IMG/VR virus record: IMGVR_UViG_3300018914_000001
Location: 1-64,000 of that record
Reading direction: 5' to 3' (one strand)
Length of the DNA: 64,000 nt
DNA from: a virus
Lineage: Duplodnaviria > Caudoviricetes
In this document: piece after piece, positions 1-64,000 of the stretch
Layout of the letters: every line of letters begins with the position of its first letter
How positions within the stretch are numbered: the first letter of the stretch is position 1
The notes under the pieces: model-generated
What the model saw: the letters and a program-made list of their open reading frames with translations, nothing else
The model's database searches: none
What the model was told of the DNA's origin: nothing
Made by a program: the position numbers and the translations under genes

Positions 1-116
1 AAAATCTTTTTGGTAGGCATTCCTGTGCGGTTCTGATCGTAATAGCCTTCTTCTAGAATTTCTTTGACAAGAGTTAGGTATTGTACGTCTGCACTGTATC
101 CTCTCATTCTTCCCAT
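1..116 (-). CDS. thyA: Thymidylate synthase, N-terminal fragment (runs off window)
   Basis: Manual translation MGRMRGYSADVQYLTLVKEILEEGYYDQNRTGMPTKKIF; the Y-L-L..EIL..G....RTG pattern matches ThyA N-termini; AAGGAGG RBS upstream. Confidence 0.75.
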   Translation of the reverse strand, partial: MGRMRGYSADVQYLTLVKEILEEGYYDQNRTGMPTKKI

Positions 117-117
117 T

Positions 118-861
118 TTATCGCCCTCCTTTGCTTGGCACAGACCAAGCTCTGCAATCTTCTGCTGTAATCTCCAGACAATTCATCTGATGTCCAAAGC
201 AACAGCCCCCATCAATTCCAATCTTTCCTTCTCCATGCCATACATTCCCTAGTGTATTTGGATTTATCCTCATAGTTGGCGTATGACCAAAAACAACTGT
301 CTTTCCAGTGTTATGAGGGTGATGAATAAATTCATCTCTAATCCACATATATACATTCTTTGAAGATGCTCTCCAACTTGTAGCAACTGGATTAATACCA
401 GCATGTACAAAGATGTGTGTATTAGTCTCATAGAAGAGTGGCAATCTCCGAATAAAGTCAATTTCGCTTTTGCATTGAGCCAAGAAGTGCATTCTTGCTC
501 TTTCTACGCTATCCCAATTATCCTGTCTAATATGCGGGAAAAAACTCTCCATTGTCTCAATACCACCATTGAAAGCAAATAACATATCTTGATCTTTTAA
601 GTCTAGCCAATCAAGAAACATTTGCTCATGATTTCCTCTTAACACGATAGCTCCATTGGAAGATAAAGTCATCACCTCTTGAATAACCTCTTTACTCTGA
701 CTTCCTCTATCTATGTAATCGCCTAGTAGAATAAGTTGGTCATTTTCAGAATCGTAACCCATCAAATCTAAAAGCTCTATAAACTCGTCATAGCTACCAT
801 GAATATCACTGATGGCAAGGATTCTATGTTTTCCGTTTGGTATATGATTCATTTTTAACAC
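118..861 (-). CDS. Ser/Thr protein phosphatase-family metallophosphoesterase
   Basis: DIHG, GDYIDRG, GNHE, HAG, GHT motifs. Confidence 0.9.
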   Translation of the reverse strand: MLKMNHIPNGKHRILAISDIHGSYDEFIELLDLMGYDSENDQLILLGDYIDRGSQSKEVIQEVMTLSSNGAIVLRGNHEQMFLDWLDLKDQDMLFAFNGGIETMESFFPHIRQDNWDSVERARMHFLAQCKSEIDFIRRLPLFYETNTHIFVHAGINPVATSWRASSKNVYMWIRDEFIHHPHNTGKTVVFGHTPTMRINPNTLGNVWHGEGKIGIDGGCCFGHQMNCLEITAEDCRAWSVPSKGGR

Positions 862-869
862 CTCCTGTT

Positions 870-899
870 AAAAAAAGAGCTACTAACTCGTAGCTCTTT
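870..899 (-). terminator. Intrinsic terminator
   Basis: Minus strand AAAGAGCTAC-GAGTTA-GTAGCTCTTT followed by a T run, after the thioredoxin gene. Confidence 0.7.
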
Positions 900-1257
900 A
901 CGCATGTCGCATAACCAAGTCAATGACAGCGTGTTTGCTTTGAAAGCCAGAAACATCATCCACAATCTCGCCATCCTTGAACACGATCATGCGTGGAACA
1001 CCCATGACTCCAAAGTGTGTAGTGATTTCTGGATTCTCGTCTACGTCAATGTTGATAATAGAAAATGGCATACCTTTTATTTTAGTAGAGAATCCTTTGA
1101 TGTGCTCAGGCTTATTTTCTACGAAGTCTATAGAAAATTCATCGAAAGCATCCGAAATACTACGTGCTAACATTTTACATGGAGCGCACCAAGTGGCACT
1201 AAATTTTACAATATGAAGTCCAGTCGATATTTCTCCTTGCAGTTCTTGCAGTGTCAT
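898..1257 (-). CDS. Thioredoxin
   Basis: WCAPC active site, GVP cis-Pro motif. Confidence 0.9.
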   Translation of the reverse strand: MTLQELQGEISTGLHIVKFSATWCAPCKMLARSISDAFDEFSIDFVENKPEHIKGFSTKIKGMPFSIINIDVDENPEITTHFGVMGVPRMIVFKDGEIVDDVSGFQSKHAVIDLVMRHA

Positions 1258-1359
1258 TTTTCATCATCCCTTCTTGAAAATTAGCCAATCAATCCAACCA
1301 TATACAGCCCCAGCAATAGAAGCGATTAACAACCAGCTCAAATATGTTTCCCACATACC

Positions 1360-1851
1360 CTAAAACCTCAAATGCTTCTTGTCATTGACAAGCTTTGCAC
1401 CCTCAACTTTAATCCCATTCTTCATATCTTCCAACATAGCCTTCTTGTCCATCTTGTCAGGTTGTGGAATTTTATATTTGTCTGCCACCTTAGCTTCGTC
1501 AATGACTTCAACAGAAGCAGGATTTGCTTGTAGACGAATATTGAATAGACCAGCTTTAACCTTTTCGATTTTCGCTTGCTCCATGCAATTTTGAGCATAA
1601 TTCTTTAAGCTTTCAGCGCGATTCTCTAGAGCCTTAGCGCGTTGAGCAAGACGCTTCGCTTCTTCGTCAAACATCTTAGCCTCTGCCATCAAATTCTTGT
1701 AGTATTTAGCAATACCTTCTAGTTTGTCCTCCAGAAGAATCTCTAATGAATCAAGAGTGTCAATAATAGATTGGTTATCAGCGTCCTCAGCTTCCATCAT
1801 GTCGTTAAGCTGAGACATCAGTCCAGTAATCTCATAAAGTTTAAGTGACAT
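1360..1851 (-). CDS. Siphovirus Gp157-family protein
   Basis: MSLKLYEIT start, coiled coil, NPASVEVIDE, DKKA..LK.G..VEGA C-terminus. Confidence 0.8.
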   Translation of the reverse strand: MSLKLYEITGLMSQLNDMMEAEDADNQSIIDTLDSLEILLEDKLEGIAKYYKNLMAEAKMFDEEAKRLAQRAKALENRAESLKNYAQNCMEQAKIEKVKAGLFNIRLQANPASVEVIDEAKVADKYKIPQPDKMDKKAMLEDMKNGIKVEGAKLVNDKKHLRF

Positions 1852-2854
1852 TGTTTTACTCCCCCTTGAACTGTTTGTAAAAATCTTCGCGAATATGGTA
1901 CGAATCAAATGGCTCCAAGTATCTATAGCCAATCATTTCACCACTTCTTGTTTTGTGATGAATATTTGTCCTGTCTGCAATTGGCTGTGGAATAAAATAG
2001 TATTCTATGCCAGAGCCTAGCCAATCTATATATTCCTGCTTACTGACTTCTATAAATATTTTAGTCATTGTTTTCCTCTTCTCTTTTCTCGATACGCGAC
2101 TGCAAATACCCCTGAATAAAGGATAGCAGGAATAATGTAGCTGTAAACATTAACGATGCTATACGAATTTGCTGAAACTTGATCCAAGTAGAGTACTAGA
2201 TACGTAATTGCAAGCGCACCAATATAGAAAGCTAATGCACGTTTCATCATGTTAATTACCCCCAATGCCCATGCTTTTTGAGAATTTCAATAATCTCGTC
2301 AGCATAAGGCTCATCAGTGTTAATGACAATGTATTTATGATCTGGACTCTTGTTGTCGTTAACCCTTCCTTCTTTAATGGTTTTACGTAACATATCCAGA
2401 TATTCAATCTCCCATGAAAAAGCATATTTTTGAATGTCATCATTTTTTAGGACTGTAAACTTTCCAAAATCTCCACCTTCAGTCACTATTATCACCTCGC
2501 TAAAAGAAGAGTTTTATATAATACTAAAAACGCAAACTGATAGAATATCTCCAGTGGAAGTCCTCTCCATCGTCAACCTCAATGTCTTCCATGTCATTTT
2601 CGCACTCCAGAGAGTATTCTTCAAGTATCTCCAGAAGTTCTTCAAACATATGAAAATCTGTGCCACTCCAATACCCTTTAAAAACAAGATAAAGAAACTG
2701 TCTGTAAGCTTCATCACCATGCTTTTGTTTTATCGACTCACGGATCAGAGGCTGAGTCATGGTGTGCATGAGGGAAACTCTTTGTAAATCCATATTCTTT
2801 CACCTCTTTGATTATAATTTTGCTTTTATAGAGTAGAGAGGGGTAAAAACCCCT

Positions 2855-3511
2855 CTATTTCACTCCTGTACTGCCATGACCGCCACGATCTGCATTACCA
2901 AGGACTTCTACTTCTACGAAGTCAACTTTAGGCATCTTGCGGTTGATGCGGAATTGGCACACACGATCATTCTTGCTAATGAAGGTATCTCGCGTAGCAT
3001 ATACTGGCAGAAACCATTGGTCATTATCACCACAGTATGACTCATCAATGACAGCATAGTGGTTAGCTTGAAGGATACCATAGTTCTTGAACGTGCTAGA
3101 ACGTGGCACAACGTTAGCCTCATATCCTTCTGGCAGTTGCATTGCTACACCAAGCGGGATCAGTTTGAACTCTCCTGCTTTCAACTCAATGGATTCAGCC
3201 GCACGAAGATCAATCCAGTCGCCAATAGCGATCTTGGCTACCTTATCAATTTCATTGTCAAAGTATTTGATAAGAACCTTCAATTGCTTACGGTTAACAC
3301 CTTTACCTTTTGGCTTAGATTCATCCTTGCGAAGCTTGGTAATCTCCCATAGCTTAAACACACTGGAAACAAGCTCTCCATTCAGGAAATATGTAACCAT
3401 AGCTTCATAATTTTTAAGGTCGAGAGATTTGATGCGACCTCTTGCTTTCAACTCCTTAATCCAGACATATTCCTTTTCCTTGTAATATTTTTTCTTTTTT
3501 TGTTCAATCAT
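2855..3511 (-). CDS. dut: dUTPase (trimeric type) with N-terminal extension
   Basis: [30 protein letters not shown] motifs. Confidence 0.9.
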
Positions 3512-4078
3512 TTTATCACTTCTCCTTTTATTAGAACATAGGTCTATGAATGTCGTGCTCTATTTCACAACATTTTTTTGTCAAGCCATGAAAGCAAGAC
3601 AATGATTGCAATAAAGCCTAGTATGAAAATTATCCAATGATATTCCAACCGCCATAATTATTCTCAGCAAGCCATTTAGAGTACATGGTGTCAATCATCT
3701 GGTCAATCTCTTCTTTGGTCATCCCCACTAATTCATCATCATCAATTTCAATGACTTCAGTATATTCACTTCGAATATACCTAGTGGCAATGCGGAAATT
3801 TACCTTTATAAATACCACTTCCTTTTATTCGTATAAGAATCGCACACACTCAATGTTTTGAACGTATACAATATCAGTTGTAACACCATTGTCATCATTT
3901 ATAACAAGAGGGTTTGATGTTATGTTGCCATCTTTGTCAAAAAAATTTAAAACACGTTTTGCAGATTCTCCTCTGAACGTCATTTGTCTTCCGCTTACCA
4001 TTTCAAATATAACTCTTTCTAGCTCCATAACAATACACCTCCTTTTGATAAGGGGAGGGGCTTTCGCCCCACACCAAT

Positions 4079-7078
4079 TTAGTTACACTTCGAATCTCCG
4101 CAAGCTACACAAATGCAGTTTGCCTTGTCAAACGCTTGTTCGCCGCATTTAGAGCATTTTTGGAACACCATCTTTGGCTTGCCCTTCTTAATCTTGACAT
4201 TGCTTGGAATAGGAACTTCAATCTTTCCATAAGCTACATGCTCCAGTAGCGTTGCAAGTTTAGCAGGAAGAGTTACCATAGTCTGTCCTTTGCGAAGTTG
4301 TTTAGCGACTTCATCAATGTTATCACCAGTTCTAATTTGGCGAGTCACCAGTCTACCAATGACACTAGCCATTTCTTCGAACTCCTTGGTGTTAGAAGTG
4401 ATGAACACTTCAAAAGGTTGACCATCTTCATCAACGTTAATATTAATGTAAGCCTTCACCATCTTATCGCCAAATGGTACTTTCACTTTCTCAGTGAATC
4501 CATACAGGCGACTTGGGCGTTTCGAAAATTCATGAGTAGCTTCTTTATCGCCAACCCATTCTGCTTCATACTCCTGCAAGAAATTAAGCTTTTCAATGTC
4601 GCCTTGTTCCATCTCAGCCAGTTTTTCGGCCTCAATATGAACTTCCAACTTGGCGTCTTCCTTGTCTACAGCGAGAACTTGAGCTTCACGTGAACTATCA
4701 CGATAGATCGTCATGCCTTTCAGACCAAGATCGTATGAAAGCATGTATAATTCATCAGTCTGCTCTACAGTGAAGTCTCTTGGTGCATTAGCAGTCTTCG
4801 AAATCGAAGAGTCAGTCCATTTTTGGATAGCCGCTTGAACCTTAACGTGATCTGCTGGCGAAAGCTCCATAGCAGTTACAAACCATTCTGGCAGTTCGTC
4901 AATACTGCCTAAGCCATTCTTCTCCATGTATTGCAGAGCGATATGACAGATTTGCTGTGCAAAGCCAAGTCTGCTAGCTCTCCAGAACTCAAATGCAAAG
5001 TATGGCTCAACACCTGTTGTCGTGCCGCCAAACAGTTCTACAAACAGAGGAATGTAGTCGATGTATGTAGCAGTCGAACCAGTTGGTGCTTGCGTCAGAG
5101 AGGTTACGTTTCGAATACCATACTTTTTCAGAAGTTCATCCATCGAAGGGAACTCAGAAAGCATACGTTTCATAAATCCAGATTGGATAAATTTCTCGTA
5201 TTCGTAGGCAGGGAACGCACCCTTTTCTTCTGCGAGTTTAATGCTTGCCATGTAGTGCTGATACGCAATGAATTTATAAAGAGTATCAATAAACTCATTA
5301 CCTTCATCAGAACCATAACGAAGCTCTAGCTTAATCATCAGAGTGCCAAGTCCCATCGAGCCAATGCCAACTCTGCGCTCTTTCATTTGTGTTTCACGAT
5401 TTTCTTCCATGAAATAGTCAGTGTAATCAATGATATTATCTTGCAGTCTTTGAGATGTATGGCAAGCTCTAGCAAGAGAATCCCAATCGACCTGTAGATA
5501 CTTCTCTAATTCTTCGTATTTTGGGTAAAAATACAAAGAGGTTTTATTACTTACATTAGCCCCTCTCAGAGAAGATTTTCCACGCACATAATAACGTGGC
5601 AATACATGATGTCCAAGATTGCAAACACCCCATGCAGGAAGCCCTTGCTCGCCGCAAGGATTGGTACAAATGATGTAGTGGAAGTACCAGCTATTAGACT
5701 CCTTATTGTAACGCTCCAGCCATACAACTCCTGGCTCTGCGGACGCATGTGCGCTCTCAATAATCAAATTCCATATCTCTAAAGATTGTTTTAAGTCAGC
5801 ATTCAGACAATATACACTTTCAGCATTTGCCTCAACCACACTCTTGGCAAGTTTGACATTATTCATAAACGTATCGTCAATGCCAACAGAGATATTAGCA
5901 CCTGACAGATAACCCATTTCTCGCTTACGAGTAATGAACTTGACGATGTGAGGGTTGTTAGAATTGCAAATCAACATCAACGCTCCGCGACGAGAGCCAC
6001 CTTGAATAATTAGATGGACGATAGCAGAAAATACTTCTGCAAAGTCAACGCAGTCAATAGTTTCTTGTTGAAGCAGTTGAGCAATCAGCACAAACAGTTC
6101 CATCCAAGATACTGAGCCAGAAGAACGTCCATTCACGCCTTTGACGATAGCATTTCGCTTACGTAGATCGTTGAAATTGATAGCCACAGAGTATTTCTTG
6201 TACGAAAACTCTGCCATGTTCTTCATATTGTCAAACAGTCCGTCATCAACACTGTCAACAGCATTGTAAGAAAACACATTTCTTGTTTTAGCTCTTTCAA
6301 TAATTGCGTTGTCGAACTCTTCCTGAGTCGTTACAATTGTTACACCTTTAAACTTGCCAAGGCGAATACGTTGTAGCAATTCTTTATAGTCAGCATGGCT
6401 ATTGTCAAGATAGAAAATGAAATCGCTTTCAGTTGCGCCAGAGCCAGAGATTGTGTTAAATGTTGAAATATTGATGCCAACACCGCCACCTCTACGCATG
6501 ATACTGGCTTCCTTGTATGCAACCTCAAGACCATCCAAGAATTGCTCCATTGGGTTTTCTAGGGACTCAGGGCTACGAGCAACGAAACAGTTGTAAGCTG
6601 TCAAATTGGCACGTTGACCTGTTACAAACTCCTGTCCAAGCATCAGTTGGATACGACCGCCTAAGCTATAACGGTATCCATCAAATAGCCAGCGGAATTC
6701 ATTCTCCCAAAACTCTCTGGTTGTCATCGTTTCTTCAACACTAGAGCCACCCTTAGCCCAACGCTCCCAAAGCTGAGAGGGCTTCGTTTCAAGTGGTTTA
6801 TGCAATAGATCAAGTTCAACTTCATGTGTGTCGCCAAAACGATCTTCAACGACAGCCTTTCCATTTTTTAGAATCATGATCTTGCCTACTCGCTTAGAGC
6901 CTTTATCGTCAACAATAGCGACAACTGTATCTCCAGTTTTGTAACCTTCGTAAGTAGGAATTGCATAACGATCAAGAGCAATTAGCTCGTCAAGTCCTCC
7001 ATCTTTTGAGAACTCCATGTTTTCAAATTCGAATTCGTAGTGTTGTTTCAAAACAAATCCCTCCAATATTTTTCGCAT
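4079..7078 (-). CDS. nrdJ: Class II (adenosylcobalamin-dependent) ribonucleotide reductase
   Basis: YNCF, QGGSRRGA, TNPCGEQ, CNLG, APTGST, DSSISKT, TIYRD motifs; C-terminal CxxC...CxxC. Confidence 0.92.
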   Translation of the reverse strand: MRKILEGFVLKQHYEFEFENMEFSKDGGLDELIALDRYAIPTYEGYKTGDTVVAIVDDKGSKRVGKIMILKNGKAVVEDRFGDTHEVELDLLHKPLETKPSQLWERWAKGGSSVEETMTTREFWENEFRWLFDGYRYSLGGRIQLMLGQEFVTGQRANLTAYNCFVARSPESLENPMEQFLDGLEVAYKEASIMRRGGGVGINISTFNTISGSGATESDFIFYLDNSHADYKELLQRIRLGKFKGVTIVTTQEEFDNAIIERAKTRNVFSYNAVDSVDDGLFDNMKNMAEFSYKKYSVAINFNDLRKRNAIVKGVNGRSSGSVSWMELFVLIAQLLQQETIDCVDFAEVFSAIVHLIIQGGSRRGALMLICNSNNPHIVKFITRKREMGYLSGANISVGIDDTFMNNVKLAKSVVEANAESVYCLNADLKQSLEIWNLIIESAHASAEPGVVWLERYNKESNSWYFHYIICTNPCGEQGLPAWGVCNLGHHVLPRYYVRGKSSLRGANVSNKTSLYFYPKYEELEKYLQVDWDSLARACHTSQRLQDNIIDYTDYFMEENRETQMKERRVGIGSMGLGTLMIKLELRYGSDEGNEFIDTLYKFIAYQHYMASIKLAEEKGAFPAYEYEKFIQSGFMKRMLSEFPSMDELLKKYGIRNVTSLTQAPTGSTATYIDYIPLFVELFGGTTTGVEPYFAFEFWRASRLGFAQQICHIALQYMEKNGLGSIDELPEWFVTAMELSPADHVKVQAAIQKWTDSSISKTANAPRDFTVEQTDELYMLSYDLGLKGMTIYRDSSREAQVLAVDKEDAKLEVHIEAEKLAEMEQGDIEKLNFLQEYEAEWVGDKEATHEFSKRPSRLYGFTEKVKVPFGDKMVKAYININVDEDGQPFEVFITSNTKEFEEMASVIGRLVTRQIRTGDNIDEVAKQLRKGQTMVTLPAKLATLLEHVAYGKIEVPIPSNVKIKKGKPKMVFQKCSKCGEQAFDKANCICVACGDSKCN

Positions 7079-7180
7079 TTCCCCTTTTACTCATATTTTT
7101 GATAATCAATATATTGACTATCTTCCCGAAAAAAGAATGGTCAGCAAAAATATCTAACCATTCATCTCTCGGTACTTATT

Positions 7181-7209
7181 AGTATACCAATAATTTCGTG
7201 TTCTGTCAA
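7181..7209 (-). promoter_or_regulatory. SigA-type promoter upstream of nrdJ
   Basis: TTGACA-17-TATACT with extended -10 TG. Confidence 0.75.
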
Positions 7210-7439
7210 GAGTCTTATTCAAATTAAAAATCTTCAAATAGAGCGCAAGCTTCGGTGTCCTTTAATTTGAAGGAGCCGTTACGATTACAATATTCGACAT
7301 TTTCCCCTATCTCTCTAATGCTTTTGTCAGAATTAACAACATAACCCACTTGCGAACAAGAATACCAGAAGCAATCTCGACAGCTTTTTGGCTTCTTTTT
7401 GAATAAATTTTTAAACACAGTCATCAAATTTCTAAACAC

Positions 7440-9083
7440 TTAGCTCACCACTTCGTAATCGTCTAAGAACAACTGAGGCGTAATGATGGTTTTCCATTTA
7501 CCTTTCCACTTATTCAAATTTAAAGAGCCAACCGCTACTATACTCTCAGCGCAATCCTGAACAGAATCGAAAAACTCTTGATTGGTTCTGAATTTCATCA
7601 AAACAAATGGATTTTTCTCATCATTGCAATCAATACGAACAGTGGAGCCTCCACCCATTTGTCGCTTGCCTACTACCACAAGGTTGCGAACAAGAAATTT
7701 GGTTTCCCTCATGCCCTTACCTGTGACGAAGTTGAATTCCATCACCTTCTCAATGAGATCATAAGTGATGTCTTGAACATCAAGTTCCAGATCGTATTGA
7801 TTACCTTTATCTTCAAGATTAACTCCAACGCCAATATGTTTGACAAATTCTTCAAAATTCTTTTGCAAAACACCAACCCCACATGCTTGATCGTGACCAG
7901 CCGCAAACAGAGCTTGAGGCATCTGACTAATGTGACCTCTTATATTAAACCCATAACCTCTGGCACTGCCACGAAACAAAGGTTCGCCATCCTTTGTCTT
8001 AGCATGTGTGAGAACAACAGTGGGCTTACGGTACTTGTTAGCAATATCACCAGCTACCAAACCAGTAAATCCGCTGGTAATTGTATCATCGACAAGTACA
8101 ATAATATTGCGATGCTGAAGTTCGTGTTCGATCTTTTCAGAATATCGCTTTACAAAATCAGCTTGCATTAATTTACGCCTATCATTCAACTCTTTCGCTT
8201 CAGCCGCTAAGTTAGCACATAAGAAATAATCATCAGTTGATAGAAGTTTGAGTGCAAGCTCAATTTTGTCCATACGTGAAGCACCATTCAAAGTGGGCGT
8301 GATAGTAAACCCAATCGTTCCAGAATTAACATCAAAAAGATTAATTTTATTAGCCTGAAGAATAGCCTTCAAACCTTCATTCTTGATGTTTTTCAAGCCC
8401 TGATAAACGATATATCTGTTCTCAGGTTCGCGCATAGACATGACATCACCATGTAAGCCGACAGCTACAAGGTCTATAAACTCATCAGCAGTTCCAGAGC
8501 CAAGATAATCGTCCAACACCTGTACTGTCTTCCATACGATGCCAACACCAGATAATTCCTTGTTGGGATAATCACACATTTGATTGTTGACAATAAGAGC
8601 ATATGGATTTTCACATTCAGGGTGATGATGGTCAAGAATGATGATTTCAATACCTTTTTCTTTAAGCTCCCTACAAGCCTCAGCAGAAGATGTCGAAGAG
8701 TCTACAATGATAAGCAACTCAGTATCTTCTGGTACAACATCCATCGCTTGCTCAATCCCATGTCCTGCCGAACGTTGAACATGGAAGTAAGAAACATCTA
8801 CACCAAACTGCTTCAAGAAATTGTACATTACGACAGTTGCCGTGATACCATCAGCATCAATATCAGAAAAAATACGAATCTTCTTGCCAGTTCTCATAGC
8901 ATCAAGAATGATCTTGCAAGCCTGTTCGATATTATCGAGAAGACGAGGGTCATGAAGATCAGATTCACGCGGATTCAGAAACCTATTCAAATCATCAATT
9001 CCATTGATCTTCGCAAGTTTCTCTTGAACGTCATCGTATTCACTGTAAAGCTTTACAGGAGTCTTCTTTGTCCAGTTTTTCAT
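7440..9083 (-). CDS. recJ: RecJ-like ssDNA exonuclease (DHH/DHHA1)
   Basis: DIDADG, DHH, GSAR, AGH motifs. Confidence 0.88.
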   Translation of the reverse strand: MKNWTKKTPVKLYSEYDDVQEKLAKINGIDDLNRFLNPRESDLHDPRLLDNIEQACKIILDAMRTGKKIRIFSDIDADGITATVVMYNFLKQFGVDVSYFHVQRSAGHGIEQAMDVVPEDTELLIIVDSSTSSAEACRELKEKGIEIIILDHHHPECENPYALIVNNQMCDYPNKELSGVGIVWKTVQVLDDYLGSGTADEFIDLVAVGLHGDVMSMREPENRYIVYQGLKNIKNEGLKAILQANKINLFDVNSGTIGFTITPTLNGASRMDKIELALKLLSTDDYFLCANLAAEAKELNDRRKLMQADFVKRYSEKIEHELQHRNIIVLVDDTITSGFTGLVAGDIANKYRKPTVVLTHAKTKDGEPLFRGSARGYGFNIRGHISQMPQALFAAGHDQACGVGVLQKNFEEFVKHIGVGVNLEDKGNQYDLELDVQDITYDLIEKVMEFNFVTGKGMRETKFLVRNLVVVGKRQMGGGSTVRIDCNDEKNPFVLMKFRTNQEFFDSVQDCAESIVAVGSLNLNKWKGKWKTIITPQLFLDDYEVVS

Positions 9084-9665
9084 TGAATAATCCAACCCCC
9101 ATCTCTAATGATGCTTCGCACAAGCCATGCAGAGTAATTGGTAGAGCCAGTATGTTGCTTACATTCTACTTCATCGAAAAAATCCCACGATATTTTATAC
9201 CCATTTTCATTTTTTTCAATTTCATACATAACATAATCACAATCTTTGTGTTTAACAGTGAACTTATCTGGAAGGTTCATTCGCCACCCTCCCTTTCTTT
9301 GAAGGTATGACAACCACAATACTTACAACCGCAAGGACTCATATTTTCGTATGTGTCAAAGTGTCTATAGTAAGTATGACCGCACTCGCATATTCTGCTG
9401 TCTCCATATTCAGGGTTATAGCATCTGTTGCCAATCTCTTCAAGGTCGATAAGGTATGGTTGATCTTTTTGGCTCACTTCTTTTAAATCGAGAGCGTGAC
9501 CTTCAATTTTTACACCGTTAACAAATTCCAAATTGTAATATCCAGTGCCTCCATCCATTAGATCGCCGTCTGAATATTTCTCTATTTTCTTCAAAGTCGA
9601 AATAAAAGAACCCTGAACACAGCAGTCATCAAAAGATACTTTGTATACCTTCCCCACTTCCACCT

Positions 9666-10304
9666 TCATGCTCGTTCACCTCCAAAGTTAATGTCATTAA
9701 TCATAGGACTTTTGTAGACTTTAACATGGTCAGGCTTAAAACGAGACATCGCCAATGCCCTATACATGTTATCTCTGCCAGTTGGGTTCGCAGTATGGAG
9801 GTAGATTGTTTGAACAAGGTCAGTATTACCATTAGCCCACTGCTCCTCAATCCAACAAGCTACATCATACCCTGTCTTCTCTGTTCCAAGATCATGGTCA
9901 AGAGAAATGGTGTGAATGTAATATCCTGTGTAGTTTTCAGGAATATCATAGATTTCACCTTTGAGCATAGCAATGCATTCCTCGTATGTACGAGCCAACA
10001 GGAATTCTCGTGGACAGTCTCTTACATCATCAAGATAAATGTTGATAGGAGCTTTAGCTAGGTACAATGGCTGAAAATGACGCACAGGCTCACCAAATGG
10101 CAATACGTCATCAAGAGAAAGCTTATCCAATCTAGACAGGTAAGCTTCTCTCGTGGCATTCTTCCAGTCTATTTCGACCTTCCCTGTGCCGTTACACGCT
10201 TCACAAGGGAGGTCGATACCAGAACCCCAAGGAGTTACCCCGCCACTATCAATACAGCTTTCTCCACCACAATTTGGGCATAGCTTCTTCATACGATCAT
10301 TCAT
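9666..10304 (-). CDS. Zn-finger plus cyclic-phosphate-processing receiver-like domain protein
   Basis: N-terminal CxxCxG repeats; YLDDxR, SLDHDLG, HTANP motifs. Confidence 0.7.
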   Translation of the reverse strand: MNDRMKKLCPNCGGESCIDSGGVTPWGSGIDLPCEACNGTGKVEIDWKNATREAYLSRLDKLSLDDVLPFGEPVRHFQPLYLAKAPINIYLDDVRDCPREFLLARTYEECIAMLKGEIYDIPENYTGYYIHTISLDHDLGTEKTGYDVACWIEEQWANGNTDLVQTIYLHTANPTGRDNMYRALAMSRFKPDHVKVYKSPMINDINFGGERA

Positions 10305-10565
10305 TCTCAGTCACCACTGCTTTATATCGTGAGGATGGATAGTGTTGAAAATTTGGATGATTTTTCTTAACCCACTCATATAATAATTCAGGAGTTTCAG
10401 ATTGAGACTCATGAAGACGACAACCATTATAAAGACAGGTCAAATAATAAACTATACCACCCATTCCGTCACCATGAACAGTGATGAGACAGGTGTCATG
10501 TTGAGTATTGCCTAAAGCTACAAAATCACCCCGCGTAAACTTTGGCTTCTTAGGAAGTTCACACT

Positions 10566-11711
10566 TCATACAGCATCTTCCCCTTTCCAGAAGTATTTCA
10601 ACTTATTATTATATAAATAATCCCATACTTTCTTTCCCCTGTCAATAGGAGATTCTTTGCCAGTCAACAAATCTTCTTCATCTCTTACAAGATAAACAAG
10701 ACGACCAGCGAAGTGATTTTGTAACTGATCCTGATAAAATCTATCACTTTTTACCAGAGTCACTATGTTATCGTCTTCTATTTTCTCAAATTCTTTGTCC
10801 TTATCCCAAGCAAAGATGAAGCGTATACCTACGCCAAGCTCTTTAAGGATATGTATTTGCGCATCAGTGATTTTATCACCTTCAATAGAAACGGCGTTTT
10901 TGTATCCAAATTGCCATAGTAGCCATACAGACTTTGCACCTTCAACAATGATAACTTCTTGCTGTTCGAAGATATATGGTAACGCTCTATGAAGATTGTA
11001 TAATTCAACAGATTTATTACAAGAATAAATATAACGATACTTTTGCTCCTTCATGATCTCAGGGTTGTCACCAAAATATCTTCCCTTAACACCAATAAGC
11101 TTCCCGTATCTATCTCTAACAGCAAACACTGCACGTTTGGTTGTATGATCTAGTGCAACCTCAAACTCTATTTGAGTTTTACGGCTAATACCTTCATCTA
11201 TCCAAGGTTGCCAAGTACACTGAAGAAAAGAGTCCATAATACTGTCATTTAACACGTCATTTTCTGTAAACAATACTTCTCTCTTGCGTTTTTGTCTGAT
11301 GTAATCAAGCCAAGGAGTCCAATTCTTCTTTTTTCTTTCTTCTTTTTTGCCATTCACAAGTACCGCCAAAGAAGTTTCAAACATTTCGCGATATCCAAGT
11401 GTATTGCAAATCCATTTTTTTATCTCAAAGAGATAATCTTTTACACTTTCAAATGTTCGAGCATCAAACAAGATATACCCAATAATAGCAAATATATCCC
11501 CATTTATGCCCCTTGTGTATACGTTGGCAGTTAGACTTGGATTTTTATTAACTTGGACGCTTCGTTTGTAGCTAGAATAGAACTCTGGAGGAAGTTGTGC
11601 CTCCCATCTCTTTGGTAGCTCCCTAATATTTTGACAGCCTAATGCTTCTAATACATCGCCAATTCGCTCCTCGTTATAGATTCGCTCTTTGATCTCCCTT
11701 AGGTCACTCAC
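10566..11711 (-). CDS. DNA primase (TOPRIM; SPbeta-type)
   Basis: GVKGR, YNL, IVEGAKS, WDKD motifs; adjacent to helicase. Confidence 0.85.
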   Translation of the reverse strand: MSDLREIKERIYNEERIGDVLEALGCQNIRELPKRWEAQLPPEFYSSYKRSVQVNKNPSLTANVYTRGINGDIFAIIGYILFDARTFESVKDYLFEIKKWICNTLGYREMFETSLAVLVNGKKEERKKKNWTPWLDYIRQKRKREVLFTENDVLNDSIMDSFLQCTWQPWIDEGISRKTQIEFEVALDHTTKRAVFAVRDRYGKLIGVKGRYFGDNPEIMKEQKYRYIYSCNKSVELYNLHRALPYIFEQQEVIIVEGAKSVWLLWQFGYKNAVSIEGDKITDAQIHILKELGVGIRFIFAWDKDKEFEKIEDDNIVTLVKSDRFYQDQLQNHFAGRLVYLVRDEEDLLTGKESPIDRGKKVWDYLYNNKLKYFWKGEDAV

Positions 11712-12112
11712 ATTAGCACCACCCTATAACCATATTTCTCAAAGGATTTAGCTATCAATTTCCTATGACACATATCAGGGTTAGAACAAAAACAGGCAAT
11801 GGCTATGTCAGCACCACCATCTAGGCGTTTTGCAATACCCTTGAATGCCAGAAGTGATCTTTCATTCTCTCTCATCTCCTTATTGAACCTAGGGGTATAA
11901 TGTTCTCTGAATGCTTGCTCGTTCCATTCCCCTTTCTCCTTGACTCTTTGTACACGTCTCCACAGGCTTGGGCTAGGAGCTAAGTAGGGCACATGCACCC
12001 ATCCTTTAGGAAGAGGGCTAGGAGGATGACAGACGCACAAAAGTTTGATAGAGCAAGAGGAGGGCAAAGCCTCCCACTTACTCAGTGAAATTGCGTATAA
12101 CGTTCCTGTCAC
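11708..12112 (-). CDS. DUF488-family protein
   Basis: LAPS, Y..RF..EM, C.C..P..CHR motif. Confidence 0.7.
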   Translation of the reverse strand: MTGTLYAISLSKWEALPSSCSIKLLCVCHPPSPLPKGWVHVPYLAPSPSLWRRVQRVKEKGEWNEQAFREHYTPRFNKEMRENERSLLAFKGIAKRLDGGADIAIACFCSNPDMCHRKLIAKSFEKYGYRVVLM

Positions 12113-12256
12113 TTCACGTCCATCCTGTCCACATTGTAGCGGTAGTCATCCATCTCTTTTTGTAAATCATACTTAAAAGCGTGATATTTCCAGTATAGGA
12201 TGATTGGAGAAGCAATGAGGTAAAGAATCGCATTCTCTTTCATGTGCCAACCTCCT

Positions 12257-13819
12257 TTAAAAATCTTTTCTGATGGTAGTCCATCCAATTTCCTGCCAAG
12301 TATTATTGGTAAAGTTTGGACGAAGAACCAGCACATCCAGTCCAGTATCGTTTGATTCGCCATCTCTATTTTTGGCTACAAAGTAGAAGTAGTAAGGAAT
12401 TTCTTTCCCCTTCTTATCATACCTCTCTAGCTCAAACTCTTCTTTCATGACCTGCTCTCCCTCATCCTCGTTGAATGGGTCTTCTTTTATCCTGTACACA
12501 GTGACGGCTCTCTTCTCTCCTTTGTACTCATCATCGAATATCCTCCTGCCAAGTAGCAGAAAGCTTGCTTCGTTCTTGATTTTCTTAGAGTCACCAAGAG
12601 CCTTTTCTGTTAGGAAGCGCATTCCGATAGATTCATCGCCTAGCTGAACGTTAACCCAAATAGCAAGGTTCAAGCCGCCGCCATCCGCTCTCGCCAGCTT
12701 GTAGAGGTTCTTAAAGTCATCCGTAAAGGCTTCCCAACGTGCCTTTCCTTGCAAGTCATCAGGTGGCTTGCCAGTGTCAATAAGAACTCGCTTATAGCCT
12801 CTATTCGCATAATGAACCACGTGCTTCTTCACATTGTCCATTGTATAAGACTCCATGAAGACAAAGGCTAATAGTTTTTTGTTTCCATTGGTTATATCTT
12901 TAATGTATTGAATTGCTTGGCGAAGCTTCGCCTTCTCGTCTTCTGTAAAATTGCCTTTCTTCAGGCGTTTCCTATTGAAGTCGAGTTTTAGCACGCCTAA
13001 TGCGGTGATGAGAAGCATTCTTTGAAACTCAGTTTTCGATTGTTCGTTCGCGATAACCAAAAGTTTCTCTTTGTTAATAAGACAAGACATGATTAACAGG
13101 GCAAATGTAATACTTGTTTTACCACGTCCAGAGTGAAGGGCATGGATATACACGTTGCCAAAATCCCATCCATTTGCTACCTCTGTTAAAAGAGGCGCAC
13201 CATGAAACGCTAAGCCAATAGATGGGTTGCTACTCATGTTTTCAATGAACGCTTCTTCGTCCTCAAAGTCTTCAAGCAAATATACTTCATCAACCTTGTT
13301 GCTGATACCAAGCCCAATCTTATTCAGTCGATCAACCCAATAAGAGTGTAGTGTTGTCGCGTTAAGCTTGCGGTAGTCATACTTCCCATCTACCTTCAGA
13401 ACTCTTTCGCCAAGCATCTCAACAAGTTCACGAAGCATACCGTATTTGATAACCTTGTCGTAATAGCCATCAAGGTTATCAAAGTCTTGTTTTGTTTCCT
13501 CCATAATATCCTCAATCGTCTGAAACTCACCAAAATACTCATATTTTTTGAGCATTTTAGGATTCAGTTGCTTCAGAGATTCATATGCGGTAATGTCAGT
13601 AAACTTCCTGATCTCATTATTCCACATGTGTCTTCCTAGTTGGAAGAAGAATGCCCAAACAGGATTGAGAAACGTTTTGTTACTGATCTTGTCTTCAGTG
13701 TAGAGGTCGTAGTATTCTGGCTTATTCCAAAATAAGCCGCATAGATATGACTCAGCTATTTGCACTTCCTCTTGCTGAGTGGTCATATCAACACCATTAA
13801 CTACTAAACTTTTCGTCAA
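12257..13819 (-). CDS. DnaB-like replicative helicase
   Basis: SGRGKT Walker A, ANEQ, LIDT, VQL, KNRDG. Confidence 0.85.
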   Translation of the reverse strand: MTKSLVVNGVDMTTQQEEVQIAESYLCGLFWNKPEYYDLYTEDKISNKTFLNPVWAFFFQLGRHMWNNEIRKFTDITAYESLKQLNPKMLKKYEYFGEFQTIEDIMEETKQDFDNLDGYYDKVIKYGMLRELVEMLGERVLKVDGKYDYRKLNATTLHSYWVDRLNKIGLGISNKVDEVYLLEDFEDEEAFIENMSSNPSIGLAFHGAPLLTEVANGWDFGNVYIHALHSGRGKTSITFALLIMSCLINKEKLLVIANEQSKTEFQRMLLITALGVLKLDFNRKRLKKGNFTEDEKAKLRQAIQYIKDITNGNKKLLAFVFMESYTMDNVKKHVVHYANRGYKRVLIDTGKPPDDLQGKARWEAFTDDFKNLYKLARADGGGLNLAIWVNVQLGDESIGMRFLTEKALGDSKKIKNEASFLLLGRRIFDDEYKGEKRAVTVYRIKEDPFNEDEGEQVMKEEFELERYDKKGKEIPYYFYFVAKNRDGESNDTGLDVLVLRPNFTNNTWQEIGWTTIRKDF

Positions 13820-13835
13820 AGTACATCAACCCCTA

Positions 13836-14408
13836 TCAATCGTCAAGCAAATCCTCAAGTTCCGTTTTCTCTGTTCTTCGGAACTTCCTTTCTTCGTTGT
13901 TGCTTCTCGAAGCAACTTCGATTTCAGCAGATGTGATAGCTTTTTGAGACTCCTTAGTCTTCTGCTGTCTAAATACTTCGTTAACCTTACTTATTACAAC
14001 GGAAAAGCAATACATAAATTCAGCATGGTCACTTTTAAAATCGCCACCTTTGCTTTCACGAATCTTTCCTATTTGACGCTCTGACTTCTTGTACGCTTGC
14101 AAGATAACGTCATAAGGAACTCCTTCTCGATACTTCTTAACGACAGTGCCCCTAAATTTAACAGTGCCATGTCGAAGATTTTGTAGGGCTTCAATGATAC
14201 CAGTTCCAAGCGTTTGGAAATTGTGGACAGCTTTGACAAACTCGAACAGCTCAATCCACGATTCATTTTCCTTTTGTTTAAACTCTTTCTCTTTTAGCCA
14301 ATTCTCATGACAAGAAGGGTGAAAGTATTTGTTTTGGTTATAAATAACCTCTTTCACCATTTCATCACGTTCATGCTTTTCATTGCAGACTTGGCATTTT
14401 ACCTTCAC
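13836..14408 (-). CDS. Zn-finger replication protein, possible helicase loader
   Basis: CxxC...HxxC N-terminus, directly upstream of the helicase as in SPbeta-like replication modules. Confidence 0.45.
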   Translation of the reverse strand: MKVKCQVCNEKHERDEMVKEVIYNQNKYFHPSCHENWLKEKEFKQKENESWIELFEFVKAVHNFQTLGTGIIEALQNLRHGTVKFRGTVVKKYREGVPYDVILQAYKKSERQIGKIRESKGGDFKSDHAEFMYCFSVVISKVNEVFRQQKTKESQKAITSAEIEVASRSNNEERKFRRTEKTELEDLLDD

Positions 14409-14440
14409 TGTGTCCAGCTCCTTATCTTTAAAAGGGTCGC

Positions 14441-15073
14441 CTATCTCAATGTTTTCATCATGTTGATATGCATAAGAGTTTGATTCAGAACATGCTTGGC
14501 AATCTCTTCTATTTGTCTGTTAGCCTGAATTAGACGATAACGACTTACCCACCCTTGCGGATGTGGTTTGGAAAGCTCCAACATTCCTTTCCTAACCCTT
14601 TCAAAATATGCATCATCTCTTGCCTCAAACCTGTCATCCTCATCTCTTTGACGGAATGGCTCCCCATCAAAAACAAATGTGATGTCAGGTAATGTGAATC
14701 CTGTCGAAATATAGTGTAGCGCCTCTAGTGTTCCCCTGTCCCATCCAAGACCATAACCTTGGTAAGCAAGGGTTGAATCAAAATATCTGTCACACACAAC
14801 AACCTTTCCTGCAATCAACGCTGGCTCAATCACCTCATGGAAATGTTGCGCTCTATCAGCATTCATCAAGAAAAGTTCGGCAGAGGGGGATAAGTTCATC
14901 TCTTTCCCCTTTAGAATAGCGCGAAACTGAGGTGTATAAGGTTCTTTGGTGTACAAAGATTCAACATTCGCTTCATTTAGATTCTCAACAAGCTTCAGGG
15001 CTTGTGTTGTTTTTCCAATACCTTCGCATGTGCTTTCAAAGGTGACTAAAAAACCTTCGTATTTCCTCACCAT
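14441..15073 (-). CDS. tmk: Thymidylate kinase
   Basis: GIGKTT, KEP, DRAQH, CDRYFDSTLAYQG, DRFE. Confidence 0.92.
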   Translation of the reverse strand: MVRKYEGFLVTFESTCEGIGKTTQALKLVENLNEANVESLYTKEPYTPQFRAILKGKEMNLSPSAELFLMNADRAQHFHEVIEPALIAGKVVVCDRYFDSTLAYQGYGLGWDRGTLEALHYISTGFTLPDITFVFDGEPFRQRDEDDRFEARDDAYFERVRKGMLELSKPHPQGWVSRYRLIQANRQIEEIAKHVLNQTLMHINMMKTLR

Positions 15074-16436
15074 CTTGCGTCCCTCCAGTCGAGGACAACT
15101 TTCGAAAGGCTATTCCAAAAATTAGGGAAGGCTACCTGAATATCGCTTGGAATAGAAGTGCCATTTTGAGTGAGAGCTAACATATGCTCCACAGAGCGTA
15201 TATTGCTTTGATTCACAACGATATAATCTGACCGAAGCTGATTAACCCTACCTTTTCCTGTTGCTTCCTCTAAGCATCTAAGCATAAACAAGAAGCACTT
15301 TTTCTCTTCAGCGTCCAAATAAACCTTAAAGGCTTTTTCTATCCTCATCTAAACCCCCACCATTCTTTTCATTGTAATAGACAGTGATAAATTCAGTCCA
15401 TGCAGAGACAAACGTGAACTCCTCTGGAGTCCACGTTTCAACTTCTCTGTCAATGATAGAGGTAGCAAGAGCCTCACACGAATGTATAAGATTCTTCAGA
15501 ACATCCTCTAGCATTCTATCACCTAAAACTCACGCAATTTGCGCTCAATTTCGCGTTTGATGGCCTTCAAGGTTGCAATCTCGACTCCCTTTGCTTTGTC
15601 GTATACATCACCATTCTGGCATTTTACTTTGGCTCTGCGCTCCTTGCCGTCCAACCCTTTGTAAAAAATAATAGTGTAGGGATCAGCATGGATAACTTTG
15701 CTTACAAACAACATTAGTGCCGCGAAATCATCAATACTTGTAGTTTCTGGCTTAGATTTTTCGGTTACTACGCCAACGAACATGTCACTAGACCAATAGT
15801 AATTAAAGTTGTCAACGCGAAACAGACCACGATGTTTGCTAATATCAGTGATTTTTACTTCCTTGCCAGCAAGTTCAACCATATCAGGCACAACATCACA
15901 AAGTCTATCATCATGATGACTATACATTTTATTTGCGTCTAAGTCCTTGCGAACTAAAACTTTATCGCCAACCTTCACCTTAGCCCAATCTACATTTTTG
16001 TTTACTTTTGCCATTTTTAATGCACCCCTTTTGTCACTTGTTTTATCAAGTGACCAGTAGTGCTTTAGTGCCCATATGGTTTATGCCATACGTGCCAAAT
16101 CCAAAGCTCGTCCGCTACTTCGTCTGGATACTGAAACATCCCAACACGCTTAATTACTTCCCCTCTCATAATCTCATTATTATAGCCAGTGCCACTAATA
16201 AAAAATGTATGAGGGACAAGTGGTTTCTCAGTGTCACAATCAAAATACGCATAGGGCAAACCATCATCTTTGATGGCGATACCAACCATATCCGCTCCCA
16301 AAGGAACCTCAGCAACGTGTTTTACCGCTTCACGATTTGCTTTATCTCCTGTGGGTAATTGCACATACCAAGTAGTAAGCATTTGTTGTTAACCTCACTT
16401 TTGAAAGTATTAGACGTTACCGATCACTTCTTTTGT

Positions 16437-16465
16437 AGTATACCAATAATCAGGGGATTTGTCAA
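16437..16465 (-). promoter_or_regulatory. SigA-type promoter with conserved spacer
   Basis: TTGACA AATCCCCTGATTATTGG TATACT. Confidence 0.75.
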
Positions 16466-18449
16466 CACCTAAATTTGTTTTGGTTGCTGACCTCTAAACA
16501 CCATTTTCCCCTTAGTAGTTCCAAATTCATAATGAAGAATGGCACTACCATTCTCCACGGTCATGATGACTTTCACATTATCTTTTGGAAGCTGTTTCAA
16601 GAGACGTTTTACGTCAGCCTCACGCACCCAAACGATTTCCTGCTTCTCATTTGTGAATGGGATAAGATTAGCCTTCAACCTTTCTCACTCCTCCATAGGG
16701 CATCTTTTCGTAACCTTTCGGAAGATCAACTACCTCCCAATGCTCCTGAAGAACTTTCGGATTTTCACCTAACTCTTTTACTAATATTTGCCTCTCCTCA
16801 TCCCATGTATGAATAGAGAAGCCAAAAGAGGAATAGTGAACTGTGCCTAATTCTCCATTCTCTTTGTGTTTTACAACATCTCCAATGCGCATTTCAACAC
16901 CTGCCAATTCTTGAGTTTACTACCTTGATGAAACTTCCAACGGCTTCAACGTAGCAACTGCTCCACATCTGTTACAGCGATGGATAGCCAGCTTGCTTGC
17001 ATTCATGAGTTTTGCAGGATCGTTGCCCCAAGGGTTATTGTTATTGAGAATGATAGGACGTTCGTAAATCATTTCACCTTTTTCACAGCTAGTGCATTCA
17101 AGCTTACTAGTACGTTTCATGTTATCAATCCTCCTGTGTTTTTTTATAATTCAATCCTTTTGTATAAAAACGCACGAACTTCCAACCCTTCTTCAGTCAT
17201 AGCATCTGCACATGATATACATAGGGATCGCTCACCAGTTCTATCAAGAAAGCTACGCATGATTGGTTCTCCATCTTTCAGATCGTAGCTTTGTCCTTGT
17301 AAGTCAATAACGTGATCGTATCCTTCTTTTCCGCATCGACAACAGTTAGCCATCTACCCCATCTCCTTAAATAAACAGTCCAGTAAGGCAATAGCCCTTG
17401 TTTGTTGTATATGCCCACCAAACTCCAAGGCAATCTTTGCCGCTTTTTCTGTAGACATTCTACTCCAATTATTCGCAATTATATCAATCGAATTACGAAT
17501 AACATCTTCACTTTCACCTGTTATAGCGCACAATTCCCGAATCAGCGAGTCGCGTCCCATTATGATCCCCCCTTTCGTTAAAACTGAGATTTTAGAGAAA
17601 AGACAACTTATACTTTTAATCGAATCCACCAGCAATTACTGAGGCTGTGACCATCACCTTCAAAGATATGCTCAACTTTCTCGCTCTCAAGAAACTTTGA
17701 AAGCTCTTTTAAAGTCTTATATTCTACGCTTGAGGTTCCTCCATATAAAGCAATATGGATTAGCAATCTATGTTGTACCTCGCCATGCTTTTCGATGAAT
17801 TTTTGAGCCAGCTCAGGTTCAGAGAAGCGGTTGATTAGAGCAATTTGCTTCAAATACCTATCATTTCCCATCTTCAGAAAACCTCCTCTTTAAAAGTTTC
17901 GTTTTAACGATTAGCAGTCTTCCGCTTCTCTTGGTTTCCTCACACTAAACACTTTGTATGGACAAGCTCCAGAAAGTGTGTAGTAACGTTCTTTGACAGT
18001 GATGGACTGAATTTCCTCAGCATCCACATCAATATGGATGTCGAAATTCGAATACTCATCAGCATATTTTCGAACTTCTTTGTCACAAATAGCCTCAATG
18101 GGCAAGCCTCGTTGATAGGCGTTGATGTTTTCTCTTGTCGTGTAAAGATGGACTCTCACGGTTTACTCCTCCTGTACTGACACGATTCTGCCGCCCCATT
18201 GGGTCGAAGTATCTTTGTCGGCTTCGATGGTATATTTGGTATTACTGGAGAAGTTGCGGATTACCTTACTTTTAGAACTTTCCCAAAAAATTCGGACAGT
18301 TCCTTTTTGATCTTTGAAAACGTATGAAGTATAACCTCTTACAGTTCCAACACCTTCATACGTAAGACCAGATATTTTATCAACATTATTGCCGTCACTG
18401 CATCCAGTCAGCAACAAGCCTACAACTACAGAAAGAGCAAGAATCTTTT

Positions 18450-18869
18450 TCAAAACACAATCGCCTCCCATTCCTTGTGGCGCTTACCATTAAAGTCAAA
18501 TGCTCTTATAGGCAAGCCATATTTGTTTGCATTCTGAATCATATTTTTTGTTCCAGTGCTTTTGCCATCCCAAAAGACTACAACAGCATCTGATATTTCT
18601 GCCATTTTCTCGTTGCGAACAATACCAGCACTCACTCCATGAGCCTCCCAATTTGCAGGAAACCTCAATATCTCATACTTGTTGTCTTTTGCGAATAGCT
18701 CACCAAGCTTATCAGCACCATTAGCACAGCCAGAGACGATTACAATTTTGTAACCATCTCTAACTTTGCTGGAGAGTATAGAGGTTAATGCAACTTTCAC
18801 CACGTTAAAGTTTTTTACGCTTTTATGATGGAAGTCTCGGCAACCAGCTACTACTAACCTAAACACCAT
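18450..18869 (-). CDS. SLOG-superfamily (DUF2493/YspA-like) protein
   Basis: VAGCRDF, SGCANGAD, AG..RN..MA, WDGKSTGT. Confidence 0.8.
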   Translation of the reverse strand: MVFRLVVAGCRDFHHKSVKNFNVVKVALTSILSSKVRDGYKIVIVSGCANGADKLGELFAKDNKYEILRFPANWEAHGVSAGIVRNEKMAEISDAVVVFWDGKSTGTKNMIQNANKYGLPIRAFDFNGKRHKEWEAIVF

Positions 18870-19193
18870 ACGGCATTTCACCATGCTCATAAATATACCG
18901 CAATACCTCTGCTGTCTCATGAGCGTTTTTATCAATGCTCCAATCAGTGAATTCATCCCAAACTTCACGAGAGATTCCAGTAATGCGGTCAAGATTATAC
19001 CAATGGACATCTTCTCCATCTAGCTCAAAAATAGCATTATACATGCGTCCTGCTACAACTTCGGCTCCTGCTTCCAGCAGGATTCGAATAGCCGCTCAAC
19101 CTTTGTGAGTGTTAACATCCCACCACGCTCTGCCGCTATATTGAGGGTCTACTTCGATCTGGTCTGCAACCTTCAAAAGCAGTTCTCTTGACA

Positions 19194-20015
19194 TTATCTC
19201 GCCCCCTTAACTTCTTCAATAATTTTGTGTTTAATGATGTCCTGAGAAAGCTTCAGAAATGTATTGCTGACAGAATCTTCCATCTTACTCTCATCAACCT
19301 TCTCCAAAAATGAATCTCTCAAATTCTTAGCAAGCCCCATCGTGTGATCGACCATCTGCGAAGCAACCTCTAAGGATGGGCGATTCAGCTTATATTGCAT
19401 AAGAGCTTCTATCCTGCTTTCATCTGTTAGACGAAGACACTCCTCTAGTCTTTTCCCATTGAGAATATAGTCTGTCATTACAAACCACAATCTCAAAATG
19501 TGATGAGCTTGTTTTCCATCATAGCCATGCTTCTCAATCTTATGGGCGATAGAAGGGTAGGGATGACACAGGGCTTTTTGCTTTTCACACATCATTCCAT
19601 ATATTGCTCTGACGAATTGCGCCGACAATGCTGACACAAGATCGTTACGCAAGCTAATGATGGTGTCGAATTCACGTTGAAACTTATTGTCTACAACATA
19701 GTAGTCTGTAAACAATGTTTCGATATATGCGGGATTGCCCTTCAACAGTGTTTGAAAATGCAGTCTGATGTCTTTCACATCACACTGCCCCCATTCTGTA
19801 TCGACCACTATAGAAACAGGCTTGCTGTCTGCTACAAGGTCATCCAGAGTAGGAATGATAATTGCCTTCATGTCGATGTCTGATTGGTACTCCTCAGTAT
19901 TGAGGTCTAACCCATAGTTTTGCGAACCATAGATGCAGATATATGCAACAGAGTACCCTTCAGATTCTAGGATGGATTTTTGTCTTACAAGGCTGTCCAT
20001 CAACATCTTCGACAT
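19194..20015 (-). CDS. Pol-beta-family nucleotidyltransferase (RNA-repair-associated type)
   Basis: YGSQNYGL...SDID motif, KGNP..IE.LF, YDGK...H..RL. Confidence 0.7.
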   Translation of the reverse strand: MSKMLMDSLVRQKSILESEGYSVAYICIYGSQNYGLDLNTEEYQSDIDMKAIIIPTLDDLVADSKPVSIVVDTEWGQCDVKDIRLHFQTLLKGNPAYIETLFTDYYVVDNKFQREFDTIISLRNDLVSALSAQFVRAIYGMMCEKQKALCHPYPSIAHKIEKHGYDGKQAHHILRLWFVMTDYILNGKRLEECLRLTDESRIEALMQYKLNRPSLEVASQMVDHTMGLAKNLRDSFLEKVDESKMEDSVSNTFLKLSQDIIKHKIIEEVKGAR

Positions 20016-20869
20016 ACTATTCAACTCCCTCTTTAGCAATCTGCCTTTTAACTTGCATTCTCTCAATAATAGGCATCCTGATTGGACTGCTCTTGCTTCT
20101 TCTCTTTGCGCGGGAAGACAAGGAACAGCCAACGCAGATCGACTTTCCAAAAGCGATTGAAGAATGCGCTGATTACAGCCCAGATGCTGACTGCAAGGTT
20201 GATCGCAGGAACCAATATAAAAATCAGTTGAGCGCGAGCTTCCTCTTTCGTTAGACGTGTTTTTACCTTGACAGACTCAGAGCTACCCTTAACCCGCTCC
20301 CATTCGTAACCATCATCGTTTTCAGGCTCCAGATAAACTTCAATAACCATGAGAACCCAACTGATTACGATGGAAACTCCCCAAAATTTTAGAAAACCTC
20401 CAAGGCTGATTCCCCAAAATGTCCATTCTAACATTTCTTATCACCATTCTTTCTTTGAGTTTGAATAGTTAAAACAGTTTTTTCTTGATAAGAATAAATC
20501 TTGTTTAGCTTCTTAATAAACTTCTCCCATCTGTTCATTGTCAGCCCTCTTTCTACGTTTTCTCTTCTCCTTGATTTCATCCTTTTCAGAGATACCTAGT
20601 TTCGCAAAGAGTTCTTTCTGCTCTCTGCTTCCATCTAAGACTCTAAACTGATAACCAAGGACTCTCTGGTGCATGGGGTACAGTGGAGCGTAGAATGTTA
20701 CCATTGGCTCCAGTGGAATCTTCACCCTAGTATTGTCTGTTACAACAATTAACGTATCAGGCTCACCTTCCTCTACACTTTTCCATCTCCAGAAGCATTG
20801 TCTAATTTGCATGTTGCATCACCTACGCTTGTTGGCTTCCTCCTCCATCCAAGCGGTCAAAGGTTTTAC

Positions 20870-21013
20870 TTAGTCATCATCACCAAAGTCAAAAGACGAA
20901 GAGGAAGATGAACCATTGGACGAGTAACTACTACTGTTGGAGCCACTAGAGCCGCCAATAGGTGCTAGTACAAGAACCAACAAAACTATTCCTGCAATAA
21001 ACCACAAAACCAA
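20870..21013 (-). CDS. Small membrane protein with Ser/Gly-rich acidic tail (47 aa, TTG start)
   Basis: Manual translation MVLWFIAGIVLLVLVLAPIGGSSGSNSSSYSSNGSSSSSSFDFGDDD; AAGGAGTG RBS. Confidence 0.55.
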   Translation of the reverse strand: MVLWFIAGIVLLVLVLAPIGGSSGSNSSSYSSNGSSSSSSFDFGDDD

Positions 21014-21026
21014 TTCGCATCACTCC

Positions 21027-21605
21027 TTATGGTGTATGTATGACTCTTAATTGCACTTTTTGTCGTCCTCTTCGCAGTGCTTCTTCCACTGTAACGACAT
21101 ACACATCAAGGATGTTGCCTTTAATGGCTCCTCCAGTGTCTTCTGCTATCCTTTGCTCGACAGAGCCATCTGGATACATAACCTCAACAGTTGAACCAAG
21201 TGGAATTACCCTTGGGTCTACCGCAAGTGTTCTGCCAGCAGTTGGGATAGTACCTGTAGCTGTTCTTCCTGTGCCGCTTCCTTCTGCAAGCGTGTAGAAA
21301 GTAGCTACATATGGTTGCCACTGTTGCACATTTTCGCCGCTTCGAGAGGCAAGAGTGAGTTGTCTTTTGGCTTCTGCTTTTTCTTTCTCATCTCTCTCTT
21401 TTTTAGCCTGCTCAATTTGTCGTTGTCGTTGTTGCTCTTTGACAAGACGTTTCATGGCATCCAAGTCTTTAACTTGTTGCTCGTATTCTTCGCCAGCCAA
21501 TGAAAGAAAAGCAGGAGGTTTGTCACCTCCTGCTACTCCATTCGGTAGTAGCGTAGAAGAAGCAACAAGGAGTGCTGTGGCTGTTGTGATAACCGTCTTC
21601 TTCAT
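21027..21605 (-). CDS. Secreted 3D-domain (peptidoglycan-acting) protein
   Basis: Signal peptide, AVDPRVIPLGS, DTGGAIKG..LD. Confidence 0.88.
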   Translation of the reverse strand: MKKTVITTATALLVASSTLLPNGVAGGDKPPAFLSLAGEEYEQQVKDLDAMKRLVKEQQRQRQIEQAKKERDEKEKAEAKRQLTLASRSGENVQQWQPYVATFYTLAEGSGTGRTATGTIPTAGRTLAVDPRVIPLGSTVEVMYPDGSVEQRIAEDTGGAIKGNILDVYVVTVEEALRRGRQKVQLRVIHTP

Positions 21606-21683
21606 AGCAACCTCCTTGTATTACAATCCTACTAATTATACTACCACTTCTATGATTGATTGTCAACATTTTTTTGAAGGAAT

Positions 21684-22760
21684 TTAGAGACTACGAACAA
21701 AATCAAGACAATCTTGCAACTGTTTTGCTGTTAGGTCTTCCTTCTTGTAGTTGACAGTGCCAATTAACTCTTTAAACTTGGCTTTAACTTGATCTTTTGC
21801 ACTTGGATTTAGAGAGTTGATAGCTTCTGTAATCAAGTCACGAAGATCATCTAAGGATGCTTGCTCTTGTTCTTGCTCTAAGTAAGCTTCTGCCTCTGCC
21901 TCACGTACTGCGGCTTGCTCCTCACGCAATTTCTGAATGTCTACGCCAGAACCTACAGAGTTAAGAACTGCCTTCTCAAAAACATCATAAAACAAATCGA
22001 CATTGTAGGGGATGCGAGATTCAATATTCTCAAAACGGGAGCCAGCCTCTAGCTCTCCATCGCCTCTAAAGTAGATATAACGAGTATCTACAAGCTCATC
22101 TCCAATTTGCTCTTTTGCAATATCAATGAAAATAATGAAGTCAGACATGTTAATAATCAGATCACGTGCGCGATTTTGTAGATTGACAGTGGTCTTATCA
22201 TAGCTTACACCATCACGTGATTCAAATTTTTTATCTTTATCGTGAGTGATGAACCACAATCCATACCCTGCACGTTGCAGACGCTTAATTTGCGTATCAA
22301 CAGTCTTGGCAACTAGATCGTAGCCGCCGCCCCAAGGGATGTCGCTAATTGTTTTATAGCGTTTGCCATCTTCACGTGATTTCAGCAAAAGAGCGTATTC
22401 AGTAGCCATCACCCACATTTCGTCAACTGTATCAATACCAATAAACTCAATGGAAGGTTCAAATTCTACGCCAGCCTTTTTAGCCTCTTCTCTTTCATCT
22501 GCTCTTAGGGCAATCAAATCATCTACAATGGAAATAAATTCTTTCCAGTTTGGAACATCTTCTGCGAAGACACCAGACAGCGCTTGATAACCTTTTTCAA
22601 AAGCAAGCAATTGACCTTTTGAAGAATCCCCAAAAGCCTTTTGAATCAACTTATGAAACAGTGTTGTCTTGCCAGCCTTTGGACGACCATAAATAGTCCA
22701 AATATAATCTTGGATTCTTGCTTTTGGTACATTTGCTTTTCTGTTTTTAAAACGTGACAT
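21684..22760 (-). CDS. AAA/P-loop ATPase (phage recombination/replication type)
   Basis: GRPKAGKTT, IDTVD, ITH; adjacent to SSB. Confidence 0.75.
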   Translation of the reverse strand: MSRFKNRKANVPKARIQDYIWTIYGRPKAGKTTLFHKLIQKAFGDSSKGQLLAFEKGYQALSGVFAEDVPNWKEFISIVDDLIALRADEREEAKKAGVEFEPSIEFIGIDTVDEMWVMATEYALLLKSREDGKRYKTISDIPWGGGYDLVAKTVDTQIKRLQRAGYGLWFITHDKDKKFESRDGVSYDKTTVNLQNRARDLIINMSDFIIFIDIAKEQIGDELVDTRYIYFRGDGELEAGSRFENIESRIPYNVDLFYDVFEKAVLNSVGSGVDIQKLREEQAAVREAEAEAYLEQEQEQASLDDLRDLITEAINSLNPSAKDQVKAKFKELIGTVNYKKEDLTAKQLQDCLDFVRSL

Positions 22761-22944
22761 TAATAAGATTCCCCCTTATGGCTAAGGAGGTCGCTTCATA
22801 TCACTTCCTGTTCTTAACTGTTCTATTTTGATATTCAGGGCATCTTGTTTGAAACAACCCCCTATATGTTGATAGTTTATACCTTTACTATATATCGTAG
22901 CTATAGGGGCTTGTAGCCCCTATAGTACAATAATCAAAGGATTA

Positions 22945-23991
22945 TTAGAATGGCAAATCATCATCTGAGATATCAATTGGCGGCAAGTCATCCTCGTTGT
23001 CATTCCAGCTACCCTCTTCGTCTTTGGCATCATTGCCGTAGTTTTGCTCTTCTTCAGAAGGTGCAAAATCTTCCTCAGTGTAAACGCCCTCTACGCGATT
23101 AGAGGATTCAACACCAGTAATGCGCATTTCGTTAACCCATTCGGTTGCATTAGGGATTGGGTTTTCATCAGAACCCCAATCATCCTCCTCGATTGTGGTA
23201 GCTTCAACAGCTACAGCACCAGAAATGACACGACCATATACAGGGATGGTGTCGCCAAATTTTAAGCGTTTACTTACGTTGTCAGCCAGCTTCGGATGTG
23301 TAGCAGTGTCAATGACAAACTGAGCTGGAGCAAACGTTTTATTGTATGCAATACAGATACCATCTACATGTAGCTTGCCGTCAATAAGCGCGGATTGATC
23401 GTATACAATCTCTTGATGGAAAAATGCTTGCTCTTCAAAGTCCTGAGCATCAAAATCTACAGGCTCCTGCGTGAGAGCAATATAGTCAATGCGATATGTG
23501 ACCTGACGCTTCATCTTTCCTTGTTTGTCTTTGTATTCACTGTATTCAATTCGACCAGTGACTTTTACAGACATTCCATCTTTTAATAGCGTGTAAATTT
23601 TGTCAACTGCATCAAAGCCATGAAGACGCTCAAACTTCAGTTTTTCAACGCCTTTGTCATCAATTTCTTTCTCTAGCCCAATAGTTGGAAGCATACCGCC
23701 AAGATACCAGCCTTCAGGCAGAGAATTACGCTTTGTAAACGGAATATCTCTTTCTTCAGCCTTGTTTTCCTTCTTTTTGATCTTAACAGTGTCAACTTGT
23801 GAACCCATGATCTCCACGGTTGGAGAGTTGGCCTTGCTCGTCTTGATATTGAAGCGAAGCCTTCTCCATTTTTTGTTTGGGTCTTTCTTGGTCTTCTCCT
23901 CAGTGAAGGCATTATTGCGTGTTAAGCCAGCTACAATACCAACAAATTCAAAACGACCTTTAGTTTCAATAAGTTTTTCTTTATTTGCCAT
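22945..23991 (-). CDS. Single-stranded DNA-binding protein (large SPbeta-type)
   Basis: OB-like segment LKDGMSVKVTGRIEY; acidic tail ending DDDLPF. Confidence 0.75.
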   Translation of the reverse strand: MANKEKLIETKGRFEFVGIVAGLTRNNAFTEEKTKKDPNKKWRRLRFNIKTSKANSPTVEIMGSQVDTVKIKKKENKAEERDIPFTKRNSLPEGWYLGGMLPTIGLEKEIDDKGVEKLKFERLHGFDAVDKIYTLLKDGMSVKVTGRIEYSEYKDKQGKMKRQVTYRIDYIALTQEPVDFDAQDFEEQAFFHQEIVYDQSALIDGKLHVDGICIAYNKTFAPAQFVIDTATHPKLADNVSKRLKFGDTIPVYGRVISGAVAVEATTIEEDDWGSDENPIPNATEWVNEMRITGVESSNRVEGVYTEEDFAPSEEEQNYGNDAKDEEGSWNDNEDDLPPIDISDDDLPF

Positions 23992-24044
23992 GTTGCTATT
24001 CCTCCCTTGTAGTACACCTATTTACTTGCTTGCTCACAGTGAGT

Positions 24045-24073
24045 ATTATATCAATAATTAGAGGATTTGTCAA
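24045..24073 (-). promoter_or_regulatory. SigA-type promoter with conserved spacer
   Basis: TTGACA AATCCTCTAATTATTGA TATAAT. Confidence 0.8.
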
Positions 24074-24639
24074 GAGGGATTAAGATTCCCCCTTACTCCT
24101 TGCTAAAACAAGTCGAATGATCGGCTTGTCTGGTTCCTCTTGATGTAAATTGTACACATCCTCCAATGTCAAACTTCCTTTATCGAGAAGCGTGTCAATA
24201 AAACTCACTTGCTCATAGTCAATAGGAAGCAGAGCCAAATTCTCCAATGCCTTCTTAGCATCTTTTTGATAAAATTCAACAAATTCAAAAAATGTGAATT
24301 TGCGTTGATTTAGTTTCCATTTACGGAAGGAGGCAATCGCCATTAGCTTCGAGCAAGGTTTACCCATATGATTATTGACAAATTCACGAAAGTCTTCCAA
24401 ATCATTGATAAGGATAATGGCTTTTTCATAGAGAGCCTTATCAGTGCCAAACATATCCAGAAGCGCTTTTTTGTAGTTGTTGGTAATTGCTTGTGTCATA
24501 TCGTGATGTGCCCCCTAAAAGTGAAGTAATTTTGGAACCTCATTGTACCATCCTAGAGAGTGAATTGCAAGAATATTTTAAGTCGAATAATGTCGAACGG
24601 TGTCAAATCATCGAAATAGTTTAAACTTCCTTGGATGGT

Positions 24640-25386
24640 TTAAATTTCCTTGGGAAAAGTATGAAGTCCTTTCAATTGGAGGAAGAGAAGATTTGCCATT
24701 TTCGATAAGAGGTTATCACCTTCAAGGATGAGTTCTTTGAAGCCAATCCAGAGCGGATATGCATTTTGCTCTACCATGCTTCCATCAGTTGTTCTATCGC
24801 CCTGTTTAAGACCAGTTACGTTGATAGCAAATAAATGCATAGTAGCAGTTGACATCTTAGTAGTATTAAACATACCAAAATAGGTCAACCTATCACGAGA
24901 AGCAACAAAACCAGATTCTTCTTGTAGCTCTTTCAGCGCACACTGAGCGGGAGTGATAGAATTATCATCATATCCTCCAGTCAAAGCGTATGTCTTGAAG
25001 ATGTCGCCGTGGGCTGGACGCTTCTCACGCACGGCGAGGAAAGAAATTTCTCCATCTTCTCCTATCGCATAGGGAAGAATGCCAACGCCTATATCATTCC
25101 ATTTTGGCTCGTGAGAAAACGTGTAGCCGCTATCTTGAAAGCGGTACACATGCAACCAACTATTGCCACCAAGAAAATCAACAGGTTTACCATGAAAATG
25201 TGTTTGAACTTTAATCAAATTGAAATTTGCTTCAACAAATTCCTCTGTAAGATCAAGAGCTTTACCTTGATCGTTAATCACACAATAAACAAGACCTGTG
25301 GATTCTCGAAGAAAGTCAAATACATCATAGGTAGCTCCCTTGGTAAAATCTTTCAACGAATTTGATGTGCATTCAAGCTTCATCAT
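24640..25386 (-). CDS. NUDIX hydrolase
   Basis: Nudix-like box GGYDDNSITPAQCALKELQEESGF. Confidence 0.75.
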   Translation of the reverse strand: MMKLECTSNSLKDFTKGATYDVFDFLRESTGLVYCVINDQGKALDLTEEFVEANFNLIKVQTHFHGKPVDFLGGNSWLHVYRFQDSGYTFSHEPKWNDIGVGILPYAIGEDGEISFLAVREKRPAHGDIFKTYALTGGYDDNSITPAQCALKELQEESGFVASRDRLTYFGMFNTTKMSTATMHLFAINVTGLKQGDRTTDGSMVEQNAYPLWIGFKELILEGDNLLSKMANLLFLQLKGLHTFPKEI

Positions 25387-26070
25387 TCTGCCACCTCTCT
25401 GTATGTTAAAACAGCATTTTTGTAGGCTTCTTGCTTCTGCCTACGAGATTCAGACACTTGCTTACTAGAAGGGTACAGCCCTTCCTCTTGGATAAGTCTT
25501 CTTGCCCTTGTGATAGATTCAGGCGGCGTAGCTCGTTCCATAAAAGAATTATACAAAGCTCTTCGGCCACTTTGCATATCCACATTATCTACCAACATCC
25601 AGTATAACATAAGGAGCGTTTTGTCGCTATCCCTAGCTTGCGGATATTGTTCCAAAAGATATTCGACGTGTTGCCTTACTGTCTTCTTAGCCATTTTCTA
25701 GTAGCAGATGCCAATGTTAATCGACTCAACATACATCTGTCGCCTGTGCTGATGTCTTTGGATAGAGTCACCTTCTGCTATCAGAAAAGAGTCGAATTCA
25801 TTCTGGAGAACGTTTGCCTCTTCTTCTTGTATTGAGGCAAAAAGTTCATCTTTGTCGATTAGCATGTTCTGCAACACCCTTTCTAATATCTTTCTATTAC
25901 AAGTCCTTCTTGCCTTAGAAGTTTGTACGCTTCACTGCCAACAGTGAAGCCAAACAATGTTTTCGACTACTTAGAACATGTTGCTTGCCATCAATCTCAA
26001 CCCTACTTGGAAAATGACTCTCGCATTGTTTACATTGTGGCAATAAATCACTTCCCTTTTAGTAAGGATT

Positions 26071-26147
26071 TGGTGGGCACATGGGGACTTGAACCCCAAA
26101 CCTTCAGATTATGAATCTGCCGCGCTAACCGATTGCGCCATATGCCC
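26071..26147 (-). tRNA. tRNA-Met/Ile2 (CAT)
   Basis: Cloverleaf, loop TT-CAT-AA, encoded CCA. Confidence 0.85.
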
Positions 26148-26154
26148 TTAAAAC

Positions 26155-26231
26155 TGGTGTGGCGAAGGAGATTCGAACTCCCACTGGACAAGGTTTAAGC
26201 TTGTTATCTCTGCCTATTGGATTACCGCCAC
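26155..26231 (-). tRNA. tRNA-Leu (TAA), short variable region
   Basis: ACAAG-CTTAAAC-CTTGT anticodon arm, TTCGAAT loop, ACCA end. Confidence 0.8.
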
Positions 26232-26278
26232 AAAATTAGAAAAAATATTGGGGTGATTCAGGCTCACCCCATACCTTT

Positions 26279-26983
26279 TTACTTTACTTCTTTGATTTGT
26301 ATATCGCAACAGTCATCTTTCTTGCGAGACTTGACTTTACCAATCAGCACCACAACAGCCGCGAATGCAAGCGGGATTATCCACTTCACAAAACCGTAGT
26401 CAGTGATAACCTGACTCATGTAATCTTCGGCAAGAATCATCTTCCCAGCCGCCCAACCAAGCAGAGCAGAGCCAATGTAAATGATGATGGGAAATTTGGA
26501 AATTGCCTTTTGAATCATACTGGAACCCCATACCATGATGGGCACAGAGAGAATCAGTCCAAAGATTACCAATGCGAAGCTGTGTTCCCCAGCGCTATTC
26601 GCCGCACCAGCTACAGCAAAAACGTTATCGAGAGACAGTGTAATGTCTGCTACAAGAATCGTTCCAACCGCACCCCAAAACGTTGTTTTTTGCTCAACGT
26701 GAGAACCTTCACTCTCTTGGTTGTCCAAGAGAAGTTTTACAGCAATATACAGCAGAAGTGCCGCACCAATCGTTTGGAGATACGGAATTGCCATTAACCA
26801 TACAGCCAAAAGGGTGAAAATGACTCGAAAAACAACCGCCCCAATTGTTCCATAAATGATTGCCTTTTTCTTTTCTGCCTCAGGTAGTTTTCGGCTGGCA
26901 AGGGCAATAACCACTGCATTATCACCACTCAAAATCAGATCGAGAATGATGATTGCCAACAAAGCGTACAAAATATCCAACAT
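26279..26983 (-). CDS. TerC-family (YjbE-like) membrane protein
   Basis: LSGDNAVVIALA and ADITLSLDNV motifs; multiple TM helices. Confidence 0.9.
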   Translation of the reverse strand: MLDILYALLAIIILDLILSGDNAVVIALASRKLPEAEKKKAIIYGTIGAVVFRVIFTLLAVWLMAIPYLQTIGAALLLYIAVKLLLDNQESEGSHVEQKTTFWGAVGTILVADITLSLDNVFAVAGAANSAGEHSFALVIFGLILSVPIMVWGSSMIQKAISKFPIIIYIGSALLGWAAGKMILAEDYMSQVITDYGFVKWIIPLAFAAVVVLIGKVKSRKKDDCCDIQIKEVK

Positions 26984-27092
26984 TTATCTATCCCCTTATG
27001 ATAGTTTTTGAGGTAGAAGGAGCGTTAAGCTCCCCCACCAGTGTTACCATTGCCAGTATTCTTCTTAGGCGGTCGTGCAAGGTTGACTTTCA

Positions 27093-27770
27093 TTACGCAC
27101 TCAGCCCCACAAGGCGGCACAGACCAGCAAGACCATCGTTGAAGCCTTGCCCAATTGCTTCAAACTTCCAGTCGCCGTTGTGCTTGTACAGGCGACCAGC
27201 GACAACAGCCGTTTGAGTGGAGAAATCTTCTCCAAGGTCAAAGTTCACAAGCTTGTTGTTCGTGTTGTCAGCGTCAACAACTCGAATGAACGCATCGTTG
27301 ACTTGTCCAAACGTCAGTTGAACAGGAAGCGGATTGCCGTTTTCGTCTTCGTTGTGGATGGTTACGCAGAACAAGATGGAATCAACGTCAGCGGGCATCT
27401 TGTCGAAGTTGACGTATACAGTTTCGTCAGCTTCACCAATGCCGCCAGCGGAACCAGTACGTTCATCGCCAGTGTGACGTACAGCACCAGATTCATGTTC
27501 AAGATTGCTGTAGAAGATCATGTTTTTCGGAGCCATGCCGCCGTGGGATAATTTTACCCAATCATTTGGGCCTTGCTTGACTTGACCATACGGATTTTGA
27601 GTGGTTTTGAAAGAGCTGTCCAACATGAATGCCGTTACGTCAAGATCATGCTTCACACCATCGAAAACTTGCGCAGACCATCCAAGTTCAACCATAACAG
27701 CCTTCAAGGTTGTACCTTTAGTGAGGTCTACCTTTTGACCTTTAGAGAGGTTTACGGAAAATTGAGACAT
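27093..27770 (-). CDS. terD: TerD-family stress protein
   Basis: LSKGQKVDLTK, GW, DLD, HTGDERTG, FGQV, WKFEAIGQG. Confidence 0.9.
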   Translation of the reverse strand: MSQFSVNLSKGQKVDLTKGTTLKAVMVELGWSAQVFDGVKHDLDVTAFMLDSSFKTTQNPYGQVKQGPNDWVKLSHGGMAPKNMIFYSNLEHESGAVRHTGDERTGSAGGIGEADETVYVNFDKMPADVDSILFCVTIHNEDENGNPLPVQLTFGQVNDAFIRVVDADNTNNKLVNFDLGEDFSTQTAVVAGRLYKHNGDWKFEAIGQGFNDGLAGLCRLVGLSA

Positions 27771-27842
27771 CTTGTTTATCCCCTTTCGGATACTGGAAGT
27801 TTTATTCAGGGGGGCAACTTTTACCCCCCTGATGGATTTTAC

Positions 27843-28937
27843 CTACTTGCGCAGTTGTTCAGTTTGCGGCTGTTGTTGAAGAACAACCTTCGCCTGAGCC
27901 GCACTATTAACAGCATCCTTGGCAATCTCTTGGACTTTGTCCATAGCATTACCAGAAACTGCTAGAGCCGCTTGCAGTTGCGCCTTCAAGTCTTCAACTT
28001 GAGACTCTAAAGACTCAACTTTGTGTTGAAGAATTTCAACCTTGGACTCATGCTTCGCTTGAAGCAAAGCAACTGCATTGTCGTGATCTTTGGTTAGAGT
28101 ATCGGTAACAACCTTCACTCGTTTTTCAACCTCTTTGGCAACTGCTTCATCGAAGCCAGCAACTTCTCTTTCTAGTTCAGCATAGAACTCAGTTTTTTCA
28201 TCAAGAGCCGCTTCACGCTTGTCCAGAGTTTCTTCACGCTCATCAAGCACTTTGTTTTCAGCATCAAGAGCTTCTTGATGACGCTTTTTCATAGCCGTCA
28301 GTTCGTCGTTCAATTTGTCGCGATCTTGTTGCTGTTTGCGCTGAAACTCATAAGCCCATTCTGCTTCTTTGCGCTTACGATCAGCTTCTGCATCGTCAGC
28401 AAGACGCTTGATCTCAGCGTCAATGCGTTCCCTCTCAGACTTGACATAAGCGTCCGCTTCGTCAATAGCCGCTTGCAGTTCAGCTTTTTTCTTTTCCATT
28501 TCTGCAACAAATTCTGCTTTTGCGTCCATTTGGGCATTCAGAATTTGTTGCAAAGTCAGAGTAGCCGCCTTGATATTGGTCAGTTGTTCAACCTCAGCGG
28601 ACAAAGTATCACGTGCAGTGGTCAGATCAGCGAACTCTTTAGCGAGTTTGCCAAGTTCATTGCCAGTTTCAGCAAGAGACTTCGCCAGTTCGTCGCCAAG
28701 TTCAGCAAAGCGAACAGCGATAGACCCGCTTGCAATCGCTTCAGCATTTGCAAGGGCTTCAGCAACACGTTTCGCGTCAGCTTCACCAGTCAGGTCAATC
28801 TTGCCCTCTTTTTGTGCCGCGATAACCGCGCCAGCCTTTTCAAGCAATTGAGTCATAACAGTTTTGCTGGTCTTACTTGCGTTTGCGACCGCATCATTGA
28901 TTTGCGTTACCAGCGGCTTTTGATCGTTTTGAGACAT
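27843..28937 (-). CDS. Long coiled-coil protein
   Basis: Ala/Glu/Lys-rich heptads throughout. Confidence 0.7.
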   Translation of the reverse strand: MSQNDQKPLVTQINDAVANASKTSKTVMTQLLEKAGAVIAAQKEGKIDLTGEADAKRVAEALANAEAIASGSIAVRFAELGDELAKSLAETGNELGKLAKEFADLTTARDTLSAEVEQLTNIKAATLTLQQILNAQMDAKAEFVAEMEKKKAELQAAIDEADAYVKSERERIDAEIKRLADDAEADRKRKEAEWAYEFQRKQQQDRDKLNDELTAMKKRHQEALDAENKVLDEREETLDKREAALDEKTEFYAELEREVAGFDEAVAKEVEKRVKVVTDTLTKDHDNAVALLQAKHESKVEILQHKVESLESQVEDLKAQLQAALAVSGNAMDKVQEIAKDAVNSAAQAKVVLQQQPQTEQLRK

Positions 28938-28997
28938 TGTTTAAGTTCCCCCTTGGAGTATGTGAATTTTGGTTATTACTGTAAATTGCGGAGAATT

Positions 28998-29228
28998 TTA
29001 CGCCGTTTGCAACGTGGTCTTTGCGGCTCTTGCATTCGCAAGACCTGCTTTGTTATATTCGAATACTGCAACGCCGTTTTGCCAATTTTGGATTACGCCG
29101 TTTGCATCGACAACTGCGTGTTTCACGCCATAAAGCGTCTTGATGGTTTTGACATACAAGCGTACAGACTGTTTAGCCTTGGAAGCTTCTTGCGCTTCAT
29201 GCTTGACTTGCTTCTTGTTCTTTGCCAT
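28998..29228 (-). CDS. Small basic hypothetical protein
   Basis: ORF with GGAGG RBS. Confidence 0.55.
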   Translation of the reverse strand: MAKNKKQVKHEAQEASKAKQSVRLYVKTIKTLYGVKHAVVDANGVIQNWQNGVAVFEYNKAGLANARAAKTTLQTA

Positions 29229-29266
29229 CTGTTTCATCCTCCAATAATTTCGTGATTTGTAAAAAC

Positions 29267-29319
29267 GAGGCACATTTGTCCACTATAACCATAGCATATG
29301 TAATTGCTGTACGCGCCTC
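29267..29319 (-). ncRNA. ACAGCA-stem RNA #1
   Basis: GAGGCGC-GT-ACAGCAA...GTGCCTC terminal helix. Confidence 0.6.
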
Positions 29320-29323
29320 TAAA

Positions 29324-29397
29324 TGGAGCGAGTAAAGGGAATCGAACCCTTGCCGCCAGAGTGGAAGTCTAGCATTCTACCGTTAAAATATACTCGC
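29324..29397 (-). tRNA. tRNA-Gly (TCC)
   Basis: GCG...CGC-T-CCA, loop CT-TCC-AC. Confidence 0.85.
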
Positions 29398-29459
29398 ATA
29401 TCCTGCTGGGCTATCTGTGCCAAGACACCCAGCAGAAGGAGGTTTGATAAGTTGAAAAA

Positions 29460-29534
29460 TGGTACGCCCTACTGGATTCGAACCAGTGGCTCCCTGATTA
29501 AAAGTCAGGTACTCTACCGCTGAGTTAAGAGCGC
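29460..29534 (-). tRNA. tRNA-Lys (TTT)
   Basis: CCTGA-CTTTTAA-TCAGG, ACCA end. Confidence 0.9.
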
Positions 29535-29609
29535 ATATCTGGCTTTACCTAGCAAAGCAAGCGGTTCTTTGCCGAAGAGAAGCAAGTTTTACTCTTTCTT
29601 TAAAGGTAT

Positions 29610-29736
29610 TGGTGGGGAGAGAAGGATTCGAACCAACAACCCTCAGTGTTCACCTGTTGGATAAATTGCTGTACGTGACTCTTGTTAACAAGTCACATTC
29701 CATTGACTGATGCTCTGCCAATTGAGCTATCTCCCC
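29610..29736 (-). ncRNA. ACAGCA RNA #2: CCA-ended tRNA body with the module inserted in the anticodon loop
   Basis: GGGGAGA/TCTCCCC-ACCA, D arm, TCAGT/ACTGA stem enclosing GTGACT..AGTCAC-GT-ACAGCAA. Confidence 0.65.
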
Positions 29737-29742
29737 AAGAAC

Positions 29743-29816
29743 TGGTCTTCTGGTTGGATTCGAACCAACGACACAGGAGCAACATGCCCCATCATCTACC
29801 GCTGAGTTACAGAAGA
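29743..29816 (-). tRNA. Atypical tRNA-like gene (TGT/Thr-like loop, non-canonical)
   Basis: TCTTCTG/CAGAAGA-CCA and an intact T arm; poor D arm, loop lacks U33. Confidence 0.45.
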
Positions 29817-29825
29817 TATATACAC

Positions 29826-29942
29826 TAGGCGCGATCAAGTTTTTGCAGAAGTAAGGATTCGAACCTCAGACCTCATGATTATCAGTCATGCGCTCTACCA
29901 ACTGAGCTACTTCAGCGACTTTAAAACTGCTGTTCACGCCTA
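29826..29942 (-). ncRNA. ACAGCA RNA #3 enclosing a complete CCA-less tRNA-Ile (GAT) at 29844-29916
   Basis: TAGGCGT-GA-ACAGCA...[tRNA-Ile cloverleaf]...GCGCCTA. Confidence 0.7.
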
Positions 29943-29954
29943 ATTTTAAAATAA

Positions 29955-30079
29955 TGGTGGGCGGTGCGGGAATCGAACCCACTCCTTTTTCTTTGACATG
30001 GAAAATTTGCTTTTTGGTTGGATTGCTGTGAGAGTCTAACTAGACTCTATAAGCTTAATGCGCCATACACCAACCGCCC
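29955..30079 (-). ncRNA. ACAGCA RNA #4: CCA-ended tRNA body with the module replacing the anticodon arm
   Basis: GGGCGGT/ACCGCCC-ACCA, T arm, internal AGAGTCT..AGACTCT-C-ACAGCAA. Confidence 0.65.
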
Positions 30080-30083
30080 ATTA

Positions 30084-30159
30084 TGGCGTACCCTACAGGA
30101 CTCGAACCTGTGACCCACCGCTTAGAAGGCGGTTGCTCTATCCACTGAGCTAAGGATAC
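30084..30159 (-). tRNA. tRNA-Arg (TCT)
   Basis: Canonical cloverleaf, CT-TCT-AA, GCCA end. Confidence 0.9.
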
Positions 30160-30167
30160 ATTATTAC

Positions 30168-30260
30168 AAGGCACTAACTTTTGCTCCCAAGTGAGCATTT
30201 ACCAGTCTGTGGCGGTAAATTTGGATTCGAACCAATAAAATTACTTGCTGTAAGTGCCTT
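30168..30260 (-). ncRNA. ACAGCA RNA #5: YrlA-like circularly permuted tRNA mimic
   Basis: AAGGCACT-T-ACAGCAA, then T arm (TTGG-TTCGAAT-CCAA), looped acceptor-like stem (ATTTACC-GCCACAGACT-GGTAAAT), D-like arm (GCTC-ACTTGG-GAGC), closing AGTGCCTT. Confidence 0.7.
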
Positions 30261-30267
30261 CTCTTGC

Positions 30268-30296
30268 ATTCTAACAATAATCGGAGGATTTGTCAA
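30268..30296 (-). promoter_or_regulatory. SigA-type promoter directly upstream of the YrlA-like RNA
   Basis: TTGACA AATCCTCCGATTATTGT TAGAAT. Confidence 0.8.
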
Positions 30297-30314
30297 CCTT
30301 TTTGTTAGATTTTT

Positions 30315-30437
30315 TGGTAGCCTGTAGAGGAATCGAACCTCTGATACCGCCTCCTGATGGTTAGCGAAAATTGCTGTGAAAGTCTAACTACTAGACTCGT
30401 TTGCTTTTTCGGCGTGTTGCCACTACACTAACAGGCT
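30315..30437 (-). ncRNA. ACAGCA RNA #6: CCA-ended tRNA body with the module in the anticodon arm
   Basis: AGCCTGT/ACAGGCT-ACCA, D and T arms, internal GAGTCTA..TAGACTT-TC-ACAGCAA. Confidence 0.65.
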
Positions 30438-30441
30438 ATAT

Positions 30442-30519
30442 TGGCAGGGGCAATAGGAATCGAACCTACCTCTCGCCGCTTTGGAGGCGGCAACGCCTAG
30501 CCTTGGAACATGTGCCCCT
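30442..30519 (-). tRNA. tRNA-Trp (CCA)
   Basis: AGGGGCA/TGCCCCT-GCCA; GCCGC-CTCCAAA-GCGGC; irregular D arm. Confidence 0.75.
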
Positions 30520-30560
30520 GTATTTGTGAGGGAATTTTCATCCCCTCACTTCTTGATTAT

Positions 30561-30589
30561 ATTCTAGCATTTGCTAGAGATAAAGTCAA
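30561..30589 (-). promoter_or_regulatory. SigA-type promoter for the tRNA/RNA run
   Basis: TTGACT-17-TAGAAT with extended -10 TG. Confidence 0.65.
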
Positions 30590-30610
30590 GAGATTTTTTC
30601 AAAAGTTTTC

Positions 30611-30772
30611 TTAGCCAATCACAATGATCGTCCACGGAAGCGGAGGATCGTTTTGGACAACCCGATTCTCGCTATCAGGAGTGATAGGGATAATCTCTGC
30701 TTGATAAGACAGACCGATCATGGCAGAAAAAATCGCTCCAACAATCAAAGTACTAGCGACAACCTTCTTCAT
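30611..30772 (-). CDS. Small secreted peptide precursor (53 aa)
   Basis: MKKVVASTLIVGAIFSAMIGLSYQAEIIPITPDSENRVVQNDPPLPWTIIVIG; AAGGGGG RBS; TTGACA-17-TAGGCT upstream. Confidence 0.6.
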   Translation of the reverse strand: MKKVVASTLIVGAIFSAMIGLSYQAEIIPITPDSENRVVQNDPPLPWTIIVIG

Positions 30773-30844
30773 TGCTCAGAAGCCCCCTTGTTATCTTTTG
30801 GTAAGACAAGCCTACCAGATTACAGTAGACTTGTCAACACCTTT

Positions 30845-32347
30845 TTAGACAGTGACTTGTGCGTAACGATCAGCATTCAAAACTTCCAGCATCAGATCAT
30901 AAGCAGACAGGTTAGTACCAGCCAGCAGATTGCGGAAGATCGAAGGAGATGCACCAGAAACAAGCTGTACGCCGTTGTCCGTCATCGTAACAGGGAATTG
31001 ATCGTTACGAGCGTTGACATTCCAGAATACCAGTTTAGGCATTTCGTACCCTGCCGCATGATATTCACTGCGGATAGTCTGGAATAACGTTTTGCTTTTG
31101 GATGCTCCGCGATCAGCAGAATCGAACTCCATATCAGAGACGATAAAAATAACCCCGATCATTTCATTCTGCGGAATATTATGCTTTTTCGCGGTGTTCA
31201 AAATCATGTCAAATACAGCCTTTACATTGGTGTTCATCTCCCAATGTGCGCGGTACATGTTGGTGACTTTCTCATGCAGGGTTTTCCCCTGAATCTTAAC
31301 CAGTTGCGGACGATTAGAGAAGGTCATAAAGTGGTCTTTGTAGACAGCACTTTTATTGCGTTCAGCCATGTACATAGCCAGAGAGATAGACACATCAAGC
31401 GGTCTGATAGAGCTATGATAGCTTGTTGCGGTCATAGAACCAGAAACATCAGCTACAACCATGCCGTTGACAGCATTGTCGCCCATGTAGTCAGGCAGAG
31501 CCTTCCACATCTCGTCAACAGTCACATCGTTACGCTGGAATGCTTTCAGAACCAACTCGTAAGGGTATAGAGTCGAAGCATTAATCTTCTTCTCGCCCTT
31601 TTGCAGAGAGTCCAAGAACGCTTGGTAACGTTCAGGAGTGTGACGCTTGAAGGCTTCTCTGTATTGCAAACCAGCTTTAGAAGGCAGTTTATCGAACTGA
31701 ATTTCCTCCCAGCGGTTTTGGGACATCAGAGTTTCGAGCAGATTAATCGCACTACGCTTTTTCGCAAGTGCTTTGCGGTACTGCTCTTCGGACAGCCCAA
31801 GATATTTTGCAGTACGCTTTGCGTATGCAATCTTCTGACGCTTTTCAGGAGTCAGATTACGCTTGTGCTTAACCCCATCTTTCCCTTTTTTTAGGGAAGG
31901 GAAGTTGATAGAATGGAGCCACTTTGCCATCAAGGAAGGCTTGTCCCAATTCTCTTTGATAAGAGTCAGAACGTCTTGCTCCAGTCGAGTGTCGAACAGA
32001 GCGTAGATGTCATCCCAACGTCCATACTCTTCGAACAGGTGGAGATTCTTTTTGAGAACGTCAGCGTAAGGCTGATTCATTCCCATATATCGAACGATCA
32101 CGCGGAACAGTCTGCGTTCACCTTGACCACCACGAATGTCGCGGAAGTAGAAGAGTGCCTTCAGTGCCAGTAGTGCATCTTCAGAGAATGCTTTTGTGAA
32201 AGCTCTGATGATGGATTGCTCGTCACGTTGACGCATTGCACCGCCAGTAGCAAAGAAGTCCAGTACATCACTCTTTGTAGTACGATGAGCGAGAGCGCCA
32301 TTCTCAGTGTGCGCGAAGTTAGTTGCATTTTTCAGGTGTTCCAACAT
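30845..32347 (-). CDS. DUF2828-family protein (helical N-terminus plus C-terminal vWA; Ro60/TROVE-like architecture)
   Basis: TENGA, RDIRGGQGER, YGRWDD, AKW, LYPYE, DVSGSM (MIDAS), SDMEFD, VFWN, SGASP motifs. Confidence 0.85.
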   Translation of the reverse strand: MLEHLKNATNFAHTENGALAHRTTKSDVLDFFATGGAMRQRDEQSIIRAFTKAFSEDALLALKALFYFRDIRGGQGERRLFRVIVRYMGMNQPYADVLKKNLHLFEEYGRWDDIYALFDTRLEQDVLTLIKENWDKPSLMAKWLHSINFPSLKKGKDGVKHKRNLTPEKRQKIAYAKRTAKYLGLSEEQYRKALAKKRSAINLLETLMSQNRWEEIQFDKLPSKAGLQYREAFKRHTPERYQAFLDSLQKGEKKINASTLYPYELVLKAFQRNDVTVDEMWKALPDYMGDNAVNGMVVADVSGSMTATSYHSSIRPLDVSISLAMYMAERNKSAVYKDHFMTFSNRPQLVKIQGKTLHEKVTNMYRAHWEMNTNVKAVFDMILNTAKKHNIPQNEMIGVIFIVSDMEFDSADRGASKSKTLFQTIRSEYHAAGYEMPKLVFWNVNARNDQFPVTMTDNGVQLVSGASPSIFRNLLAGTNLSAYDLMLEVLNADRYAQVTV

Positions 32348-32383
32348 TAAAATCATCTCCTTGTTTTCTAATTGGAATCCTGC

Positions 32384-32455
32384 TAGACGCTTTGCACATT
32401 TGTCGTTGTGCGAAAAGAGATTTTTGGAGACAATGTGTACTGCTGTAAGCGTCTA
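32384..32455 (-). ncRNA. ACAGCA-stem RNA #7 (immediately upstream of DUF2828)
   Basis: TAGACGCTT-ACAGCA...AAGCGTCTA. Confidence 0.65.
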
Positions 32456-32479
32456 ATCAAGATTTATAAAACTTTATAC

Positions 32480-32569
32480 TAGGCACAATTCTTGGGGAAT
32501 TGAACCCCTGAATTTCCTTGGAAGGGAAATTTGCATCCACGCAGTAGTTGTGTTTGCTGTATGTGCCTA
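32480..32569 (-). ncRNA. ACAGCA RNA #8 with D-like arm, Gly(TCC) anticodon arm and T arm
   Basis: TAGGCACA-T-ACAGCAA...AATTTCC-CTTCCAA-GGAAATT, GGGG-TTCAATT-CCCC...TGTGCCTA. Confidence 0.65.
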
Positions 32570-32573
32570 TTTT

Positions 32574-32648
32574 TGGCGAGTATGCAATGGAGTTCAACCA
32601 TTGTGCCTGTGGTTACGCGACCAAGGACAGGCTTAATCTTTCACACTC
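32574..32648 (-). ncRNA. Degenerate tRNA-like RNA lacking a D arm
   Basis: GAGTGTG/CATACTC-GCCA acceptor and CAATGG-TTGAACT-CCATTG T-like arm. Confidence 0.45.
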
Positions 32649-32689
32649 ATAGGACGCGCATGAGAGAGTCGAACTCTCAACAGTGATAT

Positions 32690-32764
32690 TGGTGCGGGAG
32701 ACAGGACTCGAACCTGCATAGGCTAGCTCCCAAGGCTAGTGGTCAACCTTTGACCCACTCCCAC
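32690..32764 (-). tRNA. tRNA-Pro (TGG), atypical acceptor
   Basis: CTAGC-CTTGGGA-GCTAG, TTCGAGT loop, ACCA end. Confidence 0.7.
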
Positions 32765-32996
32765 ATAAAATCTGTGCGGGCTGTTCTTTGGCGACAACCC
32801 GCCTTTACCACATGTATACTTTAGCCAATGGTCATGACTTCCGCTATCGCATACAGTACAATCTAGTGCGTCAGATTGTTTACGGAAAGGTTTTTCAATC
32901 AACTAGTATCGCGGAAACCTTCGAACCTATGCCCTCATCCCCTTTGGCACGTGTGGCTCTCCCCGCAAAACCATGAGAGCTTTCCCATCTCACTAC

Positions 32997-33119
32997 CTAA
33001 CAGTCGCCACCGCCACTGTCACAGCTTCCATTGTCAGAGCCGCCATCATCGCCGCCCCAATCACCTCCACCGCCACCAGTTGGGCGCGGTCTACGCTTTG
33101 TGTTGTTGAATCGTTCCAT
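32997..33119 (-). CDS. Small Gly/Asp-rich peptide (40 aa)
   Basis: MERFNNTKRRPRPTGGGGGDWGGDDGGSDNGSCDSGGGDC; GGAGG RBS. Confidence 0.55.
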   Translation of the reverse strand: MERFNNTKRRPRPTGGGGGDWGGDDGGSDNGSCDSGGGDC

Positions 33120-33154
33120 TGTACAACGCCTCCAAATATTTGTTAGGTATTACT

Positions 33155-33229
33155 TGGCACACCCTGCTGGAGTCGAACCAACGTCTCAGGATTCGTAGTC
33201 CTGCGCTCTATCCATTGAGCTAAGGATGT
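33155..33229 (-). tRNA. tRNA-Arg (ACG)
   Basis: CAGGA-CTACGAA-TCCTG, GCCA end. Confidence 0.9.
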
Positions 33230-33272
33230 ATAAGGTGGAAGCTCAAAGCTACGACTTCCACCAAAGCTTTGA

Positions 33273-33365
33273 TGATGAGGATTGAGAGGACTCGAACCTC
33301 CACGAAGCCGCTAAGCCTCACACCCGCCACATGGATGCGCGTCTGCCAATTTCGCCACATTCCTC
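33273..33365 (-). tRNA. Atypical tRNA: GTG anticodon, 8-nt acceptor strand, long variable arm
   Basis: Leu-like D arm and V arm; CATCC-ATGTGGC-GGGTG; no encoded CCA. Confidence 0.5.
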
Positions 33366-33370
33366 ATAGG

Positions 33371-33449
33371 CTCAGGGGGTTGGATTCGAACCAACGAACA
33401 GCGAGTCGCGACACTCACACTGGCATCTGCCGCTTAATGCTACCCCTGA
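33371..33449 (-). ncRNA. tRNA-like RNA with aberrant extended anticodon arm
   Basis: TCAGGGG/CCCCTGA, D and T arms present; no 7-nt anticodon loop. Confidence 0.45.
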
Positions 33450-33459
33450 ATAGATAATA

Positions 33460-33791
33460 ATTGCTGACTATTCAGCCACGCAGTAACCCATAGGTCAATC
33501 ATACCAAGCACCCATAGACTGTTAATCGTGGATTTAATCGAACTTTCGAAACCTCAGTCCTAAGCTTTGACTCGCCCTATCATTTGGGCATTCAAGAAGA
33601 ATTTTGAGTCTTCAGCTTTAACCACTTGAACTTTGAGATTTGAGCTTTCATCAGCATTTGTAGAATTTCATCAAATATGATGTAACCTCAATATCTTTTT
33701 CCTGAATAAAGGAAACCAAGTAGTTAGATACTATTTTAACGTAAATAGTGGACGAGTATTGAGTTTATGAGTGTTTCGAATAGCCAGCAAT
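33460..33791 (-). ncRNA. 332-nt candidate ncRNA with terminal 14-bp helix and heptamer repeats
   Basis: ATTGCTGGCTATTC/GAATAGTCAGCAAT; TYAAAGY-like units at 33601-33650 and 33543-33570. Confidence 0.55.
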
Positions 33792-33821
33792 CAGTTTATG
33801 TAACCCTGACTAGTAAACTAC

Positions 33822-34445
33822 CTAGTCAGGAATCACAATTTTGGTGATCGTGTTGCTTTCAGACAGAGTAAAATCAACTTCGTTCAAGAACTCAGCGATT
33901 TCCTTCTCCATCTTCTCAATCTTCTCACGAAGATTGTTGACAGAAACGAGCTTCGCTTGGTTCTGCTCCAAGAAGGGCTTGGACGTAGACTCGTATTGCT
34001 CTGTCGAGACTTTGGTGTCCTTGCCGAACGTGGACTTAATCAGTTCGTCAAGACGAATCTGAACTTGCTCATTCTCACGTTCAACTCTTGCAACAGCTTG
34101 GTTATACTCAGTGCGAAGCTTGCTCAGCAAGGTCTGCTCATAGACAATCGAAGACTTGCGCTCGATTGCTTCTGCAACAGACATCTCTTTGCCGCCAATC
34201 GTAACCATCGTTACAGCGTTAGACGCTACGATGGCAGACTTGATAGCCTTACGGCGTTCCATCAAGTCAAGGATAGATTGCAAGTGAGATTCTTGCTTCT
34301 TCACGAACTCATCGTTCGAGGTGTAGCCAGTAACCACTTTCTTGCCAGTGGTCATTACAGCGAACTTTCCGCTGTGAATCGTGCTGTTGATACGCGAGTC
34401 AAGCAATTTCAACTCTGCAAGACCGCGAGTTACAGAAATATCCAT
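33822..34445 (-). CDS. Helical-hairpin coiled-coil protein (resembles DIP1984-like family)
   Basis: S+..+LAELKLL..RI start, IK.AI..SNA.T.V.I, ++SVAEAI, EVD..LS.SN..T.I end. Confidence 0.6.
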   Translation of the reverse strand: MDISVTRGLAELKLLDSRINSTIHSGKFAVMTTGKKVVTGYTSNDEFVKKQESHLQSILDLMERRKAIKSAIVASNAVTMVTIGGKEMSVAEAIERKSSIVYEQTLLSKLRTEYNQAVARVERENEQVQIRLDELIKSTFGKDTKVSTEQYESTSKPFLEQNQAKLVSVNNLREKIEKMEKEIAEFLNEVDFTLSESNTITKIVIPD

Positions 34446-34482
34446 GTGGATGATTCCACCTTTCGTTTGAATTTTGAATATA

Positions 34483-34573
34483 TGGCGGCGGGTGAGGGGA
34501 TCGAACCCCCGCTACAGTTCTCCTGTAGTCACCTGTTTTCAAGACAGGAGCATTACCACTCTGCCAACCCGCC
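34483..34573 (-). tRNA. tRNA-Ser (TGA)
   Basis: CT-TGA-AA loop, long V arm, GCCA end. Confidence 0.9.
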
Positions 34574-34579
34574 ATATTG

Positions 34580-34973
34580 TTGTGAGCCAGCCAGCACGAT
34601 CCGTTACTAGCCAACCCACAACCGAATTGTGTTAGCCCCACCATCTACATCATCACTCGCTCTCGCGAATCTTTGCGTACTGCCACTTGTAGGAGCTACC
34701 TACTTCGCCGTACTGCTATGCCAAAGGGATGATGCCCACGCTAACACTCACGCACTGAGTAGGATTTTATTTGCAGTGTGTGACCTCGCCTGATTAGCCT
34801 TGCGACTCATCCCTACTGACTATCGCAATGTTACACTAACGCATTTTCAGGCTACAACTTGCATGAGATTTCGGACACTCCGACCACTCAATGTTGACGT
34901 GACATAACACAATCATCAAAGTCTCACTGAGAAGACTTGTATCATTAGGCAATTGCCTGTGTGATACTCACAA
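34580..34973 (-). ncRNA. ~394-nt candidate structured ncRNA
   Basis: TTGTGAG/CTCACAA closing helix, many hairpins including GNRA tetraloops, no credible ORF. Confidence 0.5.
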
Positions 34974-34980
34974 AATTTGC

Positions 34981-35035
34981 TAGGCGCATTCATTCCTCTA
35001 TGCACGAAGTTTGGTTTGATTGCTGTTAGCGCCTA
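34981..35035 (-). ncRNA. ACAGCA-stem RNA #9
   Basis: TAGGCGC-TA-ACAGCAA...GCGCCTA. Confidence 0.65.
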
Positions 35036-35043
35036 TGACTGGG

Positions 35044-35343
35044 TTACTTACCCCAAATTCTTGTGATGATTTTATGACCTTTTTCGTCACGTTTGAACCA
35101 GTCAGGTTTGTGCATTAATGGCGGTTTCTGGCGAAAGTTCACCAGAAGATGAACGTCTGCTTTGTCGCCAGTGACTTTGAAGCCCTCAGACTTCAATTTT
35201 GCCACCCAATCAGCGGCATTGTCTTCCGCTTCAGAGCGTGTTGCACCAGCATCTTGCAGAATAACATCTTTTTCAGTCACTTCAATAGTGTCGCCAATCT
35301 TATTACGCTTGGTGACATGTGCAGTTGCGTAAAACTTATTCAT
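35044..35343 (-). CDS. Hypothetical protein
   Basis: ORF with AAGGAG RBS, sandwiched between two ACAGCA RNAs. Confidence 0.6.
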   Translation of the reverse strand: MNKFYATAHVTKRNKIGDTIEVTEKDVILQDAGATRSEAEDNAADWVAKLKSEGFKVTGDKADVHLLVNFRQKPPLMHKPDWFKRDEKGHKIITRIWGK

Positions 35344-35380
35344 ATAATACACTCCTTTAGGGGTGAATTTTCGAGATCAC

Positions 35381-35448
35381 AAGACGCTGTTTGCTTGGGT
35401 GCAAAATTAAAAGTTTTGTCCAATAGTTGTAGTTGCTGTAAGCGTCCT
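35381..35448 (-). ncRNA. ACAGCA-stem RNA #10 carrying a Lys(TTT) anticodon stem-loop
   Basis: AGGACGCT-T-ACAGCAA...CAAAA-CTTTTAA-TTTTG...AGCGTCTT. Confidence 0.65.
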
Positions 35449-35453
35449 TTGCT

Positions 35454-35541
35454 TGGCGGGTAGAACAGGATTCGAACCTGTGGGGCTGTGACACCCACCA
35501 GCTTTCCAAGCTGGCTCTTTAAACCACTCAGACATCTACCC
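35454..35541 (-). tRNA. tRNA-Ser (GGA)
   Basis: TT-GGA-AA loop, long V arm, GCCA end. Confidence 0.88.
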
Positions 35542-35548
35542 ATTTCAA

Positions 35549-35641
35549 TGGCGGATGGAGAGGGATTCGAACCCTCGCGGCAACTCATCGTCACCCTAGC
35601 TGGTTAGCAACCAGCCCTCTTCACCACTTGAGTACCCATCC
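35549..35641 (-). tRNA. tRNA-Ser (GCT)
   Basis: TT-GCT-AA loop, long V arm, GCCA end. Confidence 0.9.
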
Positions 35642-35646
35642 ATCAC

Positions 35647-35702
35647 TAGGCACTATCACATGTTCGATTAAAAGTCGAGTGTGTAATTGCTGTTAGTGCC
35701 TA
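35647..35702 (-). ncRNA. ACAGCA-stem RNA #11 carrying a Lys(TTT) anticodon stem-loop
   Basis: TAGGCACTA-ACAGCAA...TCGA-CTTTTAA-TCGA...TAGTGCCTA. Confidence 0.7.
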
Positions 35703-35709
35703 TATAGTT

Positions 35710-36162
35710 TTAGGTCACATGTGACCATAATTTGTATCTTCGTATTGCTGATATAGTTGAATGATGAACCCCATATTTTAATGCCAAGGAAGTATTCGTA
35801 CTTACCTTATCACTTCTGATTGCTCGAACGTCATCCTCTGTTAGTGTAGATTGAGGATTCTTGTTACCTTTCGTTGAACGATCACGTTCAACCATATCAT
35901 GCATATTTTGAACATGTGTTCCTAGTTCAAGATGTTCAGGATTAATGCACATTGGGTTGTCACATTTATGACGAACTAACATGTTATCAGGTATTTCACC
36001 AAAACATTGTTCGTAAATATGCCTGTGCATATAAGTTTTAATACGTATGCCTTTAATCATCTGTTGATGTAAGATATAGCCATCTTTCTTACGCGAGGCA
36101 TGAGATGTACAGATAAAGCAGTTATTCTCATCAATAACGAACTCTACTGGCTTTCTACTCAT
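35710..36162 (-). mobile_element. Free-standing HNH homing endonuclease
   Basis: HR..Y, VRHKCDNPMCINPEHLELGT..QN..D, C-terminal HTH. Confidence 0.85.
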
Positions 36163-36187
36163 CTCATTCACCTCCTTTGAAAATCTG

Positions 36188-36264
36188 TGGAGGCGCATGG
36201 GGGAATCGAACCCTCCGAATCGTAGATTGAAAGTCTACTGTGTTATCCACTTCACCAATGCGCC
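36188..36264 (-). tRNA. tRNA-Glu (TTC)
   Basis: GTAGA-CTTTCAA-TCTAC, CCA end. Confidence 0.85.
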
Positions 36265-36272
36265 ATACTTCG

Positions 36273-36346
36273 TGGAGACAGGAATGGGATTCGAACCCAC
36301 TAACCTTAGAGTTGCAATCCAAGTCCAGTCCAAACTGGCTCCTGCC
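36273..36346 (-). tRNA. tRNA-Cys (GCA)
   Basis: TT-GCA-AC loop, U73 discriminator, CCA end. Confidence 0.8.
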
Positions 36347-36351
36347 ATGAT

Positions 36352-36411
36352 TGGGGAGAGGATGCGGATTTGCACCGCTCCTAGGATACTAGCTCGAAAG
36401 CCATCCTCTCC
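36352..36411 (-). ncRNA. 60-nt minimal tRNA-like RNA
   Basis: GGAGAGGAT/ATCCTCTCC-CCA, GCGG-TGCAAAT-CCGC T-like arm, tiny internal hairpins. Confidence 0.5.
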
Positions 36412-36418
36412 ATGATAC

Positions 36419-36484
36419 TAGGCGCAATCACTTGGTTCACAGATTGTTAGTCCGTTATATAGCGAGAATTGCTGTTTGCGCCTA
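36419..36484 (-). ncRNA. ACAGCA-stem RNA #12 carrying an AAC anticodon-like stem-loop
   Basis: TAGGCGCAA-ACAGCAA...ACGGA-CTAACAA-TCTGT...TTGCGCCTA. Confidence 0.65.
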
Positions 36485-37149
36485 CAATAATCAGAGGATT
36501 AATCTAAATCATTGCTGATAACGTTTATCTTGTCGTAACCAATTGTAAAGCGTTTAAACCTTAATGTCAACTTCTTTGAGTCTTTCCAATTACCACAAGA
36601 GGTACAATAAGCAACTCTGCCATGTTCTACGTTAGTGAAATTGTCTTCACTTCCGCATTCGCAGACAACTATCAACTTTATCATGGCATTATCGCCCCTT
36701 TCATTACCCGAAGTAGTGACATTTACTATCTTACCACATTGCCGCCAACCTGTCAACATCTTTTTTGTCAGAGTATCGGGCTTGCAATAAGTAAAGGATT
36801 TTGTGAGTCGTTTGAGGAGATGCGCGACTCCTCCTCAAACTCAAAGCTCTCATCTCTGTGCAAAAGCAAAGTGCATTCAATCTCCATCTTATGAAGAGTG
36901 TAGGGGCACTATTCAGAAAGCAAGTGGAGATTGATTTGAAGGATGCCCTTGGCTCATCCTTACATTCACTATGTTATCATACCATTGCGCTAGTGTCAAC
37001 AACAAATTTTGGAGTCTTTTCGCAAAAGTACGGGAATTTTTAAAAAGGTGGCATACCTTTTTGTAGGTATGCCCAATGGAGAGAAGAGGAGATAGATATG
37101 TAGCTCAGTTCCTGCTACTCTTTTATCATACCATCATCTAATAGAGATG

Positions 37150-37566
37150 TCAACTCTCCTCGTTTCCTTTTTTCTCGTTACATCGGGTACACATAGGCTG
37201 GTAGTTTTCAATTACGTCCAGCCCCCCTTTAGAACGTGGAATAATATGGTCTTTGGTCATTAAAACCTCATTTCCATCTTCATCCAACGCATAGAGGTTA
37301 AAGTGATAATTGCGATCATACTCAGAGTGCTTCTCCTTGGCAAAGAAGGCTCCTTTGATACCGCATGTTACGCAATCGCAACCCTTTTCCTTGAAGACAT
37401 ACAAGCGTTGAGATGACATCTTGATCTCGTCACCATCAAAGTTGTAACGAAGCTTCTCGTAGCGAGTTTTACCATCCACAATAGACTTGACATGTCCACG
37501 TGGACGATCAGGGCAAACAATATGAGGCAATACAGCTTCAAGCGGATAGATGCTTTTGCGAATCAT
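37150..37566 (-). CDS. HNH endonuclease
   Basis: CVTCG, TKDHIIPRSKGG...NYQPMCTRCNEKKG. Confidence 0.85.
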   Translation of the reverse strand: MIRKSIYPLEAVLPHIVCPDRPRGHVKSIVDGKTRYEKLRYNFDGDEIKMSSQRLYVFKEKGCDCVTCGIKGAFFAKEKHSEYDRNYHFNLYALDEDGNEVLMTKDHIIPRSKGGLDVIENYQPMCTRCNEKKGNEES

Positions 37567-37667
37567 ATAGCCTCCCCCTTTGCTTCATTGCAAGTTTTAC
37601 ACATTGGTGATTCCTCCTAGAAAAAATATATCCCTATCATATAAAATAATAGGGATAATGTCAATAG

Positions 37668-38708
37668 TTATTTTGCACTAGTATCTGCTTCGTGAAGAAA
37701 CATCAGCTTTTGGAACGTTTGCTCTCCTACAAAGTTTTTGAATTTTTCGACTGCTTTTTCTTTCACGTCTTTATATTGCATCAAACGCATATGATATTGA
37801 ACAAGTTCAACAACACGCAATATGGTGTCGATATCATAGCCCCATCTTTGCAGAACAAGAGCCGCAATTTGAGCAGAAACATTCTCATGCCCAATAAAAT
37901 TTGCATAGCGACCATTAAATTCCTTGGTGTAGCCTTTACCTACATCATGGAACAGAGCCGCAAGCATCATCTCTGTTTTGCCCTCAGACATGCCAAAGAC
38001 CTGTTCATAATGCTCATAGGTATAACTCATGGCATGATAGATGTGTCTGGAGACAGAAAAGGCATGGTATTTGCTGTCCTGCGGAAGATTGATACATGGC
38101 TTAAACTCAGGCGCGAGAGTGAGAAGCCAATTAAAGAATTTGTCGTGTTCAATAGCCCCAAATTGAGAAAGAGTAGCATCAACAGCATGACGCCAATCGA
38201 CACGAATTGGGTCTACAAACTTCATAAATTTAATCAAGTCCCACCCCTCAGAATATGTAGGAACTTGCAATCCTTTATACATTTTTCTGATGACTTCTTC
38301 GCCCACAGAACGATCACGAATGCTATCTCTGAAAATACACTTTCCAACAGACGTGTTGAAGTACACAGCGGTAGCCGCAAGGTGATGCTTTGCCATTTCC
38401 TTCAGCAGAGAAGTGCGCCGCTTAGCAGAGGTGTTGGTAGCATCATAAATTACGTTGATGCCTTTCTGAAGGTTTTCTTTAACACGACTATGCAAAAGTT
38501 CAAAGACTTTAGCATGAGATTCGCCTACAGTCTCGCAATTGGGCAGAAGTTGCGTAGCCTCATCTCCTGACAACTCTTTCCGAATATCATCAGAGGAAAG
38601 CCATACAGTATTTTCTTTATTCTCTTGCATGTACCGCTTTGCCCATGTGGTTTTACCAGAAGCAGGAAGACCTACCAAAACGATCAATTCACCTTTATTC
38701 GACATCAT
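37668..38708 (-). CDS. Polynucleotide kinase (P-loop) fused to an HD domain
   Basis: GLPASGKTT, SSDDIR, DATN..R; C-terminal H...HDVGK...HE..SA...HM...AD. Confidence 0.85.
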   Translation of the reverse strand: MMSNKGELIVLVGLPASGKTTWAKRYMQENKENTVWLSSDDIRKELSGDEATQLLPNCETVGESHAKVFELLHSRVKENLQKGINVIYDATNTSAKRRTSLLKEMAKHHLAATAVYFNTSVGKCIFRDSIRDRSVGEEVIRKMYKGLQVPTYSEGWDLIKFMKFVDPIRVDWRHAVDATLSQFGAIEHDKFFNWLLTLAPEFKPCINLPQDSKYHAFSVSRHIYHAMSYTYEHYEQVFGMSEGKTEMMLAALFHDVGKGYTKEFNGRYANFIGHENVSAQIAALVLQRWGYDIDTILRVVELVQYHMRLMQYKDVKEKAVEKFKNFVGEQTFQKLMFLHEADTSAK

Positions 38709-39515
38709 CAATCGCTCCTCCGTCATAATGGTAATCAAGGTAATAATAGTAATCGTAACATCCTCTGCATCCATCAGCAAATTCTCCACGTGAAAATGTT
38801 GCTGAAGTTCCATCTGTAAATTTCAGTGTTACAGATTCTGCTTCGATACCGCCAGCGTCAGTAATTTCATCAAGAGCTACATCTTCAATCGTCTTACCCT
38901 TCATCTTCTGAAGTCTTTGAACTATGTAGTCTATCTGCCTCTGACGTTTTTGTTTCTCTTGCTCTTTTTTAACACGTTCTGCTTCTTGCTGTGCTAAGGC
39001 TCTCTCCCTAGATTTTTTAGCAAGCTCCCTTTCATTGCAAGCACCGCATTTGCCAAACCTCTGACTTTCGAATGTTGACATTGCGCTACCGCAATTACAA
39101 AATGATATGCCATTCAAACTACTAATCACTCTCCTTTCTTACACCTACTTTCTCCCATACAGATTTTCCAAGCTCATAACCAAGCCTAAAATCCTCAATC
39201 TTCAGAACAAGTTGACAGCTTTGTTCGCTATCGCCGTCAAACCCACAAATAACTCCACGCACAAAATCCTGTCCAAATTCCCCCATCGCAACATGAATAA
39301 TATCAACATTGACTCCCTTTCTACGAATATCAAATTTCTTTTCATAGTAGGCTCCAAGGGCACAAGCACAGCCATTTCTCAGAGTTAAACGTTGGCGTGG
39401 AGTCAGTCCAGTCTCCTCGTATGCTTGAACAATTTCTTCAACAGTTGGAAAAGTCACTTTATGCTTGTTCATTTTTCTCCACCCTTTCGTTGTAGGATTA
39501 GCAAGTTCAGCGAGA

Positions 39516-40694
39516 TCAGTTTTTTCTCGTATCAAAGTACCATTTTGCGGCTGTTTTTCGAATTTCAAGTTCAGTTTCTTTGTTGTCATACATGAGGAAT
39601 GCAAGACCACGAACGTATTTGCCATCTTCATTTTGCGTTTGCTCCATGACAAATTTGGCGTAATCCTTTCTCGACTGGCACTCTTCGCTCAGAGAATAAG
39701 TCCAGATATAGCCAGCCGCACATTCAAACTTTGCAGAAACAGAGCAGAGCAAATCTTGAAGCTCCTCAATTTCTGCGCGAAACTCTTCTGGCACAGCAGT
39801 AATAAGATCATTAAGTTTGCCTTCAACCCACGATTGAACTATTCGCTTTTTGGAGAGTCCATAGGCAATTCTATGGACTTTCATGTATTCGTCACCCTTT
39901 ACTTTCAAGCGAAGCACCGCACCGTCATCAAGCACCCAACGAAGTACGAAACCTTCCTCAGAGTAATGAAGTGTTTTGGCTTTAGCTACAATCTCCTCAA
40001 TTGTGCCTTCAACCTTTTTAGTTACTGGCAGGTTGAAAGATGAACCAAGAGCACTGAGGGTGCTGTAGCCAAAGTCAAAACCTGTAAATCTATTTGTTGC
40101 ACCAATTAATACTAAATCGGTAAAATCATATGGTACAACAACCTTTGTTTCAGGGTGAATAATTTCGCACATAAGAGTGAGAGCGATATATGTCCCACTA
40201 CGAAGGAAAAGGCTGTTAGAACGACTGTATTTATCATCCCAAATCTGTTGTGCAATTTGCGATTGAGGAGAGGTGAAACTGCCGCGAGTAGCCCAACGAA
40301 TCTTTCCATCCAGCCTGTACATGATGCCTAGGGAACCATCTTGTTTAATAGTGATTTCAGGCTTTGGCGCAATTTTTACTCCCGCAATATAACCATTGTT
40401 GGTTATCTTAGTGCGCGGAATCATTGCGTCAAAAGCAGGATTTTCGCCATAGTTGAAAAACTTGGGAAAAGGTCTAGCAAGAACTTCACCAGTTTTTTCG
40501 TTAAGAATCAATCCTCTACATTGAATGTTTATGCCGTTCCATTGGCGTGAATAAACAAGTTCAGGTGTATAGTTTAAAAGAATAACATCAGAGTTTTCAG
40601 GATGCCGAATGAGATTGACGTTACCCTTCTCCACTTCTATCATGTACTGTTCTTTGGTTGGTATAGTGCCATTGAGTTTCATTGATACAATCAC
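39516..40694 (-). CDS. T4 Rnl1-like RNA ligase
   Basis: CRGLI, PFPKFFN, KQDGSLG (motif I), EGFV, KVK. Confidence 0.88.
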   Translation of the reverse strand: MIVSMKLNGTIPTKEQYMIEVEKGNVNLIRHPENSDVILLNYTPELVYSRQWNGINIQCRGLILNEKTGEVLARPFPKFFNYGENPAFDAMIPRTKITNNGYIAGVKIAPKPEITIKQDGSLGIMYRLDGKIRWATRGSFTSPQSQIAQQIWDDKYSRSNSLFLRSGTYIALTLMCEIIHPETKVVVPYDFTDLVLIGATNRFTGFDFGYSTLSALGSSFNLPVTKKVEGTIEEIVAKAKTLHYSEEGFVLRWVLDDGAVLRLKVKGDEYMKVHRIAYGLSKKRIVQSWVEGKLNDLITAVPEEFRAEIEELQDLLCSVSAKFECAAGYIWTYSLSEECQSRKDYAKFVMEQTQNEDGKYVRGLAFLMYDNKETELEIRKTAAKWYFDTRKN

Positions 40695-41060
40695 TCTCCC
40701 ATTGTTTATTAGATGTATAGCCTGATAAAACTATTCAAGCTCACCACATCCCATTACTGTTTTCCCATCTGTAGAGTAAACAGGCGACAAGCTATTTGAG
40801 TGAGAACGACTTCTGAAATAGAAACATCCAGTCTCCTTGTGTTTAACTATGTCATACATTCCATATCCTTCGTAAACAACGCCATCTCGTACAAGAAGTA
40901 AATCGCTATTAGAGGTTGCGCTGTTGGCACTACATCCAATAGCTAACATCGAAAGAGTCAGAATAAAAACAAAATTTTTGTTCATAAGATAACCCCCTAA
41001 AAGATCGCTTTTCTGTATAGCATGATAATGGGGTAGTTTCCTACCCCACACCATTTTTAT

Positions 41061-41855
41061 TTACTTTACAATGCCTTTAGCACGTGCATTCTTCAACCAT
41101 TGAGGAAACTTGTACAACATCTTTTGGTATAGTTCGTCCTCACTCATTTTCAAGAAGTCATTCATAGAGAAAAAGCCTACATTGTCCAGCTTGCTTGCTT
41201 GCTGAAGGAAGTTGAATCCAAAGCCTATTCCTACGAATTGAAAGAAGATAGGAAGGTCTTTGGTAGCTTCCAACAGGCGCATAGCCTTTTCCCTGTCTTG
41301 ATTTTCTCCATCTGTGACAATCATTACATATGCAGGTTCTTCGACAGTTTCAATGGCGGTAGAGCCATCTTGCTTTTTGTTAAATCCAAAGATTTTTCCA
41401 ATCCCACCAAGGATACTGTTAAGTACGTTTTTAGCGGAGGCGGGTAAGATGCCAGTGCTGGCGTACTTGTCGATTACAGCCTGAATGGATGGTGCATATG
41501 CAGTTCCTCCATCAGTGCCATATCTTCTGTACAGATTGTCAGCGTAACCATAGAAGTCATCTTTACTCAGTTCGCCAATGTCAACGACAGAATGGTTCAG
41601 CAAGAACATGTCGATTGCTCCATTGTCATCAAAGCGAACACCAAGAGCCAGAAGCTTGTCTATAATAGCTTGTACAGTTCCATTGCGGAACATCCCATCC
41701 ATAGAAGGAGAGTAATCAGTGACAAGAGCTACTTTTGCCTTCTGTCCATTCAATCCGCAAACCTCAACAGCTTTTTGTGCAACCTTTTGAAGATTAACAA
41801 ACTGTTGCTGTGCTTCGGCCTTACCAAGATTTACTTTATAAAAAGGTTGAGACAT
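41061..41855 (-). CDS. vWA-domain protein (TerF-associated type)
   Basis: DYSPSM, GGTAYAP, TDGE, PIFFQFVGIG, LDNVGFF. Confidence 0.8.
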   Translation of the reverse strand: MSQPFYKVNLGKAEAQQQFVNLQKVAQKAVEVCGLNGQKAKVALVTDYSPSMDGMFRNGTVQAIIDKLLALGVRFDDNGAIDMFLLNHSVVDIGELSKDDFYGYADNLYRRYGTDGGTAYAPSIQAVIDKYASTGILPASAKNVLNSILGGIGKIFGFNKKQDGSTAIETVEEPAYVMIVTDGENQDREKAMRLLEATKDLPIFFQFVGIGFGFNFLQQASKLDNVGFFSMNDFLKMSEDELYQKMLYKFPQWLKNARAKGIVK

Positions 41856-41857
41856 TT

Positions 41858-42415
41858 TTATACTCCTCCTTGTTTGTCTACAGCCAAAAGACTGGTGACA
41901 ATTTCATTTACCATCTTGCCATCTGCTTTGCCTTTAACAAGAGGCATCAGTTTGCCCATCAGCTTGCCTTTATCAGAAGTGCTGTAGTAGTCGTGAGCTT
42001 CCATAATGCTCATGACCAAACCCTTTACTTCGTCATAGGACATTTGCTGAGGCATGAATTCCATCAGCAGTTTAATACTGTGTTCTTTCTCCATGCGAAT
42101 GCCAGCGTGAGTATTCGCTTTTTCATACTGTTGCGGATCAAATTCATCAGTGATTGCTACAGACTCAGGCAGAGCGTCGAGCATATCTTGATGAGATTTG
42201 ATTTCCTTTTTTACAACAGCAATAAACTCGTCTTCTGTGAGATCACGCCGCATCGCCTTTTCAGCTTTTTGCACAGCGTCTTTCAAGCCGCGATATGTAG
42301 ACAGACGGTTCTTTTCGGTTCCATCAGTCCAATCGCGCCCAATTTTACGAACATCTTGCATGGCGGTTTTGATAAGCCCCTCGATGCTGGAGTTGTATTT
42401 TTGATACAGACTCAT
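41858..42415 (-). CDS. GatB/YqeY-domain protein
   Basis: KKEIK...D, F+PQQMS..E+, GKLMGKLMP.VKGKADGK.VN. Confidence 0.8.
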   Translation of the reverse strand: MSLYQKYNSSIEGLIKTAMQDVRKIGRDWTDGTEKNRLSTYRGLKDAVQKAEKAMRRDLTEDEFIAVVKKEIKSHQDMLDALPESVAITDEFDPQQYEKANTHAGIRMEKEHSIKLLMEFMPQQMSYDEVKGLVMSIMEAHDYYSTSDKGKLMGKLMPLVKGKADGKMVNEIVTSLLAVDKQGGV

Positions 42416-43461
42416 TTCGACATCCTCCTTGTATTCAATTATTCCTCTACTAATAATATAAGGATTAGCAAAGGAATTGTCAACCCCTAAATACGAAATT
42501 TTTCTATTGAATTGATGGCTTTATTAAGAACTTTTAGTTCATCGGCTAATATTGACAACTTTGCCCTGCATTCTTCAATATGATTAATTTCCGTTGATGT
42601 ATTTAATGTATCAAGACATTCATTAATTTTTGCCCTTATGATTTCGCGTCTAAGCGCATAATCAAATTCAGGCGGGACAACAACTTCTTTATAAATATTG
42701 TCATCCATAATATGTCCAGATAATATTTTTACCCTGTAAATATGGTCATTTTTAGAGTAGAATTTTTCTGCATCAAGAGCAAGCATTTCTATAAATTTAT
42801 CTAGGATCAGTATAAAATCAGCATCTTTTCTAGATATACGAAGCTTCTCTATTAAAATGCTAACACAACTTCCTTTTCCAGCGTAATTATGAACATGAAT
42901 GATATATTCATCCAAACTACTAAAAGAAATGATTAATGAATCTCCTTTGATAGTAGTCTTACAGAGAATATATTGTTTTGCGAAATGAAACCATTTTTCA
43001 AATTTTTCTTTGCTAGCCTCCCCTATAATATTTACATAACTAACAAGTTTGTTCATTTCTTATCACCTCTCCTTTTATGCTTTACTATATTTCATTTCAT
43101 TCGTCTTCAAATCAAATTCAGCAAAGAGGTAACTTCCATCCTTCTCAATCTTAGCCCATCTAGATTGAATTTTACCACCACACGAACATTTGATTTTTTC
43201 TTTCTGTCGAATTTCGATTTGACCACATGATTTACACCAATTCACCAATTGAAGCATAGTTCTACACACCCTCTCATTTAGGCAAATAGCAAAAAGAATA
43301 TAAGACACATAATGATAAAAGCTCCAATCCATCTAATACAACGCCACACCAATTTAAAACAAAAAATAATAGCCATTAATATAATTTGCAAAATGTACGC
43401 TGGCAACATTAACAAAGTCCACAACCCAATAATCATTTTATTGAGAAATTTTTGATACATT

Positions 43462-44292
43462 TTATCCCTCTCCTGCAATTAGTTTTTCGCGTACACGTTG
43501 CCAAAATGGATGTGGGCGGTAACGTGCAAACTTTATTTTTTTATCTGCAAGTTGCACTGTTATTTTGTATACATTTCCAACATCAACTTTTTTTCCATCA
43601 ATTCCAATTACATAATCATTTCTATTATTTGGAATGTATATATCAAGTGTTTCTCCCCTGCCTAAAATCATAGGATTGTTTAGTATCTTAAACTTAACAT
43701 TGCTAATCCACGCCACCCCATTTACTTGCATACAATCCAAGGATGGATGATATATAGCACCGCCTAAAGAATGATTATATGCTGTAGAACCACATGGAGC
43801 GGACACTACAATGCCATCTCCATGCGCGACTTCAAATGGTTGTTCATTTACAAATAAAGACGCAACAAGTGTGTTGAAGTCAGTAGCCTTTATAGCTAAA
43901 TCATTAGCACTGTAGAAGGTGTGAATGCCTTCTTCCTTTGTTACAATGTCAACTCTGATTGTCGTGTAATCCGCAATCTCTGGCTCACCTTGTATCATCA
44001 TTTCAGCAAGCCTATGATATTCTTCTTTACCCCAATCAGCAAAAAAGCCCAAGGTTCCAGTGTGAATGCCTACGTAAGTACAATCGAATTGGTATTTATG
44101 AAACGCTCTTAATACTGTTCCATCTCCACCAACACAGATTACACACTGAGGTTTGTCACTCAATTCCCAGCCAGCACCTTGCAATCTGTGCAACATTTGG
44201 TCACGAACATTGACGCTATGATAATCTCCTTCATCCTTGATAATTATGTTAAACGTTTTCTTTTCGTTTTTCATAAACACACTCCCATTCAT
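43462..44292 (-). CDS. ppnK: NAD kinase
   Basis: GGDGT, GIHTGTLGFFADW, ND, GDG...S.P.GSTAYN.SLGG. Confidence 0.9.
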   Translation of the reverse strand: MNGSVFMKNEKKTFNIIIKDEGDYHSVNVRDQMLHRLQGAGWELSDKPQCVICVGGDGTVLRAFHKYQFDCTYVGIHTGTLGFFADWGKEEYHRLAEMMIQGEPEIADYTTIRVDIVTKEEGIHTFYSANDLAIKATDFNTLVASLFVNEQPFEVAHGDGIVVSAPCGSTAYNHSLGGAIYHPSLDCMQVNGVAWISNVKFKILNNPMILGRGETLDIYIPNNRNDYVIGIDGKKVDVGNVYKITVQLADKKIKFARYRPHPFWQRVREKLIAGEG

Positions 44293-44629
44293 CTAATTAT
44301 CTAAAGGTTATCATAATAATCTAAGATATCATAATAACTCATTATATCACCCTTTTATTCAAATGGAATACTTCTGTAGTCAATCATTCGATCACGAATT
44401 TTAACCCCATCAGTAGGTAATAAATATTTTAATATTTTTCCATCATACTCTAAAGATTTTGCTTCACAGTTGGAGGAGCCATGCTTATCCACAAGCTCCC
44501 ATGCAACCTCTCGCGGATAATATGTTAGCCCACCATCTTTAGGAATCAAAGTGTATCCAATAACGACAGGAATAACGCTCCCTTCCTGTTTCTTAGCAAC
44601 TGCATTAACAAGTTTGTAGTTCATGTTGT

Positions 44630-45235
44630 TTACACTCCTAGTTCTTTTTTTAGGTTGCCAAGCATAAGTTTGATCTCCTCTGGTGTAAAACGTTCGTATC
44701 CCACAGGTTCATTTCGATATGCGAATCTGTTGATATAGACATCCTTACTCTTCAGTTCTTGGTCGCTGAATTGGTATAAGAGAAGACATGTAGGCTCATC
44801 ACTGGCAATAATACTGTGAATCGTTTGAGTATCACAATAGTATCCCTGACCAGCAGTGTAAATGTTGCTAGTCTCTATGTCAAGCCCAAGATTTGCTTGA
44901 AAAATCAAACGTTGATCTCTAGGCTTGTACCAATCATAGGTATATTTCCTATAGTCATAACCTTCACCTTCTACAAAAGTGTCATGTTGTACAGAGCCAT
45001 ATAACACTTCTGTAGTGAAATTATAGCCATGATTGTGCGGATTTACAAGGTGTACACCTTTGGCTTCGATCAGCTCAGGAATGAGAAAAAAGAGTTTCAT
45101 GTTCATCTTCTCGCTCCTGAACAGGTCGATGTACCACAACCCTTTTGCGTGATAATCCTTGAAAGAGTTTTGAATACAAGACTTCATGGAAAGTTGGTCG
45201 ATCAAATTTGCTACGATGTGCTTGGCTATGCTCAT
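44630..45235 (-). CDS. Cupin-like hypothetical protein
   Basis: PHNH...EVLYG...IHSI pattern. Confidence 0.45.
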   Translation of the reverse strand: MSIAKHIVANLIDQLSMKSCIQNSFKDYHAKGLWYIDLFRSEKMNMKLFFLIPELIEAKGVHLVNPHNHGYNFTTEVLYGSVQHDTFVEGEGYDYRKYTYDWYKPRDQRLIFQANLGLDIETSNIYTAGQGYYCDTQTIHSIIASDEPTCLLLYQFSDQELKSKDVYINRFAYRNEPVGYERFTPEEIKLMLGNLKKELGV

Positions 45236-46692
45236 TGTAACATTACCTCCTAGTCGAAAACTCTTACGATCAGTTTAAATATCCCATAAACCAACCAGCC
45301 AACAGCTTCGATCAAATCAGAGATGATTGGAATATCAATCTTGCGATTTCGCTTCTTCATCTTCCTCAGCCTCCATACAAGTTTTCTCTTTCCCTTTTAA
45401 TAAATCTTGATACTCCTTACTACATCTTAGCACTTCACATCTTGGGCAGGGGGAAATGATGAAGAGTTTCCCTGCATAGATACATTTTTCTCCAGACACG
45501 TAAATGCAGTCTTTGGGCATTGCCATTAGTTGTTTCCTCCTAGAATATGAGTAATGCGAGAAAGAACAATGGAGTTAGCATAACTGCATACCAGAATCCA
45601 AAGACGAAAAATGCCACAACAAACTTCATGGGCGTTGAAGTTACACGCCTTCCATTGAAAGAGAATTTACCATTACTAAATTGCATGAAGAATGCGGTAA
45701 GAAACGTTATGACGATCCAAAGTAAGAAAAACTTAATGAACATTATATCACCCTCTCAATTTAGAATTAAAGGCACACCAAGTTTTAAAGCTTAATGGTT
45801 TTTCATATTCTTTTTTACATCTTCTGACATACAACCTATACCTCAATTTCAACCACCAACTCATTACGCCCCTCCTCTCTAAAATTCCTGTTTTATCGAG
45901 AGCTTAAATCCTATTTCGCAAATGTTTGCCACGTCTTTCTTTAAACCAACGCCTAATCGCTCTTTTAGCAAGCCACTTCGTTGGCTCGAAGCCACAACCG
46001 CAGACTGCCACATGAGTTTTTACACCTCTGTTAACAATATACCAGTAAAAACCAAAGTCTTTATCCGTTTCGATTTTACCAACATATCTTTTCAATTATT
46101 TCATCCCTCTCGATAAAAATTTTCTTTTAACGGAAATTACAACACTAAGATCACTTTGTAAAGTATAGCTGTCGTATCCTTCCGCATCTGTTACAGATAC
46201 TTTGTTGGAGCGCACTCAGATGGGCTACAAGAGTCTGTTATAGAACTAACCTTTTATTGATTTTAATGCGCCACTAATAGAACTAGAAATTCGTTTTGTG
46301 GCACTGCCAATAAACTCTGGTGTTATATCGCCATGAGACTTTATGCAGTCTCTTAAAGCACCAGCGATCAATTTATCAAGTGCCTCCACTTTAAGTTTAT
46401 CAACCTCCTCTATACTAACAATTCTAGTTTCTGCAATTTTTTTAATCTTTCTTCGCTCTTTTAATACTTTTACCACCTTGTTGTCATCTTGATTGTAAAG
46501 AATTTTCTTGTACGCAATTCCGTCGATTCCTACACACATTAAAATATGTGTAATTCCTCTCCCTTGTGCCTTAATGATGTTTACATTTGCACACTTTGAT
46601 TCTTGTAATAACTCAGTTAGCAATTTTTCCATGAGATCACCCTTTTCATAAAATCAATATTTCATTGGAATTGTTTAATTTGTCACAGATTT

Positions 46693-47133
46693 CTAATCTG
46701 TGACCTCTTCTAATAAGGCAAGAGCCTTTTTATATTTATCTGCCCTCTTGATATCCTTATCTGTAATATCTTTTAGTCTAGATAAATCTAAGTTATCTTT
46801 TAGGTCAAGAATCTTTACTCTACGTGCTACTTTATTTTTAGATAACCTGATTATAAATTCCTTATAAGACTCGCCCTTCTGTTTAGTAAGGCAAAGCACT
46901 GCTTCAATGATTTCTTCTGAAAATCCTTCTCTGCGTAAATCATGAATATTAATACAAGTATCTTCGACAACATCGTGTAAGACTGCTACACAACGATCAA
47001 TTTCATTTTTTGCTTTAATCATTAGCCTCAAAGGATGAAGGATATATTGCTCTCCAGCTTTATCTAATTGACCTGCATGAGCTTTTGTTGCTAAGATAAT
47101 TGCCTTACTAAGTTGATTCATTTCTATATCCAT
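46693..47133 (-). CDS. Small HD hydrolase (SpoT-HD/Mesh1-like)
   Basis: AH.GQ.DK.G..YI.HP, LHDVVEDT, VK..D..DN. Confidence 0.8.
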   Translation of the reverse strand: MDIEMNQLSKAIILATKAHAGQLDKAGEQYILHPLRLMIKAKNEIDRCVAVLHDVVEDTCINIHDLRREGFSEEIIEAVLCLTKQKGESYKEFIIRLSKNKVARRVKILDLKDNLDLSRLKDITDKDIKRADKYKKALALLEEVTD

Positions 47134-47968
47134 CTTTTGTTCATCCTTTCGTTTTACTCTAAGAAATGTATCCTTTTTCATGTAGAGAGATGAGGAGTTC
47201 AGCCTGAGATATCTTACCTTGCTGTATCCAGTATTCAATAGAGCCTTCTATCATGCTCTCCAGCTTTTTCTTGTCTGATTCAAGGTTGGTTTTTATAAAG
47301 TCAATCATGTTTGACATGATAATTCTCCTTCCTTTAAGTTGTCAAGTCATACCTACAACTACAATTTCCGCATGTTATTGTAGTGCCATCTGGAAACTCG
47401 TGTGCAGAAAAATCGTTTTTGCTTTCATTAATTGTATCAGATATGCTAGCATAGTCTTCATAGACTACACCAGTATCTGAATGTTTACTCGCAGTTCTCT
47501 TCAATTCATACTCAGAAGTCATACCACAATTCTCACATGAGATTTTCAATATGAATTTCATATGAGGGTCTTTATTATCAACTGTTACTGATTTAACATC
47601 TTCAGGTTGGAACCAATCTTTCAATTCGTCACCGCGCCACAAACTTATAAATAAGGTTCCTTCTGCATCTGCTCCATATTCAAATTCCTCTCCATCACTT
47701 TTGGTAATAACTCCATGATTAGTAGTGATGTCTTGTACTTTTCTCCAATTTATTTTCATACACTCATCATGAGTCATCTCTTTCACCTCTGAGGAAGAGT
47801 TCAAGCGTATTGCTCTTCATTGCCTCTTTCGGAATAGCCTTATGAGCAGGAGTAATGTTCCATCCTACTATCTCTCCATTTTGAAACACTGGTGTAGCAC
47901 CATTGCACAACCCCATCTTTGGGCTAACATTCGTGTAGAAGTCATCAAGCTCACTTTTAGACACGTCT

Positions 47969-48562
47969 CTAGCTATGAACATCTTGCACTCCTCCTGTTT
48001 GGATCAGTTTAATAGCTTTTTCTCCAGAGCTAGTTAGACTATACCATCTATGACTTCCTGCCTCCCAATAGCTTACTAACTCTTTGTTACGCAACTGACG
48101 CAGAGAGTATGTGACGATCTCCAATTCTGAAGAGTGAGTTGATACCATGATCTCCATAGGAGTAATGCGTGGATTCGCCGCAAGACAAAAAAGAACACTC
48201 TTCTCATGCAGTGATAGCGACAAGCAGGTTTTAACAAACTGCTCCAACGCCATCCAGTAGATAATCATTTGGCTTATACCATGAGCTAGTCCTAGGTTAA
48301 AACTCTGAAGGTCGCTAGGACGTTCATCATAGATTGTTTGTTCTAAAAGATAGCGAATATTATCTAGAGTAGAAGTATCTTTTGTATGCAACATTTCTGA
48401 TGTATACTGCATTACTGCCAAGAGATGGTCTGTAACCTCTTCTTTGTTAGAAAGCTCCTTCCACTTAATAAGCGACTTCAAAATTAAAGAGTCCATTGTC
48501 CTATCCTTCCTTCTCATGGAAGACGGGCTAGAGATAACCCCTAGCCCGTCTTGGCGCGTCAT
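47969..48562 (-). CDS. Winged-helix (MarR-like C-terminus) protein
   Basis: ITP.EI...VTYSLRQL..KELV....R.YSLT.SG. Confidence 0.5.
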   Translation of the reverse strand: MTRQDGLGVISSPSSMRRKDRTMDSLILKSLIKWKELSNKEEVTDHLLAVMQYTSEMLHTKDTSTLDNIRYLLEQTIYDERPSDLQSFNLGLAHGISQMIIYWMALEQFVKTCLSLSLHEKSVLFCLAANPRITPMEIMVSTHSSELEIVTYSLRQLRNKELVSYWEAGSHRWYSLTSSGEKAIKLIQTGGVQDVHS

Positions 48563-49407
48563 TCTCCTTTTAATAATACCTTATGCCTCTTATGCCTGTC
48601 AAGAAGATTCTTACACTTCTCACAAACAGATATGCATATATCAGCGGTACGAACTTCGCCTTTTTTCATTTCTTTTTTTGTCATAACGACAGTAGCTGGC
48701 TGTCTGCATATTGTGCAACTATACCCATCCCTTTCAAGTACAACCTCTCGCAAAGGACGCTGTTTCTTGTGAAGTTTAATTGTATCTCTGCTAACAACAA
48801 CAGCACGATTCTCGCTCACTTCTTTAATCGCATCTTTCATGTCGTACTTCATAGGCTTGTCCTTGTCTAGCCAGTCAGCATACACCCAAGCAAATTTCAA
48901 GGATTCGTCAAGAGTGGGAACCTGAACCTCTTCAAGCTTCTCTTCAAACTCTTTAAGCTCTCCCTGTTTTGCTTCGCGTTGAACAATCCGTATATGCTCA
49001 TTTTTAAAATAGCTAGCCCAGACATCAGCTTGTCCATGTGAATACTTCTGTAGACTGATAACGTTGGCATCCACAGCGCCTATAACGCTCTCCATTGTCG
49101 CAATCAATCCTTTGATATCAAGAGAAGCCAAGATTAGCGTTAGGTTATCAAGTTCACGCTTCACCACTCTGCGGCGACGAAGGATTGCTTGCTGTCTTTT
49201 TAAAAGGTTATGGCTTTTACTTACATGGACAAGTTCTGTTACTTCAATTTCATGATAAAGATTGGATAGATCAGACTGTAGTCCTTCAAGTTCATATGCA
49301 AATTCAGAGTATTTATCTCTGATGCCCCTCAATGTCTCCAGTAATGTTTTTATAAATTGCTGAGATTCAAGGGTAACGTCCGCATATGTTTTTATCTTAG
49401 TAGTCAT
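48559..49407 (-). CDS. Coiled-coil protein with degenerate HNH-like C-terminus
   Basis: REVVLERDGYSCTIC...CEKC without the catalytic His. Confidence 0.45.
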   Translation of the reverse strand: MTTKIKTYADVTLESQQFIKTLLETLRGIRDKYSEFAYELEGLQSDLSNLYHEIEVTELVHVSKSHNLLKRQQAILRRRRVVKRELDNLTLILASLDIKGLIATMESVIGAVDANVISLQKYSHGQADVWASYFKNEHIRIVQREAKQGELKEFEEKLEEVQVPTLDESLKFAWVYADWLDKDKPMKYDMKDAIKEVSENRAVVVSRDTIKLHKKQRPLREVVLERDGYSCTICRQPATVVMTKKEMKKGEVRTADICISVCEKCKNLLDRHKRHKVLLKGE

Positions 49408-50210
49408 GACGCGCCCTCCTCCTTGTTGTATAAATTTCTCTTTTAGTGCGATAATGGAAAGGAGCTTATTTAAGATTAAACTCCTTTTTAATCGCGTCAA
49501 GGTCTGCTTGACTTCTGTAGGTGCGAATATGCATATCGCCATACACACAGCCAACATCAATTCCATCATTTCTAAGAATGATGTTATTTTCGTATTTGAT
49601 AACAGAGTCACCAGTAATGTAGTGCCCATCCTTGATGACGATATATCGTACACCATCGTCACCAGAGGAACAGCCAGTCAACATAAGCATTGTGACAACC
49701 AATATCGACAGAGTTTTTTTCATTTTACTCACGACCTTTCAAGAGGTTTAAACTTTAGGAGGGCTTTGTTAGCCCTCCCTACCTATTAGTTAGGATACAC
49801 GCCAATGAGCGAAATACTAAATTTAATAGGTGAAAATTTGTACTTGCGAAAAGAGTTTGATAAATGTTTTAACACTTCTTGACGTGGCGCTTCAGCACAA
49901 CGCACAACAACCAGTGGATTGCTATCAGATTCTTTGACAACCTCCTGCTCTAATGCTGTCATGTCAAACACATGATGAACAGTGGCAAAAGTCTCTTCAT
50001 GCTTAATGCGAACTTTCGATAGGTTGCCCTCAATGTCTGAAAAAGCTTTCTTCGCCGCCGTTGATGCTTCTTGTGTGGCTTGCATCTTATCAGCCAAAGC
50101 TTATACCTCCTTCTCGGTTACAATAATCTTTGTATTAGTAGAATAAAACAGAACAGGGGAATCCGTCAAGCTTTTTCTTAGCGGCTTCCCCTGTAAGTTT
50201 GGTTAACATA

Positions 50211-51242
50211 TTAAATTGCATGAACCTTAGCATAAACCTCTTGTGGGTCAATGCCATAAAGTTTCGTAATCACTTCTTCGTTGATGTACTCTTTCATGTT
50301 CCAGATGTGATTGATGTTGAATTTCTCAGCAACTTTATTCAAGAGTTCTTTGTTTATTTCGCCATAGATCATCATAAGCTCTTTGGCATAGTAGATCATG
50401 CCAGAGCGTACAATGTCTTTAGCAGTCAGATTTCGGTATTCAAAACCTGCTCTATTCCTCACCTGTTCGATACGATGAGTGATAAGGTCTTTTTTGGCAG
50501 GTGCATCATAAGTCTTATTGCGATTGGCAACAGCGCGAACAACATAATCATTGTCAATCAAGTCAATGGTTCGCGGAATATTGGCGGGTATGCTGTCATC
50601 CATATCTCCATTGTCTTTGTAGTAGACCTTTACTTTAATTGCCTCTTCCACCGCCTTAATTGTGCGCGGATGAACAGCCATATGGTAAGGTTCGCCCTGA
50701 GCGTTCGTTCTTGCAGTAAGACGAAGAACACTGCCAGAGAGAACGTCTTGTTTTTTAAGATTGCGGATTTCCGAAAACTCCTTGCCTTGAACACCTTCGA
50801 ACAACAAGTAGAAGGGGATTGCGTCTTGCGGATTTTCACAAAAGTCAGCAAGCGTCATGATCTCATCAAAAGAGTAGTACTCTCTTACAGTTTCGTCGGC
50901 AAATTGGTTCCACCACTCTCTGCCGACAGTTGCCAGTGGATTAAATTTTCGCAAGTTCATGGTAACAGCCCAAGAAAAATAACTGCTGAGAATGCGCCCA
51001 TACGTGCGGGCATTGCCAAGAGTTGAAGGGTTCAGAGTCTTCATCAGAGATGTAACCTCTGCTACGTTAAATTCTGCCAACTCTTTCTTAAGTGCCTCTT
51101 CAAAGTTGCGGCACTTCTCTAAAAGAAGCTTGTAGTCAGCTCGTGTGCTGTCTTTTTTGATTGTTTGCAAAAATGCTTCCTTGCGTTCTTGCGCATACAT
51201 TGTTTTAGCTTCCGTTTGTCCTTCTTGAATGGTCATAACCAT
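50211..51242 (-). CDS. Tyrosine-recombinase-fold protein with degenerate catalytic motifs (SPbeta repressor-like)
   Basis: SAM-like N-domain, LLFEGVQGKEFSEI..LK (no catalytic Arg), KDIVRSG in place of HxLR. Confidence 0.65.
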   Translation of the reverse strand: MVMTIQEGQTEAKTMYAQERKEAFLQTIKKDSTRADYKLLLEKCRNFEEALKKELAEFNVAEVTSLMKTLNPSTLGNARTYGRILSSYFSWAVTMNLRKFNPLATVGREWWNQFADETVREYYSFDEIMTLADFCENPQDAIPFYLLFEGVQGKEFSEIRNLKKQDVLSGSVLRLTARTNAQGEPYHMAVHPRTIKAVEEAIKVKVYYKDNGDMDDSIPANIPRTIDLIDNDYVVRAVANRNKTYDAPAKKDLITHRIEQVRNRAGFEYRNLTAKDIVRSGMIYYAKELMMIYGEINKELLNKVAEKFNINHIWNMKEYINEEVITKLYGIDPQEVYAKVHAI

Positions 51243-51414
51243 TCCCTCCTGCCAAAGTAATGTTTGCTGTTTGCTAGCATTAAAGTGGTGCTGTTGTAAC
51301 CACCCTTACATTATCATTATATGCAGTTGGGCTTGGTTTATACCATAGGAGTTCGCTGGAAGCATAAAATTTTAGCCCAACTTTCAAGGGGAGGGAAGCC
51401 CTGCCCCTTGAAAT

Positions 51415-51942
51415 TTACCCATTGCCTTGCTGGTCTTTATAGCGACTAATGATGTCATCCAACAGAACGGGACGATAGTTGGTTTTTTCCACAGACACGT
51501 TCACATATTGTTTGCTGTCGTAGCTTAACGTGTGCAAATGTCCATGAATATTCACATAAGGCATCGCATCGCTCAGGAACACAGGCTCATGAGACAGAAT
51601 GAAAAAACCGCCGTAGATGATAGGGTAAGGGCTTACCTCATCAAAGCCAACATCCTTCCACCATTGGATGTTTTGTCCTCTGTCATGGTTCCCAAGGATT
51701 AATGTTTTGTGACCATTCAAAAGGCTGACAATGCCTCTTGTCTTGTTCTGGTTGAGGAATGAGAAGTCACCAAGGACAAACACACTATCCTCTGTGGCAA
51801 CCACATCGTTCCAGCTTTTGATAAGCTCATCGTCCATTGCTCTTGCAGACTTGAATGGTCTTCCAAAATACCTGATGATCTCCTCATGACCAAAATGCGG
51901 GTCAGAGTAAACGAAAGTTCTAGGCGAGGTCATCATACCCAT
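51415..51942 (-). CDS. Calcineurin-like phosphoesterase
   Basis: SDPHFGH, LGD, GNHD, SHEP, HGHLH. Confidence 0.85.
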   Translation of the reverse strand: MGMMTSPRTFVYSDPHFGHEEIIRYFGRPFKSARAMDDELIKSWNDVVATEDSVFVLGDFSFLNQNKTRGIVSLLNGHKTLILGNHDRGQNIQWWKDVGFDEVSPYPIIYGGFFILSHEPVFLSDAMPYVNIHGHLHTLSYDSKQYVNVSVEKTNYRPVLLDDIISRYKDQQGNG

Positions 51943-52873
51943 GAATGCCCTCCTCCTTATCCTCATCTTCTTCGCTTTGGAAGGGATTCATACCTTGCTT
52001 TACTGCCGCAACATCCCATTCGTCAAATTGGTCACGCTCTTTAACAATCATATTGATGTCAGAACCTTCGAGAATGGGTAGACGTTTGATCTCCAGCAGA
52101 AGAGAAGAGACATTGTTCTCCATCAATCTTGCATACGCCACTAGTTGCAACTCAGTATCGGCAAGTTTGCCATCTATTCTGCTATCTTCGAGACGCTTCA
52201 GAAAAGCTTGAAAAGCTTGCTTCTCTTTTTGAAACTGCTTTTCAAATTGACTTAGGACAGTTACCATTTAACTCAGCCTCCATCTTTGGCTTCCTAGGTC
52301 TTACCTCTGTCTTTTTCTCAGTTTACTATTGAACAGAGGTATTGTCAACAGCCTTTTCCAGCAATTGAAACAATTTCATTTTACTGAAAGCATCAAGAGA
52401 AAGGAGGGATTGCAATTGCTCAGTTTGCAATTCAGATATGAGTATGTCAGCTACAAGCTCAGGGGTAGCGCCAACTCTCTCCTTTTGTGTCAACTCTTCT
52501 TCTGCCCTTCTCGCAAGACGAATAGCCTCTCTGTATTGATCTTCAGTCACTTCAACGCCTTTTATGTTGAACCATTTGCGTTTCGTGATGTTTTTCTCTA
52601 CAATACGCGAGAAGTAGCCGTATGATGCCTTATACCTATACTCCCTCATCTTTCCATTCTTATCAGCCTTTCGAACATTGATGAGTTCAACAGCCAAAGG
52701 CTTAGGCGCAATAGTCAAGGCATAGGCGCATGAAGCGTTCAGGTCATCATCTTTGTCCAACACTAGAGAGATGTGTTTGTCTTCATAAGATAAGTAAATC
52801 TGCATACAAATACCCCCATAAGGAGAAAGAGGAGGTGGGTGCAATAACCTCCTCCTCTTGTCGCCGTTATTTG

Positions 52874-54199
52874 TTAGAGATTCAATTCTTCAGCTTGCTT
52901 CCCTGCTTCATCTTCTTCTTTCGCTTCGATCACAGGAGCAGGGTCAAGAGTACTGGTTACTGCGACTTCAGTCTGAACAGTCGTTTGCGGCTCTACATCA
53001 ATCGGCTTGCCATCTTCGCCCTCTTTCCACATCGGCTCAGGACGCACCTCACTATTTTCAGCTTTCGGCTCTTCAGCTTTCGGCTCTTCAGCTTTATCAT
53101 TATTGACAGGAGACGATGCCGCCGCCAAGCCAGTGGGCGTTATGCCCTTCTTCGGTTCTTGGTATTGGAACGTTGCACCGCCACGTGCCAATACTTCTTC
53201 TACCCATTTCAGGACGATTTTGATACGTTTGGTCACTTTGTCTTTCTTAGCAGTGCCAGAACCAGTGGTTTCAGTGTAATGGGAGTATTTATAGCTCCCA
53301 GCAAGCGTTTCCTTCTTCTTGATCTTGTAGAAGAAGTATTCGACCATACCGCCAAACTGCTTGGGAGTCCAACCAGCATCCAAGCAACGCGAAGCCATGA
53401 TGTAGATGGATGGAATTTGTGCCTTGCGGAGCATACTGTATTGGTCAGGAAAAGAATCGCCCATGAACTTGAACACTTGACGAATGCGGTTATTCTTCTC
53501 AGCGTCCATACCTTTTTCGTTCAGGTTGACAGCGAATGCGCGAATGTCATCCCCGCCGAAGCCAGTGGTCATTTTGCTGTAGTCCTCTGCGTACTCCAAC
53601 ATCATAGCGGAAAGAATGACTTCTTCGTCTTGGAAGCGATTGCGCTGATTGTCAGTGAGGTTAGAGGAATGTTTCATGAAATAGTATTCCCCTACCTCCT
53701 GCACGAAGTTCATGACTTCAGTGCCAGCCATAACGCGGGTGAGTTCCACTTTTGTCAGAGATTCGCCATTATTGAGGCGGATAAACAGTTCTTCGATTTC
53801 ATCATCCGTGATGTCAGTATAGGTGAAGAAGAACAGTTTGTATTCCTTGATCTTGTCTTTCAGCACGTCAGGCAGTTGGCTGTAGAACAAACCTTTGATT
53901 TCGTAACGATTGCCGTTGACAATCGCGTCAGGAGTCGAAGCGTCCAGTTTGAACTGATCTGCAACGTAGCGGAGGATAGTGGTGAGGCGTTGTTTGCCAT
54001 CCAAAACGTCCATTGCTTCGCCTTCACCCAAGATTGCGTGAATGGGATTGGTGGGGAAGCCAATGATAACAGAGTGCATAAACAGAGAGCGGCGGGCGTC
54101 TTTCCAAACTTCGTTACGCTGAATTGCCATTTCAAAGTTCAGGTTTTCTTCGTTGCGCATCAGTTGTGCTACCATTACGTGGTCAGTCAAATATTTCAT
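52874..54199 (-). CDS. DUF262 (ParB-like) domain protein
   Basis: IQR..VW, S++.GFP, LDGKQRLTT, LF.RLN.G..L. Confidence 0.8.
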   Translation of the reverse strand: MKYLTDHVMVAQLMRNEENLNFEMAIQRNEVWKDARRSLFMHSVIIGFPTNPIHAILGEGEAMDVLDGKQRLTTILRYVADQFKLDASTPDAIVNGNRYEIKGLFYSQLPDVLKDKIKEYKLFFFTYTDITDDEIEELFIRLNNGESLTKVELTRVMAGTEVMNFVQEVGEYYFMKHSSNLTDNQRNRFQDEEVILSAMMLEYAEDYSKMTTGFGGDDIRAFAVNLNEKGMDAEKNNRIRQVFKFMGDSFPDQYSMLRKAQIPSIYIMASRCLDAGWTPKQFGGMVEYFFYKIKKKETLAGSYKYSHYTETTGSGTAKKDKVTKRIKIVLKWVEEVLARGGATFQYQEPKKGITPTGLAAASSPVNNDKAEEPKAEEPKAENSEVRPEPMWKEGEDGKPIDVEPQTTVQTEVAVTSTLDPAPVIEAKEEDEAGKQAEELNL

Positions 54200-54457
54200 G
54201 AGTTAACATCCTTTCTGCCCTCTTTGTGGGGCATCGAATTTTTTTATTTTGGTGAGGGTCTTGCTTCGCTCAACCCTTGATTTCATCTTACTACAAGTTT
54301 ATCCAATTTGCAAGGGTTTTATGCGATTTTCTTCAAAAACTTTTTCAGTAATGCGGAGTGAGGAGAAAGCCCATCACTAACGCCGCAAGGAGGAAGCATA
54401 TCATAGTCTTTGCAAAGCACCATGCTCCATAGCTTAAACCCCATCTTCCACGCCCTT

Positions 54458-54745
54458 TCAACGAAGTTTGCCGCCCCCTTTCGCCTTCTTACTCTTCTTC
54501 TTTTCCTCATGTCGCTTAAACGCTTCAATCTCACGTCTATCCCATACAGGAGTCGCGGCAAGATATGCGATAGGCTTAGGGAAAATCTTAGAGTATTCTG
54601 GACGCTTTTCAGGGTTTAGGTAGTTCCTGATAGTTGTATGGGATACTCCAAGGTAATCCATCACCTCTTTGAATCCCATCAGGTTTTCAGGGGCTACCAA
54701 GCGCGAAGTAGGACGTTTGAGCTTGATGGTTTTCACTATCAACAA
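54458..54745 (-). CDS. Small HTH DNA-binding protein (excisionase/AlpA-like)
   Basis: LMGFKEVMDYLGVSHTTI...FPKPI...PVW. Confidence 0.7.
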   Translation of the reverse strand: MLIVKTIKLKRPTSRLVAPENLMGFKEVMDYLGVSHTTIRNYLNPEKRPEYSKIFPKPIAYLAATPVWDRREIEAFKRHEEKKKSKKAKGGGKLR

Positions 54746-54843
54746 GGTTCACCCCTTACATAATTCATTATATGCGTTTCGTTGCTCTTTATGCAAGAGC
54801 TTTTGGAAATATTTTTTGAGGTGCGATATCCGCTTTTGGGAGT

Positions 54844-54977
54844 TAAAAGGGTAACTGGACAACCTCCTCTTTAATATATCGTTTGAGGTTATATTTTATA
54901 TTTCTTATCGGTATATATCTCTAATATATAAATACTTAACGATATATTAGAGAAGAGGTTGGATAGTTACCCTTTTA
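54844..54977. repeat. 40-bp imperfect inverted repeat with AT-rich spacer
   Basis: Arms 54844-54883 and 54938-54977 match at 35/40 by manual alignment. Confidence 0.85.
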
Positions 54978-55996
54978 GTCTCTAAAACACTCTCGCGGTA
55001 AGACTGCTCAAAGAAGGTTTTGAATCGCTTCTTGGCCGCCTAGGAGCCTCACAGAGAGGCTTTAAGTGGAGGGTAGGTACTTGGGTGTTCCCGCCTCCAT
55101 TCTTTGGTTTAGACGAACATGAATCTGTACGCTATCAAGCTTGATGTTATGAAGAACGCATTCTTCGCCGTATACAGACTGCAAATATTCATACAGTTGT
55201 TTGGCGAAAGCCACATCTTCATCAGCATTGTCAAAAACGACAAACCCATTAATGTCAAGCTCATTAAAGATTCGAGCAAGCTTAGATGGATTAATATTTT
55301 TAGACTTATGATAAGTGGTCATTAACACACCCCTTTATAATGGAAATAATTTTCTCTCCAAAAATTTTACATCAAGTTCAGCAACAAGTCTGCTATGGGG
55401 CTTACCACTTACATAAACAGTTGATTCACTAGGTATTCCGTTAATGTAAGCAGTATCGCCATCAAGGTTAAGCTCTGATAAGCCAATGATACCCTGATAT
55501 GTCTTTTGGAGATATTTCTTTCCAGCTTTTGACAAGAGCCAAAGCTGATTAATTTCAACACCTTTACTCTTGACAGTATCGCTCACGATACCCCACCTCC
55601 CTTAATTAAGTAATCCATCCTTTGAATGGGTCGCGCATCAGGTTAAAGCGATCTCCTTCCCATTCATCACACTCCCCATTTGATTCATTGCACATTGTTT
55701 CAACTTTAACAAGTTGACTCTTTTCCCAATACTCAACAAGGATAAAAGTAAAGTCGTGAATCTTGGGAATTTCAGATGTCAACTTAAAGAAGTCGAAAAC
55801 AGCATCATTACACTCATCTTTGTCGGCTCCAACATAAATCGTTCTATCGCCAGATGAATGAAGCAACTTAGCCTTAGCAATAAGAGTTTGCATAAATACC
55901 ATCTCCTTATTTAATTTAGCGGCATTAACTCCACCCCTTAAATCATTGAATGGATGATTTAAGGGCTAGAGGGAAGGGTTAACCCTTCCATTAGCC

Positions 55997-56953
55997 TTAT
56001 TTAATTAAGCCAGTAGGACGTTGAATATTTTTACCAGCCTTTTGACCAGCGCCATATGCGGCGGCATTGCCATACCGCCTCTGACGTTGAGAAGCCTTCA
56101 TTTTATGACTAGTGAAGCCTTTAGAAAGCTCCTCCCAGTATTGCTTGACTGGCTCAACGATAACCAAAGCGGTAGACTGAGCAACTTCGTCAGTAACTTC
56201 CACTTCTTCATCGTTATCCCACAGTTCGTCATCATCTTCCAGAAACTGGTCAGGGGTGAAATTCCGCAAGTCTCTGATGAGGATGTACTTGGGCTTTCCT
56301 TCTTCGTCGCTGGTCAGGATTTTCTTCGTGCCCTCTGGCAGAGCAAGGAGTTTATTCTTAGCAAGGAGTTTAATATCCTCTTTAAGTTGCTCCTTGAACT
56401 TCTGCTCAATGCCATTAACAAAACCAGAGAGCCAGTCATGACGCAACTTTTCTTGATCTGACTTCTTTTTAGCGATAGGCACAAGATTTTTGCGAAGTTT
56501 CCAGACATAACCCTCTGACATGTGCATGGCTACCTGCTGGGCAAAATCAAACAGTTCAGCCGCGAATTGGGCATCGCTTTCCAGCCCAACAAAGACAGCC
56601 CTATAACGTTCTTCTTTTGCCCAATCAATATAGTAGTAGCAACGGAAGGCTTTTGCGAGTACCCTTGCCAAGTTAGACTCGAACCAAGTCCATTCATAGT
56701 GATTTATAGTGCGCCACTCGACAACCTTTTGTTCTTTCTTTTCTTCTATTACTTTTTTAGCTTTTTCAATTTCTGCCTCAGTGATGTTATGTTTCAACAT
56801 CAGCTTATAGGCGAGCTTCATTGCATTTTGAGCTTCACCTTTTTGGCGGTCATCGTTACCTTTCAGGATAGAATCCTTCAAGGCGTGAAGCTTCTGAATC
56901 TGAAGAATAACATCATTGCGGTCTTTGCTTTGTTTGCTTTCGTTTTGTTCCAT
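55997..56953 (-). CDS. DUF2786-like protein
   Basis: IQKL.AL...EAQ.AM..A.KLM.KHNI; LA.V+A..FRC; FVG..SD. Confidence 0.65.
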   Translation of the reverse strand: MEQNESKQSKDRNDVILQIQKLHALKDSILKGNDDRQKGEAQNAMKLAYKLMLKHNITEAEIEKAKKVIEEKKEQKVVEWRTINHYEWTWFESNLARVLAKAFRCYYYIDWAKEERYRAVFVGLESDAQFAAELFDFAQQVAMHMSEGYVWKLRKNLVPIAKKKSDQEKLRHDWLSGFVNGIEQKFKEQLKEDIKLLAKNKLLALPEGTKKILTSDEEGKPKYILIRDLRNFTPDQFLEDDDELWDNDEEVEVTDEVAQSTALVIVEPVKQYWEELSKGFTSHKMKASQRQRRYGNAAAYGAGQKAGKNIQRPTGLIK

Positions 56954-56961
56954 GTGAAACG
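56946..56961. promoter_or_regulatory. parS-like site (2 mismatches)
   Basis: TGTTCCATGTGAAACG versus consensus TGTTCCACGTGAAACA. Confidence 0.7.
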
Positions 56962-58204
56962 CTCTCCTTTCGTATTACCTCTTGCTTCTTATTATAGTCG
57001 ATACGTTGCCATTTATGCAACCCCTTTTGCAAAAAAAATAAAAAGGAATGAGCGAATAGCCCATTCCTTAAAAAGTTAACCTTGCACTTCACCTGGTACA
57101 CGTTTCAGCTTGCTTGTTTCAATTCCCAGCACACCAGAATTGTCGAAGTTGACAGAGGCGAAGGACTTATCTTCGCTCAGAGCGACGATGTTTCCGTATT
57201 GGGTAGTAAACCCTTCGAAAACAACTCTGTCACCATCTTGCGGAATCCATTCATCCTCCTCCACAGATGTTTCCGCCACATCCCAGCCTTTGGGCATATA
57301 ATGCTCCATTGTCGTCTGAGCATTCGCATGAGCTTTTTTAGTAGTGGCTTCTTCACGTTTCATCAGCATGAGCAAGGGAGCCAACATGAAGGCTTCCAGA
57401 ATTTGGATGTCCTCTGCATACTCATCAGAGGAGGAAAGTGCAATGGTCTTCAGGTTTTCCCATGCTCTGAAGACCTCCAGAACGTTTTGACTTGCGGGCA
57501 TGATCTCCTCTACTTTGACGCGCAACGCCCCGCCTCCCGCCATAGCGACATAGAGGGCATTTTCATCAATGCCGCCAGCCTCAGTTTCAGGCAGAATTTC
57601 CATAATTTTCGGCTCTTCTAAGCCTGCCTCTTTCTCGCATAGCAGGATGCCCTTTTCAATCATTGCCAGCAGAGTTCTAATCATTATTAATAACCTCCTC
57701 ATTTTTTTCATTTTTATTCGACTACACTATATTATATACGACAAAGAGCAGGTTAATTCCTGCTCTTTCGCAAATTTTTTTATTTATTTTTCATTAATGC
57801 ACATACATGACTTGATGGTAAATACGCTCAGCAACCACTGCCAAAATAACAACAGCCGCTACAGTAGTCCAAAAGATGTCTTGTTTTTTAGTCATTTTGT
57901 TCACCTCCCCTTGGTAGTCAGACTTATTTGCAATGTCTTTTTTACGATTTCCCGCATATACATTAAAACAAGAGCCGCGATATGCTGGGCAAGGGTTTAG
58001 CAGGGGTAGCCAGCTTCATCGAATCGTATCTCCTTTCTATTTGATTTAGCGCCAGACATTTGGGATTGGATGATACGCGCCGCATCTTTCCTATGTATGT
58101 CTGCCTTTACTTCAATAAAGTCAGAATGATAACGTTTCTCACTAATGCGAATCCCTGCTTGTTGTAGGATGAAAACTTGCTCACTAGTGAGAAAGAGAGT
58201 GGTA

Positions 58205-58220
58205 TGTTTCACGTGGAACA
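58205..58220. promoter_or_regulatory. parS site
   Basis: Reverse complement is the exact consensus TGTTCCACGTGAAACA. Confidence 0.85.
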
Positions 58221-58453
58221 ACGCTCCTTAGTCGAGTTTCATCAATAAGCGGTCGCTAATTTCGGACAAGACAAGCACACCAATGAAAATTAACGCTTCC
58301 ATTATTTCACTTCCTTTCTCTTTGTAAGAACAATCATAGCAGGAACACCAAACCCTATCGCTAACAGGCAAATTATAACAAACCAGTTGGAAGCAGTCAA
58401 GGCGAATTTTCCTCCTAATTAACTCTTCTCTAAAAGTCTGCTTTTATTGAATT

Positions 58454-58828
58454 TCATTTTTTAAAAATGCGTTTCTTTTTTTGGAGCTTCCCTCCAAAGC
58501 TAATTTTAACTTTCATTTCCGTTGAACTTTTCCATTTAACTTTAATCCTCCTCCTTTTGACTTCTTTCTCTCGAATAACAATTTCCAGTCCAAGCTCATC
58601 CAAAACTTTTAACAGTGTACCAATGGTATAATTTTTACCACTAGTAATTCGCGCAATTTGAGTATAACTAAGATTTGGAATTTTTGCGGCTAAGGTTCTA
58701 AGGGACAGCCCGCTATCATCCATAGCTTCTTTTATGGCTTCAGAGATTTGGAGTTTAGGCTTTTCGATTGCATAATACTCGTTAGGAATCGCACCAAACT
58801 CTTTCGGAAATTCTTCTTGTTTTTTCAT
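58454..58828 (-). CDS. XRE-family HTH protein
   Basis: LSLRTLA...LSYTQIARI.SG.NYTI.TLLKVL..LGLE. Confidence 0.75.
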   Translation of the reverse strand: MKKQEEFPKEFGAIPNEYYAIEKPKLQISEAIKEAMDDSGLSLRTLAAKIPNLSYTQIARITSGKNYTIGTLLKVLDELGLEIVIREKEVKRRRIKVKWKSSTEMKVKISFGGKLQKKKRIFKK

Positions 58829-59409
58829 TTTACTTACCTCTTTTCTTGTTTAAAAATTAACTAGAACGCCTTCAGAATAAAGAATGTCAAACACTTCACC
58901 ATAAACTTCTTTAACTCCTTGATATTCTTCAGGAGCCAGTCCTACCAACAGGTCAGCCAGTGCCATTGCTTCTTGCCTAGAGGGTTGCCCCTCCAGTAAC
59001 ATATAAGTATAAGCTAGCCCAAACAAAGTTAAAGCACGTGCGTATTTAGACATGCTTACTCCTCCCCATATTTTAATTTCATTATTTCTTCTAAAGCCTG
59101 ATTAACTCGCACATTTACTTCATACGGTTGGACTTTTGCCTTCTCCTTCTTTGACTCAATATGAAGCGTTCTTTTCTTGCAGTTTACACACCAATTATGT
59201 TTTCTATGTCCTTCGCTTCTTGTTCGCGATTTTCTTCTATGAATCCTAATCTCTTTGCCGCATTTAGTGCAAGTAATATAAGAGTAAGCCAAACGCTTTT
59301 GATGCATTTAAAACCTCTCCCCTATCTTGTCATGGTTTTCCTCCCAAAGTTTTTAATTAGCTCCCCTGCCTTTTTCAAGACAAGGGAGCTAATTTGTTAT
59401 CGTTTATTA

Positions 59410-60639
59410 CTATTCTTCATTCTGCGTGATCCTCCCAATTTCGATTTTCAGGTGGAATTTGCCACCGCGCTTAACGATCTCAACAGCTTCTGACAACAGG
59501 ACAAGCAGTGTATCTCCATTTACCCCATGCAAGGAAGCAGACAGCCCCACGTTCGCGCAGGGAGAGGCTTCCACATTTGCATGTGCGACAACAGGCAGTG
59601 TTTCCAGAACAGGCGGTACTTCCAAAACAGATGCCGCCGCCGCTTGCTGAAGCCCTGTTGCAATTTCGTTCTGCCCTTGTTTAGATTCTAATTGCTTAGC
59701 GATATACGCCTCAACAGCGTCTTTAATTGAAGCGTCAGGCTTGATGTCTTCCGACTTGGAATGAAACTTATACGTTGCGACAGTATTTTGTCCGACACCC
59801 AAAATGATTGCGATGTCTTTTGCCTTCAATTGCGGATAGTTTTCATTGATAAACTTTACCTGAGAAATTTTGGGGTTTGCTTTTGTCATGTTTTCCATCT
59901 CCTTAATGATTGGTTTGTTGATTTTGGGTGCGTCTTTTATTGTTTCAATCTTAGGTGTTTCAATCTTAGGTGTTGGAGGGATAATTTTTTTAGCGATAGG
60001 CTTATTAACTAACTTAGGATTAAGATTAACAATCTTAGGCTTGTTAACAACTCCTTCGCCTTTTTCAATATACCGCTTGATACGATTCCTAAGTCTTTTG
60101 CAAATTCTACTAATATAAGATTGAGAAATACCTAAAGCATTTCCAATCTCTACTTGTGTTTTTCCCTCCTCAAATTTCATAATTATAATTAAGCGATCTC
60201 TTTCAGGGAGTGAAAAAACAAAATCTTTCACACTAGTTGAGATCATGCTTAATTCAACTTCATCTTCAATATTTTCATCTGAAGGGATTATCTCCCTAAG
60301 CGTAATCCCATTTCCATTACCGTCTGTAATTAGAATCCTGTCTAATGAATCAATGTAAGCATGTTTCTTATTCCTTCTAAGAAACATTAAAATTTCATTT
60401 ATCATACAACGAGATGAGTATGTAGCAAACTTGATGTCTTTGCTGGGGTCAAAGGTGTGATAAGCTTTTAGGAATCCAATTTGAGCATATCCTGCTAAAT
60501 CGTCGATTTCTACATTGGTGTTGGCGAATTTTTTAGCAATATAGAAGGAGAATTTTTTGTTGGATTCGAAAAACTCTCTTTCCGCCTCTTTATCGCCAGC
60601 TTTAGCTTTAACTATCAACTCTTCGTTTTTAAGTTGCAT
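59410..60639 (-). CDS. Sporulation-type (SigE/SigK-like) sigma factor with a long C-terminal extension
   Basis: IAKKF.NT....DDL...A.IG..KA..TFD..K..KFATYSSRCMINEILMFLRR; TQ.EI...LGISQSYISR. Confidence 0.88.
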   Translation of the reverse strand: MQLKNEELIVKAKAGDKEAEREFFESNKKFSFYIAKKFANTNVEIDDLAGYAQIGFLKAYHTFDPSKDIKFATYSSRCMINEILMFLRRNKKHAYIDSLDRILITDGNGNGITLREIIPSDENIEDEVELSMISTSVKDFVFSLPERDRLIIIMKFEEGKTQVEIGNALGISQSYISRICKRLRNRIKRYIEKGEGVVNKPKIVNLNPKLVNKPIAKKIIPPTPKIETPKIETIKDAPKINKPIIKEMENMTKANPKISQVKFINENYPQLKAKDIAIILGVGQNTVATYKFHSKSEDIKPDASIKDAVEAYIAKQLESKQGQNEIATGLQQAAAASVLEVPPVLETLPVVAHANVEASPCANVGLSASLHGVNGDTLLVLLSEAVEIVKRGGKFHLKIEIGRITQNEE

Positions 60640-60666
60640 ATGTCACCCCGCTACTACTCACTTGGC

Positions 60667-60987
60667 TTACAGCCTTTTGAGTCTCGCTTTCATAAATTTT
60701 TGAACCTCTTCTGCGCAACACTTGCGGATATGGGGATAAAAATTTTCAGGGGGTATATCCTGAATACCTTGAACACCGCGAACAAGTCCCACTGTAGCAA
60801 CACTTACGTAATCTTCCAATGGGATGATATTGTGCACTGCATAAAATCTTGCCGCACATTTGACTACTGTACGCAAACTTCGTTCGATCAGCACGTCACG
60901 CGCCGCTTCATTGGGAAGTTTTCTTTGCAAGAAAGCAATTTCTTTGACATTCAATTCTACTGGCAGATTATCAACATTTACAACCAT
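60667..60987 (-). CDS. Truncated sigma-factor-like protein (region 1.2/2 only)
   Basis: ARDVLIERSLRTVVKCA.RF...LEDYVSVATVGLVRGV. Confidence 0.65.
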   Translation of the reverse strand: MVVNVDNLPVELNVKEIAFLQRKLPNEAARDVLIERSLRTVVKCAARFYAVHNIIPLEDYVSVATVGLVRGVQGIQDIPPENFYPHIRKCCAEEVQKFMKARLKRL

Positions 60988-61005
60988 TATCTTTCTCCCC
61001 TTTTT

Positions 61006-61554
61006 TTAAATTTTTCCTTCTCCTTTACATCTAAAGCATATACCGTTTTCAATATGGCTATAGGCTGAAATGTTGCCATCGCCATTACATCTAGGACAAG
61101 TCCGAAGTTGTCTTTTTGTCGCTCTTCGCCATGCCTCAGTACAACTAGGTTTCTTGCAATAGATAAAAAGCTCCTCATCAATGTTGATAGACTCATTGTA
61201 AACATCTATTTCGCATCCACATCGCCAGCAAATTTTGATAAGAGATTCTTTTGGTAGTTCTGGCGGTAGCTCTTCTTTGAAGATTCGTTTTCGTGCTTGA
61301 GCCTCAAACTTATCGTAACCATCTTTAATCTTTTTAAGTTCGCCAATACGTGTAAACGAGAAGTATTCAAAGTTTCCATTCTTATGAATGCGAACCTTAA
61401 TTTCTCCACGCTCAGGAAGCATTGCGTCTGCAAAGACTTCCCTGCCACCTAGAATAAGGGTGACAGGGAACCAATGCTCTTTGTATTGAGTCAGCAACTC
61501 CCCCACTTGACTTTGAATCTGCTCAGTTAAGGTCTGCTGTTTCACGTGGAACAT
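61006..61554 (-). CDS. Hypothetical protein with DnaJ-type Zn fingers
   Basis: CPRCNGDG...CFRCKGEG. Confidence 0.6.
   Translation of the reverse strand: MFHVKQQTLTEQIQSQVGELLTQYKEHWFPVTLILGGREVFADAMLPERGEIKVRIHKNGNFEYFSFTRIGELKKIKDGYDKFEAQARKRIFKEELPPELPKESLIKICWRCGCEIDVYNESINIDEELFIYCKKPSCTEAWRRATKRQLRTCPRCNGDGNISAYSHIENGICFRCKGEGKI
61538..61553. promoter_or_regulatory. parS site
   Basis: Reverse complement is the exact consensus TGTTCCACGTGAAACA. Confidence 0.85.
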
Positions 61555-61927
61555 ACCTCCCTTCATGGCTTAGTGGTGTAGTATACGATCAATTGCATTG
61601 ATGAGCAATTGCATTGACTGCTCTCTTTGCTTATCCCAAACCATTACTGTTTTGATTTTAAAGACAAACCCGCGCTTAACACAGGATAATAACATATCTT
61701 CATATATAATGTATCTGTGCTGTCTGTAGTCAATCAAGACTCTGCCTTGTTGCGCGGCTTCCTCTAAAAATCTTTGGATGGCTGTTTCTCTGCTTTTTAT
61801 GCCGTCTCTTTCCATAATTCTGAGTAGGTCAGGTTCGCGATTGGTTACTTTGCGCCATTCGTATTCACGAATAAACCTCTTCTCTAACCTCAGAACACTA
61901 TGGGCAGTTGCTTCGTAGCGAGAGGGG

Positions 61928-62947
61928 TTAAAGACCACCTCCGTCTAGTTTTTTCTCAATCTTCTCAGCAAACAGCAATCCAAGGTCAATACTGAAGTCT
62001 GTGCCGAACATTGCCATGCACACATCAAACATAGAGTACTTTTCGACAAGTTCAACAAACTTCGCTCTTGCCTCAGGAGAGAGCGGAGTGTGAATAGTTT
62101 TGTTAACCCATTCTTCAATACGTTGGAACTCTTTTTCATTGTAGCTGTTAGTAGCAATCGCGGTTCTGCTCATGTCTTCTCTCTCCTTAATTTTCATGTC
62201 TTGCTCTTCAGGCGCAATTTCGACTTTAAGAACAGGGGCTTGCATTTCTTTTACTACAGGCTGTTGCGGAGTTGCAATAGCGGCTTCAGCGGTTGCCGCC
62301 ACTTCTGAAGTGGTCGATTCTTCTGTAAAACTAAACCGCTCTTTCAACTGACGCGCTAAATCTTCATTGCCTTGAAGTTCATCTAGCTTGAAGGTTGTTT
62401 TCGTCTTTCCGTCTGTTTTCTTGTCATAATCAGGCAAAAGATGGGCATATTGTTTAGTAGAAAGTTCGTATCGTATTTGCCCACCCTCTCTATCTTCTAT
62501 TTTGACAACATCAGCCTTCACTTTATCGCCAACATTGAAGTAGCGAGACGCATTTTGAGTGAAAGATTTCATGATATTTCTGACATGGACAACACCATTA
62601 TCGCCGTTCGGGAGGCTTACGAATGCGCCCCAAGATTCGACACGTGTAACTTCGCCCTCGATTACATCGCCTACCTTGATAGCGATTTCTCTCTCCTCTT
62701 CTTGTAACTCGATCTGCTGTTCTTGCTGACTCTCTTGCAAACCACCGTTCTCCCAATCCTTCTTGATAGAGTAGTAGATATTTTGCATGTAACCTTTGTC
62801 TACTCCGAATTGTTCAGAAGAAGAGCGCAAAAATTCTGCTAAAGAACCACGCACTTGAAAGGCATTCTCGCTTAGTTTATTTCGAACAATCTTGGTGAAC
62901 TCCTCCTTCCAGTTTTCAACTTTGGTTTCAGTGGCAGTATTTGTCAT
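61928..62947 (-). CDS. S1 RNA-binding-domain protein
   Basis: KVGDVIEGEVTRVESWGAFV.L...GVVHV..I...F.VGDKVK..V..I....ELS.K. Confidence 0.8.
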   Translation of the reverse strand: MTNTATETKVENWKEEFTKIVRNKLSENAFQVRGSLAEFLRSSSEQFGVDKGYMQNIYYSIKKDWENGGLQESQQEQQIELQEEEREIAIKVGDVIEGEVTRVESWGAFVSLPNGDNGVVHVRNIMKSFTQNASRYFNVGDKVKADVVKIEDREGGQIRYELSTKQYAHLLPDYDKKTDGKTKTTFKLDELQGNEDLARQLKERFSFTEESTTSEVAATAEAAIATPQQPVVKEMQAPVLKVEIAPEEQDMKIKEREDMSRTAIATNSYNEKEFQRIEEWVNKTIHTPLSPEARAKFVELVEKYSMFDVCMAMFGTDFSIDLGLLFAEKIEKKLDGGGL

Positions 62948-63038
62948 GTTGAAAGCTCCTTTCAGTAAGAACTAATGTCAGTCTAGCATAAACTTTCACG
63001 TTGCGCAATACTAAATTTTTGCCTATAACAGACAAACC

Positions 63039-63067
63039 ACATGGGTTAAACTAGATTTAACCCATGT
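63039..63067 (-). terminator. Intergenic hairpin, probable terminator
   Basis: ACATGGGTTAAA-CTAGA-TTTAACCCATGT inverted repeat after the 63078 ORF. Confidence 0.5.
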
Positions 63068-64000
63068 AATTCACCTGTTAATCAATCTTCTTGATGAGCT
63101 TCACAAGCTCATTGGAGATGGTAAAGGAACAGCCAGCAACTGCCATGCCGTTGGATGGGTTAACACCTGAGATGTAAGTGTTATCGTCCATTTTCTTATA
63201 ATACCAATCCAGCGAACCATCATTCCCCAAAAGCTCACATCCAGCCTCTTTCAACTCTTCTACATTGAACATTCTATTCACCTCCTTGCCCAAACAGTTT
63301 GTTGAGATCAAGCTTTTCCCAAACAAACTGTTCTTTTCTGAGGTTGTCAACCTGAGTCATATGCATCACCAGCGTCTTCTCCAGATTCTGAAACAGCGTT
63401 TCAACTCTGTTATGACGCTTGGTTACGCTGTTGGGGTTGAAGTGTACCGCTCTGTAGCCCATCTCACCATTGAATCCCCGCCAGCGTTGCACAACCCGTA
63501 CAGCATCCGCGCCAATGTCTCTGGTATGATGGTCAGCCAGCGATACACTAGAGTAGATCAACAGGTCGATCCAAGGTTTTTTAGTCGGAACACTGTAGAC
63601 ATGCTCCCAAGTGTTGGGGATTTGGTGTGTCACATCTTCAGCTTTCCAACTGTCCTTGTCTTCTTTGTTTCGTTTGAAGAACAATTTGTTTTTAACCATG
63701 ATGCCGTTAACTTCATAAACAAATTGTTTATTAGAGAACTTTCTGTAGTCAGCCGCCATTGATATTACCCCCTGATTGTTTATTCAATTCTAATTGAAGC
63801 TTTTCCCTTCTTTTTACTAAACCTCTTTTTCGTTTTTCAATTTGATTTTTAGTTCTAGTGATGTCTTCTCTTGTTCTTGAGATATTCTCTTTACGGACTT
63901 CCGAAATATCGAAGTTAAATCTGGCTTGCTCTGAACGCATCTTTTCTTCATCTTCAAGTCTCTCCAAGTATTTCTCTTGCCTTTCTAGCATATCTTCGTA

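What the first reader, a model, noticed from the sequence alone, without database searches (positions are those of the whole stretch)
29267..36484. Twelve ACAGCA-helix RNAs around a Ro60-like DUF2828 gene: candidate Y-RNA-like tRNA-mimic RNP system
Seen: on the coding strand, 12 intergenic elements (starts 29267, 29610, 29826, 29955, 30168, 30315, 32384, 32480, 34981, 35381, 35647, 36419) share a 6-9-bp helix followed within 0-2 nt by unpaired ACAGCA(A). Helix sequences differ (AGGCGC, AGGCAC, AGACGC, AGUCAC, AGACUC) but pairing is kept, which indicates a structural RNA motif rather than a DNA repeat. Six copies lie on each side of the DUF2828 gene. Established: Ro60 is a helical TROVE ring plus a vWA domain, binds a conserved stem of Y RNAs, and bacterial Ro60 loci lie near Y RNAs, tRNAs and RNA-repair genes. 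Inference: DUF2828 (helical + MIDAS vWA, function unknown) binds the ACAGCA junction and loads a panel of interchangeable tRNA-like cargo RNAs. ACAGCA differs from the known Ro-binding consensus, so this would be a parallel protein-RNA family.
Basis: partly seen in the sequence, partly recalled or inferred. Interest (0 to 1): 0.95.

Follow-up and report, generated by a model that had tools for sequence, protein, structure and literature searches.

The report
Small RNAs partnering Ro-like phage protein
A widespread, apparently undescribed family of small phage RNAs (a short closing helix, an unpaired ACAGCAA, and a variable piece that imitates part of a tRNA) sits next to the gene for a Ro60-like protein of unknown function, much as Y RNAs sit next to Ro60.

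Summary
All 12 copies are on the minus (coding) strand, six on each side of the DUF2828 gene. Two more lie in the phage's second tRNA array, 70 kb away.

The consensus is W-AGRCNC-NN-ACAGCAA-(G-poor run)...GNGYCU-W-G-U.
- Nine window copies close a 7-bp helix over 30-95 nt. One of these encloses a whole tRNA-Ile.
- Three carry the same module as a local hairpin inside tRNA-like genes.

It is an RNA, not a DNA repeat. The helix co-varies: 86 of 114 own partners pair perfectly, against 4% for swapped partners. G.U outnumbers A.C 43 to 10, against 647 to 645 in the control.

The link to DUF2828 holds in independent samples. In 80 viral and 80 bacterial/archaeal loci chosen by protein alone, a covariance model finds 108 and 86 copies. 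All are on the gene's strand and 182 of 189 lie upstream. Cultured phages A511, VpaE1, Tsamsa and OhShagHennessy have them too.

Reciprocal control: phage Bxz1, with a true TROVE Ro60, has a YrlA hit upstream of its gene and no ACAGCAA element.

Best reading: Y-RNA-like partner RNAs of DUF2828, in a tRNA-repair setting.

The parts
36415..36487 (-). Element 1, closed form. The helix TAGGCGC/GCGCCTA is followed by AA and ACAGCAA (core 36475-36469). The inner hairpin has a 7-nt anticodon-like loop, CTAACAA.
   Evidence: Model R1 gives E 1e-4. Sequence, fold, loop.
35643..35705 (-). Element 2, closed form. The helix is TAGGCAC/GTGCCTA. The inner hairpin TCGA-CTTTTAA-TCGA imitates the anticodon arm of tRNA-Lys(UUU).
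   Evidence: R1 gives E 1e-7, but this copy was a seed.
35377..35451 (-). Element 3, closed form. The helix is GGACGC/GCGTCT. The inner hairpin CAAAA-CTTTTAA-TTTTG is Lys-like.
   Evidence: R1 gives E 1e-4 and this copy was not a seed.
34977..35038 (-). Element 4, closed form. The helix is TAGGCGC/GCGCCTA, with one inner hairpin.
   Evidence: R1 gives E 2e-7, but this copy was a seed. Fold.
32476..32572 (-). Element 5, closed form. The helix is TAGGCAC/GTGCCTA. The inner part holds an anticodon-arm-like hairpin (CTTCCAA, Gly UCC) and a T-arm-like hairpin (GGGG-TTCAATT-CCCC).
   Evidence: R1 gives E 9e-6 and this copy was not a seed.
32380..32458 (-). Element 6, closed form. The helix is TAGACGC/GCGTCTA and the core is ACAGCAG. 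It lies just upstream of the DUF2828 start codon.
   Evidence: R1 gives E 0.03. Sequence.
30845..32356 (-). DUF2828 gene, 503-aa open frame. The N-terminal part matches DUF2828. The C-terminal part matches DUF7788, a vWA-type domain with an invariant MIDAS motif (D301-x-S303-x-S305).
   Evidence: Pfam gives PF11443 at 1.6e-34 and PF25043 at 5e-55. PHROG 850 is named 'RNA-binding protein'.
30315..30437 (-). tRNA-like gene with acceptor, D and T arms and an encoded CCA. The hairpin form of the module (GAGTCTA-gtagt-TAGACTT, then TC and ACAGCAA) sits where the anticodon loop should be.
   Evidence: Sequence. ARAGORN finds it only when told to allow an intron.
30164..30263 (-). Element 7, closed form. 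The helix is AAGGCAC/GTGCCTT and the inner part has a T-arm-like hairpin (TTGG-TTCGAAT-CCAA). A sigma-70-like promoter (30296-30268) would put a transcript start at the foot of the helix.
   Evidence: R1 gives E 2e-4 and this copy was not a seed. The promoter-like site matches 11 of 12 positions. Fold.
29955..30079 (-). tRNA-like gene carrying the hairpin form of the module (GAGTCT-agtt-AGACTC, then TC and ACAGCAA).
   Evidence: Rfam tRNA gives 28.2 bits over 29958-30079. R1 gives a partial hit at 29981-30035, E 0.29.
29826..29943 (-). Closed form whose helix (AGGCGT/GCGCCT) and ACAGCAG enclose the complete tRNA-Ile(GAU) gene at 29844-29916.
   Evidence: Sequence, helix partner 94 nt downstream, tRNA. 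R1 did not find it at E<=1.
29610..29736 (-). tRNA-like gene carrying the hairpin form of the module (GTGACTT...AGAGTCAC, then GT and ACAGCAA) between the strands of its anticodon stem.
   Evidence: Rfam tRNA gives 49.3 bits over 29613-29736.
29263..29322 (-). Element 8, closed form. The helix is GAGGCGC/GTGCCTC, with G.U pairs.
   Evidence: R1 gives E 3e-7, but this copy was a seed.
37668..38813 (-). Context gene: a polynucleotide-kinase-like P-loop kinase fused to an HD phosphohydrolase.
   Evidence: Pfam gives AAA_33 at 2e-24 and HD at 2e-8. PHROG 505 is named polynucleotide kinase.
39927..40523 (-). Context gene: a T4 Rnl1-type RNA ligase. The coordinates are the matched part of a 404-aa open frame.
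   Evidence: PF09511 gives 6.4e-17.

Best explanation
The 12 elements are genes, or co-transcribed and processed units, for small structured RNAs of about 55-125 nt.

Each carries a constant module:
- a 7-bp helix with a conserved outer A-U/G-C end;
- two free nucleotides;
- a single-stranded ACAGCAA followed by a G-poor run;
- on the other strand, an invariant G just outside the helix.

The module is joined to a variable part that imitates a piece of a tRNA: an anticodon arm, D arm or T arm, two arms, a whole tRNA, or a tRNA-like body with the module in place of its anticodon loop.

Inferred: the constant module is the binding site for the neighbouring DUF2828 protein (a helical N-terminal domain plus a vWA/MIDAS domain). 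Together they would form a ribonucleoprotein analogous to Ro60 with Y RNA (YrlA).

More weakly inferred: the variable tRNA-like parts engage tRNA-handling factors during infection, as part of the phage's tRNA supply and repair region (PNK-like kinase-HD and Rnl1-type ligase next door).

Shown here: RNA-level structure, family-wide conservation, and strand-specific linkage to the gene.
Not shown here: transcription, binding, function.
For: 1. Motif specificity. Fourteen full motifs occur in the 158.5-kb genome, all in the two tRNA arrays and all co-oriented with them. Model R1 gives 8 hits in the window (3 of them seeds) and 1 in the other 94.5 kb, and nothing else at full length.

2. RNA-level helix.
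- Of 114 distinct instances defined only by the 5' motif, 86 have a perfect 6-nt Watson-Crick partner 8-150 nt downstream, and 93 do if upstream hairpins are counted. With partners swapped between instances the figure is 4% on average and 9.8% at most. Twenty-two helix sequences are used.
- Among helices with a single mismatch, G.U outnumbers A.C by 43 to 10, against 647 to 645 in the swapped control.
- The outer pair, which seed selection did not force, is A-U 27, U-A 17, G-C 2 and unpaired 5 of 51.

3. Linkage to DUF2828 in loci chosen by protein alone.
- Viral contigs: 116 simple motifs on the gene strand against 0 on the other, in 80 loci of 703 kb. R1 gives 108 hits in the 84 loci searched (80 viral plus 4 named phage loci), all on the gene strand. 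In the 80 viral loci, 47 carry the 103 hits that fall there, and 96 of the 103 are upstream, 49 within 500 nt, 0 inside the gene.
- Bacterial and archaeal assemblies: 86 hits in 53 of 80 loci, all on the gene strand and all upstream.
- Eleven viral loci have elements but no tRNA within 4 kb, so the elements follow the gene and not only tRNA arrays.

4. The converse. Of 10 motif-selected viral records in which the fetched stretch showed no DUF2828, 8 have the gene elsewhere. The 2 without it are 7% and 50% complete.

5. Cultured phages carry the elements beside the gene: A511, VpaE1, Tsamsa and OhShagHennessy.

6. tRNA mimicry. Thirty-eight of 109 elements have a hairpin with a stem of at least 4 bp and a 7-nt Y-U-NNN-R-N loop, against 6% of shuffled inner sequences. 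Three window copies sit in tRNA-like genes.

7. Reciprocal control. Bxz1's true TROVE/vWA_Ro60 gene has an Rfam YrlA match directly upstream and no R1 hit in 50 kb. The window has no YrlA or Y_RNA hit at E<=1.

8. Protein.
- The MIDAS motif is invariant.
- vWA_Ro60 matches weakly, E 0.017.
- hhalign matches the MIDAS region at probability 53%.
- With its own families left out, all 30 nearest named ESM-Atlas clusters are TROVE/Ro60, scores 0.91-0.93.
- Others name it 'RNA-binding protein' or 'Ro-like RNA binding protein'.

9. Context. A PNK-like kinase-HD and an Rnl1-type ligase lie within 8 kb. In A511 the neighbours include RtcB, an RNA ligase and an HD hydrolase.
Against: - No transcript, RNA end or binding datum was seen.
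- The N-terminal domain shows no detectable sequence similarity to TROVE: Pfam gave no match, hhalign found nothing in local or global mode, and an HMM gave E>3.
- Neither the protein nor its profile matched any PDB sequence. Ro-likeness therefore rests on the vWA part, on language-model neighbours and on other people's labels.
- 33 of 80 viral and 27 of 80 bacterial/archaeal DUF2828 loci have no R1 hit within the fetched flanks.
- Many copies end 15-30 nt before the start codon. That also fits a cis-acting leader.
- Only about a third of elements have a clean anticodon-arm-like hairpin.
- R1 and its alignments were seeded with sequences picked for pairing, so searches are not independent tests. 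Searches are.
Confidence: 0.68

Rival explanations
1. The elements are cis-acting leader or attenuator structures of the DUF2828 mRNA. The protein, or something else, binds them to control its own translation or mRNA stability. They are not free small RNAs.
For: Copies cluster directly upstream of the gene on the same strand: 49 of 103 lie within 500 nt, and all 86 in the bacterial/archaeal loci are upstream, many ending 15-30 nt before the start codon. Autoregulatory leaders are common for RNA-binding proteins (general knowledge).
Against: - One to seven copies occur in tandem.
- Six window copies lie downstream of the gene, and two lie 70 kb away in another tRNA array.
- Some are nested in tRNA-like genes with an encoded CCA, or enclose a whole tRNA.
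- One has its own promoter-like site at the foot of the helix.
- The variable tRNA-like parts serve no purpose in a leader.
- The two readings are not exclusive for the copy nearest the gene.
Confidence: 0.13
2. The module is a processing or punctuation signal of the long tRNA-array transcripts. A host or phage ribonuclease recognises it, and the linkage to DUF2828 merely reflects a shared position in tRNA arrays.
For: All 14 copies in this genome lie in tRNA arrays. DUF2828 genes are themselves embedded in co-oriented tRNA arrays: 55 of 80 loci have tRNAs, and 347 of 351 tRNAs are on the gene strand.
Against: - Eleven loci have elements next to DUF2828 with no tRNA within 4 kb, and OhShagHennessy has two with no tRNA nearby.
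- Nineteen loci have tRNAs but no element.
- Bxz1's 50-kb stretch holds tRNAs but no element.
- A cleavage signal would not need a co-varying 7-bp helix that encloses a variable tRNA-like insert.
Confidence: 0.1
3. The hairpin-form copies are small introns or mobile insertions in tRNA genes, and the closed forms are their free or degenerate relatives. DUF2828, or the adjacent kinase and ligase, would help excision and rejoining.
For: - Three window copies interrupt tRNA-like genes at or near the anticodon loop.
- In locus L009 removing the insert would leave a normal Lys anticodon arm.
- The hairpin form is a circular permutation of the closed form.
- HNH genes, a kinase-HD and an Rnl1-type ligase lie in or next to the array.
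Against: - In the window's three cases no canonical 7-nt loop with U33 is restored. ARAGORN's intron placements are forced and inconsistent, and one uses the GCA of ACAGCAA itself as the anticodon.
- Most copies are free-standing: 98 have a downstream partner against 12 with an upstream hairpin, of 114.
- No flanking target duplications or intron-type catalytic cores were seen. There are no Rfam intron or ribozyme hits at E<=1.
Confidence: 0.05
4. It is a DNA-level repeat, such as a promoter, a recombination site or a miniature transposon with terminal inverted repeats.
For: The motif is a contiguous 15-16 nt word, and the closed form has inverted ends.
Against: - There is complete strand bias relative to the gene: 116 to 0, 108 to 0 and 86 to 0.
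- G.U is tolerated but A.C is not, 43 against 10, with an even control.
- The helix sequence co-varies while its position is kept.
- The inserts differ completely between copies.
Confidence: 0.02

Closest known systems
Ro60 (Rsr, TROVE + vWA) with bacterial and phage Y RNAs (YrlA, Rfam RF02553)
   Same: - The protein has a helical N-terminal part and a C-terminal vWA domain with a MIDAS motif.
- Small RNA genes lie directly beside the protein gene on the same strand (compared with Bxz1).
- The RNA has a stem made from its 5' and 3' ends, joined to a tRNA-like part. PMC4201824 (passages read) describes YrlA as encoded next to Ro60 and containing a tRNA-like domain.
- RNA-repair genes lie nearby.
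   Different: - The protein does not match Pfam TROVE or a TROVE profile outside the MIDAS region.
- The RNA does not match Rfam YrlA or Y_RNA.
- Its constant part is a plain 7-bp helix plus single-stranded ACAGCAA and an invariant 3' G. It is not the stem-bulge-stem with a 'CGAA motif' by which PMC12135203 (passages read) picked out its two phage Y-like RNAs.
- Many copies per genome (14 here) carry different tRNA-part mimics.
- The tRNA-like body can be outermost, with the module closed by a loop, whereas in most copies the helix is formed by the element's own two ends.
Thermus phage phiLo Ro60 with Yrl1 and Yrl2 (PMC12135203; abstract and passages read)
   Same: A phage-encoded Ro-type protein with two small RNA genes just upstream of its gene.
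   Different: That protein is reported there as a Ro60 homolog with a solved doughnut-shaped structure of HEAT repeats plus a vWA domain, and its RNAs carry the CGAA motif. Here both the protein family (DUF2828/DUF7788) and the RNA motif differ.
Intron-containing or permuted tRNA genes
   Same: Three copies interrupt tRNA-like genes near the anticodon loop. The two topologies of the module are circular permutations of each other.
   Different: No canonical anticodon loop is restored, and no group I core or ribozyme was found in Rfam. A bulge-helix-bulge motif was not looked for. Most copies are free-standing.

Membership tests
Ro60 / TROVE protein family (Pfam PF05731 + PF25045) | N-terminal TROVE domain (HEAT-repeat ring) recognisable by sequence | tested here: not met
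   - PF05731 matched none of 16 members at E<=10 and found nothing in the genome.
- hhalign of a 53-sequence DUF2828 profile against an 18-sequence TROVE profile aligned only 30-37 columns around the MIDAS motif.
- An HMM of the N-terminal 285 residues against 120 TROVE proteins gave E>3.
- The TROVE alignment was shallow (at least 55% identity) and no secondary structure was used, so distant homology is not excluded.
Ro60 / TROVE protein family (Pfam PF05731 + PF25045) | C-terminal vWA domain with a MIDAS motif (DxSxS...T...D) | tested here: met
   PF25043 (DUF7788) matches at 5e-55. D301, S303, S305, T374 and D406 are invariant in 53 sequences. VWA_2 matches 12 of 16 members, and vWA_Ro60 matches at E 0.017. 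hhalign against TROVE proteins matches the MIDAS region at probability 53%.
Ro60 / TROVE protein family (Pfam PF05731 + PF25045) | Closed ring fold with a central cavity | not testable with these tools
The only lead is that the Atlas's 30 nearest named clusters outside DUF2828 are all TROVE/Ro60, scores 0.91-0.93. The structural neighbours listed there were only other DUF2828 clusters.
Y RNA / YrlA (Rfam RF00019, RF02553) | Match to the curated covariance models | tested here: not met
   There was no Y_RNA or YrlA hit at E<=1 in window 25500-37500. As a positive control, YrlA hits Bxz1 upstream of its Ro gene at E 3e-5.
Y RNA / YrlA (Rfam RF00019, RF02553) | A stem formed by the 5' and 3' ends that carries the protein-binding site, here expected as stem-bulge-stem with the CGAA motif (PMC12135203, passages read) | tested here: inconclusive
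   A terminal 7-bp stem is present and co-varies. It has no conserved bulge or CGAA. The conserved letters are the A-U/G-C outer pairs, ACAGCAA and a 3' G. Binding was not tested.
Y RNA / YrlA (Rfam RF00019, RF02553) | Encoded next to the partner protein gene, and containing a tRNA-like domain | tested here: met
   Adjacency and shared strand are shown. tRNA-arm-like hairpins occur in 38 of 109 elements against 6% of shuffles, and three window copies sit in tRNA-like bodies.
tRNA genes with introns | Removing the insert restores a canonical anticodon stem and a 7-nt loop with U33 | tested here: not met
   ARAGORN's forced solutions for the three window genes give loops without U33 and inconsistent insert positions. 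Locus L009 is a possible exception.

The most novel reading that the evidence does not exclude
DUF2828 with its ACAGCAA RNAs is a second, independent Ro/Y-type ribonucleoprotein system that phages use as a counter-defence. The protein would hold a panel of RNAs, each displaying a different tRNA part, with anticodon arms of Lys(UUU) and Asn(GUU) (5 each), Thr(GGU) (4) and Ser(UGA) (3) the most frequent, plus D arms and T arms. These would act as decoys or tethers for host nucleases and other factors that attack or handle tRNAs, or would bring cleaved tRNAs to the adjacent kinase and ligase. This would explain why the gene sits inside phage tRNA arrays from Actinobacteria to Proteobacteria.
Probability: 0.3. 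Interest if true: 0.9.

Novelty: new variant of a known kind. Interest (0 to 1): 0.8.

Why it matters
DUF2828 proteins occur in 702 of 50,697 deposited phage records. These include Felix O1-type phages, the Listeria phage A511 group, mycobacteriophages and large Vibrio, Aeromonas and Campylobacter phages. They also occur in many bacterial assemblies. They are labelled only 'RNA-binding protein' or 'hypothetical'.

A conserved RNA partner with a simple, mutable recognition module gives this family a testable function. It would extend the Ro60/Y RNA principle, a ring-type protein plus tRNA-mimicking RNAs, to a second protein-RNA pair. It also offers a rationale for the many unannotated gaps in phage tRNA arrays.

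If the variable parts are decoys for tRNA-targeting defences, this would be a new class of RNA-based counter-defence.

Tried and rejected
- Rfam: no known family covers the elements at E<=1. The only hits were tRNAs and low-scoring chance matches.
- Close relatives of the genome: none in the phage collection. Only short tRNA matches were found.
- Protein against PDB sequences: nothing useful, with either the single sequence or the profile.
- Protein against TROVE by profile methods: only the MIDAS region matched. This is not taken as evidence against a shared fold.
- Structure prediction: switched off, so no fold comparison was made.
- Sequencing runs: no RNA holder was listed. Four DNA runs of one study hold the stretch, and three of them may be the source.
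- Literature:
  - 'DUF2828' gave 5 papers, none on phage RNA.
  - 'Ro-like RNA binding protein' gave 6 papers, all genome announcements or unrelated.
  - ACAGCAA + phage + tRNA gave 255 papers. The 15 listed appear to be primer or unrelated matches, judged from titles and abstract openings only.
  - Ro60 + phage-encoded + tRNA-like + anti-defense gave 2 papers, neither describing this.
  - I found no description of the motif in these searches. Supplements, for example the phage table of PMC4201824, were closed and could bear on this.
- Promoter reading: the scan found 12 promoter-like sites against 13.0 in shuffles, so promoters are not enriched. Only the site at 30296-30268 is cited, as a hint.
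- First helix screen: at least 6 pairs including G.U within 160 nt was too permissive. It passed 41 of 72 cores on the wrong strand and was replaced by the swapped-partner test.
- One motif copy in the second array (core 104870) was not recovered by R1 at E<=1 with default filters. It rests on the pattern and visible pairing only.
- Complex prediction was not used, because it does not take RNA partners.

Full report
WHAT IS THERE

The window is the first 64 kb of a 158.5-kb virus record with direct terminal repeats. About 40% of it is G+C. Between 26 and 41 kb the genes run on the minus strand.

Fifteen tRNA genes lie there. On the minus strand each shows the word AG-R-Y-N-Y, two free bases, then ACAGCA(A/G). 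The hexamer alone is only mildly over-represented, 64 against 41.7 +/- 6.9. The full word, however, occurs 14 times in the genome and only in the two tRNA arrays. Twelve copies flank the DUF2828 gene, and two lie at 104870 and 104952 on the plus strand in the second array, again co-oriented with the tRNAs.

TWO TOPOLOGIES OF ONE MODULE

In nine window copies the bases before ACAGCAA pair with a stretch 30-95 nt downstream. The element is therefore closed by a 7-bp helix (TAGGCGC...GCGCCTAG and variants). One of these helices encloses the complete tRNA-Ile gene.

In the other three copies the partner strand lies immediately upstream and forms a local hairpin. The whole module then sits inside a tRNA-like gene that has acceptor, D and T arms and an encoded CCA. 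It lies where the anticodon loop should be.

The hairpin form is the closed form with its 3' and 5' ends joined. The conserved ...CU-W-G-U end runs into the W-AG... start.

IT IS AN RNA STRUCTURE

I took instances defined only by the 5' word, in loci chosen only by the protein. Of 114, 86 have a perfect 6-nt Watson-Crick partner 8-150 nt downstream. With partners swapped between instances the figure is 4% on average and 9.8% at most. Twenty-two different helix sequences are used.

Among helices with exactly one mismatch, G.U outnumbers A.C by 43 to 10, where a swapped control gives 647 to 645. That asymmetry is expected only if the transcribed strand folds.

In a 51-sequence seed alignment five of seven pairs show double changes. 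The seeds were picked for pairing, so only the outermost pair counts as independent there: A-U 27, U-A 17, G-C 2, unpaired 5.

Conserved letters outside the helix are ACAGCAA, a run of about seven positions almost free of G, and a G directly 3' of the helix that is invariant in 101 distinct sequences.

In minimum-energy folds 93 of 95 elements form the closing helix. ACAGCAA is fully unpaired in 45 of them, and on average 5.3 of its 7 bases are unpaired. Sixty-nine have exactly one inner hairpin. These elements were found with the model, so this describes them and does not test them.

LINKAGE TO DUF2828

A pattern scan of IMG/VR first showed the word clustered and co-oriented in many viral contigs. 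Twenty-three of those stretches also encoded a DUF2828 homologue, often immediately beside the elements.

I then reversed the test and chose loci by protein alone.
- In 80 viral loci the simple word occurs 116 times on the gene's strand and never on the other.
- Covariance model R1 gives 108 hits at E<=0.01 in the 84 loci searched (80 viral plus 4 named phage loci), all on the gene's strand. In the 80 viral loci, 47 carry the 103 hits that fall there. Of these, 96 are upstream, 49 within 500 nt, and none inside the gene.
- In 80 loci from bacterial and archaeal assemblies, R1 gives 86 hits in 53 loci, all on the gene's strand and all upstream.

Of ten motif-bearing records whose fetched stretch lacked the gene, eight have it elsewhere. 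The two exceptions are 7% and 50% complete.

DUF2828 genes are themselves embedded in co-oriented tRNA arrays: 55 of 80 loci have tRNAs, and 347 of 351 tRNAs are on the gene strand. Even so, 11 loci have elements without any tRNA nearby. The elements therefore follow the gene.

Cultured phages show the same arrangement: Listeria phage A511, E. coli phage VpaE1 (Felix O1 type), Bacillus phage Tsamsa and mycobacteriophage OhShagHennessy.

THE VARIABLE PART

Thirty-eight of 109 elements contain a hairpin with a stem of at least 4 bp and a 7-nt Y-U-NNN-R-N loop, against 6% of shuffled inner sequences. The 'anticodons' are diverse: GUU and UUU five times each, GGU four, UGA three, and others.

Others carry D-loop-like words (12 of 109) or T-loop-like words (13 of 109). 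The window's own copies include two Lys(UUU)-like arms, one Gly(UCC)-like arm with a T arm, and one T arm.

THE PROTEIN

The 503-aa product matches DUF2828 and DUF7788. It has an invariant MIDAS motif. PHROGs calls it 'RNA-binding protein', and SEA-PHAGES records call relatives 'Ro-like RNA binding protein'.

I could not confirm a Ro60-like ring.
- Pfam TROVE does not match.
- Profile and HMM comparisons with TROVE proteins, fetched via Bxz1 gp220, align only the MIDAS region.

The positive leads are a weak vWA_Ro60 match and the ESM Atlas. Once DUF2828 clusters are excluded, all 30 nearest named clusters there are TROVE/Ro60. Five large records that carry DUF2828 have no TROVE gene.

RECIPROCAL CONTROL

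Bxz1 encodes a true TROVE + vWA_Ro60 protein. Rfam's YrlA model hits directly upstream of that gene, and R1 finds nothing in 50 kb. In the window it is the other way round. Two different protein families thus each have their own small-RNA family in the same position.

CONTEXT

A PNK-like kinase-HD (37668-38813) and a T4 Rnl1-type ligase (39927-40523) lie next to the array. There is an Rnl2-type ligase elsewhere in the genome and no RtcB. A511 has RtcB, an RNA ligase and an HD hydrolase beside its DUF2828 gene.

A review of jumbo phages notes that ROT/TROVE proteins with a tRNA-like partner form a platform for RNA repair (PMC7824862, passage read). PMC4201824 (passages read) describes YrlA RNAs next to Ro60 in more than 250 bacteria and phages. 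PMC12135203 (abstract and passages read) describes a Thermus phage Ro60 with two upstream Y-like RNAs that carry a CGAA motif.

INTERPRETATION

The best-supported reading is a family of small RNAs that partner the DUF2828 protein, analogous to Y RNAs with Ro60. The helix/ACAGCAA/G module would be the constant protein-binding part. The tRNA-like part would be the variable, functional end.

RNA structure and genomic linkage are shown. Transcription, binding and function are inferred.

The rivals explain less of the data. They are a cis-acting leader, a processing signal, small introns, and a DNA repeat. The leader reading may still hold for the copy nearest the start codon.

I found no description of the motif in Rfam 15 or in four literature searches. 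Supplementary files could not be read.

VERDICT

It is a new variant of the Ro/Y RNA kind, widespread and directly testable in model phages.

Noticed in passing
window 34574-34976 (-) and 33366-33821 (-): Two non-coding stretches of 400-450 nt lie inside the tRNA/element array. They fold far better than shuffles (z -4.4 and -5.3, with 0 of 100 shuffles as stable). Neither has an Rfam match at E<=1. They may be large structured RNAs.
   Followed up: partly
window 37668-38813 (-), 39927-40523 (-); genome 152854-153336 (-): A tRNA-repair gene set lies next to the array: a PNK-like kinase fused to an HD phosphohydrolase, and a T4 Rnl1-type ligase. A second, Rnl2-type ligase lies elsewhere in the genome. 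There is no RtcB.
   Followed up: partly
window 35710-36198 (-) and 37150-37566 (-): Two HNH endonuclease genes (HNH_3 and HNH/HNH_5) are interspersed with the tRNAs and elements, as is usual for homing endonucleases in phage tRNA regions.
   Followed up: no
window 32640-32700 (-), about 33385 (-), 32997-33119 (-): There are lone T-arm-like hairpins (GAGAG-TTCGACT-CTCTC, AATGG-TTGAACT-CCATT, GTTGG-TTCGAAT-CCAAC) without the rest of a tRNA. There is also a 40-codon Gly/Asp-rich open frame.
   Followed up: no
genome 103826-103900 (+), outside the window: ARAGORN reports a tRNA with a four-base anticodon (atgg) in the second tRNA array.
   Followed up: no
L064 1340-1400 (+), L064 1040-1065 (+): Variant modules exist. 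One copy has GCAGCAA in place of ACAGCAA, behind a consensus sigma-70-type promoter. One hairpin-form copy has the helix GTATC/GATAC inside a long-arm tRNA-like gene. The family is therefore broader than the AGRCNC helix used to find it.
   Followed up: no
L241 and L269 (complete bacterial chromosomes): DUF2828 homologues occur in complete chromosomes of Oscillibacter valericigenes and Selenomonas sputigena, with no R1 hit within 3 kb at E<=0.01. I did not check whether these lie in prophages or use a divergent RNA.
   Followed up: no
window 27093-27770 (-): A TerD-domain protein gene (Pfam 8.5e-56) lies just downstream of the array.
   Followed up: no

Follow-up and report, generated by a model that had tools for sequence, protein, structure and literature searches.

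The window analyzed here is a 64,000-nt stretch of phage DNA from a genome of 158.5 kb. Within it, a gene for a protein with a predicted Ro60-like fold lies on the same strand as, and 0.4–1.1 kb upstream of, three tRNA-shaped elements in a tRNA cluster. The main features of the locus are as follows.

29610–29736, minus strand: element A, a putative 127-nt tRNA-shaped RNA
29955–30079, minus strand: element B, a putative 125-nt tRNA-shaped RNA
30315–30437, minus strand: element C, a putative 123-nt tRNA-shaped RNA
30268–30296, minus strand: sigma-70-type promoter, TTGACA-17-TAGAAT with TG (11/12 matches), ending 7 nt ahead of the first base (30260) of a free element described below
30561–30589, minus strand: sigma-70-type promoter, TTGACT-17-TAGAAT with TG, upstream of tRNA-Trp and element C
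30845–32356, minus strand: gene for a 503-aa DUF2828 and DUF7788 protein with a predicted Ro60-like fold
37668–38813, minus strand: gene for a P-loop kinase (AAA_33, E 2.2e-24) and HD phosphohydrolase (HD, E 2.2e-8), possibly a polynucleotide kinase/phosphatase
39516–40694, minus strand: gene for a T4 Rnl1-type RNA ligase (PF09511, E 1.7e-15)

A reading of the sequence alone had placed three tRNA bodies at the coordinates of A, B and C, and this description is confirmed on the minus strand. The acceptor stems (GGGGAGA/TCTCCCC in A, GGGCGGT/ACCGCCC in B and AGCCTGT/ACAGGCT in C) pair at 7 of 7 positions and are followed by A and CCA, the CCA being encoded as it is in 25 of the phage's 29 tRNAs. 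The other cloverleaf features are also present: a D arm (short in B), a T arm and the elbow nucleotides. The T loops read GGTTCGA(A/T)TCC in the sequence; the T stem of A has two U-U mismatches in the Rfam alignment, whereas those of B and C (AGAGG/CCTCT in C) are regular. Each element also carries the module that had been described for it, a hairpin of 7–9 bp with ACAGCAA following after 0–2 nt, positioned between the D arm and the anticodon arm.

29666–29698, minus strand: module of A, 9-bp hairpin (29698–29673), then ACAGCAA (29672–29666)
30023–30048, minus strand: module of B, 7-bp hairpin, then ACAGCAA (30029–30023)
30371–30398, minus strand: module of C, 7-bp hairpin, UC, then ACAGCAA (30377–30371)
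29988–30004, minus strand: anticodon-like arm of B, TTTCC/AGAAA stem with 4 pairs and a C-A mismatch

The insert is ~50 nt long, with a net added length of about 47–51 nt. The sequence-only reading had proposed that it replaces the anticodon region; a module is indeed inserted there, but replacement does not describe all three elements. The module of A sits inside a 5-bp anticodon stem (TCAGT/ACTGA), which closes a 58-nt loop in which U33 is absent. B has a separate anticodon-like arm 3' of its module, with ~62 nt between the D arm and that arm; the 7-nt loop is AUGUCAA (U33, GUC, A37, A38), and a 5-nt variable loop comes next. In C, a loop-like stretch, AUCAGGA, lies 3' of the module with only 2 local pairs, and CGAAAA and TTTTCG, which flank the module, could pair as read from the sequence. 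A canonical anticodon arm contiguous with the D arm (5-bp stem, 7-nt loop, U33 and purine 37) is found in none of the three.

A, B and C are members of a conserved, structured family and not products of decay. A covariance model built from 51 relatives from other phages, with zero window sequences, returns A (82.8 bits), C (73.9 bits) and B (52.1 bits) as its top three matches in the window (E 5e-17 to 5e-10); the best ordinary tRNA scores 45.9 bits, so B stands only 6 bits above it. A second model, R1, gives A 86.4, C 81.2 and B 58.7 bits, with 70 matches at or above 58.7 bits and the next one at 48.1 bits. The whole genome holds only these three tRNA-bodied copies. Among 95 loci gathered via the neighboring DUF2828/DUF7788 protein, model R1 finds 67 further tRNA-bodied copies in 30, and 67/67 lie on the strand of the gene, in keeping with the proposed tie to DUF2828. 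Such a copy is absent within about 7 kb in 65/95 loci, and neither it nor the free form described below occurs in 16/95. A looser count gives 68 elements, 46 of them less than 1 kb from the DUF2828 gene, with three as the commonest number per locus. The reverse search, by RNA motif alone, finds a DUF2828 homolog in 14/80 loci, on the same strand in 14/14, a test that is diluted by chance matches and short stretches. Because the 95 loci were gathered via the DUF2828 protein, a different co-encoded partner is possible.

Random decay of the insert in homologous loci, an outcome considered in the sequence-only reading, was not seen. Across 62 distinct sequences, 96.6% of paired cells hold standard pairs, compared with 64.0% in shuffles, and there are 484 double-sided changes, compared with 130. 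None of 500 shuffles matches the observed pairing or double-sided changes, and slid controls reach 42–51%. Covariation is strong in all four helices, with compensatory changes at 7/7 pairs of the insert hairpin. In the motif nCnGCAA, the C, G and C are invariant, and 45/62 copies have exactly ACAGCAA; U8, G18, G19 and the GTTCRA T loop are conserved across the family, while mean column identity is 51%. An anticodon-like hairpin (7-nt loop, U33, R37) is present in B and in at least 12/62 members, compared with 1.5 in shuffles, and looser rules give about double that number; roughly two thirds of members have no such loop. When the A, B and C bodies are compared with the phage's 29 tRNAs, the best match covers 39/55 positions, so a parent tRNA cannot be named. 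At the nucleotide level, neither the region nor element B found anything beyond tRNA fragments in the phage collection. Among the sequencing runs listed as containing 29250–30560 there are no RNA runs; the four are DNA runs from a single study of a biocrust metagenome, and three of them are possible sources of this DNA.

The same module also occurs in a free form, in which it is closed by the RNA ends. About nine such candidate small RNAs lie in the tRNA cluster, where they alternate with tRNAs at gaps of 3–12 nt.

30168–30260, minus strand: free form with a permuted tRNA-like interior, z-score −2.85
29826–29942, minus strand: free form around the whole of tRNA-Ile(GAU)
32480–32569, minus strand: free form with anticodon-arm-like (7-nt loop CUUCCAA) and T-arm-like hairpins inside, z-score −4.04
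34981–36483, minus strand: four short free forms (36483–36420, 35701–35648, 35447–35382 and 35035–34981)
32454–32385 and 29319–29267, minus strand: other free forms

The element at 30168–30260 runs in the order P1 AAGGCACU, U, ACAGCAA, T arm, capped 8-bp stem, D-arm-like hairpin and AGUGCCUU. The tRNA-Ile(GAU) inside 29826–29942 is among the 4/29 phage tRNAs without an encoded CCA. Two further free forms lie in the second tRNA cluster of the phage, 70 kb from the DUF2828 gene. The free-form motif is counted 13 times on the minus strand of the window and 0 times on the plus strand (shuffles 0–4). In the DUF2828 loci, ACAGCAR occurs 478 times on the gene strand compared with 135 times on the opposite strand; with a 7-bp closing helix required, the counts are 200 and 27, and five shuffles give 20–31. 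About 170 free forms in other DUF2828 loci are above chance, and the median distance from free form to gene is about 665 nt.

The sequence-only reading had also claimed that the helix-ACAGCA junction is shared between the two contexts in permuted form. This is borne out: in both, the consensus starts with six paired bases, a-G-a-Y-R-Y, and reaches ACAGCAA after 2 nt, and phage Bas63 carries an exact circular permutation, an RNA in which the anticodon arm, T arm, capped acceptor and D arm stand within the open module helix. Since its acceptor is sealed, this RNA could not be charged. The Bas63 candidates (locus L108, 20242–20408, 20695–20762 and 20783–20906) are unannotated and lie between tRNAs; the last of them has the permuted order T arm, capped acceptor-like stem, D arm. 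The stretch of Bas63 examined thus has free and permuted forms, to which the window adds the tRNA-bodied form. The module is also present in SUSP2, Listeria phage LP-125, a Bacillus Tsamsavirus and a cluster L mycobacteriophage, and it adjoins the DUF2828 gene in the cultured phages SUSP2, MrDarsey, LP-125, OhShagHennessy and Bas63. The hosts of module-bearing phages span Proteobacteria, Firmicutes and Actinobacteria. In Listeria phage LP-125 and in locus L001, three free forms stand directly upstream of the DUF2828 gene with no intervening tRNA, and in the mycobacteriophage the modules follow the DUF2828 gene in a 13.4-kb stretch with no annotated tRNA. The cluster L phage candidates lie at L107 7462–7513 and 7600–7717.

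The protein encoded at 30845–32356 is linked to Ro60 by its predicted fold, a helical ring with a vWA domain that carries a DxSxS MIDAS motif. D303, S305 and S307 are invariant in 35 homologs, and an AlphaFold2 model from the 35-sequence alignment has a pLDDT of 87.3, compared with 38.8 for the single-sequence prediction. Searching the PDB with this model by Foldseek, the top 11 matches are all Ro60/TROVE proteins, over the full length of the model (E 5e-9 to 2e-5, TM 0.43–0.59, about 510–575 columns). Sequence methods return other results: a Pfam search gives DUF7788 and DUF2828 alone, with no TROVE at E <= 0.001; a single-sequence PDB search gives zero matches; and a PDB profile search gives no Ro60, its matches being one weak vWA hit (8s05, E 0.0017) and others at chance level.

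Standard tools mislabel A, B and C, as the sequence-only reading had anticipated. ARAGORN misses all three by default and, with introns allowed, reports them as Ser-tga, Cys-aca and Cys-gca, with U33 missing from A under every single excision that it proposes. The Rfam tRNA model (RF00005, threshold 29 bits) passes A alone, at 49.3 bits with a 57-nt insert; B scores 28.2 bits and C has no match listed. An Aeromonas phage homolog is labeled tRNA-Val in the GenBank entry for Aeh1 and tRNA-Leu in that for PX29; each of these two phages has two tRNA-bodied copies, for example L006 10025–10137 and 10157–10275. The “anticodons” that ARAGORN assigns to four Aeromonas phage copies are Arg-acg, SeC-tca, Val-cac and Cys-gca, and those of other relatives are Pyl-cta (L072), Gln-ttg (L076) and Stop-tta (L077). 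Rfam offers nothing at these elements beyond tRNAs and weak YrlA matches, and its intron families have no match in the region. The RNA is described neither in Rfam 15 nor in the literature that we found on DUF2828, Ro60-like phage proteins and Y RNAs.

The YrlA RNAs (RF02553) are among the closest known counterparts in arrangement. As there, small RNAs in several copies per locus lie beside the gene for a Ro60-fold ring protein (here a predicted fold), on the same strand, and combine a stem for protein binding (here proposed), with a conserved single-stranded or bulged 5'-strand motif, with a tRNA-like domain (T arm, D arm and elbow). The free element 30260–30168, with its permuted order, aligns weakly (16 bits) to the full YrlA model; the best YrlA scores among the elements, 16–18.6 bits, fall short of the 69-bit Rfam threshold. 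The protein here is DUF2828/DUF7788 rather than TROVE. In YrlA, the terminal stem bears GNCGAA(N0-1)G on its 5' strand (Chen et al. 2014, PMC4201824), whereas here ACAGCAA follows a-G-a-Y-R-Y, and GNCGAA occurs in 1/12 window elements (C, outside the module). Moreover, A, B and C are unpermuted, with an open, CCA-bearing acceptor and a capped module helix, and some copies of the family keep an anticodon-like arm. A phage precedent for the protein is found in Thermus phage phiLo, where a Ro60 is accompanied by Yrl1 and Yrl2, small stem-bulge-stem RNAs just upstream of the gene (PMC12135203). The best fold matches of the window protein include the phiLo structures 9kop and 9l5y, with 15–16% identity in the structural alignment; the phiLo RNAs differ in that, according to that paper, they carry a CGAA motif and no tRNA body (PMC12135203). 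Bas63 gp130 is a homolog of the window protein (36% identity, E 7e-95) encoded directly upstream of a tRNA cluster; it has been noted to have a Ro60-like fold and reported to counter the Ppl defense (PhageMaP preprint, bioRxiv 10.1101/2024.10.10.617714). The PhageMaP authors guess that some annotated Bas63 tRNAs might be Y RNAs; the available portion of the preprint names neither RNA nor motif, and our candidates are unannotated elements, not annotated tRNAs.

We consider it likely that these loci are genes for stable tRNA-shaped non-coding RNAs, a widespread phage family that docks a Ro60-like protein. The RNAs would retain the tRNA scaffold (acceptor, D arm, T arm, elbow nucleotides and, here, an encoded CCA) and would add a protein-binding module at the junction of the D arm and the anticodon arm, namely a 7–9-bp helix with a-G-a-Y-R-Y as its 3' strand, about 2 nt, and a single-stranded ACAGCAA. 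They would be co-transcribed with genuine tRNAs from the sigma-70-type promoters and would probably be released by tRNA-processing enzymes, because the gaps to their neighbors are only 4–8 nt. The module would most likely be the docking site of the DUF2828/DUF7788 ring protein encoded just upstream, such that A, B and C would be unpermuted, open-acceptor, CCA-ended counterparts of the YrlA-type Y RNAs, tethering the ring to something that recognizes tRNA shape. The nearby Rnl1-type ligase and kinase/HD protein suggest a possible role in tRNA surveillance or repair, or in countering tRNA-directed host defense. We infer that A, B and C are expressed, processed and bound by the protein, that they do not decode and that they serve the cell-level role outlined here. 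The non-decoding part of the sequence-only reading is weakened for B by the U33 and R37 of its 7-nt loop and by the relatives that share this arm. With CCA on all three elements, and an anticodon-like arm in B and 12/62 relatives, charging or decoding is possible. Both properties might be combined: the RNAs could be chargeable, anticodon-bearing scaffolds with a handle for the Ro60 ring, serving as sentinels or baits toward host enzymes directed at tRNA anticodon loops and recruiting to damaged tRNAs either the phage's kinase/phosphatase with its Rnl1-type ligase or an enzyme of degradation. We regard this combination as speculative and unlikely.

How else could the elements be explained? Introns are known in tRNA genes, as group I introns in bacterial anticodon loops and as bulge-helix-bulge introns in archaea and eukaryotes, and the three could be working, chargeable tRNAs with an extra arm, which decode either in five-armed form or after excision of the insert and rejoining by the kinase/phosphatase and the Rnl1-type ligase. 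The interruption near the anticodon, which ARAGORN treats as an intron, the intact 7-bp acceptors, the encoded CCA and the conserved elbow fit this, as do the genes for an Rnl1-type ligase and a kinase/HD protein nearby. The AUGUCAA loop of B sits on a 4-bp stem beside a variable loop of normal 5-nt length, such arms exceed the shuffled expectation in the family, and among relatives the loop frame C-U...A-A is constant while the middle triplet varies (CTGTTAA in L076 and L077 compared with CTTCTAA in L072). However, A lacks U33, about two thirds of the family lack an anticodon-like loop, and the phage already encodes tRNA-Asp(GUC), tRNA-Ser(UGA) and tRNA-Cys(GCA). The insert, at about 50 nt, is far below the size of a group I intron, and the intron positions that ARAGORN proposes, in the range 30–40, are non-canonical, with anticodons that differ among orthologs. 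No single excision in the ARAGORN output restores a canonical anticodon arm with one anticodon across orthologs. In individual sequences, the insertion point, which lies 5' of position 33, appears to vary (ahead of the anticodon stem, inside the stem's 5' strand or in the loop), which is a poor fit to a single splicing geometry; we know of no bacterial or phage mechanism that excises a ~50-nt protein-free insert at such positions. Furthermore, the insert itself is the most conserved part, and its module is also found outside tRNA bodies, in free RNAs and on the Bas63 permuted tRNA with its sealed acceptor. We therefore hold working tRNAs to be decidedly unlikely.

A very unlikely alternative is that helix-ACAGCAA serves phage tRNA operons as a signal for processing, stability or transcription, for instance as the target of a nuclease or of some other RNA-binding protein, and that its link to DUF2828 reflects no more than shared location in tRNA clusters. 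In favor of this, DUF2828 genes are usually neighbors of tRNA clusters, the free forms lie within a few nucleotides of tRNAs, one wraps a whole tRNA-Ile and two are in the distant second cluster. Against it, free forms adjoin the DUF2828 gene without intervening tRNAs in LP-125 and L001, modules follow the gene in the mycobacteriophage stretch that has no annotated tRNA, and half of the free forms are within about 665 nt of the gene. The strong promoter 7 nt before 30260 fits a discrete primary transcript, not a cleavage signal, and the fold of the partner protein has a known role in binding RNA with a stem plus a single strand, as described in the YrlA study (PMC4201824). A phage promoter or single-stranded-DNA hairpin promoter was rejected for helix-ACAGCAA: the helix arms lie 40–170 nt apart and covary, and an ordinary sigma-70 promoter already precedes one element. 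The irregular T stem of A, and the shortened D loop of B with its score below the Rfam tRNA threshold, could be taken as signs of pseudo-tRNAs decaying around random or mobile inserts in the anticodon region. This explanation has a negligible chance of being right, given the compensatory changes in four helices including the insert hairpin, a motif core without variation among phages that infect Proteobacteria, Firmicutes and Actinobacteria, the constant number and position relative to the DUF2828 gene, and an alignment that, at its level of column identity, does not consist of recent copies of one sequence.

If the RNAs are ligands of the DUF2828/DUF7788 protein, a large class of phage proteins annotated as “hypothetical” or “RNA-binding” would gain an RNA partner and a testable binding site, and dozens of genes that now stand mis-annotated or unannotated in the tRNA clusters of phages would be identified. 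The Ro60-Y RNA principle would then reach a second protein family, with a new recognition motif and with a topology that is also new, in which a normal CCA-ended tRNA bears the protein handle, and the anti-defense phenotype of Bas63 gp130 against Ppl would gain an RNA candidate. If the RNAs were both chargeable scaffolds and ring ligands, they and the DUF2828 protein would amount to a widespread counter-defense particle in Felix O1-like, P100-like, Tsamsa-like, KVP40-like and cluster L phages, which would account for why Bas63 gp130 counters a host defense. Of the 50,697 phage records searched, at least 702 encode DUF2828-type proteins, as do at least 551 viral contigs. The phage groups that carry them include well-studied and therapeutic ones, which infect E. 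coli, Salmonella, Listeria, Staphylococcus and Enterococcus, as well as Campylobacter, Vibrio, Bacillus and Mycobacterium.

The best-supported reading of this region is that a Ro60-like protein is encoded together with a dedicated class of Y-RNA-like ligands, whose expression, processing, binding and function we infer. Three tRNA-shaped RNA genes, elements A, B and C, are best explained as unpermuted, tRNA-bodied members of this putative class; each carries a module, a short helix whose 3' strand precedes ACAGCAA. The window is the start (64 kb) of a complete metagenomic phage genome of 158,514 bp with direct terminal repeats, and its sequence is present in DNA runs of one biocrust study. Most window genes lie on the minus strand. 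Fifteen ordinary tRNA genes (ARAGORN) are clustered at 26-36.5 kb around the gene for a 503-aa DUF2828 protein. Elements A, B and C lie downstream of this gene and on its strand, each separated by 4-8 nt from the tRNA or tRNA-like gene before it, and the array that they form with tRNAs is served by two sigma-70-type promoters. There are exactly three tRNA-bodied elements in the whole genome. The window also codes for a YqeY-like protein and for the RNA-related and other genes listed here.

Elements and genes of the window
29736-29610, minus strand: element A
30079-29955, minus strand: element B
30437-30315, minus strand: element C
30845-32356, minus strand: DUF7788 + DUF2828 protein gene, 503 aa (Pfam E 5e-55 for DUF7788, E 2e-34 for DUF2828)
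19194-20150: RlaP-family nucleotidyltransferase gene
37668-38813: kinase plus HD protein gene
39516-40694: T4 Rnl1-type RNA ligase gene

In all three elements the acceptor stem is a perfect 7-bp helix, followed by discriminator A and an encoded CCA; each also has a D arm, the T loop GGTTCGA(A/T)TCC (with two U-U mismatches in the T stem of A), and a hairpin of 7-9 bp followed after 0-2 nt by ACAGCAA. In B, the order is acceptor, D arm, capped module, ACAGCAA, anticodon-like arm, T arm, acceptor; B retains an anticodon-like arm (TTTCC / AUGUCAA / AGAAA) and a 5-nt variable loop. In A, the module is enclosed by a 5-bp anticodon stem and U33 is gone, while C has an AUCAGGA stretch with just two local pairs. 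The sequence-only reading had located all three elements, and ARAGORN with introns allowed matches its coordinates exactly. The module that it described is real, but the site is the junction of the D arm and anticodon arm, and the anticodon is not replaced as had been proposed. Its expectation that standard tools mislabel such elements holds: ARAGORN calls none of the three at default settings and, with introns allowed, calls A as Ser-tga, B as Cys-aca and C as Cys-gca, placing the introns at positions 32-33, and the GenBank labels of the Aeromonas phage homolog disagree (tRNA-Val in Aeh1, tRNA-Leu in PX29). The Rfam tRNA model scores A above threshold (49.3 bits) and narrowly misses B (28.2 bits against a threshold of 29), with no match listed for C.

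Are these RNAs a conserved family? The comparison set comprised 95 viral-contig loci collected via the DUF2828 protein (30-48% identity), some of them near-duplicates of each other. ARAGORN with introns allowed made 74 calls in the window and these loci, and 58 distinct called sequences carry the motif at positions 45-70. In a MAFFT alignment of 54 of the 58, the C, G and C of the motif are invariant and U8, G18, G19 and the T loop are conserved, at a mean column identity of 51%. RNAalifold recovered the acceptor, D, insert-hairpin and T helices, with compensatory changes at 22 of 23 pairs. A covariance model built from the family alignment and run on the same DNA gave 70 matches of at least 58.7 bits, the next best being an ordinary tRNA (48.1 bits). 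Among 62 distinct sequences, 96.6% of cells are paired (64.0% in shuffles, 42%-51% in slid controls) and there are 484 double-sided changes (130 in shuffles); none of 500 shuffles attained either observed value. A second model, built without window sequences, ranks A (82.8 bits), C (73.9) and B (52.1) as the window's top three, ahead of its best ordinary tRNA (45.9). The covariation, together with the 67 model matches that fall in 30 loci, all on the strand of the DUF2828 gene, supports a conserved RNA family tied to DUF2828 genes. By a looser criterion, there are 68 elements in 31 loci, most commonly three per locus, and 46 of the 68 lie <1 kb from the DUF2828 gene.

The module also occurs in a free form, with its helix closed by the RNA ends. 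Counted as ACAGCA(A/G) after a helix strand whose partner lies 40-170 nt downstream, the free form has 13 matches on the window's minus strand and none on the plus strand (0-4 in 20 shuffles). Nine of the 13 fall in the tRNA cluster.

Free forms in the tRNA cluster
36483-36420, minus strand: free form
35701-35648, minus strand: free form
35447-35382, minus strand: free form
35035-34981, minus strand: free form
32569-32480, minus strand: free form, anticodon-like arm and T arm inside
32454-32385, minus strand: free form
30260-30168, minus strand: free form, T arm, capped stem and D-like arm inside
29942-29826, minus strand: free form, whole tRNA-Ile inside, without CCA
29319-29267, minus strand: free form

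Two more lie in a second tRNA cluster at 104.9-105.0 kb of the genome (104861-104937 and 104944-105038). Across the 95 loci, there are 478 copies of ACAGCA(A/G) on the gene strand against 135 on the opposite strand; requiring 7-bp closure leaves 200 and 27 (shuffles, 20-31). At least one free element with 7-bp closure is found in 69 of the 95 loci, and one form or the other in 79. The same consensus, a-G-a-Y-R-Y, 2 nt, ACAGCAA, describes the free and the tRNA-bodied forms. Free-form interiors differ, some containing a short hairpin. The element at 30260-30168 can be aligned with Rfam YrlA over the full length, at just 16 bits, and a near-consensus promoter stops 7 nt short of its first base. 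The tRNA-Ile(GAU) at 29826-29942 (minus strand), enclosed by the module helix plus ACAGCAG, is among the four of 29 phage tRNAs without an encoded CCA; a second tRNA-Ile(GAU), with CCA, is at genome position 104136-104210.

The idea that circular permutation links the element types is right, because rotating the order of B gives exactly that of an element of E. coli phage Bas63 (L108, 20783-20906), in which a module strand and ACAGCAA are followed by the anticodon-like arm, the T arm, a capped acceptor stem and the D arm, and finally by a module strand.

The main rival is that some copies, B included, can be charged or even decode. In 12 of 62 family members (shuffles: mean 1.5, maximum 6), three or more local pairs close a 7-nt loop bearing U33 and R37, and about as many again have an anticodon-like arm by looser rules, judged by eye; most others have just A37-A38-like adenines ahead of the 3' strand. 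The phage has 29 tRNAs (ARAGORN), 25 with encoded CCA; one has a four-letter anticodon call, and the remaining 28 serve 19 amino acids, Val alone missing, with Asp-GUC, Ser-UGA and Cys-GCA in the set. In the kept loops (alignment A4), the frame Y32, U33 ... A37, A38 is conserved and the middle triplet varies between close relatives (CTGTTAA and CTTCTAA); other loops are ATTGTAA, ATTCTAA, ATGTTAA and ATTGGGG, and GUU is the most frequent triplet.

The Y-RNA-like reading draws on the proposed partner. Folded without homologs, the DUF2828 protein gave a poor model; with 35 homologs, pLDDT is 87.3 and pTM 0.87, and a MIDAS-type motif (D303, S305, S307) is invariant in that alignment. The best 11 matches among PDB structures are all Ro60/TROVE (Xenopus and human Ro60, Deinococcus Rsr, Thermus phage phiLo Ro60; E 5e-9 to 2e-5, TM-score 0.43-0.59, about 510-575 columns), followed by plain vWA domains. 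At the sequence level, the protein matches neither TROVE (Pfam) nor Ro60 chains (PDB). Of 50,697 phage records searched, 702 encode a homolog, in some cases annotated 'Ro-like RNA binding protein' or 'RNA-binding protein'. In all five cultured phages examined, modules adjoin a DUF2828-type gene.

Modules in cultured phages
E. coli phage SUSP2: modules adjoin the gene
Bacillus phage MrDarsey: five modules in or after the tRNA array that immediately precedes the gene
Listeria phage LP-125: three modules immediately upstream of the gene, which has RtcB-like and RNA ligase genes on its downstream side
Mycobacteriophage OhShagHennessy: 52-nt free form and 118-nt weak model match (36.5 bits) in the gap that follows the gene
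E. coli phage Bas63: modules adjoin the gene

Bas63 gp130 is 36% identical to the window protein (E 7e-95). According to a preprint (bioRxiv 10.1101/2024.10.10.617714), gp130 resembles Ro60 and counters Ppl defence; the preprint ventures that some annotated tRNAs could be Y RNAs and names no RNA. In a reverse test, viral contigs were scanned for AAGACACNNACAGCAA alone, and 80 of the 111 stretches found were examined. A DUF2828 homolog is present in 14 of the 80, always on the motif's strand and, in 10 cases, <700 nt from it. Of the 66 without one, 53 have the motif <3 kb from an end of the available DNA; many motif matches must be chance.

How does the proposed pair relate to Ro60 and YrlA? 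According to PMC4201824, the main contact of Ro60 is with a conserved motif in the 5' strand of a terminal stem, and the remainder of the bound RNA mimics tRNA. The proposed pairing of DUF2828 protein and module RNA follows the same logic but differs in protein family, motif and topology. No description of module RNAs was found in Rfam 15 or in the literature searched, the scope of which left aside the supplementary phage lists of the 2014 Y RNA paper.

There are further observations around these loci. On either side of the tRNA/Ro-like region are TerC, TerD and TerF-type vWA genes (26279-27770 and 41061-41855, minus strand), and the cluster itself contains HNH endonuclease genes (35710-36198 and 37150-37566). 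An odd tRNA-like gene (29745-29816, minus strand; Rfam tRNA 35.7 bits), situated between element A and the wrapped tRNA-Ile, has no ARAGORN call, two D-stem mismatches, a non-standard anticodon loop and no encoded CCA. The tRNA with the four-letter anticodon (atgg, ARAGORN) is at genome position 103826-103900 (plus strand), in the second tRNA cluster, outside the window. Locus L009, a related viral contig, has a ROOL RNA (1848-2415; Rfam RF03087, 197 bits) inside a tRNA cluster upstream of the DUF2828 gene. Finally, Aeromonas T4-like phages have tRNA-like genes of ~120 nt (L005 9723-9842, L006 9890-10008, L007 9488-9606, L015 9638-9757) just upstream of two module-bearing RNAs; these genes have a perfect acceptor stem, a normal Ala-type anticodon arm and two tandem T-arm-like hairpins, and ARAGORN reads them as a 75-nt tRNA-Ala or an 'intron' tRNA.

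Follow-up and report, generated by a model that had tools for sequence, protein, structure and literature searches.

The RNAs considered here lie in the tRNA cluster of a phage represented by IMG/VR record IMGVR_UViG_3300018914_000001 (Duplodnaviria; Caudoviricetes), whose genome measures 158,514 bp. The window, i.e., the whole stretch of DNA that was analyzed, comprises positions 1 to 64,000 of this record (64,000 nucleotides). Twelve elements bearing a common handle can be counted in the window, in agreement with the numbering up to #12 used by a first-pass annotation of this DNA, and two further elements lie near 104.9 kb of the genome, beyond the window. The features on which the argument draws are the following.

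29265..29321, minus strand: #1, a simple member, followed by a U run.
29460..29534, minus strand: the phage's own tRNA-Lys(ttt), with the arm CCUGA-CUUUUAA-UCAGG, its loop identical to those of #10 and #11.
29613..29736, minus strand: #2, a tRNA body (Rfam tRNA, 49.3 bits) with a hairpin and ACAGCAA between the strands of the anticodon stem.
29821..29945, minus strand: #3, a handle helix around a complete tRNA-Ile(gat) (29844-29916).
29955..30079, minus strand: #4, a tRNA-like body with the handle at the anticodon position (Rfam tRNA, 28.2 bits; 29-bit cut-off).
30167..30261, minus strand: #5, the handle plus a permuted tRNA-like module of T arm, closed hairpin and D-arm-like hairpin (YrlA-type order).
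30314..30437, minus strand: #6, a tRNA-like body with acceptor stem, encoded CCA, and D and T arms.
30845..32356, minus strand: gene for a DUF2828 and DUF7788 protein, an ORF of 503 aa (Pfam PF11443 and PF25043; PHROG 850 'RNA-binding protein').
32382..32457, minus strand: ACAGCA RNA #7, a simple member.
32479..32570, minus strand: ACAGCA RNA #8, with the handle, a 7-bp arm with the loop CUUCCAA (Gly UCC type) and a T-arm-like hairpin.
34979..35036, minus strand: ACAGCA RNA #9, with the same handle and the apical loop GUGCAUA, which is not of the CU-NNN-AA type.
35380..35449, minus strand: ACAGCA RNA #10, from sequence and fold, intergenic; terminal helix 35441-35449 / 35380-35388 (8 bp and a bulge), ACAGCAA 35433-35439, arm CAAAA-CUUUUAA-UUUUG 35402-35418.
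35454..35641, minus strand: tRNA-Ser(gga) (35454-35541) and tRNA-Ser(gct) (35549-35641), adjoining #10 and #11.
35647..35702, minus strand: ACAGCA RNA #11, from sequence and fold, intergenic; 9-bp terminal helix 35694-35702 / 35647-35655, ACAGCAA 35687-35693 (7-nt bulge), arm UCGA-CUUUUAA-UCGA 35664-35678.
36419..36484, minus strand: ACAGCA RNA #12, from sequence and fold, intergenic; 9-bp terminal helix 36476-36484 / 36419-36427, unpaired ACAGCAA 36469-36475, arm ACGGA-CUAACAA-UCUGU 36439-36455.
37668..38813, minus strand: polynucleotide kinase (AAA_33) with HD phosphohydrolase, Pnkp type (Pfam; PHROG 505 'polynucleotide kinase').
39516..40694, minus strand: RNA ligase of the T4 Rnl1 type (Pfam PF09511; PHROG 562 'RNA ligase and tail fiber protein attachment catalyst').

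At the anticodon position of #6, a closed hairpin is followed by ACAGCAA, which amounts to a permuted handle, and a promoter-like site ends ~7 nt upstream of #5. The Pnkp-type and Rnl1-type genes lie 1-4 kb from the RNAs, a setting counted in favor of the decoy role discussed below. Homing endonuclease genes are scattered through the tRNA cluster. The sequencing runs that contain the stretch are four DNA metagenome runs from one study, with no RNA run among them, and megablast of positions 34000-38000 against the phage collection gave no match.

RNAs #10, #11 and #12 share one plan, in which a terminal helix and an unpaired ACAGCAA lead to an apical stem of 4-5 bp that presents a 7-nt CU-NNN-AA loop. 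The apical stem comprises 5 bp in #10, only 4 bp in #11, and 5 bp in #12, where one pair is G-U. All three loops (CUUUUAA, CUUUUAA and CUAACAA) have the anticodon-loop pattern C32-U33 ... A37-A38, in which U takes the second place and a purine the sixth. The RNAs are without an acceptor stem with CCA, a D arm or a T arm, and neither ARAGORN nor the Rfam tRNA model calls them as tRNAs. The bare anticodon stem-loops that the first-pass annotation had described on these three minus-strand, intergenic RNAs are real, with sequence and fold in agreement. Its further claim that #10 and #11 carry the exact tRNA-Lys(UUU) loop on unrelated stems is confirmed by comparison with the arm of the phage's own tRNA-Lys, and UUU is also the triplet of that tRNA. 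For #12, the 5-bp/7-nt arm with loop CU-AAC-AA that had been proposed stands, but AAC is missing from the 484 anticodons tabulated with ARAGORN; thus #12 is shaped like an anticodon arm, yet is a copy of no listed tRNA. The heptamer CTTTTAA occurs 67 times on the two strands of the genome, and just 4 of the 67 occurrences form the loop of a stem of 4 bp or more, namely those in tRNA-Lys, #10 and #11 and one unrelated site at 118454. Chance is therefore an improbable explanation of the arms.

RNA #10 starts ~5 nt past tRNA-Ser(gga), and #11 ends 5 nt ahead of tRNA-Ser(gct). Because the tRNA-Ser genes abut both RNAs, tRNA end-processing could release them. RNA #12 starts 15 nt past the stop codon of an ORF at 36499-36759, and a promoter-like site is located at 36570-36542.

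The ACAGCAA handle and DUF2828 genes

The handle has two parts: a terminal helix with a 5' strand of the approximate sequence WAGRYRY and, 0-3 nt further on, the unpaired ACAGCAA. Elements were located with an in-house script and its own thresholds, the sample being seeded with just three variants of the 5' strand. Among the matches listed, ACAGCAA behind a closing helix of 7 bp or more that starts ..AG[AGU][CU] was found 171 times in 1.39 Mb versus twice in reversed sequences, and the replication on 221 new loci, again among the matches listed, gave 244 handle elements versus 4 in reversed sequences. The helix shows co-variation; at position 4, for instance, the pairs are AU (101), GC (29), UA (11) and CG (10). 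The census came to 341 non-redundant elements among the matches listed, 189 of them short (97 in the discovery set and 92 in the replication set). The tips of other members are T arms, tRNA bodies in permuted order or entire tRNAs, and a circularly permuted handle (closed hairpin and ACAGCAA) occupies the anticodon position of tRNA bodies in this phage and at loci L002, L015 and L028. The same scan gave no clear stand-alone element in the T4-like Aeromonas-type loci L005-L007 or in loci L012-L014, where the handle motif may differ; among scan-poor loci only L015 had a handle, the one inside a tRNA body.

Rfam searches of the window and of the Felix-like E. coli K-12 phage bumzen, run both at gathering score and with E values up to 5, returned only tRNA-type and chance-level matches. 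The RNAs were not described in the literature found on DUF2828, on Ro-like phage proteins and on anticodon-nuclease decoys. The list of YrlA phages of Chen et al. 2014 may include a DUF2828 phage. The elements form a large family that has, it appears, gone undescribed so far, with no entry in Rfam 15 and no mention in the literature searched.

The presumed protein partner of the handle is encoded by the DUF2828 gene. The protein is predicted to have a Ro60-like fold, with a helical ring and a C-terminal vWA domain. Its AF2 model (pLDDT 88.8) has Ro60 structures as its best matches in the PDB (E 1e-8 to 1e-5, TM 0.5-0.59), and the top Foldseek matches include Ro60 (1yvr, 2i91 and 1yvp), the Ro60 of phage phiLo (9l5y) and Rsr (2nvo). 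The first 12 Foldseek matches all belong to Ro60, Rsr or TROVE chains, with alignments of about 510-575 columns, and vWA/MIDAS domains come next. D300, S302 and S304 are invariant within the vWA part, a pattern that we take to be the DxSxS motif of a MIDAS. Pfam TROVE did not match the protein (PF11443 and PF25043 alone did), and phmmer against PDB sequences returned nothing. DUF2828 occurs in 702 of 50,697 phage records, among them Felix O1-like coliphages, phages of Listeria, Enterococcus, Staphylococcus, Campylobacter and Bacillus, and cluster L mycobacteriophages; existing annotation calls these proteins merely "RNA-binding" or "Ro-like". Given the resemblance of the model to Ro60, the handle RNAs look like Y-RNA analogs with a new handle.

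The helix and ACAGCAA are found beside DUF2828 genes, on the same strand, in phages of Bacillus, Listeria, Enterococcus, Staphylococcus, Mycobacterium, E. coli and Campylobacter. Of the loci found by pattern among the matches listed, 52 had a validated element, and 18 of these had a same-strand DUF2828 gene in the surrounding stretch. The other 34 loci, two of them left out and two sharing a record with another locus, led to 31 records; searched in full, 19 of the 31 contained DUF2828, and so did 15 of the 16 with a completeness of 90% or more. The control, loci with a pattern match without the helix (the first 50 of 59 loci), had DUF2828 in 2 of 49 records. Elements were on the strand of the DUF2828 gene and no farther than about 3 kb from it in all nine cultured phages examined; they directly adjoin it in LeBron (a phage of M. 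smegmatis), LP-125, CPX and S-CoN_Ph3, and are found ~0.1-0.2 kb upstream of it in Tsamsa, EFDG1, PJN02 and FADO, the DUF2828 protein of FADO being fado_144. The link to DUF2828 drawn at first pass thus stands as a genome association, and the handle RNAs are very probably partner RNAs of DUF2828 proteins. The gene linkage further suggests that the handle would be the protein's binding site.

A different reading would treat the terminal helices as RNase sites or as terminators spaced along the tRNA operon, with no connection to DUF2828. The location of the elements between tRNAs and the U run after #1 agree with it. Conversely, a U tail is found on #1 only, a terminator scan did not return #10-#12 on the minus strand, the promoter-like sites at some elements are placed for transcription to start at the helix, and phages of unrelated hosts share the same motif, which tracks the DUF2828 gene in them. 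On the U tails, the tracking of DUF2828 and the promoter-like sites, this processing or termination role was rejected as highly improbable.

Mimicry of tRNA parts

Enrichment of anticodon arms was assessed by searching the short elements for CU-NNN-AA 7-nt loops on stems of ~5 bp, with sequence shuffles as the control. In the discovery set, 19 of 97 short elements contain such an arm, compared with 0.56 on average, and at most 3, in 200 shuffles; none of the 97 overlaps a called tRNA. The independent replication set has the arm in 21 of 92 (shuffles 0.60, maximum 3). Combined, arms are present in 40 of 189 short elements (about 21%), and 149 of the 189 are without one. Their density is 5.16 per kb versus 0.12 per kb in 360 element-free spacers of tRNA clusters, a 43-fold difference. 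The tabulation of loops in homologs that had been proposed as a check thus shows strong enrichment of CU-NNN-AA loops, weighted toward Lys UUU. This triplet accounts for 16 of the 40 arms and sits on 15 different stems. Among 484 phage tRNAs, ttt makes up 3.5%; the binomial p for UUU is 1e-13 relative to that share and 1e-11 relative to base composition. In 14 of these 16 Lys-type copies a U stands directly 3' of the loop. GUU follows with 6 of 40. The B. subtilis phages FADO and PJN02 each have a Lys-arm element (L361:1690-1757 and L360:5485-5552, respectively) in first place in the tRNA cluster, and none of the 15 and 13 tRNAs in the stretches analyzed is a tRNA-Lys.

Two alternatives to tRNA mimicry bear on these counts. 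A 7-nt U-turn loop could nucleate loop-loop or loop-strand pairing with target RNAs, the likeness to an anticodon being convergent. Antisense RNAs with U-turn loops are known, CU-NNN-AA with a variable NNN would suit a recognition loop, and several of the triplets have no normal tRNA counterpart. Yet a complementary partner was not identified, and the UUU bias on a tRNA-standard 5-bp stem, the T and D arms ordered as in a tRNA, and the whole tRNAs framed by handles point to tRNA mimicry, so pairing loops are an improbable explanation. The second alternative treats the handle as an element that inserts itself into tRNA genes or recombines with them, and the anticodon and T arms as functionless, decaying leftovers, in keeping with the handles inside tRNA bodies and around entire tRNAs and with the homing endonuclease genes among the cluster. 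Decay would be expected of such relics, but the arms are intact: 25 of the 40 have 5-bp stems, their 7-nt loops are exact, and UUU recurs on different stems. Nor do relics account for the higher density of arms than in other tRNA-cluster spacers or for triplets that fail to mirror tRNA gene frequencies, and this origin appears distinctly improbable.

The anticodon-arm shape is, with high confidence, under selection. Mimicry of tRNA parts is well supported by the enrichment of the arms, the bias to UUU and GUU, the replication, and the T arms, permuted bodies and whole tRNAs in other members.

The decoy proposal and its alternatives

The proposal is that #10-#12 would be small non-coding RNAs playing the part of Y RNAs for the Ro60-like DUF2828 protein, each combining the constant handle with a variable tip. 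The tips copy tRNA parts; where the tip is a bare anticodon arm, it is most often the tRNA-Lys(UUU) arm. The RNAs would be expressed together with the tRNA cluster, released by tRNA end-processing and bound by the protein. The protein-bound RNA may then present its copy of the arm as bait to host enzymes that attack anticodon arms (PrrC/RloC-type and PARIS AriB-type nucleases), which would spare the genuine tRNA-Lys and add to the phage's repair pair of kinase and ligase. Bacterial anti-phage nucleases favor tRNA-Lys as a target.

The targets given for PARIS AriB are tRNA-Lys(UUU), Thr(UGU) and Asn(GUU), and the enzyme reads U36-A-A-U39, according to the part of the report available (PMC12409363). 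The bias to UUU and GUU matches these targets of a defense tRNase (PMC12409363, same part) and is thus consistent with a decoy, although it would fit equally well a tether that recruits enzymes binding anticodon arms. Several observations count against a decoy: AriB also requires D-loop contacts (PMC12409363, in the text available), which are missing from a bare arm; Thr(UGU), one of its prime targets, is found in 0 of 40 arms; and the triplets AAC (#12), AUA, AAA, UUA and UCA match no ordinary tRNA target. Because the arm is present in just ~1/5 of the short members, a decoy cannot be the function of the whole family, and a wider explanation is needed. The suggestion that the arms are decoys for anticodon nucleases is held tentatively, as a plausible step short of an even chance. 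The companion suggestion, guides for modification or repair enzymes, found nothing in its specific support.

To our knowledge, Y RNAs act as tethers and gates and not as decoys. A tether would have the handle bind the Ro60-like protein while the tip recruits a friendly enzyme that recognizes anticodon arms (the phage Rnl1 or Pnkp, or host modification enzymes or synthetases), giving a repair or quality-control particle instead of a nuclease sponge. A Y RNA links Ro60 to PNPase (PMC4201824), and the phiLo Ro60 and its Yrl RNAs bind host PNPase (PMC12135203), as far as the excerpts of the two papers go. The ligase and kinase genes are close to the DUF2828 gene in this phage; in Listeria phage LP-125, genes annotated as RtcB-like, RNA ligase and phosphoesterase follow 1.3-8 kb downstream of the DUF2828 gene; and the T arms or whole tRNAs of other members would suit a general handling of tRNA-binding proteins. 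Repair, however, has no evident need of one anticodon, and the weight of UUU (16 of 40 arms) is hard to square with it; a tether is held less likely than a decoy, but is a serious rival to it.

A broader form of the decoy proposal is doubtful but worth stating: one Ro60-like protein could carry the 3 to 14 interchangeable RNAs of a genome, each of them displaying another part of tRNA, as a modular decoy set. The pieces would possibly be a Lys or Asn anticodon arm, an elbow, a tRNA body without an anticodon, and a whole tRNA. If so, several tRNA-directed host immune enzymes would be blunted together, a principle of counter-defense undescribed so far. More generally, DUF2828 phage proteins gain a candidate family of RNA partners. 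If the RNAs are baits, they would be a new phage route to protecting translation; if they are tethers, they would define a new phage RNA-repair particle; and either way many unannotated gaps within phage tRNA clusters are explained.

Comparison with known systems

The closest resemblance is to Ro60 with Y RNA and YrlA (RF02553; PMC4201824, compared from the portion available). In both, small RNAs lie beside a gene for a Ro60-fold protein, on the same strand and often in tandem; paired 5' and 3' ends form a stem carrying a conserved motif, which for the handle would be the site of binding; and a variable module mimics tRNA. A subset (#5 and the elements of bumzen, Tsamsa, LeBron and FADO) even has the YrlA order of T arm, closed acceptor and D arm, whereas #10-#12 are without this domain. 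The partner also differs, in that DUF2828/DUF7788 shares 11-15% identity with Ro60 and does not match Pfam TROVE, and the handle motif is ACAGCAA after the WAGRYRY helix, as opposed to the GNCGAAN0-1G / GGUCCGA given for Ro60 in the available portion of PMC4201824. The Rfam YrlA model gave no match at gathering score, one at chance level (18.6 bits, E 4.4) elsewhere in the cluster, and none in bumzen. Bare anticodon arms, framed whole tRNAs and handles in tRNA anticodon positions are not described for YrlA in that portion of PMC4201824.

Thermus phage phiLo, with its Ro60 and the RNAs Yrl1 and Yrl2, likewise pairs a phage Ro60-fold protein with phage partner RNAs. According to the available sections of PMC12135203, this system is proposed to act on host RNA enzymes, and its RNAs are reported to bridge to PNPase. 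It differs in having a canonical TROVE Ro60, and those sections of PMC12135203 do not mention the display of anticodon arms. Phage T5 counters PARIS AriB with variants of tRNA-Lys, Thr and Asn (PMC12409363); the likeness is that Lys UUU and Asn GUU are the two triplets most commonly displayed here, but the T5 molecules are, in the text available, complete, nuclease-resistant, working tRNAs, whereas the RNAs described here are arms without a tRNA body and unable to decode.

Literature searches did not find a protein-bound copy of a tRNA anticodon arm. Phages do use RNA decoys in counter-defense, such as RNA anti-CRISPRs and pseudo-ToxI, which are copies of an RNA element recognized by a defense protein; these copy CRISPR repeats or antitoxin RNA and not anticodon arms. 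In T4, Pnkp and Rnl1 mend tRNA-Lys that has been cut by PrrC. The present locus resembles this repair in having kinase/phosphatase-type and Rnl1-type genes a few kb from #12 and in that the copied loop is the one of tRNA-Lys(UUU). The difference is one of order, since repair follows the cut, whereas a decoy would precede it.

Anticodon arms on three small RNAs

The viral record is 158,514 bp long with direct terminal repeats, and the window is its first 64 kb. The minus strand carries a tRNA cluster from ~26 to 36.4 kb (15 tRNAs called by ARAGORN, 15 tRNA hits in Rfam) and 12 intergenic elements with a common signature, in which a helix-forming strand is followed after 0–3 nt by ACAGCA(A). These agree in count and order with the ACAGCA RNAs #1 to #12 of the first-pass annotation. 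The last three are as follows:

#10: 35380–35449, minus strand, apical arm CAAAA-CUUUUAA-UUUUG
#11: 35647–35702, minus strand, apical arm UCGA-CUUUUAA-UCGA
#12: 36419–36484, minus strand, apical arm ACGGA-CUAACAA-UCUGU

Each has a terminal helix of 8–9 bp, ACAGCAA unpaired on the 5' side, and a 7-nt loop on the apical hairpin. The first-pass annotation had assigned the tRNA-Lys(UUU) loop to #10 and #11; both indeed share CUUUUAA with the phage's own tRNA-Lys arm (CCUGA-CUUUUAA-UCAGG) on different stems, and the 5-bp arm with loop CU-AAC-AA that it described for #12 is present. Genome-wide, CTTTTAA caps a stem of 4 bp or longer in only 4 of 67 occurrences: tRNA-Lys, #10, #11 and one unrelated site. 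The observation on #10–#12 is confirmed and a chance effect is excluded. #10 starts ~5 nt past tRNA-Ser(gga), and 5 nt separate the end of #11 from tRNA-Ser(gct), so ordinary tRNA end-processing could free both RNAs.

A 71-nt folded stretch between #12 and tRNA-Cys (36347–36417, minus strand) has a terminal stem of 9–10 bp with CCA after it. It also forms a small hairpin capped by UUCG and one resembling a T arm (GCGG-UGCAAAU-CCGC); an anticodon arm, the ACAGCA handle and any ARAGORN or Rfam call are absent. Two HNH endonuclease ORFs lie amid the tRNAs and small RNAs (35710–36198 and 37150–37566, minus strand), the first overlapping the tRNA-Glu 3' end by ~10 nt, and a TerD-domain protein gene (27093–27770, minus strand) lies just past the tRNA cluster.

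A shared handle and its linkage to DUF2828 proteins

The same handle, that is, the terminal helix (5' strand ~WAGRYRY) with its unpaired ACAGCAA, is joined to other modules in #1–#9:

#1, #7 and #9: minus strand, simple hairpins
#2, #4 and #6: 29613–29736, 29955–30079 and 30314–30437, minus strand, tRNA bodies with encoded CCA and a closed hairpin plus ACAGCAA at the anticodon position
#3: minus strand, complete tRNA-Ile framed by the handle helix
#5: minus strand, T arm, closed hairpin and D-arm-like hairpin in permuted order
#8: minus strand, Gly-type arm (CUUCCAA) plus T arm

In #2, #4 and #6, the strand preceding ACAGCAA pairs upstream and not downstream, a circular permutation which argues that the helix-plus-ACAGCAA unit is a self-contained, putative recognition handle. 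Anticodon-less, handle-bearing tRNA bodies of this type also occur in other phage loci (L002:2401, L015:13967, L028:3851 and L028:3722); in build they mirror the bare anticodon arms. On the plus strand beyond the window (103.5–105.05 kb of the whole record), a further tRNA cluster ends with two more handle elements (~104857–104942 and 104941–105042). At ~80–85 kb, strong helix-plus-ACAGCA hits without the WAGRYRY start were seen across both strands (82052, 82488, 83311, 83444 and 80234). Promoter-like sites at 30296–30268 of the window (minus strand; TTGACA-17-TAGAAT) and at ~14430–14470 of the Tsamsa locus L021 (TTGACA-17-TATAAT) would each start transcription at the opening base of a handle helix or directly beside it, a placement suggesting independent transcription of some members.

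The presumed partner of the handle is a 503-aa ORF within the array that matches Pfam DUF2828 and DUF7788 and PHROG 850 ("RNA-binding protein") and has no PDB sequence match. Its AlphaFold2 model (48-sequence alignment, mean pLDDT 88.8, pTM 0.89) matches Ro60 (1yvr, 2i91, 1yvp, 9nf8), the Thermus phage phiLo Ro60 (9l5y) and Deinococcus Rsr (2nvo) over almost the full length of the model (E-values 1e-8 to 5e-6, TM ~0.5–0.59, sequence identity 11–15%), with vWA/MIDAS domains next in the list. Homologues were found in 702 phage records. A scan for ACAGCAA preceded by a helix of 7 bp or more that closes within 260 nt, its 5' strand beginning ..AG[AGU][CU], placed elements on the gene's strand in the protein-fetched loci L001–L004 and L008–L011, and returned 171 elements in 1.39 Mb versus 2 in reversed sequences. 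All nine cultured phages examined (Tsamsa, E. coli bumzen, mycobacteriophage LeBron, Listeria LP-125, Campylobacter CPX, Enterococcus EFDG1, Staphylococcus S-CoN_Ph3, and B. subtilis PJN02 and FADO) have elements within ~3 kb of the DUF2828 gene on the same strand, and tandem elements abut the gene in LeBron, LP-125, CPX and S-CoN_Ph3.

Seeding with the handle pattern alone gave a validated element in 52 of 111 loci among the matches listed, and 18 of these 52 carry a DUF2828 gene on the element's strand within the fetched stretch. For the other 34 loci, 31 whole records were searched (two loci left out, two sharing a record with another locus); the gene was found in 19, including 15 of the 16 records at least 90% complete, versus 2 of 49 control records with a pattern match lacking the helix. 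Rfam 15 held no family matching the elements of the window or of phage bumzen, and no description of these RNAs turned up among the papers searched; the search by Chen et al. (2014) was confined to genomes with an annotated TROVE protein (PMC4201824). The elements form a very widespread Y-RNA-like family that is apparently undescribed, with DUF2828 proteins as putative partners.

Enrichment of anticodon arms among the variable tips

Minimum free energy folds of the variable parts of 157 non-redundant discovery elements gave 233 hairpins, among which 7-nt loops (82), YUNNNRN loops (50) and CUNNNAA loops (24) exceeded the means of 40 dinucleotide shuffles (12.7, 1.05 and 0.025). Independently of folding, CUNNNAA caps a stem of 4 or more bp in 19 of 97 short discovery elements (90 nt or less; 200 shuffles, mean 0.56, maximum 3). 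For replication, two different handle variants served to collect further loci, which among the matches listed yielded 244 elements versus 4 in reversed controls. Of these, 184 were new and non-redundant, and the arm is present in 21 of their 92 short members (shuffles 0.60, maximum 3). The check proposed in the first-pass annotation, anticodon-loop enrichment in homologues, was therefore positive in both sets. Pooled, and again among the matches listed, the 189 short elements include 40 with the arm, spread over 34 loci; the stem is 5 bp long in 25 of the 40. The arm displays UUU 16 times (15 different stems), GUU six times, UUA and GCA three times each, and the rest once or twice. A binomial test of the UUU count gives p = 1e-13 with the 3.5% ttt share of 484 phage tRNAs as reference, and 1e-11 when base composition is the reference. 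No called tRNA overlaps any of the 97 short discovery elements, and arm density is 5.16 per kb versus 0.12 per kb in 360 element-free inter-tRNA spacers, whose 7 arm hits include no CUUUUAA. By the shuffle, replication and spacer comparisons, CUNNNAA-arm enrichment is specific to the ACAGCA family and replicates.

Displayed triplets among the matches listed include UUA and, once, UCA, both of which would read stop codons, as well as AUA, AAA and AAC, which are not normal anticodons. FADO (L361:1690–4500) and PJN02 (L360:5485–8000) have five handle elements each, the first carrying ACAAU-CUUUUAA-AUUGU; no tRNA-Lys is present among the 15 and 13 tRNAs of the respective stretches. T-loop hairpins are common, with the GTTCRANYC motif in 59 of 184 replication elements (among the matches listed), and many short members have a tip with no recognisable module. 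Mid-sized members follow two designs. In one, the handle frames a tRNA-like unit whose arms stand in the normal order, called as a tRNA in 11 of 38 cases (including Lys twice and Asn twice); in the other, a T arm, a closed acceptor and a D arm stand in permuted order. The tips copy tRNA parts, with the lysine anticodon arm strongly preferred.

Possible roles and the Ro60–Y RNA comparison

The anticodon arm is the part of tRNA-Lys recognised by anticodon nucleases such as PrrC, and polynucleotide kinase with Rnl1 ligase is the classical repair pair. Genes for a polynucleotide-kinase/HD protein and for an RNA ligase of the T4 Rnl1 type lie 1–4 kb beyond #12. We favor a putative function in which the anticodon-arm tips would act as bait for anticodon nucleases, because they present the arm recognised by nucleases such as PrrC, the U after the loop is kept in 14 of 16 Lys-type copies (among the matches listed), and the phage has the repair pair. 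Passages on the PARIS nuclease AriB give its targets as Lys(UUU), Thr(UGU) and Asn(GUU), read through U36-A-A-U39 (PMC12409363); that UUU and GUU are the two commonest displayed triplets also favors bait. Several points count against it: Thr(UGU) is absent from the 40 arms among the matches listed, some of the triplets, that of #12 included, fit no ordinary tRNA, four-fifths of the short members listed have no anticodon arm, and AriB also needs contacts in the D loop (PMC12409363), which is missing from a bare arm. Since known Y RNAs act as tethers, a serious rival to bait is that the arm tips would recruit repair or modification enzymes. The interpretation in the first-pass annotation, of decoys for host tRNases or guides for such enzymes, is as a whole partly supported.

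The closest model for how the DUF2828 protein and the ACAGCA RNAs most likely work is the Ro60–Y RNA particle, described as a ring protein that holds a conserved stem formed by the RNA ends while a variable module engages other proteins. The two systems are alike in fold, gene linkage, terminal stem and tRNA mimicry, and the permuted order of one mid-sized subset is YrlA's defining order. However, they differ in protein family and handle motif, and the Rfam YrlA model does not match ACAGCA elements. Together, these likenesses and differences would set the ACAGCA family apart from YrlA, though as RNAs of the Y-RNA kind.
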